Assembly (NCBI GenBank): GCA_052034135.1
Contig: JBPOJC010000013.1
Span: 62,538-126,537, forward strand
DNA: 64,000 nucleotides
Direction of reading: 5' to 3'
Source: Caldisericota bacterium
GTDB taxonomy: Bacteria; Caldisericota; Caldisericia; UBA6126; JAGPKI01
In this document: positions 1 to 64,000 of the stretch, piece after piece
How positions within the stretch are numbered: position 1 is the first letter of the stretch
Layout of the letters: every line of letters begins with the position of its first letter
Made by a program: the position numbers and the translations under genes
Notes under the pieces: generated by a model
What the model saw: the letters and a program-made list of their open reading frames with translations, nothing else
Database searches by the model: none
Told to the model about the DNA's origin: nothing

Positions 1-2
1 TT

Positions 3-554
3 CATCTTTCTGCGCAAAATCTTTTTTATGAAAAAGATGGTCCATATACAGGTGAAGTATCAGGAGAAGTACTTAAAGACTCTGGTTGTAAATATGTTTT
101 AATAGGTCACTCAGAGAGGAGAAAGCTCTTTTCCGAAACCCCTGAAATCGTTTATAAGAAATTTATTGCTGCAAAAAAATTTGATTTAATTCCTGTAATT
201 TGCTTCGGAGAGGAATTAATTGATAGAAAAAACGGAAGGACAATTTCCGTGATTGAAAATCAACTAAAAGAATATTTCGATTTCAAAAACTTAATTCTTG
301 CCTATGAACCTGTTTGGTCAATTGGTACTGGTATTATCCCTAAAAATCACGAGATAGAAGAAGTTGGAGAATTTATTAGAGGAAGATTTACTAACGATGT
401 CACATTAATGTATGGTGGCAGTGTAGACAAATCAAACATTAACGAACTTTTGAATGTAAAGAACATAGATGGATTTTTAGTGGGGAGGGCTTCTCTTGAC
501 CCATTAAATTTTTTCGAAATTGTTAAAGCATCAGTAGAAAATAATGCAAAATAA
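3..554 (+). CDS. tpiA: Triosephosphate isomerase, 5'-truncated at the window edge (C-terminal ~184 aa).
   Basis: The frame is open from base 3. The translation contains IGHSERR, AYEPVWSIGTG and YGGSV, which are classic TIM motifs. The given ORF (249..554) is the same frame. Confidence 0.85.
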   Translation, partial: HLSAQNLFYEKDGPYTGEVSGEVLKDSGCKYVLIGHSERRKLFSETPEIVYKKFIAAKKFDLIPVICFGEELIDRKNGRTISVIENQLKEYFDFKNLILAYEPVWSIGTGIIPKNHEIEEVGEFIRGRFTNDVTLMYGGSVDKSNINELLNVKNIDGFLVGRASLDPLNFFEIVKASVENNAK

Positions 555-1251
555 AGGCACTTTATATATTTGCCCAACTCCAATTGGGAACTTAAAAGAT
601 ATTACTCTACGTACGCTTGAAGTTCTCAAAGAAGTTAGCTACATTGCTTGTGAAGATAAAAGAAGAGCTCTGAAACTTTTAAACACTTATGATATAAAAA
701 AACCTTTAATTTTATATAACGAACATACAAAAGATAAGGAAAACAAGACAATAAAATCTTTTTTATTGTCGGGAGAAGATATTGCTTTAACCTGTGATGC
801 TGGTATGCCTGGTATTGCAGATTCAGGTTATGAATTAATAAAATTATGTATAGATTCAGGGGTTAAAGTAGTGACTTTACCAGGTCCTTCTGCAATTATA
901 ACTGCTCTTGTCGGATCAGGGATAAAGGCACAAAATTTTATATTTGTTAACTTTTTACCAAGAAAAAAAGGTCAAATTTTGAAACTTCTTACAAATCTTA
1001 AAAGTTTAGGTTTTACAGTTTGTGCTTTTGAATCACCATATAGGCTTTTAAAAACTCTTGAAATTATGTATAATTTTGATTCAAACTTATATGTTAGCGT
1101 TTGCAGAGAAGTTTCAAAGATACATGAAGAGTTTGTAAGAGGAAATATAGATTCCGTATATACATACTTTAAAGAAAAAAAAGAGATAAAAGGAGAAATA
1201 ACAATAGTTTTTAAGTTTATGGAGGCAGATGAAAATGAAAAAAGGTTATAA
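544..1251 (+). CDS. rsmI: 16S rRNA (cytidine1402-2'-O)-methyltransferase, tetrapyrrole-methylase fold.
   Basis: N-terminal GTLYICPTPIGNLKDIT(L)R and later YNEH are typical RsmI motifs. It overlaps the tpiA stop and the metG start. Confidence 0.8.
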   Translation: MQNKGTLYICPTPIGNLKDITLRTLEVLKEVSYIACEDKRRALKLLNTYDIKKPLILYNEHTKDKENKTIKSFLLSGEDIALTCDAGMPGIADSGYELIKLCIDSGVKVVTLPGPSAIITALVGSGIKAQNFIFVNFLPRKKGQILKLLTNLKSLGFTVCAFESPYRLLKTLEIMYNFDSNLYVSVCREVSKIHEEFVRGNIDSVYTYFKEKKEIKGEITIVFKFMEADENEKRL

Positions 1252-3136
1252 GGAGAAATTTTACGTTACAACACCAATTTATTATATAAGCGGTGAACCT
1301 CATCTTGGACACCTTTACACAACTGTAGCAGCTGATATAGTTTCAAGATTTAAGAAAAATTCAAACTATGATGTATTATTTTCAACTGGTAGCGATGAAA
1401 ACTCTCAAAAAATTATCAAAGCAAGCGCTAAGCTTAATCTTGATCCAAAAGAATATGTAGATAGAGAATCATTGAAATGGAAAACTTTTTTTGAGAATTT
1501 TAATATCAAGTTTGATAGATTTATAAGAACCACTGACCCAGATCATATAGAAGTAGTTCAATATGCACTTAAGAAGCTTTACGACAAAGGTTATATTTAC
1601 AAAGGTAAATATGAAGGTTGGTATTGCACTGAATGTGAGTCTTTTTTGCCAGAAACAGTCGAAAAAGAAAACATTTGTCCTGAATGTGGTAGAGAAATAA
1701 TATGGGTTTCTGAAGATAATTATTTCTTTAAATTAAGTTCATTTAGGAAGCCTTTAATTGAATTTTATGAGGCATATCCCCATGCTATAGAGCCAATTTC
1801 TCGCTACAACGAAATTATGAGCATGTTAGATGCTGAGTTAAAAGATATATCTATTTCGAGGAGTTCTATTCAATGGGGAATTAAATTACCTTTCTCTGAA
1901 GATCAGGTAACATATGTCTGGATCGATGCACTTCTAAGTTATTTAACTGTTCCAGGCTATATTCGAAACAAAGAAAAATTTGCAAAGTTTTGGCCTGCTG
2001 ATTTACAGCTTATGTCCAAAGACATCATAAGATTTCATTGTATAATCTGGCCTGCATTACTCTTAGCGTTAGACTTGCCACTTCCAACAAAAATATTTAT
2101 TCATGGTTGGTGGCTCACCTCCGGAGAGAAAATGTCTAAATCTAAAGGTAACATAATTGATCCAAATGATGTTGTAAGTAATCTTTCAAAAGAGGCTGGA
2201 ATAGACAATAAAACGGCTGTTGATGCATTAAGACTATTTATGTTCAGAGAAACAAATTTTGGAGAAGATGCAGTTTTTACTTACGAAAGATTTTATGCCA
2301 GATATAATTTTGATCTTGCAAATGATTTAGGTAATCTTGTGAATAGGGTTTATACTATGACAAGGAAATACTTCGACGGAGTCATACCAAAACCTGCTCT
2401 TTTTTCAGATGAATTTGGCAAAATACTTAATAGTAGCACAAAATATTATATAGACCTTATGAATAAATATGATTTTAAAGGTGCTCTTGACAGTATATGG
2501 ACACTAATAAGTTACTCAAATAAGCTCATTGAGAATACTAAACCTTGGGAATTATTTAAAAATAATGATTTAGAAAAATTAAGTAGTTTTTTGTATTCGC
2601 TTCTTGACGGTATAAGAATAATATCAATTATGCTTTCTCCATTTATGCCATCATTCTCAAGAGACGTTTTACAGTCCTTGGGTGTAAAAGAAAAAGGTAT
2701 AGATTCACTAATTTTTGGAAAGTTAAACGAAGGGTTAATAATCAGTGATATAGGCATACTCTTCCCAAGAGTGAAAATTTTTAAAGATGAAGAAATTAAG
2801 AAACGTGAAGAGCTTGTTAGTATGGATTATTTCAAGAAAATCGATTTGAGAGTAGGAAAAGTAATTGAAGCAAATAGAATTGAGAATAGCAAAAAGCTTA
2901 TTCTTTTGAAAATTGACATAGGAAACAATCAATCCAAACAAGTGGTAGCCGGAATTGGAAATGTTTATTCTCCTGAATCTTTAATTGGTAAAAACGTGGT
3001 TTTTGTAAATAATCTTGAACCTGTTAACTTAATGGGTTATACTTCCGAAGGCATGATTCTCGCAGCAGAAGATAATAATAAATTATCAATAATAATACCA
3101 GAAAAAGATATTGAGCCTGGATCCAAAATCAAATGA
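1229..3136 (+). CDS. metG: Methionyl-tRNA synthetase with a C-terminal EMAP/tRNA-binding domain.
   Basis: HLGH (the HIGH motif) and KMSKSKGN (the KMSKS motif) are present. There is a Zn-knuckle CPECG, and the C-terminal ~100 aa form a Trbp111-like domain. Confidence 0.9.
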   Translation: MKMKKGYKEKFYVTTPIYYISGEPHLGHLYTTVAADIVSRFKKNSNYDVLFSTGSDENSQKIIKASAKLNLDPKEYVDRESLKWKTFFENFNIKFDRFIRTTDPDHIEVVQYALKKLYDKGYIYKGKYEGWYCTECESFLPETVEKENICPECGREIIWVSEDNYFFKLSSFRKPLIEFYEAYPHAIEPISRYNEIMSMLDAELKDISISRSSIQWGIKLPFSEDQVTYVWIDALLSYLTVPGYIRNKEKFAKFWPADLQLMSKDIIRFHCIIWPALLLALDLPLPTKIFIHGWWLTSGEKMSKSKGNIIDPNDVVSNLSKEAGIDNKTAVDALRLFMFRETNFGEDAVFTYERFYARYNFDLANDLGNLVNRVYTMTRKYFDGVIPKPALFSDEFGKILNSSTKYYIDLMNKYDFKGALDSIWTLISYSNKLIENTKPWELFKNNDLEKLSSFLYSLLDGIRIISIMLSPFMPSFSRDVLQSLGVKEKGIDSLIFGKLNEGLIISDIGILFPRVKIFKDEEIKKREELVSMDYFKKIDLRVGKVIEANRIENSKKLILLKIDIGNNQSKQVVAGIGNVYSPESLIGKNVVFVNNLEPVNLMGYTSEGMILAAEDNNKLSIIIPEKDIEPGSKIK

Positions 3137-3923
3137 TATGCCTCTATTTATAGATTCTCATGCGCATTTAAACCTTATAAATGAGAAAGTTAATGACATT
3201 ATCTTAAAATGCAAAGAAGAGAGCGTTAACTACATTGTAAATGTTGGTTATGATTTACAGTCATCCGAATTTTCAATAAGTCTTGCTAATAATTATCCAT
3301 TTGTTTTTGGCTCAATAGGAATTCATCCTCATTATGTCGATTCTGTAAAAATAGATGAAATCGAAAATATAATTGAAAGAAATGCTAATAACAAAAAAAT
3401 TATTGCTTTAGGAGAAATCGGATTAGATTATGTAAGAAGCACAACACCAAAAAATAAACAATTTGAAGTTTTAGATTATCAATTGAGTTTGGCACAAACC
3501 AACAATTTACCAGTTATCATTCATAACAGATCAGCCGATAAGGATATTCTCCCAATTTTGTCTAATTATAAAAAATTAAGAGGCGTTTTTCATTGCTTTT
3601 CCTCTGATAAGGATTTTGCAGAAAAAGTTTTAGATAAAGGCTTCTATATTTCATTTACAGGGAACATTACATACCCAAATAGTCAAAATTTGCGAGAAGT
3701 AGTGAGTTGCATGCCATTAAATTCAATTTTACTTGAAACTGATGCACCCTATCTTTCACCGCAAATTTTAAGAGACAAAGAAAATCATCCAATGAATGTA
3801 AAATACATATATGAAGCAGTAGCAACTATTAAAAATATTGATATGGAGGAATTATCTCAAACAATTTTTAATAACTTTATTAACTTATTTCTAAAAGGAA
3901 AGGAAGTTACTATTGATGGCTAA
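3111..3923 (+). CDS. tatD: TatD-family metal-dependent DNase/hydrolase.
   Basis: It has FIDSHAHLN at the N-terminus, GEIGLDY, and a C-terminal ETDAPY motif. It overlaps the metG end by 26 nt. Confidence 0.8.
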   Translation: MSLDPKSNDMPLFIDSHAHLNLINEKVNDIILKCKEESVNYIVNVGYDLQSSEFSISLANNYPFVFGSIGIHPHYVDSVKIDEIENIIERNANNKKIIALGEIGLDYVRSTTPKNKQFEVLDYQLSLAQTNNLPVIIHNRSADKDILPILSNYKKLRGVFHCFSSDKDFAEKVLDKGFYISFTGNITYPNSQNLREVVSCMPLNSILLETDAPYLSPQILRDKENHPMNVKYIYEAVATIKNIDMEELSQTIFNNFINLFLKGKEVTIDG

Positions 3924-4680
3924 AGCTTGTGAAATTGCATCTTTTTTAGATGATTTGCTTAAAACTTCTGAAATAGAAGATTATTCATATAATGGATTAC
4001 AGGTAGAGTCTAATTGCGATATTGAAAATATTTATGGTGGAGTAGATGCTACAATGGAATTTTTTAATAAAGCAAGTTTTCCTCGTAATGCACTTTTTAT
4101 AGTTCATCATGGAATTTTCTGGAAAAATAATGATCCAAGGATTATTAATGGTAATTACTCAAAAATAAATTTTCTTCTTAATAATAATTCGTCTCTTTAT
4201 GCTTCTCATCTTCCGCTTGATCTGCATAAAACATATGGCAACAACATTTCACTCCTTGAATTTTTAGGCGTAGATAAGGATTCCATTACTTCTTTTGGTT
4301 TGTATCATGGAATTTCTATTGGTTTTCGTGGCGAATTTAAAAATCCAATTGCAATTTATGATATTTCAAAAAAGCTTGAAATGATTGCTAAAGATAAGGT
4401 ATATGCATTTCCATTTGGGAAAAGAGAGATAAAGACAATAGGTGTAGTTTCAGGGGGAGGGTCATTCGCTGGATCCGAAGCACTCAAACTGGACCTTGAT
4501 TTATTTCTAACAGGCGAAACCGATCATACTCTTTATACTTTTGCAAGTGATGCAAAATTGAGCGTTATTTTCGCAACACATTATGCTACTGAAACATTTG
4601 GAGTAAGAAATATAGGCAATTTATTAAGTCAAAATTTTAACATAAACTTTACATTTATAGACTTAGAACCTATATTTTAA
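3913..4680 (+). CDS. Nif3-family dinuclear metal-centre protein (YqfO/GTP cyclohydrolase 1 type 2-like).
   Basis: NGLQVE, HHG and the C-terminal THY.TE metal-ligand pattern fit the NIF3 family. It overlaps tatD by 11 nt. Confidence 0.7.
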   Translation: MMAKACEIASFLDDLLKTSEIEDYSYNGLQVESNCDIENIYGGVDATMEFFNKASFPRNALFIVHHGIFWKNNDPRIINGNYSKINFLLNNNSSLYASHLPLDLHKTYGNNISLLEFLGVDKDSITSFGLYHGISIGFRGEFKNPIAIYDISKKLEMIAKDKVYAFPFGKREIKTIGVVSGGGSFAGSEALKLDLDLFLTGETDHTLYTFASDAKLSVIFATHYATETFGVRNIGNLLSQNFNINFTFIDLEPIF

Positions 4681-4722
4681 TTGAGAGTTTAATAGAAATC
4701 TCTAAAAAGGGAGGCTCCTTAA

Positions 4723-6192
4723 ATGCTTAAAAGGGTAGGAAGTGTATTATTACTCATCTTTATCTTATGCTTCTCTATACAAGATATATTATCAATTGAT
4801 GTAGTATGCTATAAATATGACCTTAGTTTATCTGGATCGACTCCTGATATTATTCCTCCTCCAATTCAAACTATATGGAGGGAAACAGTTGGTGAAACAA
4901 AATCATATCCCATCATAATAGGAGATAAACTTTATATTGGGACAACATGGGCTTTAGTATGCTATAATGCAAAATGGGGAACAAAAATTTGGCAGTACAT
5001 TTCAAAAGATTTTTTGCATTCTTCACCTGCATATTATGCAGGTTATGTATATTGTGGACACCAAAACAATTTATACTGCATTAATGCAAAGACTGGCGTA
5101 CTAAAATGGAAGTTCGATACAGGAAATAATTCGGTTAATTCGTCCCCAATAGTTTTTTCAAATTCAGTAATATTTGCTGCTAATAATAGATTGTATGCTT
5201 TGAATTACGAAACTGGAAAAACATTATGGTCAATAGGATTTGCCGCAAATATAGAACTTCCTGTAGCAATCGTTTCTGACAAATTTTTTGTAATTTCAGG
5301 CGATAAAGTTTATGGTTTTAACTTTAAAACTCATACCAAAATCTGGGAATATCAATTTCCAGAAAAAATTACCCAGAGCTTATCTTCATCGAGTGAGAAT
5401 GTATATGTTTCATGTGGAAAAGAATTATATGCTATCGATTCAAGAACAGGAAAGTTAAATTGGAGACAATTCTTTACTGGAAAAGCTATGAACTCCCCAA
5501 CATATTTTGGAAATGATGTTTTTGCTTCCTTTGATCAATATTTGTATTGTCTTGATAATAAAAGCGGAAAAATTAAATGGCAATTTGAAGCAGGATATTA
5601 TATTGAATCAATACCATCTGTATCAGAAAAGTATGTTTGGATTGGTGCAGATGATTTTAATATTTACTGCGTTGATAGACTAAATGGTAAAAAGCTATTC
5701 GAATCTATTACGGGAAGTACGTCATATTATATAGTAATTGGAAACAACCAAATATTTTCACTATCAGTATACGGAGAGTTATTTGCCTTTATGCCTAAAC
5801 CTTCAACAGATCAAACTTACGTTAAATTTGAATTGTGGATAGGGAAAAAATACGCTCGTAAAAATGGTAAATTTTTAAATATTGATGCTCCACCATTTAT
5901 CGAAAATGGACGTACTTTAGTACCCATAAGAGTTATAGGAGAAGCTCTTGGAGCAACAGTAAACTGGTTCGCAGAAGATAAAAAGGTTACATATGCTCTC
6001 GGCACTAAATTTATTGAGCTTTGGATTGGGAACCCTATTGCTTACGTTTCTGGAAAGAAAGTCAAACTTGATACTCCGCCAAAAATAGTAAACAATAGAG
6101 CGTTTGTTCCATTGAGGTTTGTTTCAGAAAATTTATCTGCAAGAGTAAGTTGGGAACCTAACGAGAAGAGAATTACAATTGAGTATCCATAG
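4723..6192 (+). CDS. Secreted PQQ-like beta-propeller repeat protein with two C-terminal copper-amine-oxidase N-terminal-type (stalk) domains.
   Basis: There is a signal peptide. The body repeats W/Y..G-containing PQQ-like blades, and the C-terminus has two ~50-aa repeats (GRTLVPIRVIGEALGA...; NRAFVPLRFVSENLSA...). There is an RBS GGGAGG 7 nt upstream. Confidence 0.65.
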   Translation: MLKRVGSVLLLIFILCFSIQDILSIDVVCYKYDLSLSGSTPDIIPPPIQTIWRETVGETKSYPIIIGDKLYIGTTWALVCYNAKWGTKIWQYISKDFLHSSPAYYAGYVYCGHQNNLYCINAKTGVLKWKFDTGNNSVNSSPIVFSNSVIFAANNRLYALNYETGKTLWSIGFAANIELPVAIVSDKFFVISGDKVYGFNFKTHTKIWEYQFPEKITQSLSSSSENVYVSCGKELYAIDSRTGKLNWRQFFTGKAMNSPTYFGNDVFASFDQYLYCLDNKSGKIKWQFEAGYYIESIPSVSEKYVWIGADDFNIYCVDRLNGKKLFESITGSTSYYIVIGNNQIFSLSVYGELFAFMPKPSTDQTYVKFELWIGKKYARKNGKFLNIDAPPFIENGRTLVPIRVIGEALGATVNWFAEDKKVTYALGTKFIELWIGNPIAYVSGKKVKLDTPPKIVNNRAFVPLRFVSENLSARVSWEPNEKRITIEYP

Positions 6193-6295
6193 TATTCTTA
6201 TATATATTGCATCCTTAGTTTCTTATATAATTTAGTTTAACAGTTTTTACATTTCCTAATATTTTTTACAGTTTTTTATAGCTTATAAAAATTTT

Positions 6296-6394
6296 CTATT
6301 TACCGCGAGTTCCTTTTTTTGTAGAAGATCCACCTTTTGCGCCTTTACCTTTTCCCTGTCCACTAGAGCTTTTGCTTTTTCCTTTACCTTTCAT
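6296..6394 (-). CDS. Possible 32-aa Lys/Gly/Ser-rich small protein (MKGKGKSKSSSGQGKGKGAKGGSSTKKGTRGK).
   Basis: It is not in the ORF track (under 60 aa). A strong RBS GGAAGGTGA sits 7 nt upstream of ATG in an otherwise empty 275-bp intergenic region. Composition bias makes it uncertain. Confidence 0.3.
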   Translation of the reverse strand: MKGKGKSKSSSGQGKGKGAKGGSSTKKGTRGK

Positions 6395-6467
6395 TTATTT
6401 ATCACCTTCCTTTAGAAAAATAAAATTTTCTGATTGATTATAATCAAATTTTTAAAAAAAGTAATAA

Positions 6468-7043
6468 TTAAACAATATAAACATAATCACCTGTTTTGAG
6501 AAATGCAGCATTTGCTTCATCGGTATCAATATGAAAATCTAAAACAAAATCTTCTCTAATTCTTATAATTACGTTATGAAAAGTTATCTCTCTTATTCCT
6601 TCTCCTTTAACTGAGACAATTTGGTTATTTTGAACATTAAATCTTTTAGCATCATCTGGTGACATATGAATATGTCTTGCAGCTATTATTACGCCATTTT
6701 CTATGCTTATAATTCCATTTGGTCCAACCACTACTATACCTGGAGTCTGATCAATATTTCCTGATTCTCTTATGGGGGCTTTGATTCCAAGTTTAAAGCA
6801 ATCAGTTAAAGAAAGTTCAACTTGAGTCTCTTTTCTTACAGGACCGAGAATTCTTACATTTTCTATGGAACTCTTGCATGTAACAAGTGTCACAAATTCG
6901 TTGGCTGCAAATTGACCTTTTTGGGTGAGATCTTTATATTTTGTTAAATTATAACCTTTCCCAAATAATATTTCTAAATGCTCATTCGTGACATGAATAT
7001 GTCGATTGGAAACCCCAACAGGGATTTGTAGTTTATCATTCAT
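6468..7043 (-). CDS. pduL: PduL-type phosphate acyl(propanoyl/acetyl)transferase.
   Basis: It has two PduL repeats, each with a G..RH(I)H motif (SNRHIHV, ARHIHM). Confidence 0.75.
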   Translation of the reverse strand: MNDKLQIPVGVSNRHIHVTNEHLEILFGKGYNLTKYKDLTQKGQFAANEFVTLVTCKSSIENVRILGPVRKETQVELSLTDCFKLGIKAPIRESGNIDQTPGIVVVGPNGIISIENGVIIAARHIHMSPDDAKRFNVQNNQIVSVKGEGIREITFHNVIIRIREDFVLDFHIDTDEANAAFLKTGDYVYIV

Positions 7044-7060
7044 TTCATGAACTCCTTAAT

Positions 7061-8548
7061 TTAAATATTTAAAGCAAAGTAGATTATCATAATAATTAAC
7101 GATACACACATAAACCAGTTTAGTTCAGACTTTTTACCGCTCAGCAGTCTAAAAATGTTTATTATTGTATAAGTTCCAAAACCCAAAAGAAGTCCTAAAG
7201 CTGGATTCATACACATAAAACCCACAATAACCATAATAATTGCTGGAATAAATTCATAAATAGCATCGATATTTATTTTTTCAGATGCATACTTTAAAAT
7301 TAATCCGCCTGATCCGATCAAAATAACCGAGATCGCAGCGGGTGATACAAAGAAATTAGTGTATGGAAAAAGTAGCGAAAAAAGTAGCATTAAAAGACCA
7401 CAAAATACAGCCGTTAATCCAGTTTTACCTTCATTTATAATTGGTATGGCAGATTCAGAAGAATATGTATAGTATGTTGTATTAGTTAATGTACCAATTA
7501 AAGCTGATAAACCATTAACTCTACTAAGTTTTGAGAATTTATCACTACTCTCAATATCTCCTTCATCTTTTCCATATTCTAAAAGAGAACTTGTGAAAAA
7601 TAAGTTTGAAAAGAACAAAATTATGAAGAAAGAAAAACTCAGCTTAAGAAGAGCAGTAGAAGAAAGCCTTATTATTTCCCAAAATTTGCCGAAGGCTTGT
7701 AGGTTTAGGAATGTTTTAAATGATGTAAGCTTAGAAAAAATTATTTCAAAGCCCTCAGGACGTAAAATATTTTCTATAGGAGAAAATCTTACGAAATTAG
7801 ATATTGCCCCTTTGGAAAGTCCAGATGACCAATTTATAGGAATGATAAAGCCCAATACAGCCATAATGATAAAGGTAATAATAAAAGAGTATTTATTTTT
7901 ACTCATATAAAGAACAACAAAGAGACAAATGCCAATAATTGTTAGCAGGGGTACAGGAGATAAGATATTTCCAAGACTTAATGGAAACGTAAAACTTATA
8001 GATGGAGCAACTCCCCCTAATGTAGTTGCTGGTGTAGGCACCTCAGTTTTAGTGATTAATCCTGAATTTATAAGACCAAAAAAGATAAGAAGTAATCCAA
8101 GAATTAAAGCAAAAAAGTTGCTTAATGACTTAGGTATTAGTTCAAGAAAACGATTTTTTTTAAAGAATATTGTGACAATTACGAATAAAAGCGAACCAAT
8201 AAATGCAGATACAAGGACGTATTCAAGCTGATGGCCCAGATATATATGACCAGTAACAGCAATCATTATTGAAAAAATTATATTTGGTACAATAGCAAAT
8301 GGTAGATTGGTTAGGAAGCCACTTAAAATAGTTAAAAGCCCTGAAGTTATTCCAATAATAATTATTAATGCAGGGTATACAAGGTTTAGCTCCCCAGGGG
8401 TGAATGAATCTTTAAGTATATCGGCAGTAAATTTTATTAATATGTATGAAGAAAGAAAAAGTATAAGACCTGCATATAACTCATTTTTGATTGAGCTACC
8501 TCGATCTTTTAACCTAAAAAAATTAGTAATAAATGCTGGTTTAACCAT
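7061..8548 (-). CDS. NCS2-family AzgA-like purine (adenine/guanine/hypoxanthine) permease.
   Basis: It is a ~12-TM protein. The N-terminal RLKDRGSSIKNELYAGLILFLSSYILI matches the AzgA box KLREHGTT.RTE.IAG.TTFLTM.YI, and the C-terminal GKTGLTAV..G.L.LL also matches. Confidence 0.65.
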   Translation of the reverse strand: MVKPAFITNFFRLKDRGSSIKNELYAGLILFLSSYILIKFTADILKDSFTPGELNLVYPALIIIIGITSGLLTILSGFLTNLPFAIVPNIIFSIMIAVTGHIYLGHQLEYVLVSAFIGSLLFVIVTIFFKKNRFLELIPKSLSNFFALILGLLLIFFGLINSGLITKTEVPTPATTLGGVAPSISFTFPLSLGNILSPVPLLTIIGICLFVVLYMSKNKYSFIITFIIMAVLGFIIPINWSSGLSKGAISNFVRFSPIENILRPEGFEIIFSKLTSFKTFLNLQAFGKFWEIIRLSSTALLKLSFSFFIILFFSNLFFTSSLLEYGKDEGDIESSDKFSKLSRVNGLSALIGTLTNTTYYTYSSESAIPIINEGKTGLTAVFCGLLMLLFSLLFPYTNFFVSPAAISVILIGSGGLILKYASEKINIDAIYEFIPAIIMVIVGFMCMNPALGLLLGFGTYTIINIFRLLSGKKSELNWFMCVSLIIMIIYFALNI

Positions 8549-9068
8549 TATTTATACTTACCTCCTCTATATAATGTTTGGCAACTTCTAAATAGTGAGT
8601 AGCTGAATTATTTATCTGTTCTATTTCTTCTTTTGTGAGTTCTCTAACAACACGCGCAGGAACTCCCATAACTAAAGAATTTTCTGGAATAAATTTATTT
8701 TCAGTTACAACTGCTCCAGCTGCTATTAATGAATTCTTAGAAATATGAGCGCCATTCAAAATTATAGCCCCCATGCCAACTAAAACATTATCATCTATTT
8801 TGCATGCATGTAATATTGCATTGTGTCCGACGGTAACTCTATTTCCTACTATTGCTGGAATATCCTCCTCTACATGGATTGTAGCATTGTCTTGAATGTT
8901 TGTCTCCTCGCCAATTATTATAGGCGCAATATCAGCCCTAAGAACAGCATTGAACCATATACTTGAATTTAAAAATAGTTTAACATTTCCGATTATTCGG
9001 GCACTATCTGCTATGAATATGGCATTAAGGACATCTGGAACCATTCCTTTATATGGTATAAGCTTCAT
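8541..9068 (-). CDS. Gamma-class carbonic anhydrase / hexapeptide-repeat (YrdA/PaaY-like) protein.
   Basis: It has a left-handed beta-helix hexapeptide pattern. The His ligands (HVEEDI, HNAILH) are typical of the gamma-CA family. Confidence 0.75.
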   Translation of the reverse strand: MKLIPYKGMVPDVLNAIFIADSARIIGNVKLFLNSSIWFNAVLRADIAPIIIGEETNIQDNATIHVEEDIPAIVGNRVTVGHNAILHACKIDDNVLVGMGAIILNGAHISKNSLIAAGAVVTENKFIPENSLVMGVPARVVRELTKEEIEQINNSATHYLEVAKHYIEEVSINNG

Positions 9069-9289
9069 TTTTCATTCACCTTTTTCTTTCTACTAATTCT
9101 TTTGGTAATTATACCTTATTTAGATTGCTTTACTAAATAGCTTTGAAATTTTTTTGTAAATCATTTTTATTCATTTTTTATGTATTTATATCTCTTAGAT
9201 CATTATCGAAATCATTTATCAGGAATCAAGTATTCTTCGTTATTCTCGAGTTTTTATCTTATCGAGAGCCCTACTCCAATAATTCTTTA

Positions 9290-9630
9290 GGGAATCCAGA
9301 AAGCAATAAATAATATGGATCCCCGATAAAAGATTTCGGGAATTACAGATACTGAAATTCCTCAGGACGAGTATGGCAATACCACACTTTCGGGATGACA
9401 CCCACACCCGTCACCCTGAGGAGCGTATTTTACTTCGTAAGGGTCTCCGCTCACCACCACGTCACCCCGAGGAGCGTATCTGAAAGCGACGAAGGGTCTC
9501 CTCTTTTTATTCTTGCATACACAGTAAATGCAAATAAAACATAAACCAAAATCCCACAAATGGTAAAAGACAGATACTGAGATTCCTTAAGGACTTGTGC
9601 GAAAATACCGCACTTTCAGAATAACGAAGA
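9290..9630. repeat. Copy 1 of a mosaic dispersed intergenic repeat family (modules A and C, with an internal tandem sub-repeat).
   Basis: A 50-nt stretch gggaatccagaaagcaataaataatatggatccccgataaaagatttcggg is identical to 22303..22352. The downstream modules (cgtcaccctgaggagcgtat..., present twice in tandem) recur in reverse complement at 61088..61322 and 62870..63035. Confidence 0.8.
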
Positions 9631-9789
9631 AACCTAAGAATGCAACAAAAGCGAGGAATGGCAAAAAAACTATTTGCATATTATTTTTAAATGAGGCAAA
9701 TCGGACTCTTGCTATTGTAATGGTTTTAGTGATAATTATTTTAAAATCTTATTAGAAAAAGAAAGTTTTAATAGGGAGCTTTTATAAAG

Positions 9790-12129
9790 ATGGATAACAA
9801 TAGCCTTAGAGTTCTTGAGCTTGATAAAGTCTTAAAGATTCTTTCTGGATATGCAAAGACAAAAGCAGGAATTCAAAAATGTTTATCTCTTAAACCTTCT
9901 TCTGACATTGAAACCATTAAAACAAGCCTTAAAGAAGTCACTGAAGCAAAGAAATACATAAATATATATAGTACTCTCCCTATTTTAGAAACAGATGAAG
10001 CAAAAGCAGCAACTGATAGAGCTGCTATCAGCGGACTGCTCAACGAAAAAGAATTATTAAGTATATTGAGCCAGCTAAAGACATTAAAAAGAATAAAAGA
10101 TTCCTTTAAAGACATTAAGGATGATTATCCTCTTCTCTATAAATATGCTTCTAAGATTACAATACAAAAGGAAATTGAAGATGCTATAGAATCAAAAATT
10201 GGTGATGATTGTGAAGTAAAAACTGATGCCTCTCCGGAACTATCACGAATAAGAAGAAACATTAAGGAATTAAGAGCATTGATTTATAATAAGATTAACG
10301 AGCTTTTTAACTCTCAGTCATATTCGCGAATGTTTCAGGAAAATATTATTACTATTAGAAATGGAAGATATGTGATTCCCTTAAAAGCAGAGTTTAAAGC
10401 ACATTTTCCCTGTATAGTCTACGATCAGTCGACATCAGGCGAAACTCTCTTTGTGGAGCCCCTTTTAATAACTTCATTAAATAATGACTTTAATATTTTG
10501 CTATCTCAAGAGAAAAGAGAGATAAACAGGATTTTATCGCTTCTGTCTAACCTTGTCAGAGAGAAGGCAAAAGAAATTTTATCTTCAATTAAAATTGTTG
10601 AAGAGTTTGATTTTATCTTTGCAAAGGCAGCTATGGCAATAGAACGGAATTACGATGAGCCCGAGATAAGTGATAATCAGTCATTCAATCTAAAGAGAGC
10701 AAGGCATCCACTAATACCTGGTAATGAAATAGTTCCTATAGATATAAATTTAGGGGAGAAATTCCGAACTTTAATAATAACAGGACCTAACACTGGCGGC
10801 AAAACCGTTACTTTAAAAACTTGTGGTTTATTGGTAGCAATGACCTATTGCGGTCTTCACATTCCTTCAGATGAAAATACCAAAATTGGTTTCTTTGCTG
10901 ACATTTTAGCAGATATCGGCGAAGAGCAGAGCATAGAGCAGAGTCTCAGTAGTTTTTCCTCTCATCTTTCAAATATAATTCATATTTTAAAGCTCGCCAA
11001 CAAAAACACTCTTGTTCTATTAGATGAATTAGGCGCCGGTACAGATCCAGATGAAGGTGCAGCCCTCGGTATGGCAATCATAAGCTACCTTCATAGAGAA
11101 GAAGTTCCGCAGATTATTACTACTCATTTGAGCCAAATAAAATCATTTGCTTACAACCACGATGAAGCGGAAAATGCTTGCGTTGGCTTTGATTTGGAAT
11201 CTTTAAAACCAACTTTTAAGGTTTTAATAGGAGTACCAGGCCAAAGTCATGCCTTCCAGATAGCTAAAAGATTGGGTTTACCCCAGGATTTAATAGAGTC
11301 TGCAGAAAAGTTTATCGGTAAAAAAGAATTAGAGGTTAAAGCTTTAATCGATGGTTTAATGCAAAAAACAGAAGAAATTGAAGCTCACAGATTAACAAGT
11401 GAATCAGCAAGAAAAGAGGCAGAAGAACTTAAGAATAAATATAATCGTGAAGTTCAAAATTTTGAATCTTCAGTCAAAGAAAAAAAGAAAACTCTTTATC
11501 AAAATACCGTTAAAGAAATAAAAGAAATAAGAGAGAAAGCTTCAAAATTATTATCAGAACTTGCCAAAAAGAAAGAGGCTTCTTCTGAGGCTCATAAACT
11601 CTTTGAAGAGATAAGACAAATTGAGGAAGAAACAGAGAATAAACTAAAAGAAATGGAAGAAATGGAAAAGGACCTATTGCCGATTCAGGAAAGTTCAGAC
11701 GTCGAAATTGGGTCAAGTGTATGGGTGCGTAAATATAAAAGAGAAGGGCTTGTCATATCTAAAGACGATGAAAAAAAGACTGTTGAGGTGATAATGGGTT
11801 CATTTAGGGCTGTAATTCCATTAAATGAATTATCAAAAATAGAAGAAACAAAAGAAGAAATTTACGAGTCTATTTCTTTAGACGGAGTTAAAAAGAAAAG
11901 ACTAATTTCTCAAAAAATTGACCTTCATGGATTAAGAGTTGAAGAGGCTTTACCTCTACTTGATAAATATCTTGATGATGCATACTTAAGTAAATTACCT
12001 CTTGTATATGTAATGCATGGCGAGGGGAAGGGTATCTTAAGAGATGAAATAAGGAATTTTCTAAAGACTCATCCTCATGTTAGTGATTTTGATCCAAAGG
12101 ATACCTTTGTAATAGTCTATCTTAAATAA
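9790..12129 (+). CDS. mutS2: Endonuclease MutS2 (MutS domain plus C-terminal Smr domain).
   Basis: A Walker A motif GPNTGGKTV is present, along with a coiled-coil linker. The C-terminal Smr domain is IDLHGLRVEEA...HGEGKGILR. There is an RBS AGGGAG upstream. Confidence 0.9.
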   Translation: MDNNSLRVLELDKVLKILSGYAKTKAGIQKCLSLKPSSDIETIKTSLKEVTEAKKYINIYSTLPILETDEAKAATDRAAISGLLNEKELLSILSQLKTLKRIKDSFKDIKDDYPLLYKYASKITIQKEIEDAIESKIGDDCEVKTDASPELSRIRRNIKELRALIYNKINELFNSQSYSRMFQENIITIRNGRYVIPLKAEFKAHFPCIVYDQSTSGETLFVEPLLITSLNNDFNILLSQEKREINRILSLLSNLVREKAKEILSSIKIVEEFDFIFAKAAMAIERNYDEPEISDNQSFNLKRARHPLIPGNEIVPIDINLGEKFRTLIITGPNTGGKTVTLKTCGLLVAMTYCGLHIPSDENTKIGFFADILADIGEEQSIEQSLSSFSSHLSNIIHILKLANKNTLVLLDELGAGTDPDEGAALGMAIISYLHREEVPQIITTHLSQIKSFAYNHDEAENACVGFDLESLKPTFKVLIGVPGQSHAFQIAKRLGLPQDLIESAEKFIGKKELEVKALIDGLMQKTEEIEAHRLTSESARKEAEELKNKYNREVQNFESSVKEKKKTLYQNTVKEIKEIREKASKLLSELAKKKEASSEAHKLFEEIRQIEEETENKLKEMEEMEKDLLPIQESSDVEIGSSVWVRKYKREGLVISKDDEKKTVEVIMGSFRAVIPLNELSKIEETKEEIYESISLDGVKKKRLISQKIDLHGLRVEEALPLLDKYLDDAYLSKLPLVYVMHGEGKGILRDEIRNFLKTHPHVSDFDPKDTFVIVYLK

Positions 12130-13105
12130 GATTATTTAGATTCGAGTCTAATCCAATAAGGAATTCATCAATACATTTTTTAACTTCATTTGCGTCAAGT
12201 GAACGGTGAAAATTATACAGTTCTTTTCCGGGGCTATCGTTATAATAAGGTCTTGTACAGTTATCACAACCACTTGTAAGGAATGGTTTACCACTCTTTA
12301 TTAATTTTTTAACCTTTTCCATATCTTCAATTTTAACATTAAGTTTTATAAGATCTCCAGAACTATTAAATTCTGGTTCAAATGAAATATCTTCGTATAT
12401 TAGAGCTCTTAATACCTGTACTTTCCTATACGAACTTAAATCTGGCTTGGGAAGATTTTCAAGTTCAGTTCCTATTATGGGAGTAAATGAAAAAAGCCCA
12501 GTATTAATCAAATTTGATTTTAAGAAACTCATCATTTTAAAAAAGTCTTCGATAGTATCAGATAAACCATATATCAAATGCGTTCCAATGTGGCCCTTGT
12601 AAATTTGTGATAAGCCAACCAGTGTTTCAACCTTTTCTTTAAAATCATTACCCTTAATTTTCTCATATGAATCTAATTTTGCGCAATCAAGAGGTATTGT
12701 TATGGTATCCGCTCCAATTTCGAATAAACTTTTCAAAAATTCAATATTTGTTGAAGCAATAGAAATTGATATTTTGAAATTATTTCTGCTTGCCAAGATT
12801 AGGCTTTCAACCAAAGATTTGAGCATATTTAAAAAATATTCATCTGAAACAATCTGAAGACAAATTCTCTTTATACTATTTGCTTTATCTATAGCATTTA
12901 AAAGCTCTCCATCACTAACATTTTGCCATGTAATACGTGATAAATAATTAGAACAGGTTGAAGAGGTAATAGATTGTGAGCAGAATTTACAGGAATTCCT
13001 ACATTTCTCCCCGACCATTACATAAATTGTCTCAAGTGGAAAATCTATTACACTTTTTCTTAAACCGAGCTTAATAGCAGATGCATACGAAAGCTTTAAA
13101 TTCAT
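12122..13105 (-). CDS. Radical SAM protein (BioB/ThiH/lipoyl-synthase-like small rSAM).
   Basis: A CX3CX2C motif (CRNSCKFC) lies near the N-terminus, and extra Cys residues (CDNC) near the C-terminus suggest an auxiliary cluster. It is 327 aa. Its end overlaps mutS2 convergently by 8 nt. Confidence 0.6.
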   Translation of the reverse strand: MNLKLSYASAIKLGLRKSVIDFPLETIYVMVGEKCRNSCKFCSQSITSSTCSNYLSRITWQNVSDGELLNAIDKANSIKRICLQIVSDEYFLNMLKSLVESLILASRNNFKISISIASTNIEFLKSLFEIGADTITIPLDCAKLDSYEKIKGNDFKEKVETLVGLSQIYKGHIGTHLIYGLSDTIEDFFKMMSFLKSNLINTGLFSFTPIIGTELENLPKPDLSSYRKVQVLRALIYEDISFEPEFNSSGDLIKLNVKIEDMEKVKKLIKSGKPFLTSGCDNCTRPYYNDSPGKELYNFHRSLDANEVKKCIDEFLIGLDSNLNNLI

Positions 13106-13833
13106 TACTTTACAACAATAACACCAATTGTTATGTTATCTTTTACATTATTTGCTATAGCAGATCTTACAAAAGCATTACAGATTTCTTTAGAATCGGT
13201 ACTATTTGAAAGAATTTTCAAAGACTCTTCATTAAAGTTTTTATATCTTACTGCACCGTCAGTTGCAGTAATGTAAATGTCTCCTTTTTCTATTCGAAAT
13301 TCTTTTACTGAGTAAGATAGCTCTTTGCTGACTCCAATTACATGTTTGCTTGGATCTTTAAGAGTTGATAATGGTTCACTGCCGCATAATTTAGTTAGCC
13401 TCATTCTATGATAGCGATAAATATTCGCGTCTCCAACTGTTAAACCAGTAAACCTATTATTTTTTGTTATACAAGAAACCGCTAAAGTAGCTGCCATATT
13501 TGAATATGATTTAATCTTTTGCGACATTGAAAGTATTTGAAGATTAATTTGTTCGATAATTTTAATTAAAAAATCTCTGTTGCTTATAGTTTTAGATTCA
13601 GAACCAAGAATTGTTTCCTTATGCATATAATATTCCTTAATTTTTTCAATAACATTTTTACTTGCAATTTCAGGAACAGCATTGTTTCTTACTCCATCAG
13701 CAACAGCCATCAAAACTTTAACATCAGGAGCTATGGAGTAAGCCAACATGCAATCATCCTCATTTTTTTCTCCGCATAAACCTATATCGGATAAAACGTA
13801 TGCATCTAACTTATAGTCTCTAAATAGGATCAT
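13105..13833 (-). CDS. PP2C-family Ser/Thr protein phosphatase.
   Basis: The PP2C metal-binding Asp residues are present (DDC...ADGV, TDG). Its start and stop overlap uvrA and the rSAM gene. Confidence 0.6.
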   Translation of the reverse strand: MILFRDYKLDAYVLSDIGLCGEKNEDDCMLAYSIAPDVKVLMAVADGVRNNAVPEIASKNVIEKIKEYYMHKETILGSESKTISNRDFLIKIIEQINLQILSMSQKIKSYSNMAATLAVSCITKNNRFTGLTVGDANIYRYHRMRLTKLCGSEPLSTLKDPSKHVIGVSKELSYSVKEFRIEKGDIYITATDGAVRYKNFNEESLKILSNSTDSKEICNAFVRSAIANNVKDNITIGVIVVK

Positions 13834-16622
13834 GCAAAAATCTTCTCTTTCTTTAGCACTTTCTTCAAATACATCCCTGTATAAGAATTGTCACTGCCTG
13901 CTACTTCTTCAGGTGTTCCTTTGGCAACTATATATCCTCCATAATCACCTCCGCCTGGTCCTAAATCAATTATATAATCACTACTTTTTATTACATCGAG
14001 GTTATGCTCAATCACTATGACCGTGTTCCCTTTGTCAACTAATTTGTTTAAAACCTCTAAAAGCCTCTTTATATCTGCAAAGTGTAAACCAGTTGTTGGT
14101 TCATCAAGTATGTACAAAGTTTTACCTTCACTTTTCTTGGATAGCTCTAAGGCTAACTTTATTCTTTGGGCTTCTCCTCCTGAAAGAGTTGTTGAAGACT
14201 GACCAAGTTTAATATATCCTAATCCAACATCTCTAAGTAATTCAAGTTTTCTTCTTGCTTTGGGATAATTCTTAAACAATTCAAATGCATCATCGGCTGT
14301 CATATCGAGAACATCGTAAACATTATATCCTTTATATCTTATTAAAAGCGTCTCTTTGTTAAATCTTTTACCTTCACATACCTCGCAGGGTATATAAACA
14401 TCAGGCAAGAATTGCATTTCTACTTTTTTCAAACCATCACCCATGCATGCTTCACATCTCCCGCCCTTTACATTAAAACTAAATCTACTTATAGTGTAGC
14501 CTCTCATTTTTGATTCTGGGAGTGACGCAAAAATCTGCCTTATGTCAGTCCAAAGACCGATGTAAGTAGCAGGATTTGACCTTGGTGTTCTACCGATTGG
14601 ATTTTGATCAACAATTATTACTTTCTTAATGTTTTCGATGCCGAAAATTTTATCATATTCTCCGGGAGTTTCTTTAGAATTGTGTAGAATTGATGCAAGC
14701 GCTCTATATAGCACATCATTTATTAATGTACTTTTCCCTGAACCAGAAACACCTGTGATGCAAATAAACTTTCCCAAATTAAAACTAACAGAAATGTTTT
14801 TAAGATTATGCTCTCTAACGCCAGTAATTTTGAGCGTTTTACCATTTCCCTTTCTTCTACTTTCAGGAACAGGAATAAGCTCCTTACCTGATAAAAATCT
14901 ACCAGTAACAGATCTTTCTTCATTTATTATATCTTCCAATTTCCCAGAAACAACAACTTCTCCACCATCGGTTCCAGCTCCAGGACCAACATCAACTATA
15001 AAATCAGCACTTCTTATTGTATTTTCATCATGCTCAACTACAATTACCGTATTTCCAAGGTCTCTAAGTTTAAATAGTGTTTTAAGAAGTTTTTCGTTAT
15101 CTTTCGAGTGCAATCCAATACTTGGTTCGTCTAATACATAAAGTACGCCCACTAATCCAGATCCAACCTGGCTTGCAAGCCTTATTCTTTGGGCTTCTCC
15201 TCCTGAAAGAGTCGCAGATTCTCTGCTTAAAGATAGATAATCAAGTCCAACATTAATAATAAAGGTAAGTCTTGAACTAATTTCCTTTAAAATTCTATCT
15301 GCAATAAGTTTCTCGTTTTCTGTAAGTTTGACTGTCTCAAAGAATTGTAAAAGACTTCTCAAAGACATATCGCATAAATCAGCAATGTTTTTACCATTTA
15401 TAGTTACCGATAAAGCCTCTTTCTTAAGACGCGTTCCATTACAGGAAGAACATTTTTTCTTGATCATAAGTTTTTCGTATTCCCAGAGCATCATTTCTGA
15501 ATCTGTTTCTGAATACCTTCTCTTTATAGTGTTTATAACTCCTTCATAGTATCTATCGCCGTAAAGAATAGCATTTTTTGTTCCATTCTTTAATAATTTA
15601 TATGGAGTATTCAATGATTCTCCATATCTTTCAAGTACTCGTTCTATAAGGTTTAATGTATAGCTTTCTGTATAATTTCTAAAGCCAGGTATATCTATTG
15701 CACCATCAATAATGGATTTTTCTGGATCTTTTATAATTAGCGATGGGCTAACCTCATTTATAACTCCTAACCCATTACACTCCGGGCAAGCACCAAAAGG
15801 ACTATTAAATGAGAACAGTCTCGGCTCAATTTCAGATATGCTGATTCCGCATGTAGGACAAGCAAATTTTTCAGAGAATATGTGCGTCTCCCACTTATTT
15901 TCTGTATTCACTCTTATTTCTATCATGCCGTTTGCTAATTCCAATGCTTGCTCTATTGAATCAGCTATTCTTGGCCTTTCACCCTCTTCTACGGTCAATT
16001 GATCAACAATGACTAATATAGAATGCTTTTGAGTTTTTTTAAGAATTATTTTATCATCAATATCGTAGAGATTTTCATCCACAATAACTTTTACATAACC
16101 CTTCATCTGTAATTCTGAAAAAAGATTCTTAAATTCTCCCTTCTTTTCTCTTACAATTGGAGCAATAATCTGAATCATTTTATCATTAAACGATAACATT
16201 ACCCTTTCAATAATCTGGTCTAAACTCTGGGATTTAATTTCCTTACCGCAATTAGGACAATGCGGAATCCCAATTCTTGCAAAAAGAAGCCTTAAATAAT
16301 CGTAAACTTCTGTCATTGTACCCACTGTGGAACGTGGATTTTTGCTCCCTGAATGTTGAGTTATTGCAATAGAAGGAGAAAGCCCTTCAATATGGTCAAC
16401 ATTGGGCTTTCTTAACTCTCCTATAAATTGTCTTGCATAAGTCGAGAGAGACTCCAAATATTTTCTCTGCCCCTCAGTATATATTGTATCAAAAGCGAGT
16501 GAAGACTTGCCTGAACCAGAGATACCTGTGATAACCACTAATTTGTTTCTCGGTATATCAAGGTTTATATTTTTTAAATTATGTTCTTTTGCTCCTCTTA
16601 TTCTAATAAAATCATCTTGCAT
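13830..16622 (-). CDS. uvrA: Excinuclease ABC subunit A.
   Basis: It has two ABC ATPase modules ([10 protein letters not shown] and [10 protein letters not shown]), Zn-finger Cys pairs, and is 930 aa. Confidence 0.95.
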
Positions 16623-16627
16623 ATTTG

Positions 16628-18253
16628 TTACGATTTATCTTCTTCTAATTTCTCTTTATATTTAAAGCAAGCATTAATAAATCCAATGAATAGTGGGTGA
16701 GGCCTTAGAGGTCTTGAGATAAGTTCAGGGTGAAATTGACTAGCAATGAAAAATGGATGAGTGCTTAATTCTACAATTTCAACAAGATTTTTATCCATAT
16801 AAACACCTGATACTTTCATATTTGCCATTTCAAGTCGATTTCTAAATGCATTGTTTACTTCATATCTATGGCGATGTCTTTCATGTACTATTTCCTTATT
16901 ATAGAGCTTGCTTGCCAATGAACCTTGAGCAATTTTACATGAAAAAGCACCAAGCCTCATATTGGCACCTTTTTCATTTAGTCCTTTCTGCTCAGGCATT
17001 AAACTTATAACAGGATACGGAGTAGTGGGATCAAATTCAGAAGAATTGGCATTAGTTAATCTTAAAAAGTTTCTTGCAAAATCTATAACAGCAACTTGAA
17101 GTCCTAAGCAAATTCCAAAAAATGGAATATTTTCTTCTCTTGCATATTTTACTGCATTAATCATTCCTTCTATACCCCTTTTTCCAAAACCACCAGGAAT
17201 CAAAATTCCATGTAAACCATTAAGCACATCATGTGGATCATTCTTTTCCAAACTTTCTGCAGAAATCCATTTTATGTTTACTTTTACTTTTGTGTTTACT
17301 TGAGCATGCTTTAAAGCTTCTACAAGAGAAATATAAGCATCGCACATAGATGTATATTTACCAATTATACCTATATCTACAGAACTAGTTAGATTATTAA
17401 TGGTATTAACCATTTCTTCCCATTCATCAAAATTTGCTTCTCTCTCTGGAAGCTCCCATAATTCTAATAAAGTTTTACTTAAACCCGCTTTTTCAATCAT
17501 TAAAGGTACTTCATAGATGTTTTGGGCGTCAATAACTGAAAAAATTCTTTCCTTTTTCACATCACAAAATAAAGAAATTTTTTCTGCAATATCATCAGAA
17601 ATTTCTCTGTCCGAGCGGCATGCAATTATATCAGGCTGAATTCCAACTCTTCTAAGTTCTGCTACACTGTGTTGAGTTGGTTTTGTTTTTAACTCATCTG
17701 TGGCTTTTAAATGAGGTAAATAAGTCAGATGTAAGAAAAGAACATCGCGAGGAGGATTTTCCATTCTAAATTCCCTTATTGCTTCAAGAAATGGAAGACC
17801 TTCAATATCTCCTACTGTTCCACCAATTTCACCTATGATTATGTCTGGCTCTACTGCTTCTTTGAGCTGATAAATTCTTTGCTTTATTTCGTTCGTGAGA
17901 TGCGGTATAGTCTGAACTGTTGCGCCAAGAAAATCACCTCTTCTTTCCTTTGCAACTAACTGCGAATAAACTGACCCGGCAGTAACATTATTTAAATGAG
18001 ACAAATTCTCATCAAGAAATCTTTCGTAGTGTCCCAAATCAAGGTCTGTTTCAGCACCATCATCAGTCACAAAAACTTCTCCATGCTGATATGGGTTTTG
18101 CAATCCTGCATCAACATTTAGGTATGGATCAAATTTTATTATAGATACTTTGAACCCTCTTGCTTTTAAAGTTTTCCCAATAGAAGATGTAAGAATGCCT
18201 TTTCCAAGAGAGGACATGACTCCACCAGTTACAAAAATATACTTAGTACCCAT
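16628..18253 (-). CDS. pyrG: CTP synthase.
   Basis: The N-terminal synthetase domain has GGV.SSLGKG. The C-terminal glutamine-amidotransferase domain has GICLG and H..E residues. Confidence 0.95.
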
Positions 18254-18294
18254 TTTTTAATCCTCCAATATTATCCTTTATCTATATAAAACAA

Positions 18295-19344
18295 CTAAAA
18301 TTCACTTTTGTTTCTTTGAAATGCTAAATCAATAAGTTTATCAATAAGCTCATTATAGGGTATTTTTGAATATTCCCATAATTTTGGATACATACTAATT
18401 GAGGTAAATCCCGGTATTGTGTTAATTTCGTTCACATACAGTTCATTTGTTTCTTTATCAAGAAGAAAATCCACTCTTGCCATTCCGTAACAACCTAAAA
18501 TTTTAAAACACATTTTACTCGTTTCTCTCACCTTGTTAATCATTATATCATCAAGGTTTGCAGGTATTACAAGCACAGTATCAGTATCAACATACTTAGC
18601 TTTATAATCATAAAAAGCTCTATTAGGAATAATTTCTCCAGGGTAAGAAACTTCAATTTGTTTAAAATCTCCAAGGACACTACACTCAATTTCTCTTGCA
18701 TTAATTGCTTGTTCTATTAGCACTTCTCTTGAATAGTTAAATGCTAATATAATAGCTTCTTTCAGTTCACTTTTATTCATCACTTTTGATATTCCAATGC
18801 TCGATCCAGTATTGGCAGGTTTAACAAACAGTGGTAATTTTAGCTTTGTAATAATTTCCGTTAGAGTTTCATCGTCCAATTCTATGTTTTCTTTAAAAAA
18901 ATGCAAATAATCAGCTTGCTTTATGTTTGATGCACCAAGTACTTTTTTTGTAAGGACTTTATTCATACATAAGCTTGAAGATTGCGTATCAGCACCAACA
19001 TAAGGAATATTACATAACTCTAATAGTCCTTGAATTAATCCATCTTCTCCACCTCTACCATGTAGTACAGGGAATACACAATCAATAGGAATGAATTCAT
19101 CATTTAAATTTATTCCTTTTCTATTATTAAGAGATAAAGTTAATTCTTGACCTTTATCCGGAACGACTTTTAGAGACTCAAACTCCTCTTTTGTAAATAA
19201 GTTCCACTTTCCACTTTTGGTTATACCTATAAGAATTGGATTATATTTACCCTTTGTTAGGTTTGCATGTACAGATTTTGCAGAGACAACAGAAATCTCA
19301 TGTTCTGGAGAAATCCCTCCAAATAACAAAGCTAAATTAATCAT
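18295..19344 (-). CDS. ddl: D-alanine--D-alanine ligase.
   Basis: It has an ATP-grasp fold, the N-terminal LFGG.S.EHE.S motif and the C-terminal E.NT.PG motif. Confidence 0.9.
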   Translation of the reverse strand: MINLALLFGGISPEHEISVVSAKSVHANLTKGKYNPILIGITKSGKWNLFTKEEFESLKVVPDKGQELTLSLNNRKGINLNDEFIPIDCVFPVLHGRGGEDGLIQGLLELCNIPYVGADTQSSSLCMNKVLTKKVLGASNIKQADYLHFFKENIELDDETLTEIITKLKLPLFVKPANTGSSIGISKVMNKSELKEAIILAFNYSREVLIEQAINAREIECSVLGDFKQIEVSYPGEIIPNRAFYDYKAKYVDTDTVLVIPANLDDIMINKVRETSKMCFKILGCYGMARVDFLLDKETNELYVNEINTIPGFTSISMYPKLWEYSKIPYNELIDKLIDLAFQRNKSEF

Positions 19345-19967
19345 TAAAGTAATACACTCCTTATTTTCGGAAAGAGAAAATCTTCGTAATAGTTCATATG
19401 ATCATTATCATTGTAAACATATAGTGTCTTAAATCCAAGATATTTTGCTGAAATAATATTTTCAAATGAATCGTCTATAAAGATTGCGTTTTTAACATTG
19501 ATATCTAATTTATTTATTACTTTTTTAACTGAATTTAAATAAGGTTTTCCATAATAATCCATAAATTCAATATCATAAATGTCGCTAAAAAGTTCATCAA
19601 CTCCTAAAGTTTTGAGAACATTTTTAGCATAAAACAATGGGCTATTTGTAACAATATACTTTTCCCCAGGGAGGCTCAAAATAAAATCCTTGAGTTTTTC
19701 CTCTTTCTGTAAAAACTCACTTACATCTATATTGTGAACATAAAATAAAAATTCAGCAGGATCTACATTAAATTCATTTTTTAGACCCAAAAGTGTTGAA
19801 CAATATTCCTTTATGTATCTCCTCCTTATTTTAAATACATAAGGAAGATCTAAATTCAATTTGTTTGAGACATACATATTAATCCTTTTGTTTAAGTAAT
19901 CAAACATTCCTGAATTAGCACTATACAAAGTATTATCAAGATCAAATAACCAGCTTATTTCATTCAT
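19344..19967 (-). CDS. HAD-superfamily hydrolase (nucleotidase-like, subfamily IA).
   Basis: It carries the DxDxT motif (LFDLDNTLY) and a C-terminal FIDDS motif. Confidence 0.65.
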   Translation of the reverse strand: MNEISWLFDLDNTLYSANSGMFDYLNKRINMYVSNKLNLDLPYVFKIRRRYIKEYCSTLLGLKNEFNVDPAEFLFYVHNIDVSEFLQKEEKLKDFILSLPGEKYIVTNSPLFYAKNVLKTLGVDELFSDIYDIEFMDYYGKPYLNSVKKVINKLDINVKNAIFIDDSFENIISAKYLGFKTLYVYNDNDHMNYYEDFLFPKIRSVLL

Positions 19968-20902
19968 TTGTTAAATGTTCCCTTAAAAAATTCATAAGTT
20001 TTTCTAATGCCATCAGAAATATCTGTCTTTGGCTCCCAACCGAGCTCTTTTTTAGATTTTTCTGCATTTAGAGCAATTCTTTCAATTTCTCCAGGTCTTC
20101 TATCTGCATATACTGGATCTAAACCTTTACAACCAGAAACATCACTAATAATAGCATATAGTTCATTTACCGATATTTCTTTACCAGTGCCTAAATTATA
20201 ACACTCATTATTTCCCTTATTTAAGGAAAGAAGAATTCCATCAATAATGTCTCCTACATAAATGTAATCTCTCGTTTGATTGCCATCGCCGTAAATATAA
20301 ACTTTTTCGCCCGACAGAATTCTACCTATGAAAATTGCAACAACTCCAGCTTCTCCGTAAGGGTTCTGCTTCTCACCATAGACATTAGGAAGCCTTAAAC
20401 TTACGAAATTTAAACCATAGAGTTTATTATAGAGCTTTAAATAGTTTTCGAAAGTTAATTTACTGACCCCATAATGACAATCAGGATTTATTTTATAGTC
20501 TTCTTTAACTGGTATATCAGCCTGCAAAACATTACCATATAATGCTCCACCAGTATTAGTATATATTATTTTTTTTATCCTATATTTTACGCATTCCTCG
20601 AGGATATTGATCCCTCCAATTATATTAACATTCGCATCAAATACAGGCTCTCTAACAGAGGCTCTAACATCAATTTGAGCAGCTAAATGAAATACATAAT
20701 CTGGTTTTTCGATATCAAAGATTTTATTAATTATTTCTTTATCTGTAATATCTGCAAGGTAAAAATTAGCTTTATCTGGAACATTTTTTAAAAAACCAGA
20801 AGACAAATTATCGATAATGGATACCTGAAAGTTTTCTTTTATAAGCCTATCTGCAAGGTTTGAACCAATAAAACCTGCTCCACCCGTAATTAGTGCTTTC
20901 AT
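19964..20902 (-). CDS. NAD-dependent epimerase/dehydratase (UDP-glucose 4-epimerase-like SDR).
   Basis: It has the Rossmann motif TGGAGFIGSNL and the catalytic Y..K pair (YGVSK). Confidence 0.75.
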   Translation of the reverse strand: MKALITGGAGFIGSNLADRLIKENFQVSIIDNLSSGFLKNVPDKANFYLADITDKEIINKIFDIEKPDYVFHLAAQIDVRASVREPVFDANVNIIGGINILEECVKYRIKKIIYTNTGGALYGNVLQADIPVKEDYKINPDCHYGVSKLTFENYLKLYNKLYGLNFVSLRLPNVYGEKQNPYGEAGVVAIFIGRILSGEKVYIYGDGNQTRDYIYVGDIIDGILLSLNKGNNECYNLGTGKEISVNELYAIISDVSGCKGLDPVYADRRPGEIERIALNAEKSKKELGWEPKTDISDGIRKTYEFFKGTFNK

Positions 20903-20985
20903 TTGCTATTCCTTTCTTTAAATAAATAATTCTAATAATAAAATTATATCTATGAAGTTTATTTCTGTATATCGGAGGTTAAAAT

Positions 20986-22170
20986 ATGAAGCCTTTAACT
21001 GGAATTAAGGTACTTGATCTTACACGTGTTCTTGCGGGACCATTATGCACTGCGATCTTGGGAGACCTTGGTGCAGATGTAATAAAAATAGAAAATCCTA
21101 AAAAAGGTGATGAAACAAGAGGATGGGGTCCACCTTTTGTAAATGGCGAAAGCGCATATTATCTCTGCGCTAACAGGAATAAACGCTCTGTTACTTTAAA
21201 CTTTAAGTCAGAGGAAGCAAGTAAAATTATCAATAGTCTTGCAGCTAATTCAGATGTAGTAGTTCTAAACTATACTCCAGCTCGGATTGAAAAATTTAAC
21301 TTTTCATATGAAAGGTTTAAATCAATAAATGAAAAAATAATATGGGCAAACATTAGTGGGTTTGGTTTAACTGGACCCCGCAAAGATGAACCAGGCTATG
21401 ATATAATGATTCAGGGACAGAGCGGACTTATGAGTATAACAGGTGAAGAAAATGGAGAACCAATGAAAGTTGGAGTAGCAATTGTTGATGTAATCACTGC
21501 ATTATATAATGTAATATCAATAATTTCAGCTATTAGAAGAAGAGACATTGAAGGTTTCGGAGCCAAAATTGATAATTCACTTTTAGAATGTGCTACTTCA
21601 TCGCTTGTTAATGTAGCAAGCGGATACCTTATTAGTGGAGATCTGCCAAAAAGATATGGTAATGCCCATCCAAACATTGTCCCATATCAAGTTTTCAAAG
21701 CTCTTGATGGGTATTTCATTTTAGCTATCGGAAATGATGATCAATGGATGAGGCTTTGTAAGGTAATTGAAAGAGAAGACATATTGAGCGATAAAAGGTT
21801 TTCAACTAATACCGATAGAGTTAAAAACAGGGAAGATTTGATACCAGTATTAAGTCAGGAATTCCAAAAAAAGAATATGGACTATTGGCTATCTTCATTC
21901 AAACTTAATAATATTCCTTCTGGTCCTGTAAATACAATTGATAAAACTCTAAATGACCCACAAATTATTGATAGAGGATTGATTGCTTCCATTATGCACC
22001 CTCTATGCGGAGAAATAAAACTTTTGCGAAACCCAATTCATTTAGATAATTCAAATTTAGATATTGAAAGGCACCCTCCACTATTAGGAGAACATACAAA
22101 TGAAATTTTAAAAGAGTTAGGCTATACCGAAGCTGAAATAGAAGAACTCAAAGCAAAGAATGTGATATAA
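20986..22170 (+). CDS. Family III CoA-transferase (CaiB/BaiF/Frc-like).
   Basis: The N-terminal GIKVLDLTRVLAGP is typical. The conserved Asp in the GYD context supports family III CoA transferases. Confidence 0.75.
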   Translation: MKPLTGIKVLDLTRVLAGPLCTAILGDLGADVIKIENPKKGDETRGWGPPFVNGESAYYLCANRNKRSVTLNFKSEEASKIINSLAANSDVVVLNYTPARIEKFNFSYERFKSINEKIIWANISGFGLTGPRKDEPGYDIMIQGQSGLMSITGEENGEPMKVGVAIVDVITALYNVISIISAIRRRDIEGFGAKIDNSLLECATSSLVNVASGYLISGDLPKRYGNAHPNIVPYQVFKALDGYFILAIGNDDQWMRLCKVIEREDILSDKRFSTNTDRVKNREDLIPVLSQEFQKKNMDYWLSSFKLNNIPSGPVNTIDKTLNDPQIIDRGLIASIMHPLCGEIKLLRNPIHLDNSNLDIERHPPLLGEHTNEILKELGYTEAEIEELKAKNVI

Positions 22171-22237
22171 AATACACTTAAATCTAATTATGGAAAATAT
22201 TATAAATTATACACTCTGAATCATAACCACATTACCG

Positions 22238-22410
22238 TCTTCCTGAGGGAGTGTATTTTGCGACCGAAGGATCCCATTCTCGGTGTCATTCCAAGCGATT
22301 GCGGGAATCCAGAAAGCAATAAATAATATGGATCCCCGATAAAAGATTTCGGGGATGACAGTTGTGTGGATTTCGGGGATGACAAAAGTAAAAAGAGGAG
22401 ATTCTTCGTT
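22238..22410. repeat. Copy 2 of the mosaic dispersed repeat family (module A plus a hairpin module).
   Basis: It shares 50 identical nt with 9290..9340. It contains the perfect hairpin atccccga-taaaagatt-tcggggat and a tandem tttcggggatgaca motif. 22325..22380 is the reverse complement of 61262..61320. Confidence 0.8.
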
Positions 22411-22546
22411 AAATCTGCAAAAAAAGCACCATCGGAATGTAAAAAAAAATACTAATCAACCAATAGATAGATTCGAGAATGAGAAAAGAACAAATCCAAA
22501 AAACCTTTACTTGAAAAAGTGAAAATAAATCCTTAGAATTAACCTT

Positions 22547-23818
22547 ATGAAATTTAGAAGACTTCCAGGCACAAGAGATATATTACCAGAAGAGGCATTA
22601 ATATGGGAAAAAGTGGAAAATGTCATAAAGGAGACTGCAAAAGCTTATTCGTACTTCGAAATAATAACTCCCACATTTGAAAGTTCAGGGTTGTTCACTC
22701 ATTCTGTAGGAGATTCAACTGATATTGTTACCAAAGAAATGTATACTTTTACTGATAAAGGCGGCAGAGAAATCACTCTTAAACCTGAGGGCACCGCGCC
22801 AGTAGTTAGAGCCTACATAGAAAATAACTTGAGTGCCAATCCTAAACCGGTAAAGCTTTTCTATATAGACCGATTCTTTAGATATGAGCGTCCACAAAAG
22901 GGTAGATTGAGGGAATTTCATCAGTTTGGAGCAGAAGTATTTGGTAGTTCGAGTACCCTTGTTGAGGTAGAATTAATAAAATTATCTTTTGAAATTCTTG
23001 AGAAATTGGGTTTTAAGGATCTTACAGTTGATATTAACACTATTGGTTGTAGAGACTGCAATCCAAAATACAAAGAATCCTTAAAGGATTATTTCAATAC
23101 TCATAGAGAAGATCTTTGTGATGACTGTAAAAATAGAATTGAAAGAAATGTGTTAAGAGTCCTTGATTGCAAAGAAGAAGGTTGCAAAAAAGTAGTCAAA
23201 AACGCTCCAAAGATAAACAATTATTTATGCAATGATTGTGAAACTCAATTCGAAGAACTTAAAACAAATTTAGATAAATTTGACATTAGTTACAAATTGA
23301 ATGAACATCTTGTGAGGGGTCTTGATTATTATAATAGGACTGTTTTTGAAGTTATATCATCTTCCCTCGGTTCTCAAAATGCCCTCCTTGGTGGGGGTAG
23401 ATATGACTATCTTGTTAAAGACTTAGGGAGTATTGATACTCCGGCTTGTGGCTTTGCTCTTGGCATGGAAAGACTAATCATGCTAATAAATGAAGGGAAT
23501 TTAATTAGCACTGTCCCTGCTGCACCTCTTATTTACATTGCTAATACCGGTGGTGATGCATTAACTCAGTCATTTAAGCTTGCCAATATTTTAAGAAAAG
23601 AAAATTTTAGTACTGAAGTTGACCTTGAAGGGAAGGGAATTAAGAAGGGACTTAGTTTTGCAGAAAAGAAGAGGATAAAGAAAGTAATAATAATCGGGGA
23701 AGATGAAGTTAAAAATGGTAACTATACATTACGAGATATGGATTCGCGAAGTCAGGATACATATTTTTTAAATGACCTGTTAAGCTATTTAAAATCTTTA
23801 AAGGTGAAAGAAGAATGA
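22547..23818 (+). CDS. hisS: Histidyl-tRNA synthetase.
   Basis: It has class II aaRS motifs, the RLPGTRD start, and a C-terminal anticodon-binding domain. Confidence 0.9.
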
Positions 23819-25587
23819 AATACCGTGATTATTACTGCGGAGAGATAGATGAGCAAACTGTTGGTAAAAATATTAATCTTTCTGGCTGGGTGGATAGGAA
23901 AAGAGAAGTAGGGGCTATAACTTTTATATTACTTAGGGATAGAACAGGCTTAGTTCAACTTGTTTTTGACTCAGTATACTCTAAGGTATCTTTTGACATT
24001 GCAGGTAACTTAAGCCACGAAGATGTTATAAAAATTAATGGTCTTGTACGGGAAAGAGCACTAAAAGATATAAATAGTTCAATGAAAACGGGTAAATTAG
24101 AAGTACTCGTTGAAAATATAGAAATACTCAATAAAACAACGGAACTACCATTTCAGATACAGAACTCAGAAAATATAACAGAAAATTTAAGGCTTAAATA
24201 TCGCTACATCGACTTAAGAAATCCGCAAGTATTTAAAAATATTTATTCAAGGCACTTGGTTTTACAGGTTGTAAGGAAGTTCTTTTCTGATAATGGTTTT
24301 ATAGAGGTTGAAACTCCTTACCTTGGCAGAAGTACTCCAGAAGGTGCAAGAGACTATCTTGTTCCATCACGTTTAAACCCAGGTAAATTTTACGCTTTAA
24401 CACAATCACCTCAACTATATAAACAGCTTCTTATGATCGGTGGAATTGATAAATATTTTCAGCTCTCCCGCTGTTTTAGGGATGAGGACTTTAGGCTTGA
24501 CAGACAGCCGGAATTCACTCAGATTGATTTCGAAATGTCATTTATAACTGAAGATGATATAAGAAAGCTAATAGAAGATCTAATGAAACAAGTATTCAAG
24601 GAAGTTTTAGGCATTGAAATTGTAACTCCCTTTCCCTGTATAAGTTATAATGATTCAATTTCCAGATATGGTACTGATAAGCCTGACTTGAGGTTTCCAT
24701 TTGAAATAAAAGATTTAACTGATATTTTCTTAAATTCATTATTTGAACCATATAAAAATATTGCAATTGACGGAGGAATTATCGGCGCCATAAATATTGA
24801 CTCAAAAATACTACCTCTTTCGAGAAAAGATGAAGAAGAAATAATAGAAATGATGAACTTTACAAATGGCTCTATAAAGACCTTGAGAGTACGAGAAGAG
24901 GATATTTCATTTAGTGGAATAAAATTTCTCTTAAAAGAGCAGATTGAAGAACTTACAAAAAGGCTTGAGTGCAATAAAAAGGACACTGCCTTTATTGTTT
25001 CGGGTAAAGCAGGAGATGTCTATAAAATACTTGGAAATATTAGAACTGAGATAATAAAGAGGCTACCAAAAGAGAAAAATGTATTCAAATTTGCATGGAT
25101 AACAGATTTTAATCTTTTTGAGTGGAATGAAGAAGAAAAAAGGTTCGTTTCGAGCCAGCATCCATTTACTCTTCCAAATATTGATGACTTTAAAAAATAT
25201 AAAGAAAATAATCCCTTGAAAATCAGAGCTAATTCATCTGATCTTGTTTTAAACGGCTTTGAGCTGGGCTCGGGGGGATTAAGGATAAATAATCCAGATA
25301 TGCAAATAGAAGTGTTTAAAATTTTAGGACTTTCAGAAAATGAAATTTATGACAAATTTGGCTTTCTAATAGAAGCATTGAGTAAAGGAGCACCTCCTGA
25401 AGGAGGCTTTGCTATAGGAGTTGATAGGCTTGTTATGCTAATTACAGATGCATCATCCCTAAGGGATGTAATAGCATTCCCCAAAAATACACGCGGTGCT
25501 TCACCTTTAACGGGTGAACCAACTGAAGTAGACGAGAAACAACTTAAAGAATTAAAAATTAAAGTTGTTAAGGAAGGTGAAGATTGA
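23815..25587 (+). CDS. aspS: Aspartyl-tRNA synthetase (bacterial type, with GAD insertion).
   Basis: It has an OB-fold N-terminus. Class II motifs are [16 protein letters not shown] and, at the C-terminus, [12 protein letters not shown]. It overlaps the hisS stop (ATGA). Confidence 0.9.
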
Positions 25588-26648
25588 ATAGAAAAGATAG
25601 TTTAGAAAAATTAAAATCACAAAATCTTGATGCTTTTTTAGTTACAAAAGGAGAGAACCTAAGATTTTTAACTAACTTTTCAGGAATGGAAGGGTTTGCA
25701 GTAATTAATGCAAATGGAAGTTGCTATTTGATTACAGATAGTAGGTATACATATCAGGCTGAAATGGAAGTTTTCGAAACAGAAGTATTGGAGTATCAGT
25801 ACAAAAATTTAATCGATAAAATTAGTGAAGTTTTAAAAAATACAAAAAGAGTTGGTATCGAAGGTTCTATGACTATTTCCTTTTACAACAAGCTCAAATC
25901 TAAACTTGAAAATAATGAATTTGTTGAGTGCAGTAACTTCTTTGAAGAATTAAGAATGGTTAAATCGCAAAATGAGCAGGATTTAATTGAAGCTTCCTCT
26001 CAAATTGCTTGTGAAGCTTACTTAAAAACTCTTGAGAATGTAAAAGAAGGAATAACCGAAATCGAACTTTCAGCCATTCTTGAATATGAAATGAAAAAAA
26101 GAGGTGCCACAAAAGCATCTTTTGACCTAATAGTTGCATCGGGGAAGAGAAGTGCAATGCCACATGGTTTAGCTTCTGAAAAAAAGATTGAGAAGGGAGA
26201 TATTATTACTTTTGATTTTGGTAGTTTCTATAAAGGCTATGCATCTGATTGCACAAGAACAATTTCCCTCGGAAGACCTAAAGATAGTAAGTCTTATGAA
26301 ATTTATAAAATTGTACTTGATGCTCAGCTCTCTGCGCTTAGCAAAATAAAAGAAGGTACAATAGCAAAAGAAGTTGATTTAGAAGCCCGTAATTTAATAA
26401 CGAAAGCAGGTTATGGAGATAATTTTGGACATAGCACAGGACATGGTGTAGGCCTTGAAATACATGAACTGCCTCACATTTCTATAGAGTCTGAAACAGT
26501 TCTAAAAGAAGGTATGGTAATAACTGTCGAACCTGGGATTTATTTAAATGATAAATTTGGCATAAGAATAGAAGACCTTGTGATAGTTACAAAGAATGGT
26601 TGCAAGAATTTAACAAATTTGGAAAAAGAAACCCTCATAGAACTTTGA
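25584..26648 (+). CDS. pepP: M24B Xaa-Pro aminopeptidase / creatinase-like peptidase.
   Basis: The pita-bread fold metal ligands are conserved ([17 protein letters not shown]). It overlaps the aspS stop. Confidence 0.8.
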
Positions 26649-27221
26649 AGTTGAAATAACTTCCGCATTATATATTGAGTTTTCTTTATTAATTAAATCG
26701 ATCGAAGGTTTATCCTATTATTCTTGGATTTTCTCTTTGTGTATTTCTTATATAATTCATTATCATTATATAAATGTATCTATTTGGAATTCGGTATCAT
26801 TTGTTATCCTCGAATGTATTTATTGAGGATCCAGACCAATTACCGAAAGTTTTGAATGACTGAATTAACAATTTTACCCCACTATATACTTATATTATTG
26901 TTCTACCCCACTAATTAATTGGACGGTTTGTAATAAAATTAAGAGTACAAATAAGGTAGTAGTACTCGAACTTGCTTTTATACAACCCCAACCATATATA
27001 ACCCTAAGCTATTCATTGGTAGAGATGAAGTTCTTTATGGCTATGAAACCTTACAAAGGTACAAATATTTAATACATAAGTATTCTACTATAAATGTTTT
27101 CAAAGTTCTTGATTCCTTCTTATGCAGAAATAATAACATATATTAAATAGTGTTGAGATATACATTTTTTATAGATACAGTTAGGAATAACGGAAAGATA
27201 GAAAATAAGATTTTAACTTTA

Positions 27222-28589
27222 TCAAGCCCATTTAATTGAAAGAGAGTGTAGAGATTTCTCAATCTCAGACTTAATAAATTCAAGCTTTTCTTTCGTTCTT
27301 GCTTCACACCTTACAATTATTTCAGGTGCAGTGTTTGATGCTCTAATTAATCCCCATCCATCTTCTATTTGAAATCTTACTCCATCAATATCTAATATAT
27401 TATATTTTAATGCAAAATAGGCTTTTGCTTCTTCGACTAATTTAAATTTTTCTTCATCTGTTGTTTTTACTCTTATCTCAGGAGTTGAATAAACCTTTGG
27501 TAAGTCAGATAGCATTTCACTAATAGATTGATCGGAATTAGATAGAATACGTATCAATCTCAAAGCAGCATAGACAGCATCATCATAACCAAAATATTCG
27601 TCCTTAAAGAACATATGTCCTGACATTTCACCAGCTAAAATTGCATTTATTTCTCTCATTTTTGCTTTCATTAGTGAATGCCCTGTTTTATACATAATTG
27701 GTATACCGCCGAGCCTTTTTATTTCGTCATAAAGTAGTTGAGAGCACTTTACATCAAACAATATTTTAGCTCCTGGATGCCTTTTCAGTACATCTCTTGC
27801 AAAAAGAATCATTATCATATCTCCCCAGATAATGCCACCTTTTTCATCAACAATCCCCAATCTATCCCCATCACCATCAAGGCTAATCCCTACATCATAA
27901 TCACCACTTTTGATTTCTTTAATCAAATCTTTAAGGTTTTCTTCTTTGACTGGATCAGGAAAATGATTTGGAAATGAAGGATCCGATTCACAATATAACT
28001 TCTTAGTGTCGATAGAAAAGCTATCAAAAATTTGTGGAGCAAATAGAGATGCTGTTCCATTTCCGCAATCAAGAATAGTTTTAATCTTTCTATTGCCCAT
28101 ACTGAGAATAGAGTGCAGATGCGTATTATACGCATTAAATATTTCAATATTTTCAACTTTACATGTATTTTCTTTACTTCTAAAGGATCCTTTCTCGACA
28201 ATATCAAGAATTTTTAATATTTCTTCACCATAAATTGTTGATTCACCAAGAAGAACTTTAAACCCGTTATATTCAGAAGGATTATGACTGGCTGTTATCA
28301 TAACACCAGCATCTATATTTAAGTTTTTAGAAGCAAAGTAAAAAATTGGCGTAATGACAGTTCCTATGTCTACTACATTTAAACCATTGTTTGAAAATGA
28401 ATCTAAAAGTATGTCTCTTATATGATCAGAAGAAAATCTATTATCGCGTCCAACAATTAACGTGTCTTTACCATTTTCTATAAAATAAGTCGCAAATGCT
28501 TTACTTAACAAAGATAATACATCATCGGTTAAATCTATTGAAGTTATGCCCCTAATATCATATTCACGGAAGATACTTTTATTTATCAT
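27222..28589 (-). CDS. manB: Phosphomannomutase/phosphoglucomutase (alpha-D-phosphohexomutase).
   Basis: The active-site motif TASHNPSEYNG and the Mg-binding DGDGDR are both present. Confidence 0.85.
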   Translation of the reverse strand: MINKSIFREYDIRGITSIDLTDDVLSLLSKAFATYFIENGKDTLIVGRDNRFSSDHIRDILLDSFSNNGLNVVDIGTVITPIFYFASKNLNIDAGVMITASHNPSEYNGFKVLLGESTIYGEEILKILDIVEKGSFRSKENTCKVENIEIFNAYNTHLHSILSMGNRKIKTILDCGNGTASLFAPQIFDSFSIDTKKLYCESDPSFPNHFPDPVKEENLKDLIKEIKSGDYDVGISLDGDGDRLGIVDEKGGIIWGDMIMILFARDVLKRHPGAKILFDVKCSQLLYDEIKRLGGIPIMYKTGHSLMKAKMREINAILAGEMSGHMFFKDEYFGYDDAVYAALRLIRILSNSDQSISEMLSDLPKVYSTPEIRVKTTDEEKFKLVEEAKAYFALKYNILDIDGVRFQIEDGWGLIRASNTAPEIIVRCEARTKEKLEFIKSEIEKSLHSLSIKWA

Positions 28590-28601
28590 AGACCTAACTC
28601 C

Positions 28602-29669
28602 TTACCTGTATTTTTTAAATTTCTCATCTTCTAATTTAGAAACAACTTTTCTGATGTCCTGAATTTTATCTTTGTGGCAGATTAAAATAGCATTATTGGA
28701 ACTCGCAATAATTAAATCTTTAACTCCAAGAGTAGCAATTAAGTTATTATCAGAGTAAATTATTGAATCAGTGGTATCAATCCCAATATAATCACCCTTG
28801 ATAAGTATATTTCCAGAAGCATCTTTATCAAGAATATTTTCAAATGAGAGCCAATTACCAAGGTCATCCCATCCAATGTCAACTTCTAATGTATATATTT
28901 CATCAATGTTTTCCATAACACCGTAATCTATTGAAATTTTAGGAAATGCTTCATATGTTTTCCTTATTTCTTCAGGATTTTCTGTTTTCAATATGATGTT
29001 TTTAATTCCATCATAGATCTGAGGAAGACAAATTTTAAATTTATCGAGAAAGAAAGACGCTTTAAAAACAAACATCCCACTATTCCATAAATACTTTTCT
29101 GACTGAACATACTCACGAGCCTTTGACAGATTAGGTTTTTCAATAAATTTAACAGCTTTATATACTTTGTATGGAAATTTGCCAAGGGGGTTTTCATCCT
29201 TTAATATGTATCCATAATTAGTTTCTGGTCTTTTGGGTTTTATTCCAAATGTAACTATGCCTTCAATTTTAGATAAGAAATCAAAAGCATTAAACATCTC
29301 TTTAATAAAACTATCTTCATCTAATATTATGTGATCAGCAGGAAGAACAGTAATAATATCGTCCCCTTCTTTTTCTAATAAAAGCATAACACTATAGCCT
29401 AAACAAGGTGCAGTATTCCTGCCAACAGGTTCAGCAATAATGTTGTCTTTCGAAATTTCGGGAATTAATTCCATTACTTTATCTGAAAAATTTTCTGTCG
29501 TAACAATGTAAATCCGATCTTTCGAGACAATCTTCTTTGCTCTATCGTAAGTGTACTCTAAAAGAGTTTTATCTCCATAAAGTTTTAAAAATTGTTTTGG
29601 TGTGTCCTTTCTGCTTACGGGCCAAAAACGCTCTCCTACACCACCCGCCATTATTATTACGCTCGGCAT
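28602..29669 (-). CDS. manC: Mannose-1-phosphate guanylyltransferase (GDP-mannose pyrophosphorylase).
   Basis: It starts with the nucleotidyltransferase motif IIMAGGVGERFWP and is 355 aa. It lies in an operon with manA and manB. Confidence 0.75.
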   Translation of the reverse strand: MPSVIIMAGGVGERFWPVSRKDTPKQFLKLYGDKTLLEYTYDRAKKIVSKDRIYIVTTENFSDKVMELIPEISKDNIIAEPVGRNTAPCLGYSVMLLLEKEGDDIITVLPADHIILDEDSFIKEMFNAFDFLSKIEGIVTFGIKPKRPETNYGYILKDENPLGKFPYKVYKAVKFIEKPNLSKAREYVQSEKYLWNSGMFVFKASFFLDKFKICLPQIYDGIKNIILKTENPEEIRKTYEAFPKISIDYGVMENIDEIYTLEVDIGWDDLGNWLSFENILDKDASGNILIKGDYIGIDTTDSIIYSDNNLIATLGVKDLIIASSNNAILICHKDKIQDIRKVVSKLEDEKFKKYR

Positions 29670-29670
29670 A

Positions 29671-30585
29671 TCAATCTCCTTTCATTTTTATAAGAAAAAA
29701 TTTATCTTTTTTATTTCCTCTAATTTTATATTTCCCATGATCTGCAGTTATTAATACAGTTTCATATTTATCTATTGTTTCATTAGAAGCAATCAAACTA
29801 CAATTTATAGGTATAATAATATTAAATGACACACTTTTTGTATCTAACTCAATTTCAAATGATTCATTTAATTCAATTGTCTCTACAATAAATGTTGGAA
29901 ATTCAAGATTAACTTTTTCTGATCCCTTAATTAATTTTAAATTTTCAGGGTAATTAATCACTTGTAAAGCTTTATCTATATGCAATTCTCTTGGCTTACC
30001 ATCTAATCCTACTCTTCCCCAATCATAAATTCTATAAGTTAAATCAGAATTCATTTGTATTTCTAATAAGGTTATTTCAGGTCCAATTGCGTGAACTACG
30101 CCTGGCTTAATCAAAACCCAATCATTTTCATTAACATTTACATAATTAAGTATTTCATTAAGAGAAAAACTATTTACTAAATTTATGAATTCTTCTTCGG
30201 TAAGTGCCTTTTTAAGTCCACAGATAATTTTTGAATCATTTTCTGTTTCTAAAAAAAACCACATTTCAGTTTTCCCCCAGACTTGAGCTTCATTTTGAAT
30301 TGCAAATTCATCATCTGGATGAACCTGAACGGAGAGCCAATCCGAAGTAGAGATATATTTAATAAGAACAGGAAATTTTGGTAAAGGCGCTTGACTACCA
30401 AAAATCATTTCTGGATATTTCTTCGTAAAATCAGATAGCGTCATTGAGTCGGAATTTATTATTTTATTTTCGCTACCGAGCATCCATAGTTCACCGATAT
30501 TATCTTCATTGATACCAAAATTTTTAAAAAATTTACTTCTTCCCCATACTACTTTTTTGGGTATTGGTAAAAATCTCAGCAACAT
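29671..30585 (-). CDS. manA: Type I mannose-6-phosphate isomerase (cupin).
   Basis: It has the cupin metal-site His residues (QVHPDDE, VHAIGPE). Confidence 0.7.
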   Translation of the reverse strand: MLLRFLPIPKKVVWGRSKFFKNFGINEDNIGELWMLGSENKIINSDSMTLSDFTKKYPEMIFGSQAPLPKFPVLIKYISTSDWLSVQVHPDDEFAIQNEAQVWGKTEMWFFLETENDSKIICGLKKALTEEEFINLVNSFSLNEILNYVNVNENDWVLIKPGVVHAIGPEITLLEIQMNSDLTYRIYDWGRVGLDGKPRELHIDKALQVINYPENLKLIKGSEKVNLEFPTFIVETIELNESFEIELDTKSVSFNIIIPINCSLIASNETIDKYETVLITADHGKYKIRGNKKDKFFLIKMKGD

Positions 30586-30693
30586 TATAAATTGATTTTA
30601 GCAAGTTTATTTGACAATAGCAATTGTTGATTTATATTTTATTAAATAAAACGATTTTTTTCTATTATGGTTTAGGAAAGGGGAATTTGATAA

Positions 30694-31677
30694 ATGCCTT
30701 TACTTGAGGTTAAAGAATTGTGCACAAATTTCTATACAATGGATGGAGTAGTAAATGCAGTAGAAAATGTTAGCTTTTCTCTTGACGAAGCTGAAACATT
30801 GGGTCTTGTCGGCGAATCAGGATGCGGTAAATCTGTTACTTCGCTTTCTATTATGCGACTTATTGCAACTCCTCCTGGAAAAATAGAAAAGGGTGAAATA
30901 ATATTCAATGATGAAGATCTTCTTAAATTAGATGAAGATAAAATGCGAAAGATTCGCGGAAATAAAATTTCTATGATTTTTCAGGAACCCATGACATCAC
31001 TAAATCCTGTATTCACGGTTGGTTTCCAAGTTAGTGAAGTATTAATTAACCATCTTGGTTTAAAAGAAGATGAAGCAAAAGAAAAGGTTATAGAACTCTT
31101 TCAATCGGTAGGTATACCCGACCCACATAGACGCTTTAATAATTTCCCGCATCAAATGAGTGGGGGAATGAAGCAAAGGGTTATGATAGCTATGGCTCTT
31201 GCATGCAACCCTTTACTTCTTATTGCAGATGAACCAACAACAGCTTTAGACGTAACTATACAAGCTCAAATACTCGAACTAATGAAGGATATTAAAAAAA
31301 GAACAAATATGTCAATTTTGCTAATAACTCACAATTTAGCTGTTGTAGCCGAAATGGCAGATTCAATTGCAGTTATGTATGCGGGAAGAATCGTAGAATA
31401 TGCAAATACCAAAGAGATGTTTAAAAATCATTTACATCCTTATACATGGGGTCTTCTCCACTCTATACCAAGAGTTGATAAGCCTAAAACCGATGAGCCG
31501 CTTCCAATAATAGAAGGAGTTGTACCTAATCCTTATCATATGCCTTCTGGATGTAAGTTTAACCCTCGATGTTTTAATGTAAGAGATAAATGCAGAACTA
31601 CGGAACCATCTCTTGAAGAAGTCAATAAAGGGCACTTCGTTAGATGTTGGTTTCCTGTGAATGAGAAAGTTAATTAA
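30694..31677 (+). CDS. oppD: Oligopeptide/dipeptide ABC transporter ATP-binding protein.
   Basis: Walker A is GESGCGKS, the signature is LSGGMKQR, and Walker B is present. There is an OppD-type C-terminal extension with a Cys cluster (CKFNPRC...C). Confidence 0.85.
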   Translation: MPLLEVKELCTNFYTMDGVVNAVENVSFSLDEAETLGLVGESGCGKSVTSLSIMRLIATPPGKIEKGEIIFNDEDLLKLDEDKMRKIRGNKISMIFQEPMTSLNPVFTVGFQVSEVLINHLGLKEDEAKEKVIELFQSVGIPDPHRRFNNFPHQMSGGMKQRVMIAMALACNPLLLIADEPTTALDVTIQAQILELMKDIKKRTNMSILLITHNLAVVAEMADSIAVMYAGRIVEYANTKEMFKNHLHPYTWGLLHSIPRVDKPKTDEPLPIIEGVVPNPYHMPSGCKFNPRCFNVRDKCRTTEPSLEEVNKGHFVRCWFPVNEKVN

Positions 31678-31694
31678 TTAAGGAGCTATAAAAA

Positions 31695-32672
31695 ATGGAG
31701 AAAGAAATATTGTTACAAGCTGAAAATGTAATTAAATATTTTCCAATTTATGGAGGTATTTTAGGTCGTAAAATAGCTGATGTAAAAGCAGTTGATGATA
31801 TTTCTATTAAAATTAGAAAAGGCGAGACTTATGGCTTAGTTGGAGAATCTGGTTCAGGTAAAACAACAGCTGGTAAAACATTTATAAGACTTTACGAACC
31901 AACTGATGGGAAAATATTTTTTAATGGTGAAGAAATTACCAAATTAGAGGGTGAAGCCCTTAGAAAAATTAGACGTAATATGCAGATTATCTTCCAGGAT
32001 CCATATGGTTCATTAAATCCTCGAATACCAGTTGGAGATATCATTGGTGAGCCATTAGTAGTTCATGGAGTAAGAAAACGTAAAGAGATAGAGAAAAGAG
32101 TTAAAGAAATGATGGAAATCGTGGGTTTACGTCCAGAATATTTAAAGAGATATGCACATGAATTTTCCGGTGGACAAAGGCAAAGAATTGGTATAGCAAG
32201 AGCGCTTATTCTAAGCCCTGCTTTTATTGTTTGCGACGAACCAATATCTGCCTTGGATGTTTCTATTCAATCACAAATAATTAACCTGCTTCAAGAGCTA
32301 CAGAAAAAATTTAATTTAACATATCTTTTTATAGCTCATGATTTAGCAGTTGTAAGACATATGTCAGATACAATAGGTGTTATGTATCTTGGAAAATTAG
32401 TTGAAGTTGCACAAAACGAAAAGTTATTTACAAATCCACTTCATCCTTATACGCACGCGCTTTTAAATGCTGTTCCTATTCCTGATCCAGAAGCTAAAAA
32501 AGAGAGAGAAATTATTTTAGGAGATATACCATCCCCCATTAATCCGCCATCTGGATGTAGATTTAGAACACGCTGCCCTCATGCGATAAGAGAATGCTCA
32601 GAAACTGTTCCTTCGCTAATAGAATATGAAAATGACCATTTTGCTGCCTGCATCAGAATAGGAAAAATTTGA
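31695..32672 (+). CDS. oppF: Oligopeptide/dipeptide ABC transporter ATP-binding protein.
   Basis: It has GESGSGKTT and FSGGQRQR. The C-terminal Cys cluster is CRFRTRCPH..C. Confidence 0.85.
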   Translation: MEKEILLQAENVIKYFPIYGGILGRKIADVKAVDDISIKIRKGETYGLVGESGSGKTTAGKTFIRLYEPTDGKIFFNGEEITKLEGEALRKIRRNMQIIFQDPYGSLNPRIPVGDIIGEPLVVHGVRKRKEIEKRVKEMMEIVGLRPEYLKRYAHEFSGGQRQRIGIARALILSPAFIVCDEPISALDVSIQSQIINLLQELQKKFNLTYLFIAHDLAVVRHMSDTIGVMYLGKLVEVAQNEKLFTNPLHPYTHALLNAVPIPDPEAKKEREIILGDIPSPINPPSGCRFRTRCPHAIRECSETVPSLIEYENDHFAACIRIGKI

Positions 32673-32704
32673 ACTTTTTTTAATTTATTTTTGGAGGTTT
32701 TAAA

Positions 32705-33226
32705 ATGTTGACTCCGCTTGAACTTTCTAAAAAAGTATTTAAAAATGCATTTGTTGGAGGATATGACAAAGAAGACGTAAATAACTTTCTAAAACATGTT
32801 CGCAATGACTATGAAGAACTTTACAAAAGTGTTATAGATATGGGAGAAGAAATAAATAGGTTAAACTCAGAACTTGAACGTTATAGAAGTACAAGTGAAC
32901 AACTACAAAAGGCTTTAACGCTCGCACAAAAAACAGCCGATGACATTAAGCTTGCTGCTAATAGACAGGCAGACTTAGTAATTATGCAAGCAAACATAAA
33001 AGCAGAACAAATTAAAAACGAGGCAATAGAAAAACTAAAATTATTAAATGAGCACTACACACAATTTAGTTCTGAATTTAATGCTTATTTGGAAACTTTT
33101 ATGAAATTACTTAAAAAACTTGATGAAAAATTCGATACCATTTCATCTTTAAATATTGAAGAGGAAAACTTAGAATCAGTACAACTAAATGAATCAAGCA
33201 GCCAAGAGGAAAATCAAGAGCAATAA
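32705..33226 (+). CDS. divIVA: DivIVA-domain cell-division protein.
   Basis: The N-terminus LTPLELSKKVFKNAFVGGYDKEDVNNFL is the DivIVA lipid-binding domain. A coiled coil follows. Confidence 0.8.
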   Translation: MLTPLELSKKVFKNAFVGGYDKEDVNNFLKHVRNDYEELYKSVIDMGEEINRLNSELERYRSTSEQLQKALTLAQKTADDIKLAANRQADLVIMQANIKAEQIKNEAIEKLKLLNEHYTQFSSEFNAYLETFMKLLKKLDEKFDTISSLNIEEENLESVQLNESSSQEENQEQ

Positions 33227-33677
33227 ATACCTCTTCTGGTTAAATATATCAATTATATTCGCTGTTATATTTCTTGACAGGATAACAAAGTTACTTGTTT
33301 TGAATCTTAAAGGTAGCTTAAAAATATTTTCTTTTCTTGAAATAGTACTTGTAAAAAACGAAGGTATTGTTTTTGGGATGTTTTCTGATAGTAATTTAAA
33401 TAATTTATTTATAATAAGCTCCATTATTTCAATATTGATTATCATTTTAATATTTTACAAATTAGCTAAAAACAGTCCTTTAACTTGTCTTCTATCAATG
33501 ATAATCGGAGGGGCAGTAGGTAATATTATCGACAGAATCCTTTATGGCTATGTTGTAGATTTTATAAAGGTAGATTCATTTTATGTATTCAACATAGCTG
33601 ATGCATCTATAACAATTGGGAGTATTTTGCTCATTATTTATGTAATATTTTATGGAAACGAATTTAAAAGAATTTAA
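33189..33677 (+). CDS. lspA: Lipoprotein signal peptidase II. The true start is likely downstream of the annotated Met.
   Basis: It has 4 TM segments and conserved N/D residues (NxGxxFG-like VKNEGIVFGMF, FNIAD). Confidence 0.7.
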   Translation: MNQAAKRKIKSNKYLFWLNISIIFAVIFLDRITKLLVLNLKGSLKIFSFLEIVLVKNEGIVFGMFSDSNLNNLFIISSIISILIIILIFYKLAKNSPLTCLLSMIIGGAVGNIIDRILYGYVVDFIKVDSFYVFNIADASITIGSILLIIYVIFYGNEFKRI

Positions 33678-34587
33678 AGTATCTGAAGAAGAATATAACG
33701 AGAGGCTTGATGTATTTTTAAGTAAAAAATTAAATATATCCCGCAGTAAGATCATTTCACTTATAAAAGATAATAGGGTAAAGGTAAACACTGTTAGCGT
33801 TAAACCTTCTTACTTAGTAAAAAAAGATGACCATATAGTTGTAGAACTACACTATAAAGAAAATAATAATTTAAAACCAGAAAATATACCTTTGGATATT
33901 GTTTATGAAGATAATAACTTAATAATCATTAACAAACCAAGAGGTATGCTTACCCATCCAACTCCAAAAGTTAAAAGCGGAACGTTGGTTAATGCTCTGC
34001 TCTACTATACGAAAGATTTATCGTTAGATTTTGGGGTTGAGAGAGCTGGCATAGTACACAGGCTTGATAAAGATACTTCAGGATTACTTATTATTACAAA
34101 AAATAGTGAAACCCACAAGTATATCGCAAATCTTCTAAAAGAAAGAAAAATAGAAAAGCGCTATCTTGCACTTGTTTATGGTAATTTTAATGAAAATTTT
34201 GCGAGAATATCTATTCCTTTGGCAAATGACCATAAATTGAGACGTATTAAAGTTTCAAGAGTTGGTAAATTTGCGCTTACAGATATAAATGTTAAAAAAA
34301 GATTTGGTGATTATACTCTCTTAGATATAAGAATACATACAGGAAGAACCCACCAGATAAGAGTTCATCTTGCTCACATAGGACATCCTATAGTAGGTGA
34401 CAATGTTTACGGATTTAAAAATAAGAATGAAGGTATTGAAGGTCAATTACTGCATTCATATAAATTGAGTTTTGTATTGCCAGAATCTAACGAAGTTTCT
34501 ACTTTTATTGCCCCATTACCAAAAGAATTTTCCGATTTTCTATATAAAATACGTCATAAATATCCACTAAATACTGATATAATTTAA
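33652..34587 (+). CDS. rluD: RluA-family 23S rRNA pseudouridine synthase (RluD-like, with N-terminal S4 domain).
   Basis: It has an S4 domain (LDVFLSKKL..SRSKI) and the catalytic HRLDKDTSGLL motif. Confidence 0.85.
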   Translation: METNLKEFKVSEEEYNERLDVFLSKKLNISRSKIISLIKDNRVKVNTVSVKPSYLVKKDDHIVVELHYKENNNLKPENIPLDIVYEDNNLIIINKPRGMLTHPTPKVKSGTLVNALLYYTKDLSLDFGVERAGIVHRLDKDTSGLLIITKNSETHKYIANLLKERKIEKRYLALVYGNFNENFARISIPLANDHKLRRIKVSRVGKFALTDINVKKRFGDYTLLDIRIHTGRTHQIRVHLAHIGHPIVGDNVYGFKNKNEGIEGQLLHSYKLSFVLPESNEVSTFIAPLPKEFSDFLYKIRHKYPLNTDII

Positions 34588-34658
34588 ATAAATTTAGAAA
34601 ATAGTTGTTCTTAAGAATTTAAAAAATTAAACATTAAAATGATAATTAATAAAGTTTT

Positions 34659-34686
34659 TTGACTTAAAACAAGGATTAGATAAAAT
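34659..34686 (+). promoter_or_regulatory. Candidate sigma70-type promoter for smpB (TTGACT-16 nt-TAAAAT).
   Basis: The -35 TTGACT is at 34659..34664 and the -10 TAAAAT at 34681..34686, about 50 nt upstream of the smpB start. This is inferred by eye only. Confidence 0.35.
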
Positions 34687-34735
34687 TTTTATTGACGCGT
34701 AGTTATAAAGATAAGAATTTAAGAGATATTATAAA

Positions 34736-35197
34736 ATGCGAATGGTGGATAAAAATTCAGACAAAATAAAGATTATAGCAAAAAATAAACGTGCAGAATA
34801 CCTATATACAATATTTGATAAATGGGAGGCTGGTATTGTTCTAACAGGAGCTGAAGTCAAAGGCGTAAGAAAGGGAAATATTGCATTTAAAGATAGTTAT
34901 GTTGAACCAATAAATAATGAGCTTTATATCGTTGGTCTTTATATATCACCTGAAAATTCACCATTTAAAATTAATCCTGATAGAAAAAGGAAACTTTTAC
35001 TGCATAGACGTGAAATAAATAAAATAATTGGTAGAATAACAGAAAAGGGTTACACTGTCGTTCCTTTATCAATTTATATTAAGAATAATTTAGTAAAAGT
35101 TCAAATTGGCCTTGCAAAGGGGAAAAGAAAATATGATAAAAAAGAAAAGATTAAACAAAGAGATCTCGATAGAGAAATAAAAAGTTTAAAATGGTAG
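34736..35197 (+). CDS. smpB: SsrA-binding protein.
   Basis: The SmpB core motifs are conserved (GIVLTGAEVKS-like GIVLTGAEVKG; the C-terminal basic tail KRKYDKKEKIKQRD). Confidence 0.9.
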   Translation: MRMVDKNSDKIKIIAKNKRAEYLYTIFDKWEAGIVLTGAEVKGVRKGNIAFKDSYVEPINNELYIVGLYISPENSPFKINPDRKRKLLLHRREINKIIGRITEKGYTVVPLSIYIKNNLVKVQIGLAKGKRKYDKKEKIKQRDLDREIKSLKW

Positions 35198-35210
35198 GTG
35201 AAGCAAAATT

Positions 35211-38200
35211 ATGAAAAACTTTTTCTTAAGGATCATTTCAATTATATGTATATTGATTATTACATTTCCAATTTTCAGTGCATTCCCTTTTGATGTCAGA
35301 GGAGATACCTTAAAATACGCAGTTGTTACACCAAAAATTAATGTTAGAAATGCTCCATCTCTATCAGCTGATATAATTTATGTTATTGAAGAAAGAGGAG
35401 AATTTTTAATAACACGTGAAACAAAAGATACTGATGGCAAATTATGGTATAAAGTCAAAATAAATGATAATCTTGAAGGATTCATTGCTTCATGGGTTGT
35501 AGATAGAATAAAAACTGTTCAAACAGAAACAGAGGTAAAAGGAAAAATTGCAATAATTGAAAGTGGCGTAAGAATTCGCACAGAACCTTCTACGGATTCT
35601 GAAATAAAACTTATCGTAAGCGAAAGAGTCGAAAAAGAAATATATGCTGAAATAAAAGATTCTCAAAATCAATTGTGGTATAAAATTAAACTTAATGACG
35701 GCTCTTTTGGATGGGTAGCATCATGGGTAGTTGAAATTAAAGCTAACGTAGAGAATACAAAAAGTGCCAGCACAAAACTAATTATCATTGATCCACCTGT
35801 TAATTTAAGAAAAGGTCCTGGACTTAAATATGAATTAGTTACAGCTATCAATAGCCATCTTGAAACAAGAGGAATATATGAGGCAAAAGATGAATTTGAT
35901 AGAATTTGGTATATGATTAAATTACCGAATGGCGTTGAGGGATGGGTTGCATCCTGGGTGGTCACAGTAAAAGAATATAGCGAAGAAAAGACTCCAGTAT
36001 CTGATAAAGTAGCTGTCATCGATCCAATAGTAAATGTTCGCGATGCTCCGAGTATCGATGGGAAAATTATTACTACTATTAGTAGCAGAGGGGAATTTCA
36101 GATACTTTATCAGGGTAAAGATGTTAATGGAAAGATCTGGTATGAAATAAAACTTTCAAATGGCACTGGATGGGTTGCATCATGGGTTATACAGGTAAAG
36201 AGTAAAAAAGGAGAAGCAGAAACAAACGATTCAGTTAATGTTCGCAAAGGTCCGGGAACAAATTTTGAAAAACTTTTTGAAATGCCTGCTAATTCTGAAG
36301 TGACAATATTAGGAAGTGCTTATATTTCAAGTGGTGAATATTGGCTTGCTATACAATCACAAGATAAAAAAGGGTGGGTTTTAAGTTCACTAATATCTTC
36401 TGTTAAGAAAGATAATCTTGTAAGCATTGAGAGGGTTGGAGCCACTTTTTCTATTTCTCAAAATATTATAATTGAAGTTTATGAAGGTCCTGAAAAAAGT
36501 TACAAAAGAAAGGGTACGCTTGACTCTAAATTTGGTGTTATATCAATTGTTGGAGTTGCAAAAAATTTCCAGGGTGAATTATGGTATCAAATAAAAGGAA
36601 CAAAGTTTGATGAATCATGGGTAGATAACCAAAGTATTGCTCTATTTCTAAAGGAAAACGATTATAAGCAGCACAAAATAACAGGGTTATCATGGGCTTT
36701 AAAGTCAAAAGGTATTGCTTTATCTATAGCTTTCGATGAAGATGGTACTTATGAATTCAATAGTTTTGTATTGGATAATCCTTTAAGGTTTGTAATTGAT
36801 ATAAAGAATTCGATTCTATTTCAAAAAGAGTATGCCGAAGAAATTAACAAAGAAAATATCTCTAAGGTTAAAGCAACACAATTTTCTGTAAATCCAAATA
36901 TTGTAAGGATTGTTCTTGATCTTGGAAAAAATCTTTCTTACATAGTCACGAAAGAAAAGGGTAAGCTTGTAATAGAACTGACTGATTATTCAGAATACTC
37001 CGGACCAAAGCTTTTCATTGGTGGAACAGAGATTGAAAATAATTTACTACTTAAGTATTATAATAATGTACTTTATGTTCCATTGTACATCTTTTCAAAT
37101 ATGACAGGAGGAATAATTTCCTGGGATGAAAAAAGTAAAGAAGCAATATTTAAACTCTACAACAAAGAGTATAGATTCAAGTCAGGAGATATGTATATTT
37201 TCATTAAAGGACCTGAACATGAAAGCAGGCTTGAAATTAATAATCCAATTACTATTTTAAATGACACTCTTTACGTTGCAGTTTCTGACTGCGGAAAAAT
37301 ATTCTCACTTACATACACTAATTTTTCCAATCTTCACTATCTTGATAATACAATAACTGGAATTTACTTGAAAGAAGCAAAAGAAGGGAAAATATTAACA
37401 ACAGAATACGCTTTACCAGCTAAAGTTGAATTAAAAAAAGATGGAAATACACTCAATGTCATAAACAAAAATACACTCCTTGGAAGTTCAATTAAAATTC
37501 CAGATGATGAAATTATTGCTAAAATTATTTCAAACAAAAGAGGACAAAGCCAACAAGCTGAATCAGTGATTCAACTTAATATATCGAAACTTCCAAGATA
37601 TGAGTCAGCATTTCTTTACGATAACCACCAATTAATTCTTACTCTTAAATCAGGCAAGAGTAAAGGCATAGAGGGTAAATTAATTATTGTTGATGCAGGG
37701 CATGGTGCTTTTTCTGAAGATGGCTATTATGACACAGGCGCTATTGGACCAACTGGATTACTTGAAAGCACAGTTAATTTAAAAGTAGCACTAAAACTAA
37801 AAGACCTATTGGAAAAAGAAGGCGCAAAAGTAATTTTAACGAGAGAAAAAGAGCAGGATAAAAATAGCCCAACTCTTGAAAAAAGAGTTGAAGATGCAAA
37901 TAAGAGTGGAGCAGACCTGTTTATTTCAATTCATCAAAATGCCTCTGTTGATCAAAAAGCAAGTGGTACTGAAGTCTATTATTACAATGACAACTCTTCA
38001 CCAATTGCACAGTTTATTTTAGATGCATTGTGCTCAAAAATTGGGCTTATTTCTCGTGGAGTTAAAAAGAGAGGTTTTGCTGTAACGCAGGATATAACCG
38101 TTATGCCCTCAATACTTGTTGAGTGCGCATTTATATCAAATCCTGCAGAAGAGAAATTACTTGGAAGCGATAGTTTTTTAAATTTGATAGCAGAAGGATT

Positions 38201-38234
38201 GCTCGTTGGAGTAAAAAAGTTTTTTGAAAGCTAA
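35211..38234 (+). CDS. Secreted multi-SH3b-repeat cell-wall hydrolase with a C-terminal N-acetylmuramoyl-L-alanine amidase (Amidase_3) domain.
   Basis: There is a signal peptide and six SH3b-like repeats (WYKVKINDNLEGFIASWVV and variants). The C-terminal amidase_3 motifs are IIVDAGHGA...DTGAIGP...E...H. Confidence 0.8.
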   Translation: MKNFFLRIISIICILIITFPIFSAFPFDVRGDTLKYAVVTPKINVRNAPSLSADIIYVIEERGEFLITRETKDTDGKLWYKVKINDNLEGFIASWVVDRIKTVQTETEVKGKIAIIESGVRIRTEPSTDSEIKLIVSERVEKEIYAEIKDSQNQLWYKIKLNDGSFGWVASWVVEIKANVENTKSASTKLIIIDPPVNLRKGPGLKYELVTAINSHLETRGIYEAKDEFDRIWYMIKLPNGVEGWVASWVVTVKEYSEEKTPVSDKVAVIDPIVNVRDAPSIDGKIITTISSRGEFQILYQGKDVNGKIWYEIKLSNGTGWVASWVIQVKSKKGEAETNDSVNVRKGPGTNFEKLFEMPANSEVTILGSAYISSGEYWLAIQSQDKKGWVLSSLISSVKKDNLVSIERVGATFSISQNIIIEVYEGPEKSYKRKGTLDSKFGVISIVGVAKNFQGELWYQIKGTKFDESWVDNQSIALFLKENDYKQHKITGLSWALKSKGIALSIAFDEDGTYEFNSFVLDNPLRFVIDIKNSILFQKEYAEEINKENISKVKATQFSVNPNIVRIVLDLGKNLSYIVTKEKGKLVIELTDYSEYSGPKLFIGGTEIENNLLLKYYNNVLYVPLYIFSNMTGGIISWDEKSKEAIFKLYNKEYRFKSGDMYIFIKGPEHESRLEINNPITILNDTLYVAVSDCGKIFSLTYTNFSNLHYLDNTITGIYLKEAKEGKILTTEYALPAKVELKKDGNTLNVINKNTLLGSSIKIPDDEIIAKIISNKRGQSQQAESVIQLNISKLPRYESAFLYDNHQLILTLKSGKSKGIEGKLIIVDAGHGAFSEDGYYDTGAIGPTGLLESTVNLKVALKLKDLLEKEGAKVILTREKEQDKNSPTLEKRVEDANKSGADLFISIHQNASVDQKASGTEVYYYNDNSSPIAQFILDALCSKIGLISRGVKKRGFAVTQDITVMPSILVECAFISNPAEEKLLGSDSFLNLIAEGLLVGVKKFFES

Positions 38235-38277
38235 AAACTTTCTTATAATATTTATAAAATAAATAAAATACTGATAT

Positions 38278-38351
38278 GCGCCTATAGCTCAACTGGATAG
38301 AGCGACGGTCTACGGAACCGTAGGTTGCAGGTTCAAATCCTGTTAGGCGCA
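38278..38351 (+). tRNA. tRNA-Arg (anticodon ACG).
   Basis: It folds into a cloverleaf by hand: acceptor GCGCCTA/TAGGCGC, D arm GCTC..GAGC, anticodon stem ACGGT/ACCGT with loop CTACGGA, and T arm GCAGG-TTCAAAT-CCTGT. It is 74 nt including the discriminator A. Confidence 0.85.
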
Positions 38352-38361
38352 GACTTTATAA

Positions 38362-38400
38362 ACTACAAATATTTCTTGAATAAGATTTTGTAGTTTTTAT
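38362..38400 (+). terminator. Candidate weak rho-independent terminator after the tRNA (an AT-rich stem followed by a T-run).
   Basis: The stem is actacaaa / tttgtagt, the loop is 17 nt, and TTTTTAT follows. The stem is AT-rich, so confidence is low. Confidence 0.3.
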
Positions 38401-39171
38401 CTCTAAACAATTAGAGGGAAAGAAGCAAATATTTATAAAAGACATTTTCAGTTTTAATAAATTACTGTTTAATTTTCTTAATTTTATTTGATAGCGTTAT
38501 AACGAAGTTAAGCTTATTACCATCAAATACATGCCTGCTTCTTTAGAAATTTTAGCAAGAAAAAAAGCTGTAATAACAAAATCTACAAGAACATAACTAA
38601 TTTGTACTATTACCGAAATTCATATTCAAAAGTTATTTAAGGCTTTCATAATGAAAGTCCCCTACCTTTTATTCCTATAAAGATATTTCTAAATCTTATT
38701 GAATTAAAAATGAAAATTAAAAGTGTTGTCTGTAATGTATAATTTACGGACATAAGATAAATTTTAATACTAATTTAATTAAAAAATATTTTTTTGATTT
38801 AATAAAAATTAATTTTTTAAAAGGTATGATAAATTAACTGTTTTTAATGAAGAAATCTTAAATTTGATAATAGAATCATAAACAAGGGCATATAATTTTA
38901 TTAAGGTATAAAATTATATTAAAGATAAATAACTTTTAAAATAGATATGTTTCTATGCTTGTTTTATTAGACAAATATTTTTACACGATTAATAAGAAAT
39001 AATAAAATATTTCATAACTTTTTCTAAATTCATTAAACTTATAGATATAAAAATCATGACTTACTGGATTATTTACCTTCGTCCTTAATTATTGAATGAT
39101 TGATTATTTTTATTTATAAAATAAAGTATTTAGCGAAACAAAAAAATTTTATCTCAACATAAAGGAGGTAA

Positions 39172-40776
39172 ATGATTTTGAAAAAAATTCTCATATTACT
39201 TTTAATAATTTATATTACAATTTTTAATATTCAATGTATAAACACCAATAAAGATGAAAAAATCACAGATCCGATAAAAATTGATACTGGTTTAATTTCA
39301 GGAATTTTACTCAATGAGAAAGAAAATATAAGGATTTATAGAGGAATACCTTATGCTTTCCCTCCTATCGGAGAAAATAGATGGAAACCACCTAAAGACC
39401 CAAAGCCTTGGGATGGAGTTAAAGAATGCATAAAATTTGGTCCAGTTTGTCCACAACCTAAATCTTCTTTAAGTACATTTGAAAGATCAAATAAATTTAG
39501 TGAAGATTGTTTATATTTAAATGTCTGGACACCAGCAAAATCTACTAATGATAAACTCCCTGTTATGGTTTGGATTCATGGTGGTATTTATTCAATTGGT
39601 TCTGGCTCTATGAGTATATACGATGGAGAGAATCTTTGCAAAAAGGGTGTTGTAGTAGTAACTATAAATTATAGACTCGGACCTTTTGGATTTTTTGCTC
39701 ATGAATCACTATCTGAGGAATCGGAACAAAAAGTTTCAGGTAATTATGGAATTCTGGATCAAATCTTTGCTTTAAAATGGATAAAAAAAAATATAAATGC
39801 ATTTGGAGGAAATCCAGAAAATATAACAATATTTGGTGAATCTGCAGGTGCTGGTAGTGTAACCTGTTTACTTGTTTCACCACTTTCAAAAGGATTATTC
39901 CATAAAGCTATAGCACAAAGTGGATCATATTATTTAAAGTGCAGAGATTTAAAAAAACATACTAACAATTTAGAACCAATGGAAAAAGTTGGTGAAAAAA
40001 TAACAAAGATGTTAAACTGTGATAAATCATTAGATGTTTTAAATTGTCTAAGATCTGTAACTGCAGAAAAATTATTAAATACAACTAATCCAGAATTGGA
40101 ATTATTTGGTAATGGAATAAAATTTGAGCCAGTAATTGATGGATATGTAATACCTGATATTCCTTCAGTTCTCTTTGAGAAAGGTTTATACAATAAAGTT
40201 CCATTTCTTACGGGAACAAATGCAGATGAAGGAACAATTCTTGCCCCAGACCTAGATGATATAAGTATTAATGGATATGAAGCATTTATTAAACTTACTT
40301 TTGGAGAGAAATATGAAGAAGATATTTTTAATTTCTTTCCAGCGAAAACAGACAAAGATGTGCCAAATGCATTGAATAAACTAATTACTGTCTCAGCCTT
40401 TGTTACTCCGGCAAGAGAAATAATAAGAGAAATATCCAAATCAGAAGATAATTGTTTTCTTTATCATTTTGTAAGAGTTCCGCTATTTTCAAAAAAAGCT
40501 AATCTTGGTTCATTTCATGGTCTTGAGATACCATATGTATTCCAAAATCTTGGTGAACCTTTTACTGAAAAAGACAAAGAGATCTCAAGAATAATGAGTA
40601 AATATTGGGTAAATTTTGCAAGAAGTGGAGATCCAAATTCTAATGAATTATTTTTATGGGAAAAATATAATGAAACAGGTGACAAAAACATAGAAATAGG
40701 TGAGGTAATTAAGATAAATGCTAACCTTTATAAAAATGAGTGCGATTTATTTGCTAAAATTTACAATGAATGGTAG
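39172..40776 (+). CDS. Secreted/lipoprotein type-B carboxylesterase (para-nitrobenzyl esterase-like alpha/beta hydrolase).
   Basis: There is a signal peptide with a lipobox-like CINT. The nucleophile elbow is GESAGAGS, an oxyanion HGG motif is present, and it is 534 aa. A strong RBS AAGGAGG lies upstream. Confidence 0.8.
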   Translation: MILKKILILLLIIYITIFNIQCINTNKDEKITDPIKIDTGLISGILLNEKENIRIYRGIPYAFPPIGENRWKPPKDPKPWDGVKECIKFGPVCPQPKSSLSTFERSNKFSEDCLYLNVWTPAKSTNDKLPVMVWIHGGIYSIGSGSMSIYDGENLCKKGVVVVTINYRLGPFGFFAHESLSEESEQKVSGNYGILDQIFALKWIKKNINAFGGNPENITIFGESAGAGSVTCLLVSPLSKGLFHKAIAQSGSYYLKCRDLKKHTNNLEPMEKVGEKITKMLNCDKSLDVLNCLRSVTAEKLLNTTNPELELFGNGIKFEPVIDGYVIPDIPSVLFEKGLYNKVPFLTGTNADEGTILAPDLDDISINGYEAFIKLTFGEKYEEDIFNFFPAKTDKDVPNALNKLITVSAFVTPAREIIREISKSEDNCFLYHFVRVPLFSKKANLGSFHGLEIPYVFQNLGEPFTEKDKEISRIMSKYWVNFARSGDPNSNELFLWEKYNETGDKNIEIGEVIKINANLYKNECDLFAKIYNEW

Positions 40777-40917
40777 CTTTTAACAAGCAATAAAATTACT
40801 TTTTAATATCATAAATATCGGAATATAGTAATTAATTTAGTTAATAAGCTTTACTTTTTCTCTAACTTTCTATAGAAATCTCAAAATTTTTTATAAAGCA
40901 TTTCCGCTAAAGTCAGA

Positions 40918-41403
40918 CTAACCTTCAATTAAATATTTTTCATAGTCCTTTACCTTAGGTGGTTTCTTGCCTTTAGCAGGGATAATCGTGAAACCTTCTT
41001 TTTCTAAATGCTTTGCTTGAGCATCAACACCACCAGGATATTTTTCGTTTAATTCTCCACCTGTTTTTAATGTCCTCCAGTAAGGTATGGGTTTCTTTTT
41101 TATTCCTTTCTCTACCTCCTCTTCTGCAGCATTTGCAGAAATCCAGGCAAATATTCCAGTAGTAAGAGGACAGCCAATTGTTGCATTGTGTTTTTTTGCA
41201 AGGATTTTTCTAACTTCACTAATAGTCAAAAGTTTCCCCTTCGGAACACTTGCCATAATTTCATAAACCTCTTCTGGAGCAGGGATAACAAATGTACCTT
41301 CTCCCCATCTTTTGCTCATACTCTCAGTTATCTCAGAAACTTTAGGTAACCCGTTACTTTCATGTAATTTCTCAATCCAGGATTTATGATTTTTTTTGTC
41401 CAT
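40918..41403 (-). CDS. Hypothetical protein (161 aa). No family is recognised with confidence.
   Basis: The ORF is intact and the N-terminus is conserved-looking. It shows only a weak resemblance to small nucleic-acid-binding domains. Confidence 0.4.
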   Translation of the reverse strand: MDKKNHKSWIEKLHESNGLPKVSEITESMSKRWGEGTFVIPAPEEVYEIMASVPKGKLLTISEVRKILAKKHNATIGCPLTTGIFAWISANAAEEEVEKGIKKKPIPYWRTLKTGGELNEKYPGGVDAQAKHLEKEGFTIIPAKGKKPPKVKDYEKYLIEG

Positions 41404-41519
41404 ACTAATCTCCCTTCTTTTTGCTTTAAGATTTCAAAACAATTCAATTTTACCATTTAAAAGTGATATGGTAAAATTATTAAAACCTTTTTATAAAAAT
41501 AATAAAAAAGGAGATTAAT

Positions 41520-42458
41520 ATGAGAAAGACAAATAAATCATCTCTAATAGCTACTTTCCTTACGCTTTTTATTATTCCTTTATCAGTCAACAACTTTTCA
41601 TTAAGTTGTAAACCTGATCTTAATAAAAGCGTAGAAGATGAATTTCAAAAAACAATCTCCATTTCAGCTCCACTTGAATTAGAAATAAACATTTCACAGG
41701 GTAATATAAATATAACAAGAGGTAATGATAAAGAATTAAAAATAAATTCAAAATATAAAGTATTAGGAACAAAAGAAGAAGAGCTAAAAATCATAGCCGA
41801 GAACATAAAAAAAGATCCTCCAATTGATATAAAGAGTAATAAAATAAAAATAGGAAATTTAAAGAAATATAATATTGATGGATGGTTTTCCGAAGAAAAG
41901 GTTATTATGGACTTGGATATATACGCTCCTGCGGAAACTACTGTTATTGCTGAAACAGGTCTTGGAAACATCAATATAACAAGCCTTGGAAGTAATGTGA
42001 AAGCAATAACTGGTTCAGGTAGCATAAAAATAGAAAATGCTAAATCTGCTAATGCTAAAACTGGAAGTGGTTACGTTAAAATCGTAGTAATAGCCAATGA
42101 TGTTAATGTAATAGCAGGAAAAGGCACTATTGAGCTTGCAATGCTTAACGGAAATATAAATGCAAAGACGGGCTACGGTGACATTACTATAAATTCCACA
42201 ATTAACGAAGGAAAAAAATGGATTTTAGATAGCGGAATAGGAGATGTTGAATTAAAGCTTTCTCCTGGATCTACTTTTTCTTTTTCTTGTCTAACGGGTC
42301 TTGGAAAGGTTGATTTTAAAATTAAAGGCGAAATAACTGAAAAAACAGAAAAAAAAGTGGAAGGGAAAGTTGGAACAAATCCAACTTCTTCATTAAGTAT
42401 AAAAGTAGGTAAAGGAGATATAATGATCGAAGAATCAATTGTTTCAATTAGTATATGA
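41520..42458 (+). CDS. Secreted DUF4097-like beta-helical repeat protein (putative adhesin/cell-envelope stress protein family).
   Basis: There is a signal peptide. It has many short repeats of the form G.G.I.I (GSGSIKIEN, GSGYVKIVV, GKGTIELAM, GYGDITINS, GIGDVELKL). Confidence 0.5.
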   Translation: MRKTNKSSLIATFLTLFIIPLSVNNFSLSCKPDLNKSVEDEFQKTISISAPLELEINISQGNINITRGNDKELKINSKYKVLGTKEEELKIIAENIKKDPPIDIKSNKIKIGNLKKYNIDGWFSEEKVIMDLDIYAPAETTVIAETGLGNINITSLGSNVKAITGSGSIKIENAKSANAKTGSGYVKIVVIANDVNVIAGKGTIELAMLNGNINAKTGYGDITINSTINEGKKWILDSGIGDVELKLSPGSTFSFSCLTGLGKVDFKIKGEITEKTEKKVEGKVGTNPTSSLSIKVGKGDIMIEESIVSISI

Positions 42459-42629
42459 TATTAATCAAAAAAACTAAAAGAAGCATCATTCTTATACATC
42501 AAAAAATTGTGTTTTTGGAAATAAAAAGTGTTTACATAGCAATAAAGCAAAGTTTATGCTGAAATACCAAAAGTATTGAGAATAACTTATTAAACCAGCA
42601 CCTGTCTAAAGAAAGTAACTAAAATATAA

Positions 42630-43049
42630 TTAAAAAGCTAATAAGTTTAAACCTATATCTTCATTTCTTTCGCGATAGATTTCTCCATCAAAAATATCTA
42701 TTACTGCTTCCAATGTACCACTAATGATAGCGCTATTTAAGTGTCCTCCGATTACTTTGAATTCGTCATTTGCAAGGTTTACATGAAGGTGCAAGTAAAT
42801 TTCTCCATTCATTACAGACACATTCCCAAGTAAACTAGTAATTTCATGGTTACCCACTATTTTCTCAGTTTTGTAAACCTTATTTGATACATCGTAAACA
42901 CCAATTTCAGCATTATCTGTTGCACCAATACCCGAGATTATTCCTGCTTTAATATTATTGTCATTACAAATTTGTTTTATAGAGCTTACTATTTCTTCTC
43001 CACGATCAACTCTAAATATAATTTTGTTTGCTATTCTTTTATAAATCAT
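42630..43049 (-). CDS. DUF296 (PPC) domain protein. It is the last gene of the Hdr/Frd operon.
   Basis: It is ~139 aa with a beta-rich pattern and GG.H residues typical of the PPC domain. It lies 4 nt downstream of the malic enzyme gene on the same strand. Confidence 0.5.
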   Translation of the reverse strand: MIYKRIANKIIFRVDRGEEIVSSIKQICNDNNIKAGIISGIGATDNAEIGVYDVSNKVYKTEKIVGNHEITSLLGNVSVMNGEIYLHLHVNLANDEFKVIGGHLNSAIISGTLEAVIDIFDGEIYRERNEDIGLNLLAF

Positions 43050-43052
43050 TCC

Positions 43053-44507
43053 TTAAGAAACCTCTTTGATTGCGTACTCAAGAGCTTCATCAATTAAACT
43101 TTGTGGTGGTTTCTTTATAAAACCACTTTCCATAAGAAAGTTTGTTAAATTTCTTGAATAATCTATATCTTCTTTTGCCCTATTATATGCTTCATCCCAA
43201 CTCATATTAACCCTTGCAACTCCATCAGCTATAGCCTGAGTTGCTACATCTGCTGCTTCATTTGGAAATACTCCTGCTTCTTCCATTGTTGGAAGAATAT
43301 TATCTAGATTAATTCCACGTTTCTCTGCAAAATTAGCAAGTGATTTTGCAGCAGCTATTGCCATATTATCAGTTATTTTGCTTGCTCTAACAAGAAGAGC
43401 TCCCTTTAAAATTCCTGGGAAACCTAAAGAATTATTAACTTGATTAGGGAAATCGCCTCTTCCTGTACCAATTATATATGCTCCGGCTTTCTTTGCTTCA
43501 TATGGGTATATTTCTGGTACAGGGTTTGCACAGGCAAATATTATAGGTTTATCATTCATTGCTTTAATCCATTCTGGTTTAACAACTCCCGGTCCGGGCT
43601 TTGAAAGAGAAATCAAAACGTCAGCACCTTTAATTGCTTCTTCAATCGTTTCAATTTTATTAGGATTTGTATTTTTGCAAATATCCCATTTTCTATAAAA
43701 TCTTTTGTCTTCTTCTATGTCTCTCCTCCCGCTATGAAGAGCACCCTTTGAGTCAAACATAATAGCTTTTTTAGGATCAGCGCCAGCAGCCAGATTCAAT
43801 CTTAAGCATGTTGTGTTAGATGATCCTGCACCAAAATATACAATTCTTACATCTTCTAATTTTTTATTAGCGAGCTTTAAAGAATTAAGTAGTCCAGCTA
43901 AAGTGACACAAGCAGTACCCTGCTGATCGTCATGCCAAACTGGTATTTCGCATTCTTCTCTTAATACATCAAGCACTTTATAGCAGTTAGGTTGAGATAT
44001 ATCTTCAAGATTTACTGCTCCAAAACTATATTGAACTCTTTTAACAAATTCAATTATTTTGTCAGGATCATTCTCACCCTTTTCATTTTTACTATCAATA
44101 CATAAAGCAACTGCATCCACTCCACCAAGGTATTTCATAAGAAGTGCTTTACCTTCCATAACTCCAAGCCCACCAGGAGGAGTAACATCTCCATCTCCAA
44201 GCACTCGAGTTGAGTCACTCACTACAGCAACAAGATTTCCTCTGTTTGATAAAGTAAATGATTCAAGATTATTATCTCTTATTGTTGTAGAGACTATAGA
44301 TACTCCAGGGGTATACCAGACATTAAACCAGTTAAACCCATAAAGTGATACTTTTGGAATAGTTTGAACTTTACCACCATAAAATCGGTGGGTGCTATCC
44401 GCCAACTTCTTATAAAAAATAGTTTGAGCTTTTGCGATCTGTTCATCTGTAAAGTTATCAGGAAAACATTTGCTAAGATTGCTTAAATCCGGATTAATTT
44501 TTTCCAT
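43053..44507 (-). CDS. maeB: NAD(P)-dependent malic enzyme (oxaloacetate-decarboxylating malate dehydrogenase).
   Basis: There is a strong colinear match to bacterial malic enzymes: YTPGV, VVSDGT.VLGLG-like VVSDSTRVLGDGDV, VMEGKA, NLEDI..PNC, HDDQQGTA, and the C-terminal GTGRGDFPNQVNN. Confidence 0.85.
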   Translation of the reverse strand: MEKINPDLSNLSKCFPDNFTDEQIAKAQTIFYKKLADSTHRFYGGKVQTIPKVSLYGFNWFNVWYTPGVSIVSTTIRDNNLESFTLSNRGNLVAVVSDSTRVLGDGDVTPPGGLGVMEGKALLMKYLGGVDAVALCIDSKNEKGENDPDKIIEFVKRVQYSFGAVNLEDISQPNCYKVLDVLREECEIPVWHDDQQGTACVTLAGLLNSLKLANKKLEDVRIVYFGAGSSNTTCLRLNLAAGADPKKAIMFDSKGALHSGRRDIEEDKRFYRKWDICKNTNPNKIETIEEAIKGADVLISLSKPGPGVVKPEWIKAMNDKPIIFACANPVPEIYPYEAKKAGAYIIGTGRGDFPNQVNNSLGFPGILKGALLVRASKITDNMAIAAAKSLANFAEKRGINLDNILPTMEEAGVFPNEAADVATQAIADGVARVNMSWDEAYNRAKEDIDYSRNLTNFLMESGFIKKPPQSLIDEALEYAIKEVS

Positions 44508-44536
44508 TTTTACCTCCTAAAATATTTAAATAAAAA

Positions 44537-46225
44537 TTATAACCCTGCTGGCATAAATGGATCAAAATCTTTATTATGCTCTTTAAGCAGGTCGATATTT
44601 CTATATTCAGGTAATAAGATTGGAGAGATTTTTTTTGAATCTATGCTTTCTTTTTTAAGCTCCTCTTCATAAGCCCAAACGTGATCAATGTTCAGTTTGC
44701 CTTTTAAATCTGTCTCCTTCGCTAATCTTGCTGCTTCAATTCCTGCTCTTCTTCCAAAAACATTATAATCAAGAACAGAATTACCCATTAACCTATTTCT
44801 ACCATGAACTCCTCCAGAACATTCTCCAGCTGTTAAAAGATTAGGAAGATTAGTTCTTGTCCATTCATCAATTTCTATTCCGCCATTTTGATAATGAAGT
44901 GTAGGATAGACAAGCATAGGCTCTTTTCTAATATCTATACCAAACCTCTGATATTGCCTTACCATAGCAGGGAAAGCCTTTTCAAGCGTTCCAGGACCCC
45001 TCAAGATTTCAATTATAGGCGAATCAAGCCATATTCCAACATAGCCATCAGGTGTAACTATACCCTTTCCGTCACTACACTCTTTAATAAATGCCGAGGA
45101 TTCAACATCTCTTGGCTCTAAAGGAAATACAAACAATTCTCCATCCTTATTAAGTGGTTGGCCACCAAAACTACGTATTTTTTCCGTTACCAAAAAGCCT
45201 AAAATTTGCTTAGGGTAAATTGAACCTGTCGGATGATACTGAACTGAATCCATATAAATTATTTTGGCTCCTGCTCTATAAGCCATTACCACACCATCCA
45301 TTGTAGCTCCGTAATGATTTGTAGTTTGATATCCTTTAATGTGCAATCTCCCAAAGCCACCCGTTGTCATAATGGTAACTTTTGCTTTTACCACTGTATA
45401 TTCACCAGTTTCCATATTAAACAATATTGCACCAGCTATTTTACCTTCATCATCTTTTATTAGTTCCACGGCAGGTGAATATTCCAAAATTTCTATTCCT
45501 TCAGGATGATTTCTCACTTCATCTCTAAGAACTCGCATTATTTCTGCGCCAGTATAATCTTTACAACAGAGCATTCTCCTCCTTGAAGCACCACCACCTG
45601 AATCTGTTTGGGGATTTCCATCAGGCAATTTATCCCACATAACCCCAAGGTCCTCGAGAAACTTTACAATAAATGGGGCTTCTTTTGTTAATGCTTTTAC
45701 AAGTTCTGGCTTATTGTCAAAGTGACCGCCTCCAATGGCATCAAGATAATGTATTAACGGAGAATCAGAAGGATTAATAGCTGCCTGCATTCCTCCTTGA
45801 GACATCATGGAGTTAGAATCTCCTATACGTAATTTATTAGAAATAATAACCTTAGCACCATTTTTATAAGCCCACAAGGCTGCCTGACAACCTGCGCCAC
45901 CACCACCTATTACTAAAACATCTGTTTCATAATCTACTGGATCAATAGAAAAATTGCGCGGCAATCTCGTATGACTTTCAAGGATATCCACCACTTCCGA
46001 AGTTAAATTTTCCCCCTTATTAGGACCAATTCTTATTATTTTTCTTGCATCTGGACTATAATCTGGGTGATAAGTTGAAAGAACCTTTTCCCTCTCCTCA
46101 GCACTCATAGGTTTTAAAAAGTTTTGTAAGCCCTTTTTAGCATATTCTACCCTCTTGGGGCGAGTTTCTTCAACTTTTTTTAATGATTCAAGCATATAAT
46201 CCGGGTATCCCACTTTTTCCTCCAT
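44537..46225 (-). CDS. Soluble fumarate reductase/succinate dehydrogenase flavoprotein-like subunit (TfrA/FrdA-like) with a ~95-aa N-terminal extension.
   Basis: It has the FAD motif DVLVIGGGGAGCQAA and the SdhA-like core GGG.SRRRMLCCKDYTG.EIM. The covalent-FAD His is replaced by Asn (DSNSMMSQGG), so FAD is predicted to be non-covalent, as in soluble Frd and TfrA. Confidence 0.75.
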   Translation of the reverse strand: MEEKVGYPDYMLESLKKVEETRPKRVEYAKKGLQNFLKPMSAEEREKVLSTYHPDYSPDARKIIRIGPNKGENLTSEVVDILESHTRLPRNFSIDPVDYETDVLVIGGGGAGCQAALWAYKNGAKVIISNKLRIGDSNSMMSQGGMQAAINPSDSPLIHYLDAIGGGHFDNKPELVKALTKEAPFIVKFLEDLGVMWDKLPDGNPQTDSGGGASRRRMLCCKDYTGAEIMRVLRDEVRNHPEGIEILEYSPAVELIKDDEGKIAGAILFNMETGEYTVVKAKVTIMTTGGFGRLHIKGYQTTNHYGATMDGVVMAYRAGAKIIYMDSVQYHPTGSIYPKQILGFLVTEKIRSFGGQPLNKDGELFVFPLEPRDVESSAFIKECSDGKGIVTPDGYVGIWLDSPIIEILRGPGTLEKAFPAMVRQYQRFGIDIRKEPMLVYPTLHYQNGGIEIDEWTRTNLPNLLTAGECSGGVHGRNRLMGNSVLDYNVFGRRAGIEAARLAKETDLKGKLNIDHVWAYEEELKKESIDSKKISPILLPEYRNIDLLKEHNKDFDPFMPAGL

Positions 46226-46921
46226 TTATGTTATATCAAAATTGAGATCTCTCTCAAAATATTTCTTCTTTAAATCCTCTTTGGGCATATTTGCTAATTC
46301 CTTATATCCCTCTTCGAATTTACCATCTTCTATCTCTTTAAGCCTTGTCTCAACAAATTTACCTTTTTTAGACAAATATTTCCCATAAATTCTTCTTGCA
46401 AGAAGTGCAACATTAAACTGTGTTATTTCTGCTGGACATCTTGCAGCACAAAGCCCACAAGCAAGGCAATCAAACGATAATTCAGAAACTTTTTCTATAT
46501 CTCCCTTTATTACTGCTTGAACATAATCCATTACTTGAATATCCTGCGGACAAATCTTTGTGCATGTATTACAAGAAAGACATTTAAAAGTTTCAGGATA
46601 ATATTCTAAAAAAACCTGAGGATCAGGCTCTAATTGGTCTAAGTTGTATATTGCTTTTGGATTTGGTACATAAGGTATCTGAACAATCTGCATATTTTCC
46701 TGCACTACTGTTTGGCATCCAAGTCCACCATGAAGTTTATAATCTTCAGGGAGCCTGTATATTGTAGCACATGCACCACAAAAACCTTCTCTGCATCCAA
46801 CTCCTTTCTTAAGTTTAAATCCTGCATATTCCATTGCCGTAATGATTGTTGAGCTTTCAGGAACATAATACTTTTTACTTAGAATGTAAATTGGTATTTT
46901 TTTTAAATTTATCTGTTCCAT
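46226..46921 (-). CDS. SdhB/FrdB-like iron-sulfur subunit (2Fe-2S plus 4Fe-4S/3Fe-4S).
   Basis: The N-terminal plant-type 2Fe-2S motif is CREGFCGAC...C. Two downstream cluster motifs are CLSCNTCTKICP and CLACGLCAARCP. Confidence 0.75.
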   Translation of the reverse strand: MEQINLKKIPIYILSKKYYVPESSTIITAMEYAGFKLKKGVGCREGFCGACATIYRLPEDYKLHGGLGCQTVVQENMQIVQIPYVPNPKAIYNLDQLEPDPQVFLEYYPETFKCLSCNTCTKICPQDIQVMDYVQAVIKGDIEKVSELSFDCLACGLCAARCPAEITQFNVALLARRIYGKYLSKKGKFVETRLKEIEDGKFEEGYKELANMPKEDLKKKYFERDLNFDIT

Positions 46922-47824
46922 TTAATTTGAAACTAACTCCTTTCTGTTTAATACTTTTTTGGGGTCGATATAATTTTGGTCAAATCCATATATCTCTTCG
47001 CCGAGATCAAATAAAAATGCCATTAATTGTGTAAAATAAAGAACTGGAATCGGTTCAAAGCCATGATGTAATTCAATAATATCTTTTTGCCTTCTATCAA
47101 GGTTAAACTGACAAAGCGGACAACTTGTAACAATGAGTTCAGCTCCACTTTTCTTTGCATTGTTTAAAATGTCATAGCTAAGTGAAGTTACAATCTCTTT
47201 ATCAGAAACAACCTGATAACTACCACAACATCTTGTCCTTAATGGATTATTAACGACAGTTACGGAAAGATTTGTTAATAAATTCTCCATAATCTTAGGA
47301 TCTTCTGGATCATCTATTCCAATCTCTTTTGGCCTTAAGAGAGTACAACCATAATAAGGAGAAACCTTTAGGTCTGGTAGAGGGTTTTTAATATTTTGCT
47401 GCAATTTTTCGGCTTCAATCTCTTTAAGCATTTCTAAAAAATGGACTACTTCCACATCCTGATAGTAATGCTCGATCTCTAAGTACATCACATCGTTAAT
47501 CTTTTCAAGGTCTTCTTTGTTCTTCCTCATTCTTAGATTTGACATCTTTAATGTATTAAAGCACATAGCACATAATGTAACCATTCTATATTCATTATCA
47601 ACGATTCCAGCCTTGTTCATTTCTTCTACCCGAATGAAATTTCTAATCGGTGCAAAATGCCTGATTAAATCATCCGAAGAAAGAGAAGGCACCGCTCCAC
47701 AGCAATTCCATCTTGGAATCTCTACAAATTCAATACCTAATATTTTAGCTACAGCGATAGAAGAAGTTTCAAAACTTTTTGCTTTTGTTTTTAAAGTACA
47801 CCCTGGATAATATGGTATTTTCAT
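46922..47824 (-). CDS. hdrB: HdrB-like / SdhE-like protein with two CCG domains.
   Basis: It has two Cys-rich CCG motifs (YYPGCTL...NCCGAVPS and YYGCTL...RCCGSYQ) plus CPLC. Its start and stop abut the neighbouring genes. Confidence 0.8.
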   Translation of the reverse strand: MKIPYYPGCTLKTKAKSFETSSIAVAKILGIEFVEIPRWNCCGAVPSLSSDDLIRHFAPIRNFIRVEEMNKAGIVDNEYRMVTLCAMCFNTLKMSNLRMRKNKEDLEKINDVMYLEIEHYYQDVEVVHFLEMLKEIEAEKLQQNIKNPLPDLKVSPYYGCTLLRPKEIGIDDPEDPKIMENLLTNLSVTVVNNPLRTRCCGSYQVVSDKEIVTSLSYDILNNAKKSGAELIVTSCPLCQFNLDRRQKDIIELHHGFEPIPVLYFTQLMAFLFDLGEEIYGFDQNYIDPKKVLNRKELVSN

Positions 47825-47839
47825 AAATCTCCCACTCCT

Positions 47840-48244
47840 TTAACTTGTAAACTTTCTAAAAGCTGCAACTACAGCAACTTGAGGTAAGATTTTCCTGTCT
47901 TTTTCATCAATGTTTTTGATATCTATTCTATCAATTGCCTTCCTTAACTTTATTTGCCTTAAAGCCTCTCCCACTTTTGCAACATCTATTCCTCTAGGAC
48001 ACCTTGTCGTACAGGTAAAGCAAGAAGCACAAATCCAGAAAGTCTTAGTGTCTAAGACCTCTTCATCTCCAAGCTCAACGAGTCTCATCATATTTGATGG
48101 TGTAATGTCCATTTCAGCCACGAGCGGACAACTGCCTGAGCAGGTTCCGCATTGCTCACATAGTGTTACAACTTCACCGCTTATTTCGTTAACCTTTTCT
48201 ATAAATTCTACGTTTTTGTCAGATAATATGAGTTTATTGGACAT
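47840..48244 (-). CDS. hdrC: HdrC-like 2x[4Fe-4S] ferredoxin subunit.
   Basis: There are two CxxCxxCxxxCP motifs (CEQCGTCSGSCP and CASCFTCTTRCP) in a 134-aa protein. Confidence 0.8.
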   Translation of the reverse strand: MSNKLILSDKNVEFIEKVNEISGEVVTLCEQCGTCSGSCPLVAEMDITPSNMMRLVELGDEEVLDTKTFWICASCFTCTTRCPRGIDVAKVGEALRQIKLRKAIDRIDIKNIDEKDRKILPQVAVVAAFRKFTS

Positions 48245-48245
48245 A

Positions 48246-50645
48246 TTAAGCTCCTATTCTCTCTGTAAATAATTCTTTTTCTGCAATCTCCCAGAGTCTC
48301 TCTCTTTTCTCTGTTGAAATGGGTTCTTCCTTTTTTAAAAACTTTGTAAGCTCAGTAATGTGTTTATAAAAGTCAGTTAATAGTGAAGCAAGTAATTCAG
48401 CAAATTTTAATCTTTCTGGAGATATACCTTCTTTATTAAGAATTTCTTTTACGAGAGAAACATTTGTTTTAATTTTATCAACAGATCCAGTATAAGGAGA
48501 CGCACGATCATCGCATTCACCTATAAAAATACCATCAGCACCAGACTTAAAAGCATATAAAATTAGCTTCGGCGTTATTCTACTTCCGCTTGGAACTCGT
48601 ATAATTCTTGTTTCAGCTGGATAAGAGAGTCTCGCAGTCCCTATGTTATCAGCAAGTCTATAGGTGCAGGTATTATCTGCAAAAACAAGGATTCTTATTT
48701 CACCTTCTTTTTTTGTTCTTAAAGCTTCATCTATTTGTTCCATTAATTGTTTATTAGTGTAGTATCGAAGGTCTAAAGCATCTTTTGGGCAATCCGCTAT
48801 ACACATACCGCAGCCCTTACATATAACTTCATTAATTTTAGCTTTTCCATTTTCAATCGAAATAGCTTTAAGTGGACAGCTATTTATGCATAACCCGCAT
48901 CCATCGCAAATATCATCATAAACAAAAGCGATAATTGGTTCTATTTCAAATACACTTTTATTCATAAGCCTCATTGCTCTTGAAGCAGAAGCACTCCCCT
49001 GAGCAACTGAATCAGGGATATCTTTAGGACCTTGAGCGCATCCTGCGATAAAAACACCATCGATAAGAGTGTCAACTGGTCTGAATTTAGGGTGAGCCTC
49101 TTGTAAGAAACCATCTGCACTTCTTGCAAGTTTAAGAATATCTGCAATTTTTTCACTTCCACTTGATGGAACAATGCCGGTTGACAAAACTACAAGGTCA
49201 AATTCTCCCTCTATCATCTTTCTACTTAAAGTATCTTCTGAAAGCAGATAAAGCTTTTTGGTTAAAGGGTCTTCTCGAATTTCTGCAACTCTACCACGAA
49301 TAAACTTTATTCCTTCGTTCTGAGCTCTCTTATAATACTCCTCAAAGCCTTTTCCATATGCACGTAAGTCTGTATAGAAAATATAAATGTCTCTTGATGG
49401 ATCAAGCCTTTTAAGTAATTGAGCAAGCTTTGTTGCATACATACAGCAAATTCTTGAGCAATTTTCTCTATCTATCTGCTCATCTCTTGAACCAACACAT
49501 TGTATAAAAGCAATTCTTTTCCCGATTGGCTTAAGTGGAGGACCGGAAGAACCAGTTGCAATAATCCTCTCAAGCTGAAGTGCAGTTAAAACATTGGAAT
49601 ATTTCCCAAAGCCATAAACCGGCTTTTTTTCAGGGTCAAATAATTCATAGCCTGTTGCTGTAATGATTGTATCAACATTAAAACTTATTAGTTCTTCTTT
49701 ATCATCAAAGTTTATTGCTCCCTGCGTACATAACTTTTCACATATACCGCAAATTTTGCCACCCTTGACAAGTCTTTTACAGTTTTTCTCATCAATTAAA
49801 TACTTTCTTGGTACTGCAACAGGATTTTGAACATATACTGCTTTTCTCAAAGATAGCCCTTCATTAAATTCATCTGGCACTTTAACAGGACATTTTTCAG
49901 CGCATATGCCGCAGGCAACACATTTGTCCATATCAATGTATCTTGGTTTCTTTCTGACGGTTACAGTAAAATTACCAAGATAACCTGTAATACTTTCTAT
50001 CTCGGAATAAGTCATGAGCTTTATATTGGGGTGCTCTGCACAATCAGCCAGTTTGGGACCTATGATACATGTAGCACAATCCTCTGTTGGGAATGTTTTT
50101 GATAGCTTTGCCATCTTTCCGCCAATTGCAGGTTCTTTCTCAACAAGGTAAACTTCAAAACCAGAATCACCTAAATCAAGGCTTGCTTGAACTCCAGTAA
50201 TTCCTCCGCCTATAACTAAAACTCGTTTCCCTATTGGTAATTTCTGCCTTTCAAGAGGAATATCCGATCTTACTTTAGCTATTGCCATATTAACAAGGTC
50301 TATTGCTTTGCTTGTAGCTGCGCCTTTACTGAAATGGCACCAGGAACATTGCTCTCTAATATTTGCCATTTCAAAGGTGTATGCATTTAATCCAGCTTTT
50401 TCAACTGTTTTCATAAATGTTTTTTCGTGAAAAAGAGGTGAACATGACGCAACAACTATATGATCAAGATTTTGCTCTTTAATATCATCAATAATGTATT
50501 TTTGACCCTCTTCTGAACACATGTGTTCGTTGTCTCTGACAAACACAACACCTTCTTTATCTTTTACACTTTCTGCAACTTTTTTAACATCAACAATATC
50601 AGAAATATTTCCGCCACAATGGCAGATATAAACGCCAATTCGCAT
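48246..50645 (-). CDS. hdrA: HdrA-like flavoprotein fused to a C-terminal MvhD-like domain (candidate electron-bifurcating subunit).
   Basis: The N-terminal Cys cluster is VYICHCGGNI and the FAD motif is VLVIGGGITGVQASLDLGDSGFEVYLVEKEP. There are several ferredoxin-type CxxCxxCxxxCP motifs. The C-terminal ~140 aa match MvhD (ILVFADNTC...GADGIFIGEC). It is 799 aa. Confidence 0.85.
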   Translation of the reverse strand: MRIGVYICHCGGNISDIVDVKKVAESVKDKEGVVFVRDNEHMCSEEGQKYIIDDIKEQNLDHIVVASCSPLFHEKTFMKTVEKAGLNAYTFEMANIREQCSWCHFSKGAATSKAIDLVNMAIAKVRSDIPLERQKLPIGKRVLVIGGGITGVQASLDLGDSGFEVYLVEKEPAIGGKMAKLSKTFPTEDCATCIIGPKLADCAEHPNIKLMTYSEIESITGYLGNFTVTVRKKPRYIDMDKCVACGICAEKCPVKVPDEFNEGLSLRKAVYVQNPVAVPRKYLIDEKNCKRLVKGGKICGICEKLCTQGAINFDDKEELISFNVDTIITATGYELFDPEKKPVYGFGKYSNVLTALQLERIIATGSSGPPLKPIGKRIAFIQCVGSRDEQIDRENCSRICCMYATKLAQLLKRLDPSRDIYIFYTDLRAYGKGFEEYYKRAQNEGIKFIRGRVAEIREDPLTKKLYLLSEDTLSRKMIEGEFDLVVLSTGIVPSSGSEKIADILKLARSADGFLQEAHPKFRPVDTLIDGVFIAGCAQGPKDIPDSVAQGSASASRAMRLMNKSVFEIEPIIAFVYDDICDGCGLCINSCPLKAISIENGKAKINEVICKGCGMCIADCPKDALDLRYYTNKQLMEQIDEALRTKKEGEIRILVFADNTCTYRLADNIGTARLSYPAETRIIRVPSGSRITPKLILYAFKSGADGIFIGECDDRASPYTGSVDKIKTNVSLVKEILNKEGISPERLKFAELLASLLTDFYKHITELTKFLKKEEPISTEKRERLWEIAEKELFTERIGA

Positions 50646-51211
50646 TAAACTTCCTCCAAAATTTGATACTTTTTTACACCTTCAGCATATAAATCTCTAC
50701 CAGTCGTATCTATGCCAACAATTACAGGAAAATCTTCTACATAAAATTCCATAATTGCTTCGGCTCCAAGATCCTCATAAGCGATAAGTTTGGCACTTTT
50801 AATTGCTTGAGCTAACAGCGCTCCAGCCCCACCTATGGCAATAAAATAAATTGCTTTGTTTTTTATGATAGAATCTATGACTTCTTTTTTTCTCTCACCT
50901 TTTCCAATCATACCTTTTAGCCCATTATCAAGAAGAATTGAAGTATAGGGATCCATACGAGAACTTGTTGTTGGTCCCGCAGAACCAACTGCCATTCCTG
51001 GCTTCGCAGGCGAAGGACCAACATAGTAAATAACTTGATTTTTTATGTCAAATGGAAGAGGTTTGTTAGATTTTACAAGTTCTACAAGTCTTTTGTGGGC
51101 TGCATCTCTTGCTGAATATATTTTTCCACTAAGTAGCACTTTATCGCCAATTTTTAAATTAACGATTTCATCCTCCACTAAGGGAGTATTTAACTTGATT
51201 TCATTTCCCAT
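50645..51211 (-). CDS. fumB: Class I fumarate hydratase (Fe-S hydro-lyase), beta subunit.
   Basis: The fumarase/tartrate-dehydratase beta-type domain is present (GKIYSARDAAHKRL, YYVGPSP, GKGER). Confidence 0.8.
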   Translation of the reverse strand: MGNEIKLNTPLVEDEIVNLKIGDKVLLSGKIYSARDAAHKRLVELVKSNKPLPFDIKNQVIYYVGPSPAKPGMAVGSAGPTTSSRMDPYTSILLDNGLKGMIGKGERKKEVIDSIIKNKAIYFIAIGGAGALLAQAIKSAKLIAYEDLGAEAIMEFYVEDFPVIVGIDTTGRDLYAEGVKKYQILEEV

Positions 51212-51230
51212 CTTTATTTAACTTCCCTTC

Positions 51231-52076
51231 TTATATAATTGCACTTTTATGTCTTGCAGCATGACATTGAATATTTACAGCAACTGGCATGCTTGCTATA
51301 TGACAGGGAAAAGTTAATATATTCACTGCTAAAGCAGTTGTCCTACCGCCAAGGCCCATTGGACCAATACCTAAATTGTTTATTTTATTAAGTAGTTCTT
51401 CCTCTACTGCTTTCCATATAGGATCAGGATTATCTTCATCCAAAGGTCTTAAAAGAGCTTTTTTCGAAAGTATTGCACATTGTTCGAAGTCTCCACCAAT
51501 GCCTACTCCAACAATTATCGGTGGACATGGATTACCTCCGGCTCTTTTCACTCTATCAACAACAAATTTCTTGATACCTTCAATACCATCTGCTGCTGTC
51601 ATCATTTTTACTTCACTCATATTTTCTGAGCCGCCACCCTTAGGGGCAAAATCTATTTTTATTTTTTCACCTGGAACAATTGTGGTATGTATTATAGCAG
51701 GAGTATTGTCCTTTGTATTTTTACGCTCAATCACTGGATCATCAACTAATGATTTCCTTAAATATCCCTCAGTGTAACCGAGCCTAACTCCTTCATTTAT
51801 CGCACTATAAAAATCTCCACCAACAATGTGAACATCTTGTCCAAGTTCAATAAAAAATAGAGCTACTCCAGTATCCTGACACATAGGTATTTGTAATTCG
51901 CTAGCAAGTTCATCATTTTTAATAATTTGAGAAAGTATTTCTTTGCCAACAGGAGACTCTTCTTTTTCCATAAATTCTCTAAGTTTTTTCATTAGATCAT
52001 CGTTTACATAGTAATTTGCATCAATGCAAAGCTTTTTTATAACAGGAATAATTTGAGAAACATCTATCTCTCTCAA
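51231..52076 (-). CDS. fumA: Class I fumarate hydratase (Fe-S hydro-lyase), alpha subunit.
   Basis: It has MCQDTG near the N-terminus and the catalytic Cys ligands. It pairs with the beta subunit immediately downstream. Confidence 0.8.
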   Translation of the reverse strand: MREIDVSQIIPVIKKLCIDANYYVNDDLMKKLREFMEKEESPVGKEILSQIIKNDELASELQIPMCQDTGVALFFIELGQDVHIVGGDFYSAINEGVRLGYTEGYLRKSLVDDPVIERKNTKDNTPAIIHTTIVPGEKIKIDFAPKGGGSENMSEVKMMTAADGIEGIKKFVVDRVKRAGGNPCPPIIVGVGIGGDFEQCAILSKKALLRPLDEDNPDPIWKAVEEELLNKINNLGIGPMGLGGRTTALAVNILTFPCHIASMPVAVNIQCHAARHKSAII

Positions 52077-52088
52077 TTTAGCACCCCT

Positions 52089-52511
52089 TTATTGCTTATG
52101 TTTTTCAATTTCTTCTTTTTGCCACTCTATTGCAGCTTCACCTTTATAAAGATTACCAATTTCTTCTTCTAAATTTGAAACTTCAATTTTAAAAAGCCAC
52201 CCTTTTCCGTATGGATCTTGATTTGGAAAAGTCGGATCATCACTAATGTCTGGATTTACTTCTTTTATAGTTCCAGATAGAGGTGCGTAAATTTTACCGA
52301 CCCATTTACCGGTTTCGACTGTTCCAACAACATCGTCTGCACCTACTTCATCGCCTTCTACGGGCAATTCGATATATGAAATTTCACCTGCAAGTTTTTG
52401 ATAGAAATCTGTAACTCCTACTGTAGCAATGTTACCTTCAAGCTTTACCCACATATGCTCTTTATGATAATAAAGATCATCTGGTAGAAGATACCCTAAA
52501 ACATCACTCAT
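52089..52511 (-). CDS. gcvH: Glycine-cleavage-H-like lipoyl-carrier protein. It is the first gene of the Hdr/Frd operon.
   Basis: The GcvH fold motifs are H.W.K.EG, VG.TDFAQ-like GVTDFYQ, and the lipoyl-Lys box VETGK...IYAPLSGTI, which aligns to VESVKAASDLYAPVSG. Confidence 0.8.
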   Translation of the reverse strand: MSDVLGYLLPDDLYYHKEHMWVKLEGNIATVGVTDFYQKLAGEISYIELPVEGDEVGADDVVGTVETGKWVGKIYAPLSGTIKEVNPDISDDPTFPNQDPYGKGWLFKIEVSNLEEEIGNLYKGEAAIEWQKEEIEKHKQ

Positions 52512-52823
52512 TATTTACCCCCTATTTAAAACAAAATTCCTAAATATTATAAATAGCAAATTTTATCAAATGTTCAATAAAGCAATTCAAACAAAGTATA
52601 GAAATTCAGTATATAAATAGTTTTTGATCTACATTTTGATTATTAATTGTTTATTGATTTATTTATATTTTCAACTTTAGAAGAAAGGTAAAGTATTTTT
52701 TTAACTAATTTTTAATAATAATTTATCTTTTTCCCCAATTAGAATTTGTACTTTGAAATTTTTGATTAGAGAAAGGAAAATTTTTCTTTAAAAAATCTTT
52801 TAAAATTTTTCATTTTTTACTTG

Positions 52824-52837
52824 TTTTTTTTTTTTTT
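52824..52837. repeat. T14 homopolymer tract in the divergent intergenic region between gcvH (-) and the modification cluster (+).
   Basis: This is a direct reading of 14 consecutive T residues. Confidence 0.9.
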
Positions 52838-53018
52838 GATTTACACTACTTCTCGGTAGCTTTTCTTAAATTAGGGATGGAGACTCCGATGAGGAGATTA
52901 AATTATATTACAATCAATAATGAAAACAAAGGAGATGGTGATTCCTATGGGCTAATTTTCTTTTAAAAATTTCATATAAAGCTTGTTTAAAGGTACTCAA
53001 AGAAAGGAGGAGATAAAA

Positions 53019-53789
53019 GTGAGCAATTTTTTCAAATTTAAGATGCCGAAAAGAAAAAGAAGTAATTTAATAATATTAAGTGGTAGAAAAAGTTTAGAGG
53101 CAGTTTGTTGTGGTAAATTCTGCAATCCTGTTGTTTCTATTTTATCATTGCCTGAAGAACATCCAGAAAAATGGGTTGTCATTGATATTGCTAATAAGTT
53201 AAATGATGCAAGAGTAGAATTATGTGAAACTGCAAAAAATGGAAATAGTGTTTGGAAGGCAACAACTGAAGCAGAAGTAAATCAAGCTGCAGCTCAAGTC
53301 AACAGTCATCTAACTAATTTTATTAACAATTTAAATGATGCAAATTCACTTATTAATAATTGGCATCAAGTTGCAGAAGCTAATAATTTGTTCAACACAA
53401 ATGATACAAATTTAAATGCTGCTGATTTAAATGAAGTAAAACAAAGTATGATAGATAATAATTTACCTATGGATCTTTTAAGTGGTTGCTGGGACAAAAC
53501 TGTTCAAATCTTAAATGAAGGAAATGGTACAGAAGTATTTCTTAACTTAGAACAAAATCTAATAAGTACCATTCACACACTTGCAAGTAATTTACAACAG
53601 CAATTTAATATTTTGATTGAGACTGAAATAAAATTTAGGCGTGATCAAATTACTCTCACAGATGTATGGAATACAAGATTTGGTATTATGAAAAGTTTTG
53701 ATTCCATATGGGCAAATCTTTCAGCATTTGATGGCTTTATGAAAGTTACTGAAGAGATGCAACGTATAGCAGCAGGATATGGAGGATGA
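53019..53789 (+). CDS. Hypothetical Asn/Gln-rich protein with an N-terminal CCGKFCNP Cys motif, ending in ...AAGYGG. It is a possible substrate/precursor of the downstream enzymes.
   Basis: The RBS AAAGGAGG is at 53004..53010 with an in-frame GTG at 53019. Alternative in-frame starts are ATG 52983 or ATG 53043. No family is recognised. Confidence 0.5.
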   Translation: MSNFFKFKMPKRKRSNLIILSGRKSLEAVCCGKFCNPVVSILSLPEEHPEKWVVIDIANKLNDARVELCETAKNGNSVWKATTEAEVNQAAAQVNSHLTNFINNLNDANSLINNWHQVAEANNLFNTNDTNLNAADLNEVKQSMIDNNLPMDLLSGCWDKTVQILNEGNGTEVFLNLEQNLISTIHTLASNLQQQFNILIETEIKFRRDQITLTDVWNTRFGIMKSFDSIWANLSAFDGFMKVTEEMQRIAAGYGG

Positions 53790-53855
53790 TAGCTAAATAT
53801 ATGAAAGGGAGGGTTTCTTATTATTTCTGTTTATAAGAATAGAAAGAAACTTTAA

Positions 53856-54554
53856 ATGCAGAGTAAAACTTCTCATTTTTATTTCTTTTATAATAAAGAC
53901 ACGTTAGCAGCCACTGAAATTAATATAATAGAGAAGAAAGAAGAAGAAGCTTTTGAATCCGTAAGTAACTTTCTGGCTATAGGATTCAACAAAAAGATTA
54001 GATTTAATCTTTTTTCATCTCCGATAGAAATTCTAAGAAGAACTGGGTTTCTATCTAATGGAATTGCTTACCCGGTAAGAAGAACAATTTATGCTGTTTA
54101 TTCAATAAAAGTTAAAGCTTTAGGAAAACATGAAATCACCCACATCTTAGCTTATAAAATCGGAAACCCTCCCTTGTTTTTACAAGAAGGTATTGCTGTG
54201 AGTTTAGACAAAAACTGGTTGAACAAGCCTTTATTTTCATATTTCGACAAAACTTTATGGACATATAAAAAACTAAGAATTGAACAGATATTTAAAGAAT
54301 TTAATTCTTTATTCCTAAATCCAAATAGAATAAAAGAGACTTCTAAAGATTTACTTTATCCTGTCTCTGGGTTATTTGTAGAATTCCTTATAAATGAGTT
54401 CGGAATTGAAAAGTTTAAGGATTTGTATCGCATTCTTTCTTTTAATGCTACTGCTGATGACTTTAAAGAAAATATTTGTAAAGTATATAATACCGATTTA
54501 AATGAAATAGAATTGAACTGGCTTGAAAACATGTCGCGAAGCAATGTTATTTGA
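53856..54554 (+). CDS. Putative zinc-dependent peptidase-like protein with an HEXXH motif.
   Basis: HEITH is followed ~20 aa later by FLQEG, which is a gluzincin-like HEXXH...E arrangement. It is 232 aa, and no specific family is assigned. Confidence 0.4.
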   Translation: MQSKTSHFYFFYNKDTLAATEINIIEKKEEEAFESVSNFLAIGFNKKIRFNLFSSPIEILRRTGFLSNGIAYPVRRTIYAVYSIKVKALGKHEITHILAYKIGNPPLFLQEGIAVSLDKNWLNKPLFSYFDKTLWTYKKLRIEQIFKEFNSLFLNPNRIKETSKDLLYPVSGLFVEFLINEFGIEKFKDLYRILSFNATADDFKENICKVYNTDLNEIELNWLENMSRSNVI

Positions 54555-54605
54555 TACTTAAGAAATTAACTATAGAAGGTAACTATAGAAGGTGGCAGTA
54601 ATAGG

Positions 54606-55844
54606 ATGGAAAAATTGTCTTCATTAAATAAACTTCTCAAAGTGGCAAAGAAAACAGATTTTTATAGATATTTGATTAATGAAATTCCTTCTTGTGATAA
54701 CAGCACAGAAATACTTGAAACCTTAGGTTTCTATACCACTAAAAGTGATTACAATTTGCATCTAAAACAGAGATTTGCTGATAATAATTTACAGTGGTTA
54801 GCAGTATCGACAGGCGGAACTACTGATATTCCGTCTATTGCTTTCATAACCGAAAAAGAAATAAAAATGGCAGCAGAATCCTTTGAAAATCTTTATTACA
54901 CTATTTTTAAAAAAAGCTTTAGGAAGAAAAAGGTTCTTTTAACAATTTCTTCTAACATAACTTTTCAATTAATTTCTACACTTTTAAAACTAAATGCAAA
55001 TGTTGCTTACTTGCCGCTTGAATTTGCTATTAATAATTATGCTCTTGTATTAAGCATAATAAATTTGCTTGGAATAGAAATATGGATTACATTGCCAATT
55101 CTTCCGTTTGAAATTGCTAAACAAATAGATCATTCCGAATACCAAAGAATGGATAGTATTTTATTATTAGCTGATTTAACGACTAATCGAATTAGAAATT
55201 TAATTAAAGAAAAATTTAGATGTGATATTGTAGCACAAGTATATGGAAGTGCAGAGCACTGCCTTATCGCAATGTCAGATGACAATGGTATATTCCACCC
55301 CTCAGATAACTCTATTTTAGAATTTTTAAAATTAGGTAAAAATATTGATTATTATGAATTAATACTAACAAATTTAACGAATTATAGTACTCCAATTATT
55401 AGATATAAAACTTCTGATGTTGTTAGAAGGATGCACGCCTTTAACGATGACCTTTTTTATACTTTTGAGATAGAGGGTAGGCTTGAAGAATGTTTCATTT
55501 CCTCTGATAACATAATCACACCACATCATATTTTATCCGTTGTTGATAGACTATTAACAAGTTTTTCGGTGATTTCATTAGTTATTGAAGGTAACATTGA
55601 TGAAATACAAGTCAAAGTAATTGTAAACACTAATAGTAGTAATATTAATTTTGATAGTCTCCATAAAAGATGTACAAGTTTATTCAAGAAAATTTTCGGT
55701 GAATATTCTAATGTTTTAGTAGATTTAGTTCCTACTAACTCGAGTAAAGGTAAAGAGGTTTTAAAAAGATTTAAACCACGCTATCTCTGGATAAAGCCAA
55801 AGAACATTAATAGATTTTGCATTAAACCTCCTGATGAAATTTAA
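54606..55844 (+). CDS. PaaK-like adenylate-forming enzyme (phenylacetate-CoA ligase / CapK / CoF390-synthetase family).
   Basis: It is colinear with the PaaK motifs. STGGTTDIPS matches SSGTTGKPT, YGSAE matches YGLSE, and ELILTNLTNYSTPIIRYKTSDV matches ELVFTSLTKEAMPVIRYRTRDL. An RBS AAGGTGG lies upstream. Confidence 0.75.
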   Translation: MEKLSSLNKLLKVAKKTDFYRYLINEIPSCDNSTEILETLGFYTTKSDYNLHLKQRFADNNLQWLAVSTGGTTDIPSIAFITEKEIKMAAESFENLYYTIFKKSFRKKKVLLTISSNITFQLISTLLKLNANVAYLPLEFAINNYALVLSIINLLGIEIWITLPILPFEIAKQIDHSEYQRMDSILLLADLTTNRIRNLIKEKFRCDIVAQVYGSAEHCLIAMSDDNGIFHPSDNSILEFLKLGKNIDYYELILTNLTNYSTPIIRYKTSDVVRRMHAFNDDLFYTFEIEGRLEECFISSDNIITPHHILSVVDRLLTSFSVISLVIEGNIDEIQVKVIVNTNSSNINFDSLHKRCTSLFKKIFGEYSNVLVDLVPTNSSKGKEVLKRFKPRYLWIKPKNINRFCIKPPDEI

Positions 55845-55853
55845 AGAAAAAAT

Positions 55854-56654
55854 ATGAAAGTAGGAATAATCCAAGGACCTTTTAAGCTTTCTTCAGCAAG
55901 AGAAAATTGGTGTACATTTGAAAATAATGTAGATTCTTTAGTACAACAAAAAGTCAATATGATTTGTATATGTGAAGAATTTTTGGGTAAACTCTCTTTT
56001 GTTATGGAGAAATGCTTAAAATTAGCGAAAACTTATAACATCTTTATAACTCCAGGCGTTTTAATTGAAAATTCTAAAGATTCGCTAAAGCCATATATCA
56101 TTTCAATTGTTATTGATCCAGAAGGCAGAATTTTAGTTAAACATAGAAAAGTATTTATGCCTCCACAAGATTCAGAATATTTCAATGCTGGGAATAGTTT
56201 TGATGACTGTATATTTGATTTTTTAGGAATAAGAAGTGCGATCTTAATTTGCGGAGACATAATTTCACCAATAGCACTTAGATATTTAAAGCAGAGATAC
56301 AACATTGAATTAGTAATACTTCTATTACGATTACCAGAAGATGAAAATTTTTTCATTCCACTCGTTAAAATACGTGCTGCTGAAAACAATGTGGCTATTC
56401 TTATAGTGAATGTATATGAAAAGAGTTTTCATGTCAAAATTGCTAGCCGATTGATCCTTCCAATAGAAAATGATATAGAAATATGTGAAAAAGATGGAAT
56501 AGGAACAATTTCAATTGATGTTGTTTCATTATCAGAAAGTTTACAATTAACTAAAGAAAATTTTCTTAGAAGTAAACAAAATTCTATAATAAAAGATATG
56601 ATATATAATGCTTTTGAGAATGAAAAACGTCTATTTAGCATTGTAAAAAAATGA
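55854..56654 (+). CDS. Nitrilase-superfamily carbon-nitrogen hydrolase.
   Basis: It has the C-N hydrolase E-K-C architecture. A Glu is near the N-terminus (CEEF), the RK..L box is KHRKVFMP, and the catalytic Cys context is AILICGD. Confidence 0.65.
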   Translation: MKVGIIQGPFKLSSARENWCTFENNVDSLVQQKVNMICICEEFLGKLSFVMEKCLKLAKTYNIFITPGVLIENSKDSLKPYIISIVIDPEGRILVKHRKVFMPPQDSEYFNAGNSFDDCIFDFLGIRSAILICGDIISPIALRYLKQRYNIELVILLLRLPEDENFFIPLVKIRAAENNVAILIVNVYEKSFHVKIASRLILPIENDIEICEKDGIGTISIDVVSLSESLQLTKENFLRSKQNSIIKDMIYNAFENEKRLFSIVKK

Positions 56655-57982
56655 ATTACGTTCTTTCTATGTATTCAATAATCAGCAAATTAGGTCTCAA
56701 AGACTCAATTGCAGTTTATAATGTATTTACTAAAGCACTTATCTTAGGGGGTAACATTTATAAAAGGGTTTTAAAACAGAATAACTTCATAAATACCCTG
56801 AAATACCCATTTTTAAAAGTAGAAGAAATAAAAAAATTGAATAATTTGGGAGTTATAGTTGACTCAAGTTTAGATGAAAAAAAGGTTACAAAAGAAAAAA
56901 TTCTAGAAGTCATTAAAGATTCAAGTAAGATTAACCTAACTTTGCTTTTAACACTTGACTGTAATATGGATTGTTCATATTGTTATGAAAAAGAAAATCG
57001 TAACAAAGCTTATATGGACTTATCAACTTGTAATAAAATTTTACAATACTTTGTTTATTTGCTTGATTACTCATCGTCTAAGAAAATATCAGTTACAATT
57101 TACGGAGGAGAGCCTCTGTTAAACATAGATGCAATAAAATATTTATTACCAAGAATAAAGCAATCTGCTATAAAGAAAAAAATAATTCTCAATGTAGATC
57201 TTATAACTAATGGAATCTTATTATCTTTAAATCTTCTTAATCAACTTAAACAATATGGATTGAATAGTGTGCAAATTACTTTAGATGGATGCGAAGAAGT
57301 CAACGACTCACGACGATATTTTAAGAACGGTAAAGGAACATTTAATAAAATATTTTCGAATCTTATAGAAACTGCAGACTGTTTACCTACAACACTTAGA
57401 ATTAATCTTGACAGTAATAATGTTGATAAGATTACGCGATTTTTAGACATTTTAAGGAAATTTGAACTTCACAGAAAAATAATTCTTCGTCCTGCATTTG
57501 TTTTTTCGCCCAAATATTCATGTAATAATCTTATAGAAAATACAAATAACTTGCTATTCTTTTGGAAGAAAGCATCAGAAAGAAATTTTATCATTCCTTT
57601 TGATCTATTTTCCCTACTTCCTGTTTGCTCAATCTACAAAAATTATGACTTAGTAATAGGACCCTTAGGAGAGATTTACAAATGTATTGGGTTTGCTGGT
57701 AATAAGAAGTTTATTATTGGTCATATAGATGAATTTAAACATCAAGTAGAAAATTATCCATTTAAACCTCAAAGTTTGATAATAAGAGATAAGTGTGTAA
57801 GCTGTAAGTATTGGCCATTGTGTCTGTCAGGATGTAGAATGTTAGCTTACATAAAATTTGGTTCTTTAGAATCTATCTATTGTCAAAAGGAATTTTTTGA
57901 TGCAATTTTTGAACATCTATTACCACTTTATATCTCTCAAAATTATGATGTAAATTTACAGAATTTTGCTTCTTCGAGCTAA
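56651..57982 (+). CDS. Radical SAM maturase with a C-terminal SPASM domain and a ~100-aa N-terminal extension that may be an RRE-like substrate-binding domain.
   Basis: A CX3CX2C motif (CNMDCSYC) follows a ~100-aa leader. GGEPLL is present, and the C-terminal SPASM motif is CVSCKYWPLCLSGC. It overlaps the hydrolase stop (ATGA). Confidence 0.8.
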   Translation: MNYVLSMYSIISKLGLKDSIAVYNVFTKALILGGNIYKRVLKQNNFINTLKYPFLKVEEIKKLNNLGVIVDSSLDEKKVTKEKILEVIKDSSKINLTLLLTLDCNMDCSYCYEKENRNKAYMDLSTCNKILQYFVYLLDYSSSKKISVTIYGGEPLLNIDAIKYLLPRIKQSAIKKKIILNVDLITNGILLSLNLLNQLKQYGLNSVQITLDGCEEVNDSRRYFKNGKGTFNKIFSNLIETADCLPTTLRINLDSNNVDKITRFLDILRKFELHRKIILRPAFVFSPKYSCNNLIENTNNLLFFWKKASERNFIIPFDLFSLLPVCSIYKNYDLVIGPLGEIYKCIGFAGNKKFIIGHIDEFKHQVENYPFKPQSLIIRDKCVSCKYWPLCLSGCRMLAYIKFGSLESIYCQKEFFDAIFEHLLPLYISQNYDVNLQNFASSS

Positions 57983-58011
57983 GAAGAAATAAATAAAAAT
58001 ATAAGGAGGAT

Positions 58012-58764
58012 GTGATGAATATGGAAGTATTGAATTTTTGGAATATTTTGCTTTTGATGGTTGCTTTTGGAATAGTTTTATGGGTATTAGCTAATTGGTT
58101 TAAGAAATGGGCTAATGTAGAAATAGGCAAGGAACCTAAAACAGGTGTGTATGAAATCTTTGATTGTTTAATCGCTGTTGGAGTTTGGTTTGCTGGAATG
58201 AAGTTATTACCAAAATTTGTAAAAAATTATGATATATTTACTCTTTTGTATCTTTTAATGACAGTTGTTATTATTGCAATTTTTACATTAGCAAGAAGAA
58301 GAAATTTCTCAGACATTGGTTTATCCAAAAAAAATATTAGAAAAATGTTAATCTTTACTATAATTATGTTTGGAGTAACTTTTGCTTATAATCTTTGTGC
58401 ATTGTATTTTAAAATTAGCCCTTATCCTATAAAAATAGAAATTATGTCATTAAAAACTGCATTAATTATTATTGGAATGGGCATTATTAATCCAGGGTTG
58501 ATTGAAGAACTCCTTTTTAGAGGTTTTGTTTTATCAAAGTTAGAGAGATTCTTGAACTGGAAATGGGCATTATTAATTTCTGCAGTTCTTTTTGGAATTA
58601 TTCATGTTGGACAGGGAATCTTTCCTATTATGGGCAGCATCTATTTAGGACTACTATTTGGTTATGTTTTCCATTGTGTTAGAAACATTATACCATTGGT
58701 AATTGGGCATGGTGTAGGGCTAACAACTGCTATTGTCGTTGCTAATTTGTTGAGAATTTTATAA
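58012..58764 (+). CDS. CPBP-family intramembrane metalloprotease (CAAX protease / Abi, bacteriocin-immunity-like).
   Basis: It has multiple TM segments. Motif 1 is EELLFRGF, motif 2 is FGIIH, and motif 3 is HCVRN (HxxxN). Confidence 0.8.
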   Translation: MMNMEVLNFWNILLLMVAFGIVLWVLANWFKKWANVEIGKEPKTGVYEIFDCLIAVGVWFAGMKLLPKFVKNYDIFTLLYLLMTVVIIAIFTLARRRNFSDIGLSKKNIRKMLIFTIIMFGVTFAYNLCALYFKISPYPIKIEIMSLKTALIIIGMGIINPGLIEELLFRGFVLSKLERFLNWKWALLISAVLFGIIHVGQGIFPIMGSIYLGLLFGYVFHCVRNIIPLVIGHGVGLTTAIVVANLLRIL

Positions 58765-58990
58765 AGTTTGAGGAAATAGGGTTTAATTTTTGTTTTTGGA
58801 ATTGGTATTTATCTTTCTCTGCTTTACTTTTATTCGAAAAGTATCTGGTCACCTTTTATATCTCATCTAATCATTAATTGTGTGAGCGGTTCGTGGGGTA
58901 AATCATTCCATCCAGAAAGACAGCGTTAGACTACGCGAATTATTTGCAGATTAAATGTTCTCCCATAAGGAAACAAGCATAATCATAATT

Positions 58991-59773
58991 TTAATAGTGT
59001 CCTAATAAACCTCTATCTTTGGCAATTTTCTCACAAAGCTTAAAAATATAAAAACCTAAGAAGAAGTAAAAAAGTGCTGTAATTATAAGGATAAAAATAT
59101 CATTAAAAGGCATATTAAAGATTGAGATTCCTTTGGTCATATTATCCCTGATTAGTTTTGTACCTAAAGAAAGTGGTAGAAATTTAAAAGCAAATATTTT
59201 ATCAACTGGTGCAGCAATAAAGCCAACAAATATGAATTGAAGTATTTGAAAGAGAGACTGGATTCTTTTGTAAATAAGCCCTAATCCGCCCATAATAAAT
59301 CCTATGCCATAAGCACCTGCAAGCGAAAGAACAAGAAGAGGAACAATTGTCAAAAGATCAAGGTGTAAAAATTTACCTGTTGTAATCATCATAAGGAAGA
59401 GAAATGGAACAGTCCAAAAAATATTCAGTATTAAATCTGATATAACAATAAATATAGAAATAGTACCAAAGCCGAATGGAGACATATAAAGCTGTTCTAA
59501 AGTACCAGTCTGTGCTTCTTCCATTAATCCCCATGATAATGTGCTATATCCACTTATTGCGTAAGTCCAAACAAAGAATCCTACAATAATACCCTCAATA
59601 GTATTTGAAAAAGTTGCAGATTGACTACCAATCATATACTTCGACCCAAAAAATATTGCTAAAAAGATTAAATAAATAGTTATTATTGAAGAGAAAAAAT
59701 TTAAAGGATATCTTAAAATTAGTTTAAGTCTTTTTATAAAAATCGTACTAAAAAGATTCCATTGATTTTTCAT
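58991..59773 (-). CDS. ABC-2 type transporter permease.
   Basis: It has six predicted TM helices and is 260 aa. Its start overlaps the ATPase gene stop. Confidence 0.7.
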   Translation of the reverse strand: MKNQWNLFSTIFIKRLKLILRYPLNFFSSIITIYLIFLAIFFGSKYMIGSQSATFSNTIEGIIVGFFVWTYAISGYSTLSWGLMEEAQTGTLEQLYMSPFGFGTISIFIVISDLILNIFWTVPFLFLMMITTGKFLHLDLLTIVPLLVLSLAGAYGIGFIMGGLGLIYKRIQSLFQILQFIFVGFIAAPVDKIFAFKFLPLSLGTKLIRDNMTKGISIFNMPFNDIFILIITALFYFFLGFYIFKLCEKIAKDRGLLGHY

Positions 59774-60705
59774 TTTTGCACAAGTTTTAAATATATATCT
59801 TCAAAGTCAGGTTCAATCCTCGTAATGCTTAGAAGTTTCACATTATTGTCCTTAAGAGTTTCAAGTAATTTATAAATAATCATAAAATCTTTCAATTCAA
59901 TAATTATTTCAGTTTTTGAACTGTTTTCTGTATATTTTGTTCCTAGTGAGATTTTTTGAAACTCTTCTTTTACCTTGTTGTCAATTCTACCGTCTATTTC
60001 AAACTTATAAGCATTCACTTTAAAAAAATCTTTAAGTGAATCTAACTTTTCATCTGCCACTATTTTTCCTTTATTAATTACTATTACCCTTTCGCAAACA
60101 TTTTCTATAACTCTCATATTGTGTGAACTGAGGAGAATGGTCCTTCCTTTATTTACCATTTCATTTTTTAAAAGGTTTTGAACTTCATGTGTTGATTCTA
60201 CATCAAGTCCGAGAGTTGGTTCATCGAGAAGAATTATTTCAGTATCTTTTATTAACGCTGATGCAATGGCAAGCTTTTGCTGCATACCTCGAGAGAGGAA
60301 GCGAGCTTCAGTGTTTGTCTTTTCTTTTAGTCCAAAAATATTGATTAGCTCATCTATTCTCTTTTTACAATTCTTATACGAGTAACCCATAAGACCTGCA
60401 AAGAATATAAGGTTTTCCTTTACTGTAAGTCTCCAGTAAATATTGCGATTACCCTCCAGAACACTTGAGATTTTTTTAAATGCAAAATATGGATTTTTTG
60501 TTACATTTATTCCGTCTATCCAAATTTTTCCTGATGATGAATTAATTAAACAACACAATGATTTAATTGTAGTCGTTTTCCCGGCACCATTTGGTCCTAA
60601 AAGACCTACAATTTCAGCATCATTAATACTAAATGAAATCTCATCTATTGCTCGAACTTCAGTTTTACCCTTGTAAATTTTAGTTAAATTCTCACATCTA
60701 ATCAT
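59770..60705 (-). CDS. ABC transporter ATP-binding protein (ABC-2 / lantibiotic-immunity-type ATPase).
   Basis: Walker A is GPNGAGKTT, the signature is LSRGMQQKL, and Walker B is ILLDEPT. Confidence 0.85.
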   Translation of the reverse strand: MIRCENLTKIYKGKTEVRAIDEISFSINDAEIVGLLGPNGAGKTTTIKSLCCLINSSSGKIWIDGINVTKNPYFAFKKISSVLEGNRNIYWRLTVKENLIFFAGLMGYSYKNCKKRIDELINIFGLKEKTNTEARFLSRGMQQKLAIASALIKDTEIILLDEPTLGLDVESTHEVQNLLKNEMVNKGRTILLSSHNMRVIENVCERVIVINKGKIVADEKLDSLKDFFKVNAYKFEIDGRIDNKVKEEFQKISLGTKYTENSSKTEIIIELKDFMIIYKLLETLKDNNVKLLSITRIEPDFEDIYLKLVQK

Positions 60706-60883
60706 GTTTATTGATTTCCCAAAATATTATAACATATTTACATTTAAAAAATTAATTAATTCTTTTATGGTGCTTAATTGATTAAATTCAAAAATTAGAT
60801 ATTCAAATAAGCAATCTATAAAGAAATACAGAAATATTGACAAAACCAATCAAAATATAGATAATTGCAGTGAAATATTACAG

Positions 60884-60957
60884 GCGCCTGTAGCTCAGTT
60901 GGATAGAGCATCTGCCTTCTAAGCAGGTGGCCGTGGGTTCGAGTCCCGCCAGGCGCA
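60884..60957 (+). tRNA. tRNA-Arg (anticodon TCT).
   Basis: It folds into a cloverleaf by hand: acceptor GCGCCTG/CAGGCGC, D arm GCTC..GAGC, anticodon stem TCTGC/GCAGG with loop CTTCTAA, and T arm GTGGG-TTCGAGT-CCCGC. It is 74 nt. Confidence 0.85.
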
Positions 60958-61087
60958 GATATATACAAAATTAAATTTTATATAAGTCTTTTTGTTTATT
61001 TTTGATCTAAGATAAATCGCTTTTAGTCTTATAATTTCAATATAATGAAAGGAAATATCATATCCTCCAGAGAATAATGAGACATTC

Positions 61088-61322
61088 TGAGTGAAGAATC
61101 TCCTTGCTTGCATTTTATTCTGGATTCCCGCTTTCGCGGGAATGACCCGCAAGGAGATCCTTCGGTCGCTTTTAGATACGCTCCTCAGGGTGACAGGAGT
61201 AGTGTCATTCTGAAGTGCGGTATTTTCGCACACGTACTGAGGTATCTCCTTATTTGTTTTTGTCATCCCCGAATTCCACGCAACTGTCATCCCCGAATGT
61301 CTTTATCGGGGATCCAGACTGT
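61088..61322. repeat. Copy 3 of the mosaic dispersed repeat family, inverted relative to copies 1 and 2.
   Basis: 61262..61320 is the reverse complement of 22325..22380. 61170..61250 is the reverse complement of the 9345..9510 module (cgctcctcagggtgacagg versus cctgtcaccctgaggagcg). Confidence 0.8.
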
Positions 61323-61359
61323 CTTGCTTCTTTCAAATGAGACAAAATCTCACTCATAA

Positions 61360-62370
61360 TTAATCAGTAGCTCCAAAACTTAACTTCAATTTTAAATTAT
61401 ATTCTTTATTTTTAATTTTCCTACTTTCTTTTGCTTTTAATATTTTATCCTCTCTTTCTTTTAATATTTCCTCTGGATTACCTCTATAGTAATCAACAGG
61501 TCTTAAGTAGTTAATACTTGAATGAAGCCTCTCATTGTTATAGTAGTCTACATATTTTGCAATTATTTGTTCTGCGTCAGTGAATGTAGCAGGATAATCT
61601 TTTCTTAAAGCTTCCTGCCTTAATAAACCATTCCACCTTTCTAATTTACCATTAGTTTCCGGGTGGTTTCTTCTTGTTCTAATGTCAATTAGGTAAGCCA
61701 ACGATATTACTTCTCTGAATTCTTTTGAGATAAATTGAGAGCCATTATCATGTATTATCTTTGGAGATATTTCTCTGTTTTTATCAAGGATTTCTTGAAT
61801 GAATAAACTTACGCTCTTTGAACTAATATCTGGTAATAACTTCCATCCTACTATATACCTCGAATAACCATCAAGGACAGCAATAAGAAATCCCCATATT
61901 TCACTCACTTTTATATACATTATGTCCGTATGCCAATGTTCGTTTACTTTAGTTGGTTTTTCTTTGTATTCCTTTTCTGCTCTTCCTTTGATGTTGCCCC
62001 ATCTATTAAGAAGATTATATTTTGTTAAGATTCCGTAAACTTGTTGGGGAGTTAAATAGACGATATCTTCATCTATCATCTGGTAAGTTAATTTCTTATA
62101 GCCAATTCCTGGATTTAATTTTGCATATCTTACTACAATATCTTCCTCTTCTTTTAATACCTTTATTAGGGTTTAACAAAAGGAATCTTAGGGGTTTCTT
62201 TTCCTTTTAACCATCTATAATAGGTAGCTCTGCCTTATTACAAAGCTTTTCTAATATCCACTCCAACTTAAAGCCAGTAAGTTCTTTCATTCTTTTAACT
62301 TCTTCTTTTATTATTTCTTTAAGTTCTTTATCCTTAACATTGTGTCCTATAATTCCCCAAGATTTTTTTT
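61360..62370 (-). pseudogene. IS3-family transposase OrfB (rve/DDE integrase core). The N-terminal part appears frameshifted.
   Basis: The intact ORF 61360..62079 carries the DDE core (WHTDIMYI..., HDNGSQF, NGKLERWN). Between ~62185 and ~62225 all three frames contain stops. The -1 frame out of the A9 site ends at ...PIIDG*, while the conserved OrfB N-terminal box (RYAKLNPGIGYKKLTYQM) is in another frame. Joining them would need two indels. Confidence 0.5.
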
Positions 62371-62667
62371 TAAAATAAGGTTCTCTTCTGCCAGAGTTGC
62401 AATTACATTCTTCATTCTATCAATTTCAGCTTCTTTTAACTTTTCTTTTCTACTTCTCTTATTAATACCATTCTTAAATGATTCATAAGCTCCTTCCAAG
62501 AATTTCTTCTGCCAGGTATAGTATTGCCTTGTATCAATATTATACTTTTTACATACTTCTGATACAGGTACTTTACCAACTAATACCTCTTTTACAATTT
62601 CAAACTTCTTCTCAGGACTAAAATGCCTCCTGTTAGATCCATTAACATTTTTTGGTTCTACAACCAT
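62347..62667 (-). CDS. IS3-family transposase OrfA (HTH plus leucine zipper).
   Basis: It is 106 aa. The HTH is VSEVCKKYNIDTRQYYTW, and L-x6 heptads occur near the C-terminus. An RBS AAGGAGGA lies upstream. Confidence 0.8.
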   Translation of the reverse strand: MVVEPKNVNGSNRRHFSPEKKFEIVKEVLVGKVPVSEVCKKYNIDTRQYYTWQKKFLEGAYESFKNGINKRSRKEKLKEAEIDRMKNVIATLAEENLILKKNLGEL

Positions 62668-62869
62668 TTTTAAAGTATCCTCCTTTTAATGTTATTTTAA
62701 GGATACCACTAATTAATTTATGATTAAAGTGTTGTCTCATTTTGTTTATAACTTGACAAGACCAATGTTTTTGTTTTATAAGTATTATAAGATAGGTGAT
62801 CTTTACGAGCAAAATACAGATACGCTTCTTAAGGATAACGATGAGTGACTTGAGACTCCTTCATCGACG

Positions 62870-63035
62870 GAAATAGTGCTCCTCAGGGTGACAGAAGGGC
62901 TGTTATTCCCGAAATCAATTATAAGGAAATTCAGTATTTTTTGTAAAAAAAGACATTTTTGCCTGTTCTTTTCTATTCTCATATGGCAGAATTCTAGTTC
63001 ATTTCTCCATCCTCAAGTGTCTTTATCGGAAATTC
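62870..63035. repeat. Copy 4 (degenerate) of the mosaic dispersed repeat family, on the other side of the IS.
   Basis: gctcctcagggtgacag and gtgtctttatcgg are shared with 61180..61320 in the same orientation. Confidence 0.6.
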
Positions 63036-63261
63036 AATATTCTTTAATTAATTACTACTTTTTGAATTTTTGTCTTCATGGAAATTACATATTGTATATG
63101 TATTCCTACTTCTTCAGTATAACTTAAAGGATTTCATTGAGAATAAAACATAGTAGAACATAGTTTTTGTTACTACTTTCTCGGTATTTATTATGAACCT
63201 TTAAAAAGTAGTAGAATTGATCTTTAGTTAAAAATAAAAATTTATCAATATATAATTTAAT

Positions 63262-63972
63262 TTATGGAATTTCATAAGTTATTGTTATTGTTTGATTGTC
63301 TCCATCCCATATAACTTCTGCACCTAAATTTTCAGAAACAAATCTTAATGGAACAACTGTTCTTCCATTAACTATCCTTGGAGGCGGATCAACCTCTACT
63401 GGATTTCCATTAACTCTTGCTGTCTTCATATCTATCCAGAGTTCTATAACTCTATCTTCCAATTTGTATGTTACTTTTCTTTCAATTGGATCCCACAGAA
63501 CTTCTGCTAACAATGCTTCTCCAATAAACCTTAGAGGAACCATAGTTCTTCCTGTAGGCTTATCAATAAATGGTGGAACATCAAGTTTGTGTAGAACATC
63601 ATTTACATAAGCGTTTTCATCTCCCACTTTAAGCTTTATTACAATTGAAGATATAATAGGATTAATATATACCTTAACAGGAATTCCGAAATCACCACCA
63701 TTCGAATTTATGTAAATCTCTGACGTGTATGATCTATCATAATCTAAATCATGGGTATCTACGGTAACCTTCACATCAATTTCATTGCCAACCCAGGACT
63801 CAGGATCTACATTAATCCAATCTGCCTTTGGAGTTATAGTTCCCTTAAGAAGACCTCTTTTTGCATTTCTGATTTTTATCAAATTTTGTATAACTGTACC
63901 CTTATTAAGTTTACCAAAATCAATTTTCATAGGTTCAATAGAAAGGCTCGGACAGCATGGAACAACTTTCAT
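63262..63972 (-). CDS. Copper-amine-oxidase N-terminal-domain (stalk-domain) repeat protein. Its 5' end may continue beyond the window.
   Basis: The C-terminus has two ~55-aa repeats (GRTMVPLRFIGEALLAEV...; GRTVVPLRFVSENLGAEV...) that are homologous to the C-terminus of the 4723..6192 protein. The reading frame remains open upstream of the annotated Met to base 64000. Confidence 0.6.
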   Translation of the reverse strand: MKVVPCCPSLSIEPMKIDFGKLNKGTVIQNLIKIRNAKRGLLKGTITPKADWINVDPESWVGNEIDVKVTVDTHDLDYDRSYTSEIYINSNGGDFGIPVKVYINPIISSIVIKLKVGDENAYVNDVLHKLDVPPFIDKPTGRTMVPLRFIGEALLAEVLWDPIERKVTYKLEDRVIELWIDMKTARVNGNPVEVDPPPRIVNGRTVVPLRFVSENLGAEVIWDGDNQTITITYEIP

Positions 63973-64000
63973 TACAATAACTATTTTGGCATTCCCGCCA

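Follow-up and report, generated by a model that had tools for sequence, protein, structure and literature searches.

A cysteine-free GcvH-like lipoyl protein as a candidate HdrB substrate in a fumarase–Hdr–fumarate reductase operon of a Caldisericota bacterium

HdrABC-type complexes are widespread in bacteria and non-methanogenic archaea. To our knowledge, the only thiol/disulfide substrates recognized for them there are DsrC, in sulfate reducers, and LbpA, in sulfur oxidizers of the sHdr type. The locus described here, part of a 64-kb stretch of Caldisericota DNA (hereafter, the window), places a gene for a GcvH-like lipoyl-carrier protein at the head of an operon that encodes Hdr-type and fumarate reductase (Frd) subunits, and raises the question of what a protein of this family does in such company. 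Two elements of a possible answer have already been proposed separately: operons in which fumarate reductase is linked to Hdr, and a GcvH that serves Hdr as its disulfide.

The lipoyl carrier and its operon

The operon consists of ten same-strand genes in the order gcvH-like, fumAB, hdrA(MvhD-like)-hdrC-hdrB, frdB-frdA, malic enzyme and PCC, with intergenic gaps of 0–29 bp, the gcvH-like gene lying 12 bp from fumA (Table 1). By direct reading of the sequence, an AGGGGG ribosome-binding site is found 8 nt 5′ of the gcvH-like ATG. A consensus promoter/terminator scan of positions 42300–53100 returned 42 promoter-like sites against 40.5 expected, which is not above chance.

Table 1. Features of the window discussed in the text, in order of position.
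Feature	Coordinates	Strand	Basis or remark
LipS2-family lipoyl synthase, outside the operon	12122..13105	-	NCBIfam NF053743, 288.5 (cutoff 270)
PCC-domain protein, final gene of the operon	42630..43049	-	Kept in closest relatives only
Malic enzyme	43053..44507	-	Pfam malic, Malic_M
FrdA/TfrA-like fumarate reductase flavoprotein	44537..46225	-	Best NCBIfam match TfrA; PDB alignment
FrdB-like iron-sulfur subunit, 12 Cys	46226..46921	-	2Fe-2S-type group of 4 and two 4Fe-4S groups
HdrB-like protein, two complete CCG motifs	46922..47824	-	Pfam CCG x2; match to solved HdrB
HdrC-like protein, two [4Fe-4S] clusters, 8 Cys	47840..48244	-	Pfam/NCBIfam; cysteine list
HdrA-type flavoprotein, 799 aa, fused C-terminal MvhD-like domain	48246..50645	-	NF040770; Pfam FlpD
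Class I fumarate hydratase, beta subunit	50645..51211	-	Pfam Fumerase_C; NF005310, 279 (cutoff 238)
Class I Fe-S fumarate hydratase, alpha subunit	51231..52076	-	Pfam Fumerase, E 6e-120; NF004885, 427.9 (cutoff 276)
GcvH-like lipoyl-carrier protein, 140 aa, ATG start	52089..52511	-	Pfam, NCBIfam, PDB alignment, AF2/Foldseek, tree
AT-rich intergenic region, 470-bp, presumed promoter region	52512..52982	.	Lies between gcvH and a divergent gene

The first gene encodes a protein with the H-protein fold and its lipoyl-lysine. Pfam GCV_H matches the open reading frame with an E value of 3e-38 over profile positions 1–121 of 122, and phmmer finds solved GcvH structures (E 3e-26), aligning the VETGK of the window protein to their ESVK lipoyl-lysine motif. 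The AF2 model (pLDDT 93.8) superposes on GcvH structures in Foldseek with TM scores of 0.83–0.88 and an rmsd of 1.0–1.9 Å, and presents the lysine, K69, in a β-hairpin turn flanked by strands 61–67 and 71–75. K69 is invariant in the clade alignment (A1), as is the motif ETGKW-GK. The protein has no cysteines and carries an additional C-terminal helix (residues 125–139). The NCBIfam models for GcvH score it at 121.6 (TIGR00527, cutoff 115.85) and 129.8 (NF002270, cutoff 117). The margins over these cutoffs are small, and Hdr-linked relatives likewise carry a GcvH label in their sources.

In the 64-kb window, Pfam searches of nearly all open reading frames 110 aa or longer found no gcvP, gcvT, lpd or lplA, and GcvPA/PB and LplA used as tblastn queries gave no hit over the same 64 kb. 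A preliminary description of the locus had assigned the GcvH fold and an aligned lipoyl-lysine, had remarked on the lack of glycine-cleavage P/T/L genes nearby and had called the gene promoter-proximal; the first two statements are borne out by these searches and by the agreement of Pfam, NCBIfam, PDB and AF2, and the third holds for the leading position but not for the promoter itself, so that 'promoter-proximal' denotes gene order alone.

K69 is probably lipoylated, by an LplA-type ligase and a LipS1/S2 system. In sister operons a two-domain lipoate-protein ligase gene (lplA) directly follows gcvH; the window operon is without one. As far as family assignment goes, the LipS2 gene, 39 kb from the gcvH-like gene, shows that lipoyl-proteins are formed in this organism through LipS1/S2; no LipS1 was seen in the window. 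A radical SAM gene at 56651..57982 was considered as a lipoyl synthase and rejected, as it encodes a SPASM peptide maturase rather than a LipS.

The HdrB-like protein has the two CCG motifs by which HdrB is recognized (five cysteines each, for a non-cubane [4Fe-4S] cluster): its cysteines number exactly ten (9, 41, 42, 85, 88, 160, 199, 200, 235 and 238), all at CCG positions, and it matches the solved chains 9sfi_C, 8rvu_b and 5odc_B end to end, with E values down to 8e-32. HdrA matches the HdrA2 model NF040770 end to end at 947 bits, under the cutoff of 1100. Its MvhD-like domain (Pfam FlpD, residues 652–771) keeps two of the five conserved MvhD cysteines in a cysteine census of the alignment to MvhD (5odc_D), from which we judge that it has probably lost the [2Fe-2S] cluster through which MvhD takes in electrons. 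The operon encodes no electron-input (donor) module.

FrdB belongs to a family for which we collected 4897 homologues. FrdA carries a 98-aa N-terminal extension ahead of its FAD domain and, in the PDB alignment, has Asn138 where other enzymes have a histidine covalently attached to FAD; the same asparagine occupies this position in all 69 of 69 FrdA homologues. Because the FAD would therefore be bound non-covalently, the reductase direction is favoured, and syntrophic succinate oxidation by confurcation, considered earlier, is now disfavoured, with asparagine replacing the histidine family-wide. Our literature search on propionate syntrophy, Caldisericota and Cloacimonadota found nothing specific.

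The GKW proteins and their gene neighbourhoods

The preliminary description had likened the protein to LbpA and had proposed placing it in a phylogeny with GcvH and LbpA. In a bootstrapped neighbour-joining tree (computed in numpy), 36 proteins with the motif GKW, comprising the window protein, its Hdr/CCG-linked relatives and two-Cys LbpA-type proteins, split from 65 other GcvH with a bootstrap of 0.96. All 16 gcvP-linked GcvH fall among the 65, apart from the window protein, and none of the 36 is gcvP-linked. Within the GKW superclade, bootstrap values are just 0.64–0.78. The LbpA-type references are two-Cys proteins from a Sulfolobales-type-seeded search, which fit the published two-cysteine hallmark and include no experimentally validated proteobacterial LbpA; they carry NC(E/N)IPE toward the N-terminal end and (S/H)C toward the C-terminal end. 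The tree supports the view that, by sequence, the window protein is not a housekeeping-type GcvH and groups with LbpA-type proteins.

A single MAG encodes both kinds, a GKW protein beside a CCG-fusion dehydrogenase (locus L016) and a separate gcvH-gcvPA-gcvPB (L090), and the gcvP-linked GcvH of Caldisericota MAGs are only 40–48% identical. References for GcvPA/PB were taken from L083 and L090. L040, labelled Citrobacter, was dropped as a source of gcvT/gcvP references, its gene content not being enterobacterial, and the open reading frame upstream of the L083 gcvH was rejected as GcvT because it is YuiC-like; GcvT linkage was hence left unscored.

The neighbours of the close relatives are distinctive. 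Of the 8 species-representative loci with a GcvH of 54% identity or more, 6 have a CCG gene within 8 kb, compared with 1 of the 72 others (p = 6e-7). Close relatives adjoin CCG/HdrB genes in no fewer than five architectures that are unrelated to one another: the Fum-Hdr-Frd operon; Flx-like-HdrACB-CMD-TusA-DsrE..H-GcvH; an sHdr-type cluster in Altiarchaeales; gcvH-larA-[FAD-oxidase+CCG fusion]; and gcvH-lplA-CCG-LutB-like-Ldh_2. WOR-3/Stahlbacteria-type clusters have a CMD (AhpD-like) gene between hdrB and gcvH, with a nitroreductase gene next after gcvH. Near two clade members (L013 and L169) no Hdr was found.

Seen from the reductase, the association is narrower. Across 74 metagenome loci FrdB-FrdA nearly always adjoins HdrC-HdrB(-HdrA), the arrangement found in the window, yet in the wider Hdr-Frd family (about 60 loci) gcvH is mostly absent in cis and a Mvh hydrogenase is often present instead. 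A cis gcvH is limited to the closest lineage (FrdB at least 63% identical); none lies within 10 kb in some 20 operons that are more distant and have sufficient flanking sequence. Many distant operons encode MvhA/MvhG/canonical MvhD, SucCD and Kor, and four loci (L113, L116, L118 and L162) keep the degenerate MvhD-like domain yet have no gcvH in cis. WOR-3 appears to combine an Hdr-Frd operon of the kind without cis gcvH and a GKW protein encoded at another locus. As most such operons have no cis gcvH, the Hdr-Frd core does not need the gene in its operon. Immediately behind the malic enzyme gene, sister clusters contain a second Hdr module, with HdrC-HdrB, a GltD/HdrA-like protein of 1466 aa and a canonical MvhD. 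Two CCG modules with one lipoyl protein is the layout to be expected were they linked by a common dithiol carrier. In some gcvH-bearing sister operons HdrA is fused to a GltD-like NAD(P)H module, and because GcvH and this module occur there together, GcvH is not simply a replacement for a missing donor.

Related systems

LbpA is the lipoate-binding protein of sHdr sulfur oxidation (Cao et al. 2018, PMC6067878; Tanabe et al. 2023, PMC10332631). It has a strictly conserved lipoyl-lysine and two cysteines, one near each terminus, that are absent from GcvH, some archaeal LbpAs being exceptions to the two-cysteine rule (PMC6067878). Its further marks are dedicated lipoylation genes (sLpl(AB), LipS1/S2) and a requirement in sulfur oxidation through Hdr. 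The window protein resembles it in being a single GcvH-like lipoyl domain encoded with Hdr-type genes and in the tryptophan directly after the lipoyl-lysine that marks their common superclade. As to lipoylation genes, lplA adjoins gcvH in the sister operons, and the window has LipS2, 39 kb away. The window protein differs in having neither of the two conserved cysteines and in its partner, which for LbpA is sHdr (hdrC1B1A-hyp-hdrC2B2) in a sulfur oxidizer, whereas here it is a bifurcating-type HdrA(MvhD)BC with fumarate reductase in a strict anaerobe; sulfur-transfer genes are absent from the window. The LbpA-like carrier of the preliminary description thus survives as to superclade and CCG/HdrB neighbours, although the protein, for want of the cysteines, cannot strictly be called an LbpA.

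The thiol:fumarate reductase TfrAB of Methanothermobacter, which we take to be represented by NCBIfam NF004900 and NF004898, oxidizes a dithiol at its CCG modules and reduces fumarate. The window shares with it a TfrA-like flavoprotein and the combination of FrdB-type clusters with HdrC/HdrB-type CCG modules. The best NCBIfam match of the window FrdA, to the TfrA model, is 338 bits, however, far under the family cutoff of 718. TfrB is a single fusion protein; the window encodes FrdB, HdrC and HdrB separately and has an HdrA besides (TfrB-model matches in the window reach only 26–48 bits). CoM-SH and CoB-SH are unlikely substrates in a bacterium, here one of the Caldisericia. With the MvhADG-HdrABC complex of methanogens (PDB 5odc among others), the homology of HdrA, HdrC and HdrB extends end to end with CCG cysteines intact, but the window encodes no hydrogenase, its MvhD-like domain is fused and probably clusterless, and Frd subunits are added.

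Closer in gene content is the 'succinate operon' of Pseudoclostridium thermosuccinogenes, with fumarate hydratase, Flx-Hdr and fumarate reductase, for which bifurcation is proposed (PMC7282089, citing preprint 10.20944/preprints201912.0288.v1) and thiols are invoked as possible intermediates between Flx-Hdr and Frd (PMC7282089). Compared by description, both loci combine fumarase, Hdr and Frd in one operon with a proposed fumarate/ferredoxin coupling. There, FlxABCD provides NADH input and no GcvH is reported, whereas the window is without Flx, has a degenerate MvhD-like domain and encodes a lipoyl protein. The window also fits the Hdr-linked 'novel fumarate reductase' operon of Koendjbiharie and van Kranenburg, in which FrdA/FrdB stand beside hdrBC(A), often with fumarase. 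In the Ehe cluster of Culexarchaeia, the available part of the source describes GcvH with an SdhA/FrdA-type flavoprotein and HdrA2B2C2, suggests GcvH as the carrier of the HdrB disulfide and contains no GcvH clade analysis (Kohtz et al. 2022, PMC9723716). That cluster differs, as described there, in being archaeal and membrane-hydrogenase-linked, with CdhA and without fumarase or malic enzyme. It is the only suggestion that our literature search on GcvH with Hdr and fumarate reductase found.

Electron flow, competing readings and implications

We regard the chances as evenly balanced that the window protein is a cysteine-free LbpA-like lipoyl carrier that acts as HdrB substrate and feeds fumarate reduction. 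In a soluble HdrA-HdrC-HdrB-FrdB-FrdA complex, the lipoyl dithiol/disulfide would react as substrate at both non-cubane Fe-S sites of HdrB, taking the place that belongs to CoM-S-S-CoB in methanogens, to DsrC in sulfate reducers and to LbpA in sulfur oxidizers with sHdr. The operon would carry pyruvate/malate to fumarate (malic enzyme and fumarase) and on to succinate. Because, in this lineage, neither NAD(P)H nor a hydrogenase feeds HdrA and the MvhD-like cluster is probably lost, three redox ports would remain, for fumarate at FrdA, ferredoxin at HdrA and a dithiol at HdrB; with only these left, the most likely reaction would be the oxidation of dihydrolipoyl-GcvH by HdrB with transfer of the electrons to fumarate, resembling that of thiol:fumarate reductase, and ferredoxin reduction may be coupled to it through the HdrA flavin.

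Lipoylation, docking to HdrB, the direction of electron flow and bifurcation are the parts of this proposal that we infer, and the 'lipoyl-protein:fumarate oxidoreductase' of the preliminary description is, unproven, one among several compatible electron-flow schemes. The window gives no source of dihydrolipoyl-GcvH, since with a single HdrB the reduction and re-oxidation of the same carrier would bring no net gain, and we also count against the proposal that the protein scores above the GcvH equivalog cutoffs of NCBIfam. Only tentatively, and with more doubt than belief, would we extend it to the general statement that, in anaerobes other than methanogens, cysteine-free GKW-type GcvH-like proteins serve HdrB/CCG enzymes as their physiological 'heterodisulfide' and that the operon encodes a lipoyl-protein-dependent, ferredoxin-coupled (bifurcating) fumarate reductase. 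The systems covered by that general reading are fumarate reductase, lactate-type dehydrogenase, Flx-Hdr and LutAB-like.

Rather unlikely in our estimate, though the strongest of the competitors, is a directly wired HdrA-HdrC-HdrB-FrdB-FrdA complex whose Fe-S chain leads to fumarate and bifurcates to ferredoxin with no thiol carrier. GcvH (and LplA in relatives) would then merely be co-transcribed, serving another lipoyl enzyme or a general lipoylation relay of the kind in which Bacillus subtilis GcvH acts. The equivalog scores agree with such a housekeeping role, as does the absence of a cis gcvH from most Hdr-Frd operons, which carry a Mvh hydrogenase or other input; the Mvh-bearing ones fit H2:fumarate/ferredoxin bifurcation. 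FrdB-type and CCG modules are, besides, physically joined in type E Sdh, as they are in the Tfr of M. thermautotrophicus, and the window has NCBIfam TfrB and SdhE matches. Direct wiring leaves unexplained, however, why it is the GKW clade and not the housekeeping one that recurs by CCG genes in five architectures, and why a gcvH-lplA pair stands at the operon head; it would also leave ferredoxin as the sole evident electron donor for the window complex. Housekeeping scores, the lack of lpd in the window and the presence of gcvPA/PB in some Caldisericota would equally suit an entry from glycine, in which P and T proteins encoded elsewhere load the H protein and Hdr-Frd replaces L, coupling glycine oxidation to fumarate. 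We consider this improbable: in the Caldisericota/Desulfarculaceae loci examined (L071, L083 and L090) gcvP has its own, different GcvH, none of the 36 GKW proteins is gcvP-linked, and elsewhere the clade occurs in contexts (Dsr/TusA, LarA and LutB) unrelated to glycine.

Those other contexts lend something to two readings that we rate lower still. Mycobacterium tuberculosis has an AhpD-lipoamide system, and the CMD and nitroreductase genes flanking gcvH in WOR-3/Stahlbacteria-type clusters would be in keeping with a carrier for thiol repair or antioxidant defence, reduced by Hdr and passing electrons to AhpD-like (CMD) proteins or peroxiredoxins, the fumarate operon sharing no more than regulation; neither the window operon nor its sister operons contain CMD or peroxiredoxin genes, however, and we think this reading quite improbable. 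Least probable of all, and by our estimate very much so, is a sulfur carrier of LbpA type, its lipoyl arm holding sulfane sulfur for an sHdr-like reaction. The superclade shared with the two-Cys proteins and the TusA/DsrE genes adjoining relatives speak for it, but both hallmark cysteines and any sulfur-transfer genes are missing here, and fumarate metabolism is the core of the operon.

The reading of the window protein as a lipoyl carrier for HdrB draws attention to an easily recognized clade of lipoyl-proteins, marked by the ETGKW motif and the lack of cysteine, that is found with CCG/HdrB modules in five or more types of gene cluster for carbon and sulfur metabolism and is a concrete candidate partner for bacterial Hdr enzymes, amenable to expression, lipoylation and assay. 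In its general form it would, if true, give bacterial HdrABC its long-missing substrate. For this operon it would define how fumarate reduction, there a route toward succinate or propionate, is coupled to ferredoxin in fermenting Caldisericia of anaerobic digesters, a coupling that bears on the energy yield and hydrogen balance of the digester.

The lipoyl-carrier protein and its operon

The protein encoded at 52511..52089 had been described from the sequence as being of the GcvH type with an aligned lipoyl-lysine, a description with which Pfam, NCBIfam, structure alignment and structure prediction all agree. It narrowly passes the NCBIfam GcvH models (TIGR00527, 121.6 against 115.85; NF002270, 129.8 against 117) and scores far below the cutoffs of the 'GcvH-related' and 'not_gcvH' models. 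In alignment with solved GcvH structures (E = 3e-26), VETGK lies opposite the ESVK lipoyl-lysine motif. An AlphaFold2 model, for which an alignment of 32 relatives served as input (pLDDT 93.8), superimposes on GcvH structures with TM scores of 0.83-0.88 and an r.m.s.d. of 1.0-1.9 Å, with Lys69 predicted in the turn joining strands 61-67 and 71-75 and an additional C-terminal helix at residues 125-139.

Gene order bears out the proposed first position in an Hdr-Frd operon, as the gcvH-like gene heads ten co-directional genes with gaps of 0-29 bp. Upstream lies a 470-bp intergenic region followed by a divergent gene; a promoter scan of the operon gave no signal over chance. The operon was found to lack hydrogenase, Flx and NAD(P)H modules, and no second HdrB was found in the window.

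Features of the operon and of other genes in the window
Feature	Position	Strand	Remarks
Operon gene 1, gcvH-like	52511..52089	-	140 aa; Pfam GCV_H over the whole profile, E 3e-38
Operon genes 2-3, class I fumarase			alpha, then beta
Operon gene 4, HdrA			799 aa, with an MvhD-like domain as a fusion; HdrA2 model score 947 bits, under the cutoff of 1100
Degenerate MvhD-like domain	48246-48690		C-terminal part of HdrA, residues about 652-799
Operon gene 5, HdrC			8 Cys
Operon gene 6, HdrB			10 Cys
Operon gene 7, FrdB-like Fe-S protein			12 Cys
Operon gene 8, FrdA/TfrA-like flavoprotein	44537-46225	-	
Operon gene 9, malic enzyme			
Operon gene 10, PCC-domain protein			
PduL phosphate propanoyltransferase	6468-9068	-	with a 495-aa protein (no family match) and a hexapeptide transferase
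LipS2-family lipoyl synthase	12122-13105	-	NCBIfam NF053743, 288.5 bits (cutoff 270)
Family III CoA-transferase	20986-22170	+	nearest succinate-glutarate CoA-transferase, under that cutoff
Divergent cluster, probably RiPP	52983-58764	+	two no-family proteins, peptidase-MA-like, CN-hydrolase, radical SAM/SPASM peptide maturase (CefB- or geopeptide-like, under cutoffs), CAAX protease
Integrase-core (rve) transposase	61360-62079	-	probably a piece of an insertion sequence

The host is a Caldisericia bacterium of anaerobic digesters. Judging from the LipS2-family gene, it would assemble lipoate by the LipS1/LipS2 route, which was first discovered beside sHdr-LbpA clusters; no LipS1 was seen in the window. 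The PduL and CoA-transferase genes fit a succinate/propionate metabolism.

A clade beside LbpA

Scanning species-representative genomes with the window protein yielded 80 GcvH loci, the neighbours of which were scored by tblastn with the operon proteins. A CCG gene lies nearby in six of the eight loci whose GcvH shares 54% or more identity with the window protein, compared with 1 of the 72 more distant ones (p = 6e-7). Hdr/CCG genes stand no more than a few kilobases away in all of the close loci except L013 and L011, the contig of which breaks off after fumB. In a neighbour-joining tree of 101 sequences, which provides the phylogeny that had been called for, all 36 proteins with a tryptophan directly after the lipoyl-lysine ('GKW'), a feature common to the window clade and to LbpA-type proteins, split from the other 65 with a bootstrap of 0.96; support within this superclade is lower (0.64-0.78). 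The LbpA hallmark is one cysteine near each terminus (PMC6067878), and retrieved proteins with this pattern served as LbpA-type references. The window clade contains no cysteine. The LbpA analogy drawn in the preliminary description thus holds for the GKW grouping and the CCG context and fails for both hallmark cysteines, so that the window protein is LbpA-like by descent and context, yet not by the defining cysteine test. In an earlier neighbour-joining tree, the GcvH of L040 (CAYMZZ010000009.1, labelled uncultured Citrobacter sp.) groups among Chitinophagaceae/Chitinophaga-labelled GcvH (L032, L051), and its surroundings are not an enterobacterial gcvTHP operon; the label of this MAG may be wrong.

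Members of the clade occur in five independent architectures. These are (i) gcvH-(lplA)-fumAB-hdrA-hdrC-hdrB-frdB-frdA-malic enzyme, in MAGs labelled Caldisericia, Coprothermobacterota and Thermodesulfobiota, often with methylmalonyl-CoA pathway genes immediately upstream; (ii) Flx-like genes-hdrA-hdrC-hdrB-CMD(AhpD-like)-TusA-DsrE2/E/F/H-gcvH, in WOR-3, Stahlbacteria and others; (iii) an sHdr-type cluster with gcvH at its end, in Altiarchaeales; (iv) gcvH-larA-[FAD-oxidase + Fer4 + 2xCCG fusion] (L016:9980-14347); and (v) gcvH-lplA-CCG protein-LutB-like-Ldh_2 (L165:8001-12507). L013 and L169 are clade members standing alone. The lplA genes of (i) and (v) encode lipoate-protein ligases of two domains, and lactate-type enzymes form the core of (iv) and (v). 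Architecture (ii), present in L014, L015, L017, L019, L167, L168 and L170 with the order DsrE2-DsrE-DsrF-DsrH-gcvH(-nitroreductase), is an Hdr/sulfur-relay/lipoyl-protein system distinct from the sHdr type. What the architectures have in common is a CCG/HdrB-type module, the sole known protein site designed for both forming and cleaving a disulfide by means of non-cubane clusters.

The Hdr and Frd subunits and their relatives

Window HdrB can be aligned over its full length with HdrB chains of solved structure, and its cysteines, exactly ten, all lie inside the two CCG motifs. The MvhD-like domain of HdrA keeps two of the five cysteines conserved in solved MvhD (5odc_D), reading A-D-C-S-C-S at six positions where 22 canonical MvhD read x-C-C-C-C-C, and has probably lost its [2Fe-2S] cluster. 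This degenerate domain is common to the fumAB-hdrA-type subfamily and extends to a few operons that have no gcvH in cis (L113, L116, L118 and L162). FrdA retains the fumarate-site motifs and carries Asn138 in place of the covalent-FAD histidine of E. coli FrdA and SdhA, as do all 69 Hdr-linked FrdA homologues collected; by analogy with variants of E. coli Frd in which the covalent FAD bond is missing, this asparagine suggests fumarate reduction as the working direction, in preference to succinate oxidation. Residues 1-98 form an N-terminal extension ahead of the FAD domain with no Pfam match.

Homologues of the FrdB-like subunit number about 4900 and come from Caldisericia, Coprothermobacterota, WOR-3, Hydrothermae and Atribacteria. 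The five-subunit Hdr-Frd unit is general, because HdrC-HdrB(-HdrA) adjoins FrdB-FrdA in nearly all of 74 metagenome loci. Presence of gcvH in cis is limited to the nearest lineage (FrdB identity of 63% or more). Some sister operons have a GltD-like NAD(P)H module fused to HdrA. In several (L096-L101, L104, L105; for example L099:13847-20669), a second Hdr module follows directly behind the malic enzyme gene, comprising HdrC, HdrB, a 1466-aa fusion of GltD-like and HdrA-like parts, and canonical MvhD; the window contains no module of this kind.

A lipoyl protein as proposed substrate of HdrB

We propose that HdrB of the Hdr-Frd complex uses lipoyl-GcvH as its dithiol/disulfide substrate, the most likely of the readings considered, whose chances we put at about even. 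In the window organism, dihydrolipoyl-GcvH would serve as electron donor for fumarate reduction in the manner of Tfr, and reduction of ferredoxin may be coupled to this via the HdrA flavin. Such bifurcation is thermodynamically allowed by the textbook potentials of lipoyl (about -290 mV), fumarate (+33 mV) and ferredoxin (about -450 to -500 mV). In the sister clusters, the protein would be a dithiol carrier linking a reducing Hdr with a fumarate reductase of the Tfr type; two CCG modules, a lipoyl protein and a lipoate ligase per cluster are the layout expected if a dithiol carrier shuttles, as CoM-S-S-CoB does between Mvh-Hdr and Tfr in methanogens.

The main rival, which we consider rather improbable, holds that the complex is wired directly and that GcvH shares its transcript for some other reason. 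It draws on the more distant Hdr-Frd operons, about 20 of which have enough flank and contain no gcvH. By neighbour-ORF clustering, distant operons (L108-L164) often bear MvhA, MvhG, canonical MvhD, HycI, succinyl-CoA synthetase and 2-oxoacid:ferredoxin oxidoreductase (for example, L132:6611-8068, L157:10155-13135 and L142:1412-4112). Such operons are most naturally read as encoding a bifurcating fumarate reductase that is wired directly and driven by H2, and their neighbours suggest that it operates inside a reductive TCA branch. They are the chief argument against an obligatory role of GcvH. Smaller rivals are an AhpD-type thiol-repair role, a sulfur-carrier role and coupling to glycine cleavage. 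As to the last, gcvP adjoins 16 of the distant GcvH genes and none of the close ones, and no gcvP, gcvT, lpd or lplA was found within the 64-kb window, consistent with the reported absence of P, T and L genes nearby. In two Caldisericota MAGs the gcvP-linked GcvH is just 40-48% identical to the window protein, and one Desulfarculaceae MAG encodes a window-type paralogue (L016) in addition to a gcvH-gcvPA-gcvPB cluster (L090).

In sister genomes (L005-L008 and L166, about 1800-9800), a block encoding biotin ligase, transcarboxylase 12S/1.3S/5S, methylmalonyl-CoA mutase, MeaB and epimerase lies directly upstream and links the operon to propionate formation; no such block adjoins the operon in the window. 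The association of LbpA with sHdr, Tfr itself and Hdr-linked fumarate reductase operons are already in the literature, and GcvH has been suggested, for Culexarchaeia, as a possible Hdr disulfide. Relative to the literature searched, what appears new is a bacterial Hdr-fumarate reductase operon without an evident electron-input module that is headed by a clade protein and lipoate ligase, the distinct cysteine-free GKW clade sister to LbpA, and the repeated linkage of this clade to CCG proteins in carbon-metabolic clusters of anaerobes.

Follow-up and report, generated by a model that had tools for sequence, protein, structure and literature searches.

Do the closely packed genes around a radical-SAM enzyme of an uncultivated Caldisericia bacterium form a single cluster that modifies a peptide or protein and, if so, what is its substrate? 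The preliminary description took positions 52983-60705 of the window (the whole 64,000-nucleotide stretch analysed) as one candidate RiPP- or bacteriocin-like cluster, in which six co-directional genes were accompanied by an ABC-2 ATPase/permease pair acting as exporter. All eight ORFs are present as listed there, and none of them is broken:

52943..58861, no strand assigned: strain-specific cassette ORF1-ORF6 (blastn and MAFFT comparison of contig L093 with the window)
53019..53789, + strand: ORF1, 256 aa, candidate substrate with a disordered N-terminus and a four-helix bundle
53856..54554, + strand: ORF2, 232 aa, cytoplasmic HEXXH protein (Peptidase_MA_2 match below cutoff)
54606..55844, + strand: ORF3, 412 aa, very divergent adenylate-forming enzyme of the PaaK/F390-synthetase type (NCBIfam)
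55854..56654, + strand: ORF4, 266 aa, nitrilase-superfamily protein (C-N hydrolase, PF00795)
56651..57982, + strand: ORF5, 443 aa, radical-SAM/SPASM peptide maturase with an N-terminal RRE-type domain (profiles, AF2/Foldseek)
58015..58764, + strand: ORF6, 249 aa, CPBP (Rce1-like) intramembrane glutamic protease (PF02517, 61.4 bits)
58991..59773, - strand: ORF7, ABC-2-type permease, backbone neighbour outside the cassette (90% cluster)
59770..60705, - strand: ORF8, DrrA-like ABC ATPase, backbone neighbour outside the cassette (profiles)

Comparison with related Caldisericia contigs divides this set in two. In L093, for example, a 2.1-kb segment with one unrelated 401-aa gene takes the place of ORF1-ORF6; the same arrangement is seen in L094-L097 and L101-L103, and L100 has a 393-aa gene at this position. 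Each of the other Caldisericia contigs examined thus carries a single gene here. Homology between L093 and the window (blastn, MAFFT) runs at 87.5% up to 52942; it resumes weakly at ~58862 and stands at 92% from 58984 on, and these edges match the limits of the six genes. The six genes are a single insertion/replacement unit of ~5.9 kb (~52943-58861) with a GC content of 0.286. All lie on the + strand and are close-set, with gaps of 66, 51, 9, -4 and ~30 nt; the 4-nt overlap of hydrolase and radical-SAM genes reported earlier is indeed found, at 56651-56654. The start of ORF1 is most likely the GTG at 53019, which lies behind an AGGAGG site, rather than 52983, and that of ORF6 is most likely the ATG at 58015, as in gene calls on identical contigs.

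The ABC-2 pair does not belong to this unit. ORF7, which has multiple hydrophobic segments and no match in Pfam or NCBIfam, falls into a 90% cluster of 35 members from several Caldisericia MAGs, named ABC-2 permeases by their sources, and ORF8 matches ABC_tran (105 bits) and DrrA-like (232 bits) profiles. Caldisericia contigs without the cassette keep the pair at ~92% identity (ORF7 in L093-L103). It is therefore not a dedicated exporter, and we rejected that part of the original proposal.

As judged by sequence searches, the cassette is a singleton, confined to one strain of the bacterium. Its copies, found in several independent metagenomes, are identical to one another; in the L004 variant the part covered (from 55054) is identical as well, while ORF8 differs at 84 nt. 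Identical copies carry no signal of purifying selection or co-evolution, and would also fit a recently acquired, non-functional cassette. The segment varies between strains, an IS3 element and a tRNA lie nearby, and HicAB is found near the position in another strain. Such a setting, together with strain specificity, low GC, the extreme orphan status of ORF1 and ORF3 and the historical name "Abi" of CPBP proteins, would suit a cassette for anti-phage defence or another conflict, or one that arrived recently and is decaying; it would occupy a variable hot spot and look like a RiPP locus only incidentally. We regard this as very improbable, as PADLOC returns only generic radical-SAM and ATPase matches, every ORF is intact with its catalytic motifs kept, and identical copies occur in independent metagenomes.

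The function of the cassette is best approached through ORF5. It matches Radical_SAM (56.7 bits) and Fer4_12 (44.9 bits), and its residues 301-443 pass the cutoff of the SPASM model TIGR04085 (47.1 bits against 27), while the Pfam SPASM model gives no match. In an alignment of 40 sequences, the CX3CX2C motif (C104/108/111) and C326, C345, C385, C391, C395 and C411 are invariant, and C382 is kept in at least 90%. The suggestion that the residues preceding CX3CX2C form an RRE-like domain is borne out by the AF2 model (pLDDT 87), where residues ~1-90 adopt a beta-beta-beta-alpha-alpha-alpha fold. In Foldseek comparisons this model matches the RRE-containing CteB over its full length (457 columns, E 4.5e-21) and also superposes full-length on TigE, whereas the RRE-less anSME aligns over ~378 columns only. 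Among solved structures, CteB is also the closest in sequence (3e-20).

The highest-scoring profiles are CefB (220 bits, cutoff 600; model positions 32-435 of 444, nearly the whole of ORF5) and geopeptide (209 bits, cutoff 400); lower scores are given by PapB (134, cutoff 340), SCIFF (98, cutoff 425) and QhpD (95 bits, cutoff 453). The best profile and structure matches are RiPP maturases throughout (CefB, geopeptide, PapB, CteB). As these scores stay below the cutoff of every named family, the type of bond formed is a guess. A sulfatase maturase or other housekeeping clade, considered at the outset, is ruled out, with the anSME model reaching 73 bits against 220 for CefB. By its profiles and modelled fold, ORF5 combines radical-SAM and SPASM domains with one of RRE type, and its kin are maturases that form thioethers in peptides containing Cys.

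The closest radical-SAM protein shares 32% identity with ORF5. The closest relatives of ORF5 adjoin Cys-rich short peptides (33-93 aa), proteases or peptidases and ABC transporters, as in classical peptide-modification loci. One feature of the cassette is repeated there: a homologue of ORF2 (L007:2853-3911; blastp 2e-7, jackhmmer 2e-15) lies directly upstream of the closest radical-SAM relatives, so that the HEXXH and radical-SAM pairing is seen again in L007. The HEXXH assignment itself is weak at the profile level, with Peptidase_MA_2 at 24.3 bits falling short of its cutoff of 32.4; the sequence has the motif HEITH (H92-E-I-T-H96) with QEG downstream (Q-E111-G). We class ORF2 as a putative gluzincin-type peptidase and, as such, a candidate for removing a leader or follower. 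Among ~85 loci with related radical-SAM enzymes, none contains a homologue of the ligase, the nitrilase or the CPBP protein. ORF1 and ORF3 lack usable homologues, and the PaaK-like, nitrilase and radical-SAM trio was found co-localised nowhere else, an absence that reflects only the singleton state of the cassette.

Of the other domain assignments made earlier, nitrilase and CPBP hold, and the PaaK-like one applies to an extremely divergent protein. ORF3 has no match in Pfam and only weak PaaK-type matches in NCBIfam (DVU_1553 family, 45.7 bits, 4e-12; PaaK, 26.5 bits, 2e-6), PaaK in the PDB is matched at E 0.02, and a search of 1.84 billion representatives gave E 3.5e-10 for the best non-self match. 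No usable homologue was found in billions of proteins; every remote match is of the PaaK/F390/FlxY/BagE type, and ORF3 itself shows the motifs STGGTTDIPS, YGSAE and IRYKTSD. Remote relatives of ORF3 are harboured by polysaccharide clusters. ORF4 exceeds the PF00795 cutoff (31.3 bits against 23.2), and its Lys98 and Cys133 align with catalytic residues of the formamidase AmiF (PDB 2dyu). ORF6 has the motifs EELLFR, FGIIH and HCVRN and multiple TM-like segments, and its best NCBIfam match is to fused ABC-permease/CPBP proteins; we consider it a putative immunity or processing protein. Judging from these residues, ORF3, ORF4 and ORF6 hold intact catalytic motifs of adenylate-forming, nitrilase-superfamily and CPBP protease enzymes, respectively.

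The preliminary description remarked that a ligase and a C-N hydrolase are not a standard RiPP toolkit, and we agree, having found no precedent for ORF3 and ORF4 in RiPP loci. PaaK-type ligases and nitrilase-superfamily enzymes usually act on small molecules, and SPASM/twitch enzymes with non-peptide substrates are known (BtrN, AhbD/NirJ, GDGT-MAS). The genes could accordingly belong to a small-molecule or cofactor pathway, with ORF3 activating an organic acid, hydrolysis of an amide or nitrile falling to ORF4, and ORF5 carrying out a radical step on a non-peptide. The presence of remote ORF3 relatives in polysaccharide clusters and weak matches of ORF5 to NirJ/AhbC models would fit such a pathway. 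It is nevertheless quite unlikely: ORF5 has an RRE-type domain, peptide maturases match it ~4x better than non-peptide SPASM families do, the operon encodes two proteases, and the relatives adjoin Cys-rich peptides.

A peptide or protein maturase requires a substrate, and a small-ORF scan agrees with the earlier remark that no canonical short precursor gene is visible at the locus. Two candidates are listed here:

53106..53123, + strand: Cys cluster C30-C31-G-K-F-C35 in the disordered N-terminus of ORF1 (read from sequence)
53801..53836, + strand: tiny ORF (MIAKYMKGRVSYYFCL) of 11 aa (MKGRVSYYFCL), or 16 aa from 53786 (small-ORF scan)

ORF1 is the sole non-enzyme gene in the cassette. In its AF2 model (pLDDT 62.6), ~48 disordered N-terminal residues precede a four-helix bundle that resembles generic helical bundles only; the protein ends in GYGG, a search for a TM-like segment found none, and no homologue was found in 5.8 billion clusters. 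We propose the CCGKFC cluster as a site of radical-SAM cross-linking. Candidate substrates beside the nearest radical-SAM relatives carry Cys motifs as well (SCPTLCC in L009, LCRCPNK in L007, ECCKAGAP in L106), the likeness to ORF1 being limited to a short Cys motif. For the substrate, our best lead is this disordered N-terminal stretch. Against it, the protein is 256 aa long, mostly a generic four-helix bundle, and has no homologue.

Because of that length and fold, and because ORF5 relatives work beside short peptides, ORF1, as a helical-bundle protein, might instead have an accessory or regulatory role, confer immunity or act as an effector. The precursor of the RiPP-type system would then be the tiny ORF, or a peptide whose gene lies at another place in the genome. 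The tiny ORF, which contains Cys and lies within the 66-nt gap between ORF1 and ORF2, is the only small intergenic ORF on the operon strand. It is a weak alternative, with poor ribosome-binding-site spacing and no comparative support, and is too short for a leader (RRE) plus core. A mobile cassette that is self-contained ought to bring its own substrate, and the first-position gene in L007 (133 aa) likewise has an N-terminal Cys motif, which makes a precursor other than ORF1 rather unlikely, if more probable than the other two alternatives.

To our main reading we give a probability of about one half: the six genes would be an accessory operon of RiPP type, peculiar to one Caldisericia strain, that modifies a peptide or protein. 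In this operon, ORF5 would bind a ribosomal substrate, likeliest the ORF1 N-terminus, via its RRE and introduce one or more Cys-derived thioether cross-links into CCGKFC. ORF3 would activate a carboxylate as an acyl-adenylate for an amide or ester bond, like the PaaK-like ligases DdaG and BagE, and ORF4 would make or break a C-N bond via Cys133, perhaps as an amidase/deamidase exposing a carboxylate or as an ammonia supplier. ORF2 and/or ORF6 would cut the modified segment from a leader or from the helical-bundle follower; alternatively, ORF6 may confer self-immunity. Export, if any, would proceed through non-dedicated machinery. The enzyme mix is unusual for the expected product, a cross-linked ribosomal peptide or protein.

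Comparison with known systems shows which parts of the cassette are familiar. In bacteriocin loci, CPBP/Abi immunity proteins accompany ABC transporters; here the CPBP gene stands at the operon end beside the ABC-2 pair, but the pairing is positional and not dedicated. ORF3 has adenylate-forming motifs in common with PaaK-type ligases (DdaG of dapdiamide, BagE/FevW, CapK, F390 synthetase) at less than 30% identity, approaching no model cutoff, and to our knowledge none of these ligases comes from a radical-SAM peptide cluster. CefB (Cys-every-fifth) and the geopeptide maturase, in-silico NCBIfam families that are experimentally uncharacterised as far as we know, align with almost the whole of ORF5, whereas the cassette has no precursor of the Cys-every-fifth or geopeptide type. 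With CteB/SCIFF, PapB (ranthipeptide) and sactipeptide maturases, ORF5 shares the RRE, radical-SAM core and SPASM, and like CteB/PapB-type maturases its relatives pair with Cys-containing peptides. Unlike the CteB/SCIFF/PapB systems, the cassette has no short Cys-rich precursor adjoining the enzyme, adds adenylating and nitrilase-type enzymes, and has a 256-aa candidate substrate whose Cys motif is N-terminal rather than C-terminal. Quinohemoprotein amine dehydrogenase maturation (QhpD/QhpC) differs in that the cassette has no dehydrogenase subunits and ORF1 is unrelated to QhpC. Its locus also contains a protease and a transporter, and its radical-SAM/SPASM enzyme forms thioether cross-links in a protein-sized substrate, the activity in which ORF5 may resemble QhpD.

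All ORFs named in the preliminary description were found in the region exactly as given there. Six of them lie on the same strand and form the cassette considered here, faced by two convergent ABC-2 genes:

ORF1, 53019-53789, + strand: 256 aa, with a GTG start behind AGGAGG, not at 52983
ORF2, 53856-54554, + strand: HEXXH protein, 232 aa
ORF3, 54606-55844, + strand: PaaK-like protein, 412 aa
ORF4, 55854-56654, + strand: nitrilase-superfamily protein, 266 aa
ORF5, 56651-57982, + strand: radical SAM (rSAM)/SPASM protein, 443 aa, overlapping ORF4 by 4 nt
ORF6, 58015-58764, + strand: CPBP/Rce1-like protein, 249 aa, start taken from gene calls on identical contigs
ORF7, 58991-59773, convergent to ORF1-ORF6: ABC-2 permease
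ORF8, 59770-60705, convergent to ORF1-ORF6: ABC ATPase

Neither a terminator-like site nor an RNA family was detected inside the operon by Rfam, terminator and promoter scans, and repeat and promoter scans of the cassette gave nothing relevant. Directly upstream of the ORF3 start, at 54569-54594, the sequence AACTATAGAAGGT is perfectly duplicated in tandem and likely contains the ribosome-binding site.

The biosynthetic unit is these six genes, at approximately 52943-58861, and the ABC-2 pair is part of a conserved backbone, because related Caldisericia contigs keep the pair but carry a gene for a 401-aa or 393-aa protein instead. One such contig, L093, aligns collinearly with the window as far as 52942 at 87.5% identity and again from 58984 at 92%, a weaker match beginning at about 58862; between these points, 2.1 kb of sequence encoding a single membrane-anchored protein of 401 aa takes the place of ORF1-ORF6. 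Further independent contigs show the order ABC ATPase, permease and 401-aa gene, then gcvH where the contig reaches it, and in L100 a 393-aa gene occupies the position of the 401-aa gene. The GC content of the cassette is 0.286, versus 0.35 for the left flank. In 90% clusters, flanking housekeeping proteins (FumB, HdrA-like protein, ABC-2 permease) group with proteins labelled 'Caldisericia bacterium' and have 19-69 members versus 1-4 for ORF1-ORF5, whose cluster members all come from identical contigs; the cassette copies show no sequence differences among themselves. The cassette is a singleton, and it is on this singleton that the earlier claim of an undescribed cluster type rests.

ORF8 is a DrrA-like ABC ATPase; ORF7 is multi-spanning, gave no profile match, and is named an ABC-2 permease in the sources that hold its cluster members. 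The proposal that this pair is the exporter of the cluster was not sustained: the two genes are approximately 92% identical in contigs without ORF1-ORF6, and co-inheritance with the biosynthetic genes, the mark of a dedicated bacteriocin or RiPP exporter, is not seen. A strain-specific cassette that lands beside a conserved ABC transporter can mimic a complete bacteriocin locus. The variant contig L004, which covers the cassette from 55054, is 100% identical to the window over that part and most of the permease; its ABC ATPase gene differs by 84 nt and 19 aa, and the spacer to the tRNA has diverged too. This comparison (59700-60919) suggests that a recombination edge lies at around 59.7 kb.

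Several features of the surroundings were recorded along the way. Caldisericia strains differ in what lies between gcvH and the ABC-2 permease (window 52943-58861 versus 10784-13333 in L093; also L094-L097 and L100-L103). In most contigs this segment holds the membrane-anchored protein of 401 aa (393 aa in L100), which has a weak Ig-like (Big_1) match and a 'HETTE...GDGLAEYA' motif; this protein was ruled out as a relative of ORF2, to which it has no relationship. The 393-aa gene of L100 is followed by HicAB and an HTH_Tnp_1 fragment in place of gcvH. The gap where ORF6 and the permease converge contains a conserved element of approximately 90 nt (58862-58954), which L093 has as two tandem partial copies (L093rc 5231-5324 and 5322-5378). 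The left flank (47840-52511) encodes GcvH, the alpha and beta parts of a class-I fumarate hydratase, a 799-aa HdrA-like flavoprotein/Fe-S protein and a small Fe-S partner, a block conserved and collinear in L093 and L097. On the other side, a tRNA-Arg(TCT) gene (60884-60957) lies just past the ABC ATPase. Independent metagenome contigs L001, L002 and L004 stop at 60919, within this tRNA gene, and L001 begins at 52901, near the cassette edge, so assembly graphs branch at both positions. An IS3-family element follows (61335-62742; 25-nt terminal inverted repeats at 61335-61359 and 62718-62742) with an HTH_Tnp_1 orfA (62347-62667) and an rve-domain orfB (61360-62079); in L093, an IS-end-like sequence adjoins the variable segment. 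The IS3 element is flanked by copies of a repeat element, approximately 80% identical (61180-61316 and 62878-63036). Spurious ORFs over the left copy give peptides of a kind usual for palindromic repeat elements, 'IPAFAGMT' and 'RGNDPQGD'.

Within the cassette, ORF5 is a radical SAM protein. It matches the radical SAM domain PF04055 (56.7 bits, cutoff 29.5) and Fer4_12 (44.9 bits), and in an alignment of 40 sequences its CX3CX2C motif (C104, C108, C111) and GGEP motif are invariant. Toward the C-terminus, the same alignment shows no variation at C326, G340, C345, C385, C391, C395 and C411, and at least 90% of sequences keep C382. Residues 301-443 match the SPASM model TIGR04085 at 47.1 bits (cutoff 27), and the Pfam SPASM model PF13186 gives no match; with its seven-Cys pattern, ORF5 belongs among SPASM-domain proteins. 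The best NCBIfam matches are all rSAM/SPASM peptide maturases: CefB (220 bits, cutoff 600), geopeptide (209, cutoff 400), FlmE/OhkG (155) and TIGR04463 (155), followed by PapB (134, cutoff 340), Clo7bot (132), SCIFF (98, cutoff 425) and QhpD (95, cutoff 453), with ORF5 under every curated cutoff.

An AlphaFold model built on the 40-sequence alignment (pLDDT 87.1) places strands at residues 3-33, then helices, ahead of the TIM-barrel core. It superposes full-length on CteB (E 4.5e-21, 457 columns) and on TigE, each of which contains a RiPP recognition element (RRE); by sequence, too, CteB is the closest match among solved structures. The RRE-less anaerobic sulfatase maturase (anSME) aligns to the model over approximately 378 columns only. 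The N-terminal domain of ORF5 is thus predicted to be an RRE of the wHTH, PqqD-like kind, and because residues 1-95 alone match no sequence profile, this assignment is a structural prediction only. A housekeeping anSME was considered and rejected: ORF5 scores 73 bits against TIGR03942 (cutoff 349), its N-terminus is longer than that of anSME structures by about 90 residues, and no sulfatase is encoded in the cassette. On the profile, cysteine and structure results, the earlier reading of ORF5 holds for the SPASM domain (TIGR04085 above cutoff, conserved Cys pattern) and, as a predicted fold superposing on CteB and TigE, for the RRE-like N-terminus.

The closest rSAM protein to ORF5 shares 32% identity, and the nearest relatives sit in classical peptide-modification loci:

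L007: 133-aa protein, HEXXH protein, two rSAMs
L009: DUF4932 protein, 33-aa ORF that stops 13 nt short of the rSAM, rSAM, ABC ATPase and ABC-2 permease
L104/L105: SAM synthetase, rSAM, two Cys-rich peptides (64-93 aa), ABC transporter, S41 peptidase
L106: rSAM with a 37-aa peptide upstream

Some of these loci hold likely precursors that are un- or poorly annotated: the 33-aa MRVRVLEKGAEGPAAAVSCPTLCCIIVGRRNTW at L009:3703-3804, the 37-aa MEENESIMVLDEGVNEEIEELRECCKAGAPVRFKPAE at L106:2224-2337, and a Cys-rich peptide family at L104:3302-3727 ending in CWAQVCTTAKVDPF. We compared the eight window proteins with 80 genome and 5 metagenome loci containing related rSAMs using phmmer and jackhmmer. 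Across all of these loci no homologues of ORF1, ORF3, ORF4, ORF6 or ORF7 were found, and an ORF2-like HEXXH protein was present only in L007 and L008. Since the related-rSAM loci hold no ligase or nitrilase homologue, current data show the PaaK-like/nitrilase/rSAM trio in this cassette alone, which speaks neither for nor against function. Literature searches brought up no described RiPP system with an rSAM, a PaaK-like protein and a nitrilase.

ORF2 has a HEITH motif with a downstream QEG and scores under the cutoff for Peptidase_MA_2 (PF13485, 24.3 bits versus 32.4). Because it is homologous to the HEXXH protein of L007 (blastp 2e-7, jackhmmer 2e-15), a HEXXH-rSAM module recurs in these two loci; scanning metagenomes with an alignment of the two HEXXH sequences returned nothing. 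ORF6 matches PF02517 (61.4 bits, cutoff 22.4), and its EELLFR, FGIIH and HCVRN correspond to the EExxxR, FxxxH and HxxxN signatures read from sequence, which makes it a clear CPBP/Rce1-like intramembrane protease.

ORF3 has no Pfam match and scores weakly against PaaK-type models: 45.7 bits (4e-12) for the DVU_1553 family and 26.5 bits (2e-6) for PaaK, versus cutoffs of 300 and 646. Scores this far under both cutoffs mean that it is not a PaaK orthologue. Its matches to PaaK structures have E of about 0.02, and the P-loop-like S/T-G-G-T-T nucleotide-binding, YGxxE and IRY(K/R)T(S/R)D motifs can be recognized both in the sequence itself and when it is aligned with PDB 4r1l. We therefore place it, provisionally and at superfamily level only, in the PaaK/ANL adenylate-forming group. 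ORF3 retrieved only itself from 5.8 billion clusters, and a full HMMER search of 1.84 billion representatives gave only remote PaaK/F390/FlxY/BagE-type relatives; the best non-self hit (P0124, E 3.5e-10) sits in a capsule/glycosyltransferase cluster, adjoining a CapK-like gene. ORF4 matches CN_hydrolase (PF00795, 31.3 bits, cutoff 23.2) and belongs to the nitrilase superfamily. In alignment, Lys98 and Cys133 of ORF4 fall on the catalytic Lys and Cys of formamidase AmiF; the catalytic Glu was assigned by eye to E41/E42, and a second Glu after the Cys motif is apparently missing. A tblastn search with ORF4 against plasmids returned two distant C-N hydrolases and nothing else.

These assignments bear on two other readings of the cassette. 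It might be a small-molecule pathway, but the predicted RRE of ORF5, the two proteases and the contexts of the rSAM relatives all oppose this. Alternatively, it could serve in defence, or be an acquired cassette in decay; intact catalytic motifs and the lack of a PADLOC defence-system match make these readings less likely.

For a RiPP-like pathway, the question becomes that of the substrate. As the preliminary description had it, no canonical short precursor lies beside ORF5 in the region, and our small-ORF search bore this out. The sole small intergenic ORF on the operon strand spans 53786/53801-53836 and encodes 11-16 aa with poor ribosome-binding-site spacing:

53786-53836, + strand: 16-aa form of the tiny ORF, translation MIAKYMKGRVSYYFCL

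On a rival reading the substrate is this peptide or is encoded elsewhere. The better candidate is ORF1, the only non-enzyme gene of the cassette, which has no homologue but itself in 5.8 billion clusters. In its model, a long four-helix bundle comes after approximately 48 disordered N-terminal residues. The protein lacks TM segments, and fold searches found only generic or designed helical bundles. Fold matches to alpha-pore-forming toxins were weak and not significant, and this identity was rejected. So was a double-glycine/ubiquitin-like activation site at the C-terminal GYGG, as the protein ends there and there is no E1-like enzyme. Of the five cysteines in ORF1, three (C30, C31 and C35) form a CCGKFC cluster within the disordered stretch. 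Compact Cys motifs, frequently including Pro, also occur in candidate substrates encoded next to the closest relatives of the rSAM: L009 has 'SCPTLCC', L106 has 'ECCKAGAP', and the first gene of L007 has 'LCRCPNK' around residue 30. By analogy, CCGKFC may be the modification site of ORF1, a lead rather than a demonstration.

The mechanism we favor carries marked uncertainty. The RRE of ORF5 would recognize the ORF1 N-terminus, and ORF5 might then make Cys-derived thioether cross-links, as in CteB, PapB and similar Cys-peptide families. PaaK-like ligases such as DdaG and BagE form an amide or ester via an adenylated carboxylate, and ORF3 could act likewise; ORF4 may make or break a C-N bond via Cys133. 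For this pair the roles are proposed from superfamily chemistry only. Finally, ORF2 and/or ORF6 might free the modified segment, or ORF6 could confer immunity. The boldest reading, at a probability of roughly one in five, is a new RiPP-like class in which the core lies at the N-terminus of the 256-aa ORF1 precursor, the four-helix bundle serves as follower, carrier or effector, and rSAM thioether formation is followed by a tailoring step by the PaaK-type and nitrilase-superfamily enzymes. That step would be adenylation-dependent amide/macrolactam formation, acylation or amidation, and we know of no RiPP in which it has been seen. Of the RiPP-like interpretation first proposed, the maturase and protease parts stand, and the exporter part falls with the ABC-2 pair, which is kept without the cassette.

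Genome mining turns up orphan rSAM/SPASM clusters very often, and the value of this cassette is that of a lead, not a finding. If functional, it would add to radical-SAM RiPP biosynthesis both a tailoring pair of adenylating enzyme and C-N hydrolase and a protein-sized substrate with an N-terminal core. It would also be a natural-product-type locus from Caldisericia, represented in these searches by MAGs and metagenome contigs only. The cassette is best filed among rSAM/SPASM RiPP-type clusters, as a variant: with CteB-, PapB- and CefB-like maturases, ORF5 shares the CX3CX2C rSAM core, the SPASM domain and a predicted RRE.

Follow-up and report, generated by a model that had tools for sequence, protein, structure and literature searches.

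We consider it reasonably probable that the first gene of a small operon in a Caldisericota bacterium, which codes for an orphan protein of 256 aa, specifies an oversized precursor for a RiPP-type pathway related to the geopeptide and CefB radical SAM systems. The operon lies in the 64,000-nt stretch of DNA analysed here (the window), for which an earlier note, made from the letters alone, had proposed that the protein is not itself an enzyme but a substrate, and that a Cys motif near its N-terminus is the target of a radical SAM/SPASM enzyme. By comparative context both proposals probably hold: the precursors beside the closest related maturases have an invariant Cys-Cys pair (CC) equally far from the N-terminus, and the model of the operon's own maturase resembles the thioether synthase CteB and includes a RiPP recognition element (RRE). 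A further proposal, that the C-terminal Gly-Gly of the protein is activated in the manner of ubiquitin and then amidated, is not borne out.

An orphan gene at the head of an operon

The 256-aa reading frame, which runs from GTG to a TGA (53787-53789) with a TAG immediately after it, is a real gene: by our own estimate, a frame of this length would arise by chance at 31.8% GC with a probability of ~1e-9. GTG 53019 is the best start because the alternatives, ATG 53043 and TTG 52983, have on inspection no ribosome-binding site comparable to the AGGAGG in front of it, and each of the three starts is found in public gene calls for the protein (256, 248 and 268 aa). As the earlier note had read it, the gene is the first of its cluster; it has a strong Shine-Dalgarno sequence and heads an operon whose genes lie on the same strand, separated by short gaps or, in one case, overlapping by 4 nt (Table 1). 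No terminator is predicted after the gene, and a hairpin 3' of it is not significant as a precursor-type attenuator (-11.8 kcal/mol, z-score -1.1). Stop-codon recoding was considered and rejected, given the TAG directly behind the TGA and the normal lengths of other window genes that stop at TGA; likewise, inspection of the N-terminus gave neither a lipobox (LEAV preceding C) nor a hydrophobic core region, and a lipoprotein or signal-peptide reading was set aside.

Table 1. Features of the orphan gene and of its cluster, in window coordinates.
Feature	Position	Strand	Basis or remark
Shine-Dalgarno AGGAGG	53005..53010	+	8 nt 5' of GTG 53019; direct sequence reading
256-aa orphan protein, putative precursor/substrate	53019..53789, stop included	+	sequence reading and searches
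LIILSG, residues 17-22, candidate leader/RRE-binding strand	53067..53084	+	resembles hhhL-x-x-G of geopeptide-type leaders
CCGKFCNP, residues 30-37, probable radical SAM/SPASM target	53106..53129	+	CC invariant in relatives' precursors
Predicted up-down four-helix bundle, residues 49-253 (~205 residues)	53163..53777	+	Asn/Gln-enriched, without homologue
C-terminal GYGG, residues 253-256	53775..53786	+	holds the protein's only Tyr; TGA TAG after
HExxH...EGxA protein, MA-clan metallopeptidase-like, 232 aa	53856..54554	+	Pfam Peptidase_MA_2 3.2e-5
PaaK-like adenylate-forming enzyme, ANL superfamily, 412 aa, highly diverged	54606..55844	+	NCBIfam, PDB matches
CN-hydrolase, nitrilase superfamily	55854..56654	+	Pfam 1.7e-7, above gathering score
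Radical SAM/SPASM RiPP maturase with N-terminal RRE-like domain	56651..57982	+	profiles, conserved Cys, model
CPBP (Rce1-like) intramembrane protease	58012..58764	+	Pfam Rce1-like 1.1e-16
ABC-2-type transporter, convergent	58991..60705	-	permease 58991-59773, ATPase 59770-60705

Neither Pfam nor NCBIfam recognises a domain in the protein, in keeping with the initial reading, and searches outside the window recovered essentially nothing. Among 5.8 billion proteins a k-mer search found the query alone, a HMMER search of 1.84 billion cluster representatives added one compositional match at 1.5e-4, tblastn against plasmids gave no match, and none of 165 related loci contains a homologue. The protein and its cluster are known from essentially one lineage, and conservation therefore teaches nothing; the contigs in a population comparison meant for dN/dS are nearly identical across the cluster, with 3 mismatches in 4 kb. 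The cluster as a whole is a compact 8-kb unit beside a tRNA and is apparently strain-variable.

Five Cys are present, at residues 30, 31, 35, 69 and 157, the first three of them within the CCGKFCNP motif that had been picked out near the N-terminus. The description of the remainder as a low-complexity body rich in Asn, Gln and Leu survives in part. Asn (12.9%, against 5.9% in the 41 other genes of the window) and Gln (4.3% against 1.9%) are indeed enriched, but Leu is not (9.8% against 9.6%), and neither disorder nor low complexity is predicted for the body. AlphaFold2, run on the single sequence, instead folds residues 49-253 into a long four-helix bundle (pTM 0.59) in an all-helical model of moderate confidence (pLDDT 62.6) that contains no beta-grasp. 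This predicted bundle of ~205 residues behind the Cys motif is what appears to set the protein apart from every related precursor that was found.

The radical SAM enzyme and the precursors of its relatives

Four genes downstream of the orphan gene, in the same operon, is the radical SAM/SPASM enzyme whose relatives provide the comparative argument. All the families that it matches best act on Cys: CefB (4e-65; 220 bits, cut-off 600), the geopeptide maturase TIGR04280 (8.5e-62; 209 bits, cut-off 400), TIGR04463 and PapB; TIGR03906 matches it at 4e-27. The CxxxCxxC motif (C104, C108, C111) and seven SPASM Cys (C326, C345, C382, C385, C391, C395, C411) are invariant. In the AlphaFold2 model (pLDDT 83.7), residues 1-90 form a beta-sheet followed by helices, as in an RRE, and the best PDB match to the model is CteB, over the full length (E 1e-20, TM about 0.7). 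As modelled, the enzyme resembles a thioether synthase of the CteB kind that bears an RRE at its N-terminus.

At ~160 loci of the closest relatives of this maturase (23-34% identity), the gene directly upstream encodes a peptide of 27-46 aa in which hhhL(D/E/K)xG is followed, after 7-14 residues, by CC. We curated 36 of these precursors; all 36 contain CC, and some match TIGR04229, below threshold. The second, third and fourth best homologues of the maturase each have such a CC precursor peptide beside them. The pair lies ~17-36 residues from the start of the relatives' precursors and typically 3-14 residues before the C-terminus, whereas in the 256-aa protein 225 residues follow it. The orphan protein carries LIILSG-x7-CC at residues 17-31, equally far from the start, which resembles this pattern. 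Only 1.6% of long ORFs have a CC between residues 15 and 40, and the expression [ILVM]{3}.{1,3}G.{7,14}CC, which was designed post hoc, matches the orphan protein and 21 of the 36 curated precursors and none of 2668 background ORF N-termini.

More formal comparisons of the leader were not significant. Residues 1-60 of the orphan protein matched nothing in NCBIfam, TIGR04229 included, with E values of up to 10 allowed; an HMM that we made from the 36 precursors gave 1-2 bits, from CC only; and PSSM tests, with and without gaps, gave P ~0.2-0.3 for the orphan protein and ~0.03-0.15, depending on the test, for the first gene of L002, one of the related loci. On these results we make no claim that the leaders are homologous.

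The 232-aa neighbour provides a second link to the related loci. It carries the motif HEITH...LQEGIA, and its match to Peptidase_MA_2 (24.3 bits) is below the gathering score of 32.4; an alphaKG-HExxH-type family is absent from both hmmscan outputs, whose libraries may hold no such model. The protein recurs beside two of the three best maturase homologues, those of L002 (BLASTP 1e-7) and L178 (Smith-Waterman score 63, null 31±5). The precursor of L178 is short and ends CCGSR. The first gene of L002, however, encodes 129-133 aa, with EILEEQG-x7-CRC and then ~100 more residues, and is the weaker case of a long-tailed precursor; a further one with an N-terminal CC was not found in the 165 loci.

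It is possible, if unlikely, that the orphan protein is instead an accessory, immunity, regulatory or structural bundle, the true precursor being a small unannotated ORF or lying elsewhere in the genome. A protein of 256 aa with a predicted folded domain would be an unusual precursor for this clade of maturases, and the lack of significant similarity in the leader is in line with such a role. RiPP systems whose precursors are encoded in trans are also known. Within the 507-bp region upstream of the gene there is a candidate small ORF of 25-29 codons (52877/52889-52966, MRRLNYITINNENKGDGDSYGLIFF) whose second ATG has GGAG 6 nt in front of it. This ORF contains no Cys, whereas all the close relatives use CC precursors, and the intergenic regions of the cluster hold no other candidate ORF with Cys. 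The sole public gene call that overlaps it is a fragment of 52 aa in the same frame, which extends past the start of L169 and ends at 52966; L001 has none, and several contigs that hold the complete cluster begin inside the ORF, at window position 52901. The 256-aa protein, on the other hand, is first in the operon and has CC at the right position, and the first gene of L002 is likewise long with a Cys motif at that position.

The adenylate-forming enzyme, the CN-hydrolase and the Gly-Gly terminus

The earlier note had placed a PaaK-like enzyme two genes and a nitrilase-type hydrolase three genes downstream of the orphan gene, and profile searches agree on both. The 412-aa enzyme matches the DVU_1553 family of NCBIfam at 4.4e-12 and PaaK at 2e-6, and PaaK structures in the PDB match it at E 0.02-0.06; a close homologue was not found in our search, and anthranilate-synthase genes adjoin its nearest annotated relative. 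In the CN-hydrolase, K99 and C133 align with the catalytic-triad Lys and Cys of the AmiF formamidase (1e-5). Neither enzyme was seen in the 165 related loci, and we propose that the two are extra tailoring enzymes.

They could act on the peptide with a small acid and leave the C-terminus alone, which we think unlikely: the PaaK-like enzyme would adenylate an acyl or aryl acid, with the nitrilase-fold enzyme transferring amide-linked groups on the N-terminal module or trimming them. PaaK-family relatives use small aryl or acyl acids, and the nitrilase superfamily includes both the acyl-transferring Lnt, an N-acyltransferase with a Cys nucleophile, and Nta1, which hydrolyses protein amides. The two genes are adjacent, 9 nt apart, and the second of them overlaps the radical SAM gene by 4 nt. 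Against such a role, no comparable gene pair was found in the 165 related loci, and the CN-hydrolase is nearest to soluble enzymes of the formamidase and omega-amidase types and not to Lnt.

The protein ends ...RIAAGYGG directly before the TGA, and its last residues, AAGYGG, had been correctly read. In the earlier proposal this terminus is adenylated by the PaaK-like enzyme, after which the nitrilase-type hydrolase supplies ammonia for its amidation or ligation, in addition to Cys cross-linking. We regard this as very unlikely. A Gly-Gly terminus is expected by composition in ~0.3-0.5% of proteins, and an adenylating enzyme and a CN-hydrolase with intact Lys and Cys do share the operon. Glutamine-dependent NAD synthetase pairs an adenylating activity with a nitrilase-type glutaminase, and 5kha, which we take to be such a synthetase, is a weak match in the structure search with the CN-hydrolase. 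Adenylation and amidation of a RiPP C-terminal carboxylate also exist (PMC13060819). However, the predicted four-helix bundle is not the beta-grasp of carriers that are activated at Gly-Gly, and the enzyme is of the ANL/PaaK type, neither E1/ThiF nor asparagine-synthetase-like, these being the families known to adenylate the C-termini of peptides or proteins (PMC13060819; PMC12250964). Pfam and NCBIfam profile searches gave no ThiF match in any cluster protein, and the known cases of C-terminal amidation and nitrile formation in RiPPs involve asparagine-synthetase-like enzymes (PMC13060819). The small acids activated by PaaK relatives, and the anthranilate-synthase genes beside the nearest of these, also point away from a protein C-terminus. 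The analogous clusters L002 and L178 have neither a Gly-Gly terminus nor the two enzymes, and because of this no co-variation between them can be demonstrated; given the many features open to choice, the terminus by itself is a weak signal. A ~29-kDa bundle modified at both ends, with CC-x3-C cross-linked by the radical SAM enzyme and Gly-Gly activated by the ANL enzyme with its nitrilase-fold partner, would, if true, be the first ANL-family activation of a protein C-terminus and a ubiquitin-like logic built from unrelated parts, but we hold it to be highly improbable.

At the far end of the cluster, the CPBP protease also matches the CPBP half of NF041647, a family of ABC-permease/CPBP fusions (9.5e-16), and is a probable immunity or processing component. 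The convergent transporter matches ABC_tran at 4.8e-30 and the DrrA subfamily at 9e-69. PADLOC defence-system models gave nothing relevant.

Discussion

In the pathway that we envisage for the orphan gene as precursor gene, the flexible N-terminal ~48 residues of its product would comprise a leader, with the LIILSG strand, and a core, CC-GKF-C. The leader would be bound by the N-terminal RRE of the radical SAM/SPASM enzyme, which would cross-link the Cys, probably through thioethers to nearby carbon atoms. The product may then be processed by the putative HExxH peptidase of MA type, with the CPBP protease and the ABC-2 transporter serving in export, self-protection or both. The four-helix bundle, if the model is right, could be a carrier domain, a follower domain or the functional protein itself.

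The closest likeness is to the geopeptide (TIGR04229/TIGR04280) and CefA/CefB 'Cys-every-fifth' systems, which supply the best families of the maturase and, in the hhhLxxG-spacer-CC of the relatives' peptides, a counterpart to the LIILSG-x7-CC in the first gene of this operon. There are several differences: the precursors of those systems have about 30-45 aa, and here 256 aa include, behind CC, a 225-residue extension with the predicted bundle; the TIGR04229 model gives no match, and the maturase is below the cut-offs of both families; and the PaaK-like enzyme, the CN-hydrolase and the CPBP protease are additional genes. The SCIFF/ranthipeptide and sactipeptide systems, represented by CteB and PapB, share the arrangement of RRE, radical SAM core and SPASM domain and have Cys in the substrate motif, but their precursors are short with Cys-rich cores at the C-terminus, whereas the orphan protein has only three clustered Cys, near the N-terminus of a large protein.

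Cross-linking of a protein rather than a small peptide by a radical SAM/SPASM enzyme that forms thioethers, which is predicted here, would resemble the QhpC/QhpD system, in which the gamma subunit of quinohemoprotein amine dehydrogenase is matured in a pathway with leader cleavage and a dedicated ABC exporter; the match of TIGR03906 to the maturase (4e-27) is a further likeness. The cluster described here contains no dehydrogenase subunits, the substrate sequence is unrelated, and the Cys motif occupies one short segment. With ubiquitin-like and ThiS/MoaD carriers, the orphan protein shares a C-terminal Gly-Gly and an ATP-dependent adenylating enzyme in the same operon; those carriers are beta-grasp proteins of ~70-100 residues, whereas the 256-aa protein is modelled as all-alpha, the adenylating enzyme is not E1/ThiF, and the cluster lacks a JAMM, E2 or sulfurtransferase partner. 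The likeness to the asparagine-synthetase-like enzymes TsrC, ScdTA and PesC (PMC13060819) is limited to the proposed logic, adenylation of a carboxylate followed by use of glutamine-derived ammonia; there is no PF00733-type enzyme here, and ammonia would come from a separate CN-hydrolase.

RiPP enzymes that modify proteins of about 30 kDa and above do have a precedent in MNIO/ChrH-related systems and DAG-RiPPs, where a terminal motif of a ~30 kDa protein is modified (PMC13056109), but MNIO is not a radical SAM enzyme, the modifications are C-terminal, and the substrates have lipoprotein signal peptides. In the searchable literature we found no paper that mentions geopeptides and no description of the chemistry of geopeptide/CefB systems, nor any paper on DVU1553 or on RiPP, radical SAM and nitrilase taken together. 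Sequence comparison and structure models together suggest that the cluster is an unusual offshoot in which a CC-motif module appears to have been fused to a large folded domain and to which genes for a PaaK-like and a nitrilase-fold protein have been added.

Radical SAM systems of the geopeptide/CefB type are widespread in anaerobes, and dozens of their loci were found here. If our assignment is right, this cluster would offer a tractable test case for the chemistry that geopeptide/CefB-type maturases carry out on Cys-Cys, and would exemplify a full-size protein that is modified in the manner of a RiPP.

An orphan protein at the head of the cluster

The gene for the window protein is real, and the GTG start, the CCGKFCNP motif (residues 30–37; the cysteines are at 30, 31, 35, 69 and 157) and the C-terminal AAGYGG, whose Tyr is the only one in the protein, are all as the earlier note described them. 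GTG 53019 is the best start because it alone has an AGGAGG site (53005–53010, 8 nt upstream), the alternatives ATG 53043 and TTG 52983 lacking anything comparable; public gene calls are divided among all three. Pfam and NCBIfam scans gave no family match, and it is an orphan without relatives: a k-mer search of 5.8 billion proteins matched only the protein itself, 1.84 billion cluster representatives scanned in full with HMMER yielded itself and one compositional match, and all of its 'cluster members' are one sequence called from differing starts.

Of the N/Q/L-rich low-complexity body proposed earlier, the enrichment of Asn (12.9% versus 5.9% in the 41 other window genes) and Gln (4.3% versus 1.9%), about twofold, holds up, but Leu is not enriched against the same genes, and the body is probably a folded helical domain, neither a low-complexity tail nor a beta-grasp, since AlphaFold2 without an alignment (pLDDT 62.6, pTM 0.59) predicts a bundle of long helices for residues 49–253. 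Residues 1–48 are poorly ordered in the model, with a single short helix spanning LEAVCCGKF, and Foldseek found nothing significant with it. The 507-bp region upstream of the gene is AT-rich (21.9% GC) and contains a small ORF, METPMRRLNYITINNENKGDGDSYGLIFF, whose second ATG has GGAG 6 nt upstream; its product has no Cys, and it shows no sign of function.

Operon and enzymes

Five genes follow on the same strand, with an ABC-2 transporter convergent to them; the PaaK-like enzyme and nitrilase-type hydrolase lie two and three genes downstream, where they had been placed.

Features of the cluster and its surroundings (window coordinates)
Feature	Position	Strand	Size	Remarks
HdrA-like gene, 3' part	49821–50394	-	799 aa (whole product)	Mismatch patch against L001
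13-nt direct repeat	52648–52660; 60705–60717			TGTTTATTGATTT; flanks entire cluster
Small ORF	52877–52966	+
Window protein	53019–53789	+	256 aa	GTG start; TGA 53787–53789
HExxH protein	1st downstream gene	+	232 aa	HEITH...LQEGIA; Pfam Peptidase_MA_2 3.2e-5, under gathering score
PaaK-like ANL enzyme	2nd downstream gene	+	412 aa	NCBIfam DVU_1553 family 4.4e-12; PaaK 2e-6
CN-hydrolase	3rd downstream gene	+	266 aa	Pfam 1.7e-7; AmiF 1e-5
rSAM/SPASM maturase	4th downstream gene	+	443 aa	CefB 4e-65; geopeptide maturase 8.5e-62; both under cut-offs
CPBP protease	5th downstream gene	+	250 aa
tRNA-Arg(TCT)	60884–60957	+		Immediately beyond the cluster's ABC transporter
IS3-family element	61360–62667	-		After the tRNA; orfB 61360–62079, orfA 62347–62667

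The PaaK-like enzyme matches PDB PaaK structures at E 0.02–0.06, and the catalytic Lys and Cys of the CN-hydrolase align with those of AmiF. A known family fuses an ABC permease to a CPBP part, and the cluster's CPBP protein matches the latter half (9.5e-16). The end of the CN-hydrolase gene shares 4 nt with the start of the rSAM gene. In the maturase, CxxxCxxC and seven SPASM cysteines are invariant across an 18-sequence alignment; its model (pLDDT 83.7) begins with 90 residues of beta-sheet and then helices, resembling a RiPP recognition element (RRE), and at full length is closest in the PDB to the thioether synthase CteB (E 1e-20, TM ~0.7), followed by TigE and anSME.

Precursors beside maturase relatives

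From metagenomes and genomes we fetched 160 loci encoding the closest maturase relatives (23–34% identity), several more being added by exact look-up. Cys-Cys precursors occur beside these relatives: directly upstream of the maturase, a large share of loci carry an ORF of 27–46 aa with a hydrophobic run ending L-(D/E/K)-x-G, a spacer (typically 10–11 residues, range 6–14), an invariant Cys-Cys and 3–14 further residues. We curated 36, some matching NCBIfam TIGR04229 ('geopeptide') under threshold. Among the four top-ranked maturase homologues, L002, ranked first, has a first gene of 129–133 aa (EILEEQG-x7-CRC, then ~100 more residues) followed by a homologue of the window's HExxH protein (BLASTP 1e-7) and two rSAM genes; the precursors of L004, L178 and L179, ranked second, third and fourth, read RVLEKG-x14-CC, EILKQG-x13-CCGSR-stop and ILEKG-x9-CC, and in L178 an HExxH homologue directly follows the maturase (Smith-Waterman 63 versus 31±5 for shuffles, 0 of 2000 reaching 63).

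Lys/Ala/Thr-rich long repeats (KKKATKKK...) precede the CC motif at L013, L020, L021, L095 and L102, so N-terminal extension does occur in geopeptide-like precursors. C-terminal extension was seen, among the loci examined, only in the window protein and L002, and the architecture of CC plus 225 residues that include a predicted bundle only in the former. Other maturase relatives (L166, L167, L168) cluster with SAM synthetase, Cys-rich peptides of 62–93 aa, an ABC exporter and S41 peptidases, apparently an undescribed and different RiPP family; the L166 and L167 peptides share ...CP(E/S/K)HCW(A/S)QVC... and mostly ...KVDPF....

Role of the window protein

LIILSG-RKSLEAV-CC-GKFC lies as far from the start of the window protein as the motif does in the relatives' precursors. 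Evidence for the resemblance is mixed. Against it, an HMM built from the 36 precursors gives the protein's N-terminus only 1–2 bits, from CC alone, and PSSM tests on the leader motif returned P ~0.2–0.3. In its favour, CC within residues 15–40 is rare, occurring in only 1.6% of long ORFs. The pattern [ILVM]{3}.{1,3}G.{7,14}CC, found in 0 of 2668 background N-termini and in 21 of the 36 precursors plus the window protein, was written after the sequence was seen and is thus suggestive but no clean test. The N-terminal stretch is a candidate leader, its homology to geopeptide-type leaders unproven. Taken together, the CC motif and its position, the gene's place heading the operon, a maturase that is Cys-directed and bears an RRE-like domain, and an HExxH partner shared with L002 and L178 make the window protein, on the best reading, the maturase's substrate, which favours the earlier view of it as a modified protein. 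Likewise, the invariant CC of relatives' precursors and a CteB-like maturase with an RRE-like domain support its Cys motif as the probable rSAM/SPASM target.

The leader would be bound by the maturase RRE, Cys30, Cys31 and/or Cys35 would be cross-linked, probably as thioethers, and the MA-type HExxH peptidase would cut the precursor, with the CPBP protease and ABC-2 transporter perhaps providing export and/or immunity. The four-helix bundle may serve as a carrier or follower domain, or may itself be the active protein; RiPP-type modification of proteins >30 kDa has precedent (PMC13056109).

The PaaK-like/CN-hydrolase pair might produce a small amide, acyl or aryl, and transfer it to the N-terminal module, or else trim one there, an idea about as weak as the earlier proposal that the PaaK-like enzyme activates the C-terminal Gly-Gly. 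The latter, the most striking claim yet the least supported, is very improbable: the protein does end in GG, but nothing else favours activation, its predicted fold is not beta-grasp, and the adenylating enzyme is of ANL/PaaK type, its nearest annotated relative being a Streptomyces AMP-binding protein beside anthranilate-synthase genes (24% identity, E 5e-9). For PaaK itself the substrate is a small aryl acid. Two other enzyme types are known to adenylate RiPP peptide C-termini. One is ThiF-like. The other is asparagine-synthetase-like (TsrC, ScdTA, PesC; PMC13060819). Neither of the two enzymes of the pair was seen in any of the 165 related loci, and no precursor there ends in GG.

Distribution and significance

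At least 10 contigs from digester-type metagenomes carry the cluster almost unchanged, and it is apparently confined to one lineage. Several independent contigs (among L169–L177) begin at window 52901, one contig of 8019 bp is exactly 52901–60919, ending within the tRNA, and the low-coverage contig L173 carries unrelated sequence left of 52777; taken jointly, these observations point to an 8-kb unit that is strain-variable or island-like. Chance alone would produce ~0.03 matches like the 13-nt repeat between the flanks; the position of the repeat differs from the L173 junction. Over 7.2 kb shared with public contig L001, 61 of 64 mismatches (51 synonymous, 10 non-synonymous) fall in a 600-bp patch, the rest being nearly identical, which points to a recombination patch or chimeric assembly.

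The rSAM/SPASM RiPP cluster type, from the uncharacterised geopeptide/CefB neighbourhood, is known; what is new here is the oversized orphan protein as its putative precursor, together with two putative tailoring enzymes absent from every related locus examined. Though it offers no comparative leverage, the cluster would be worth pursuing in RiPP discovery.
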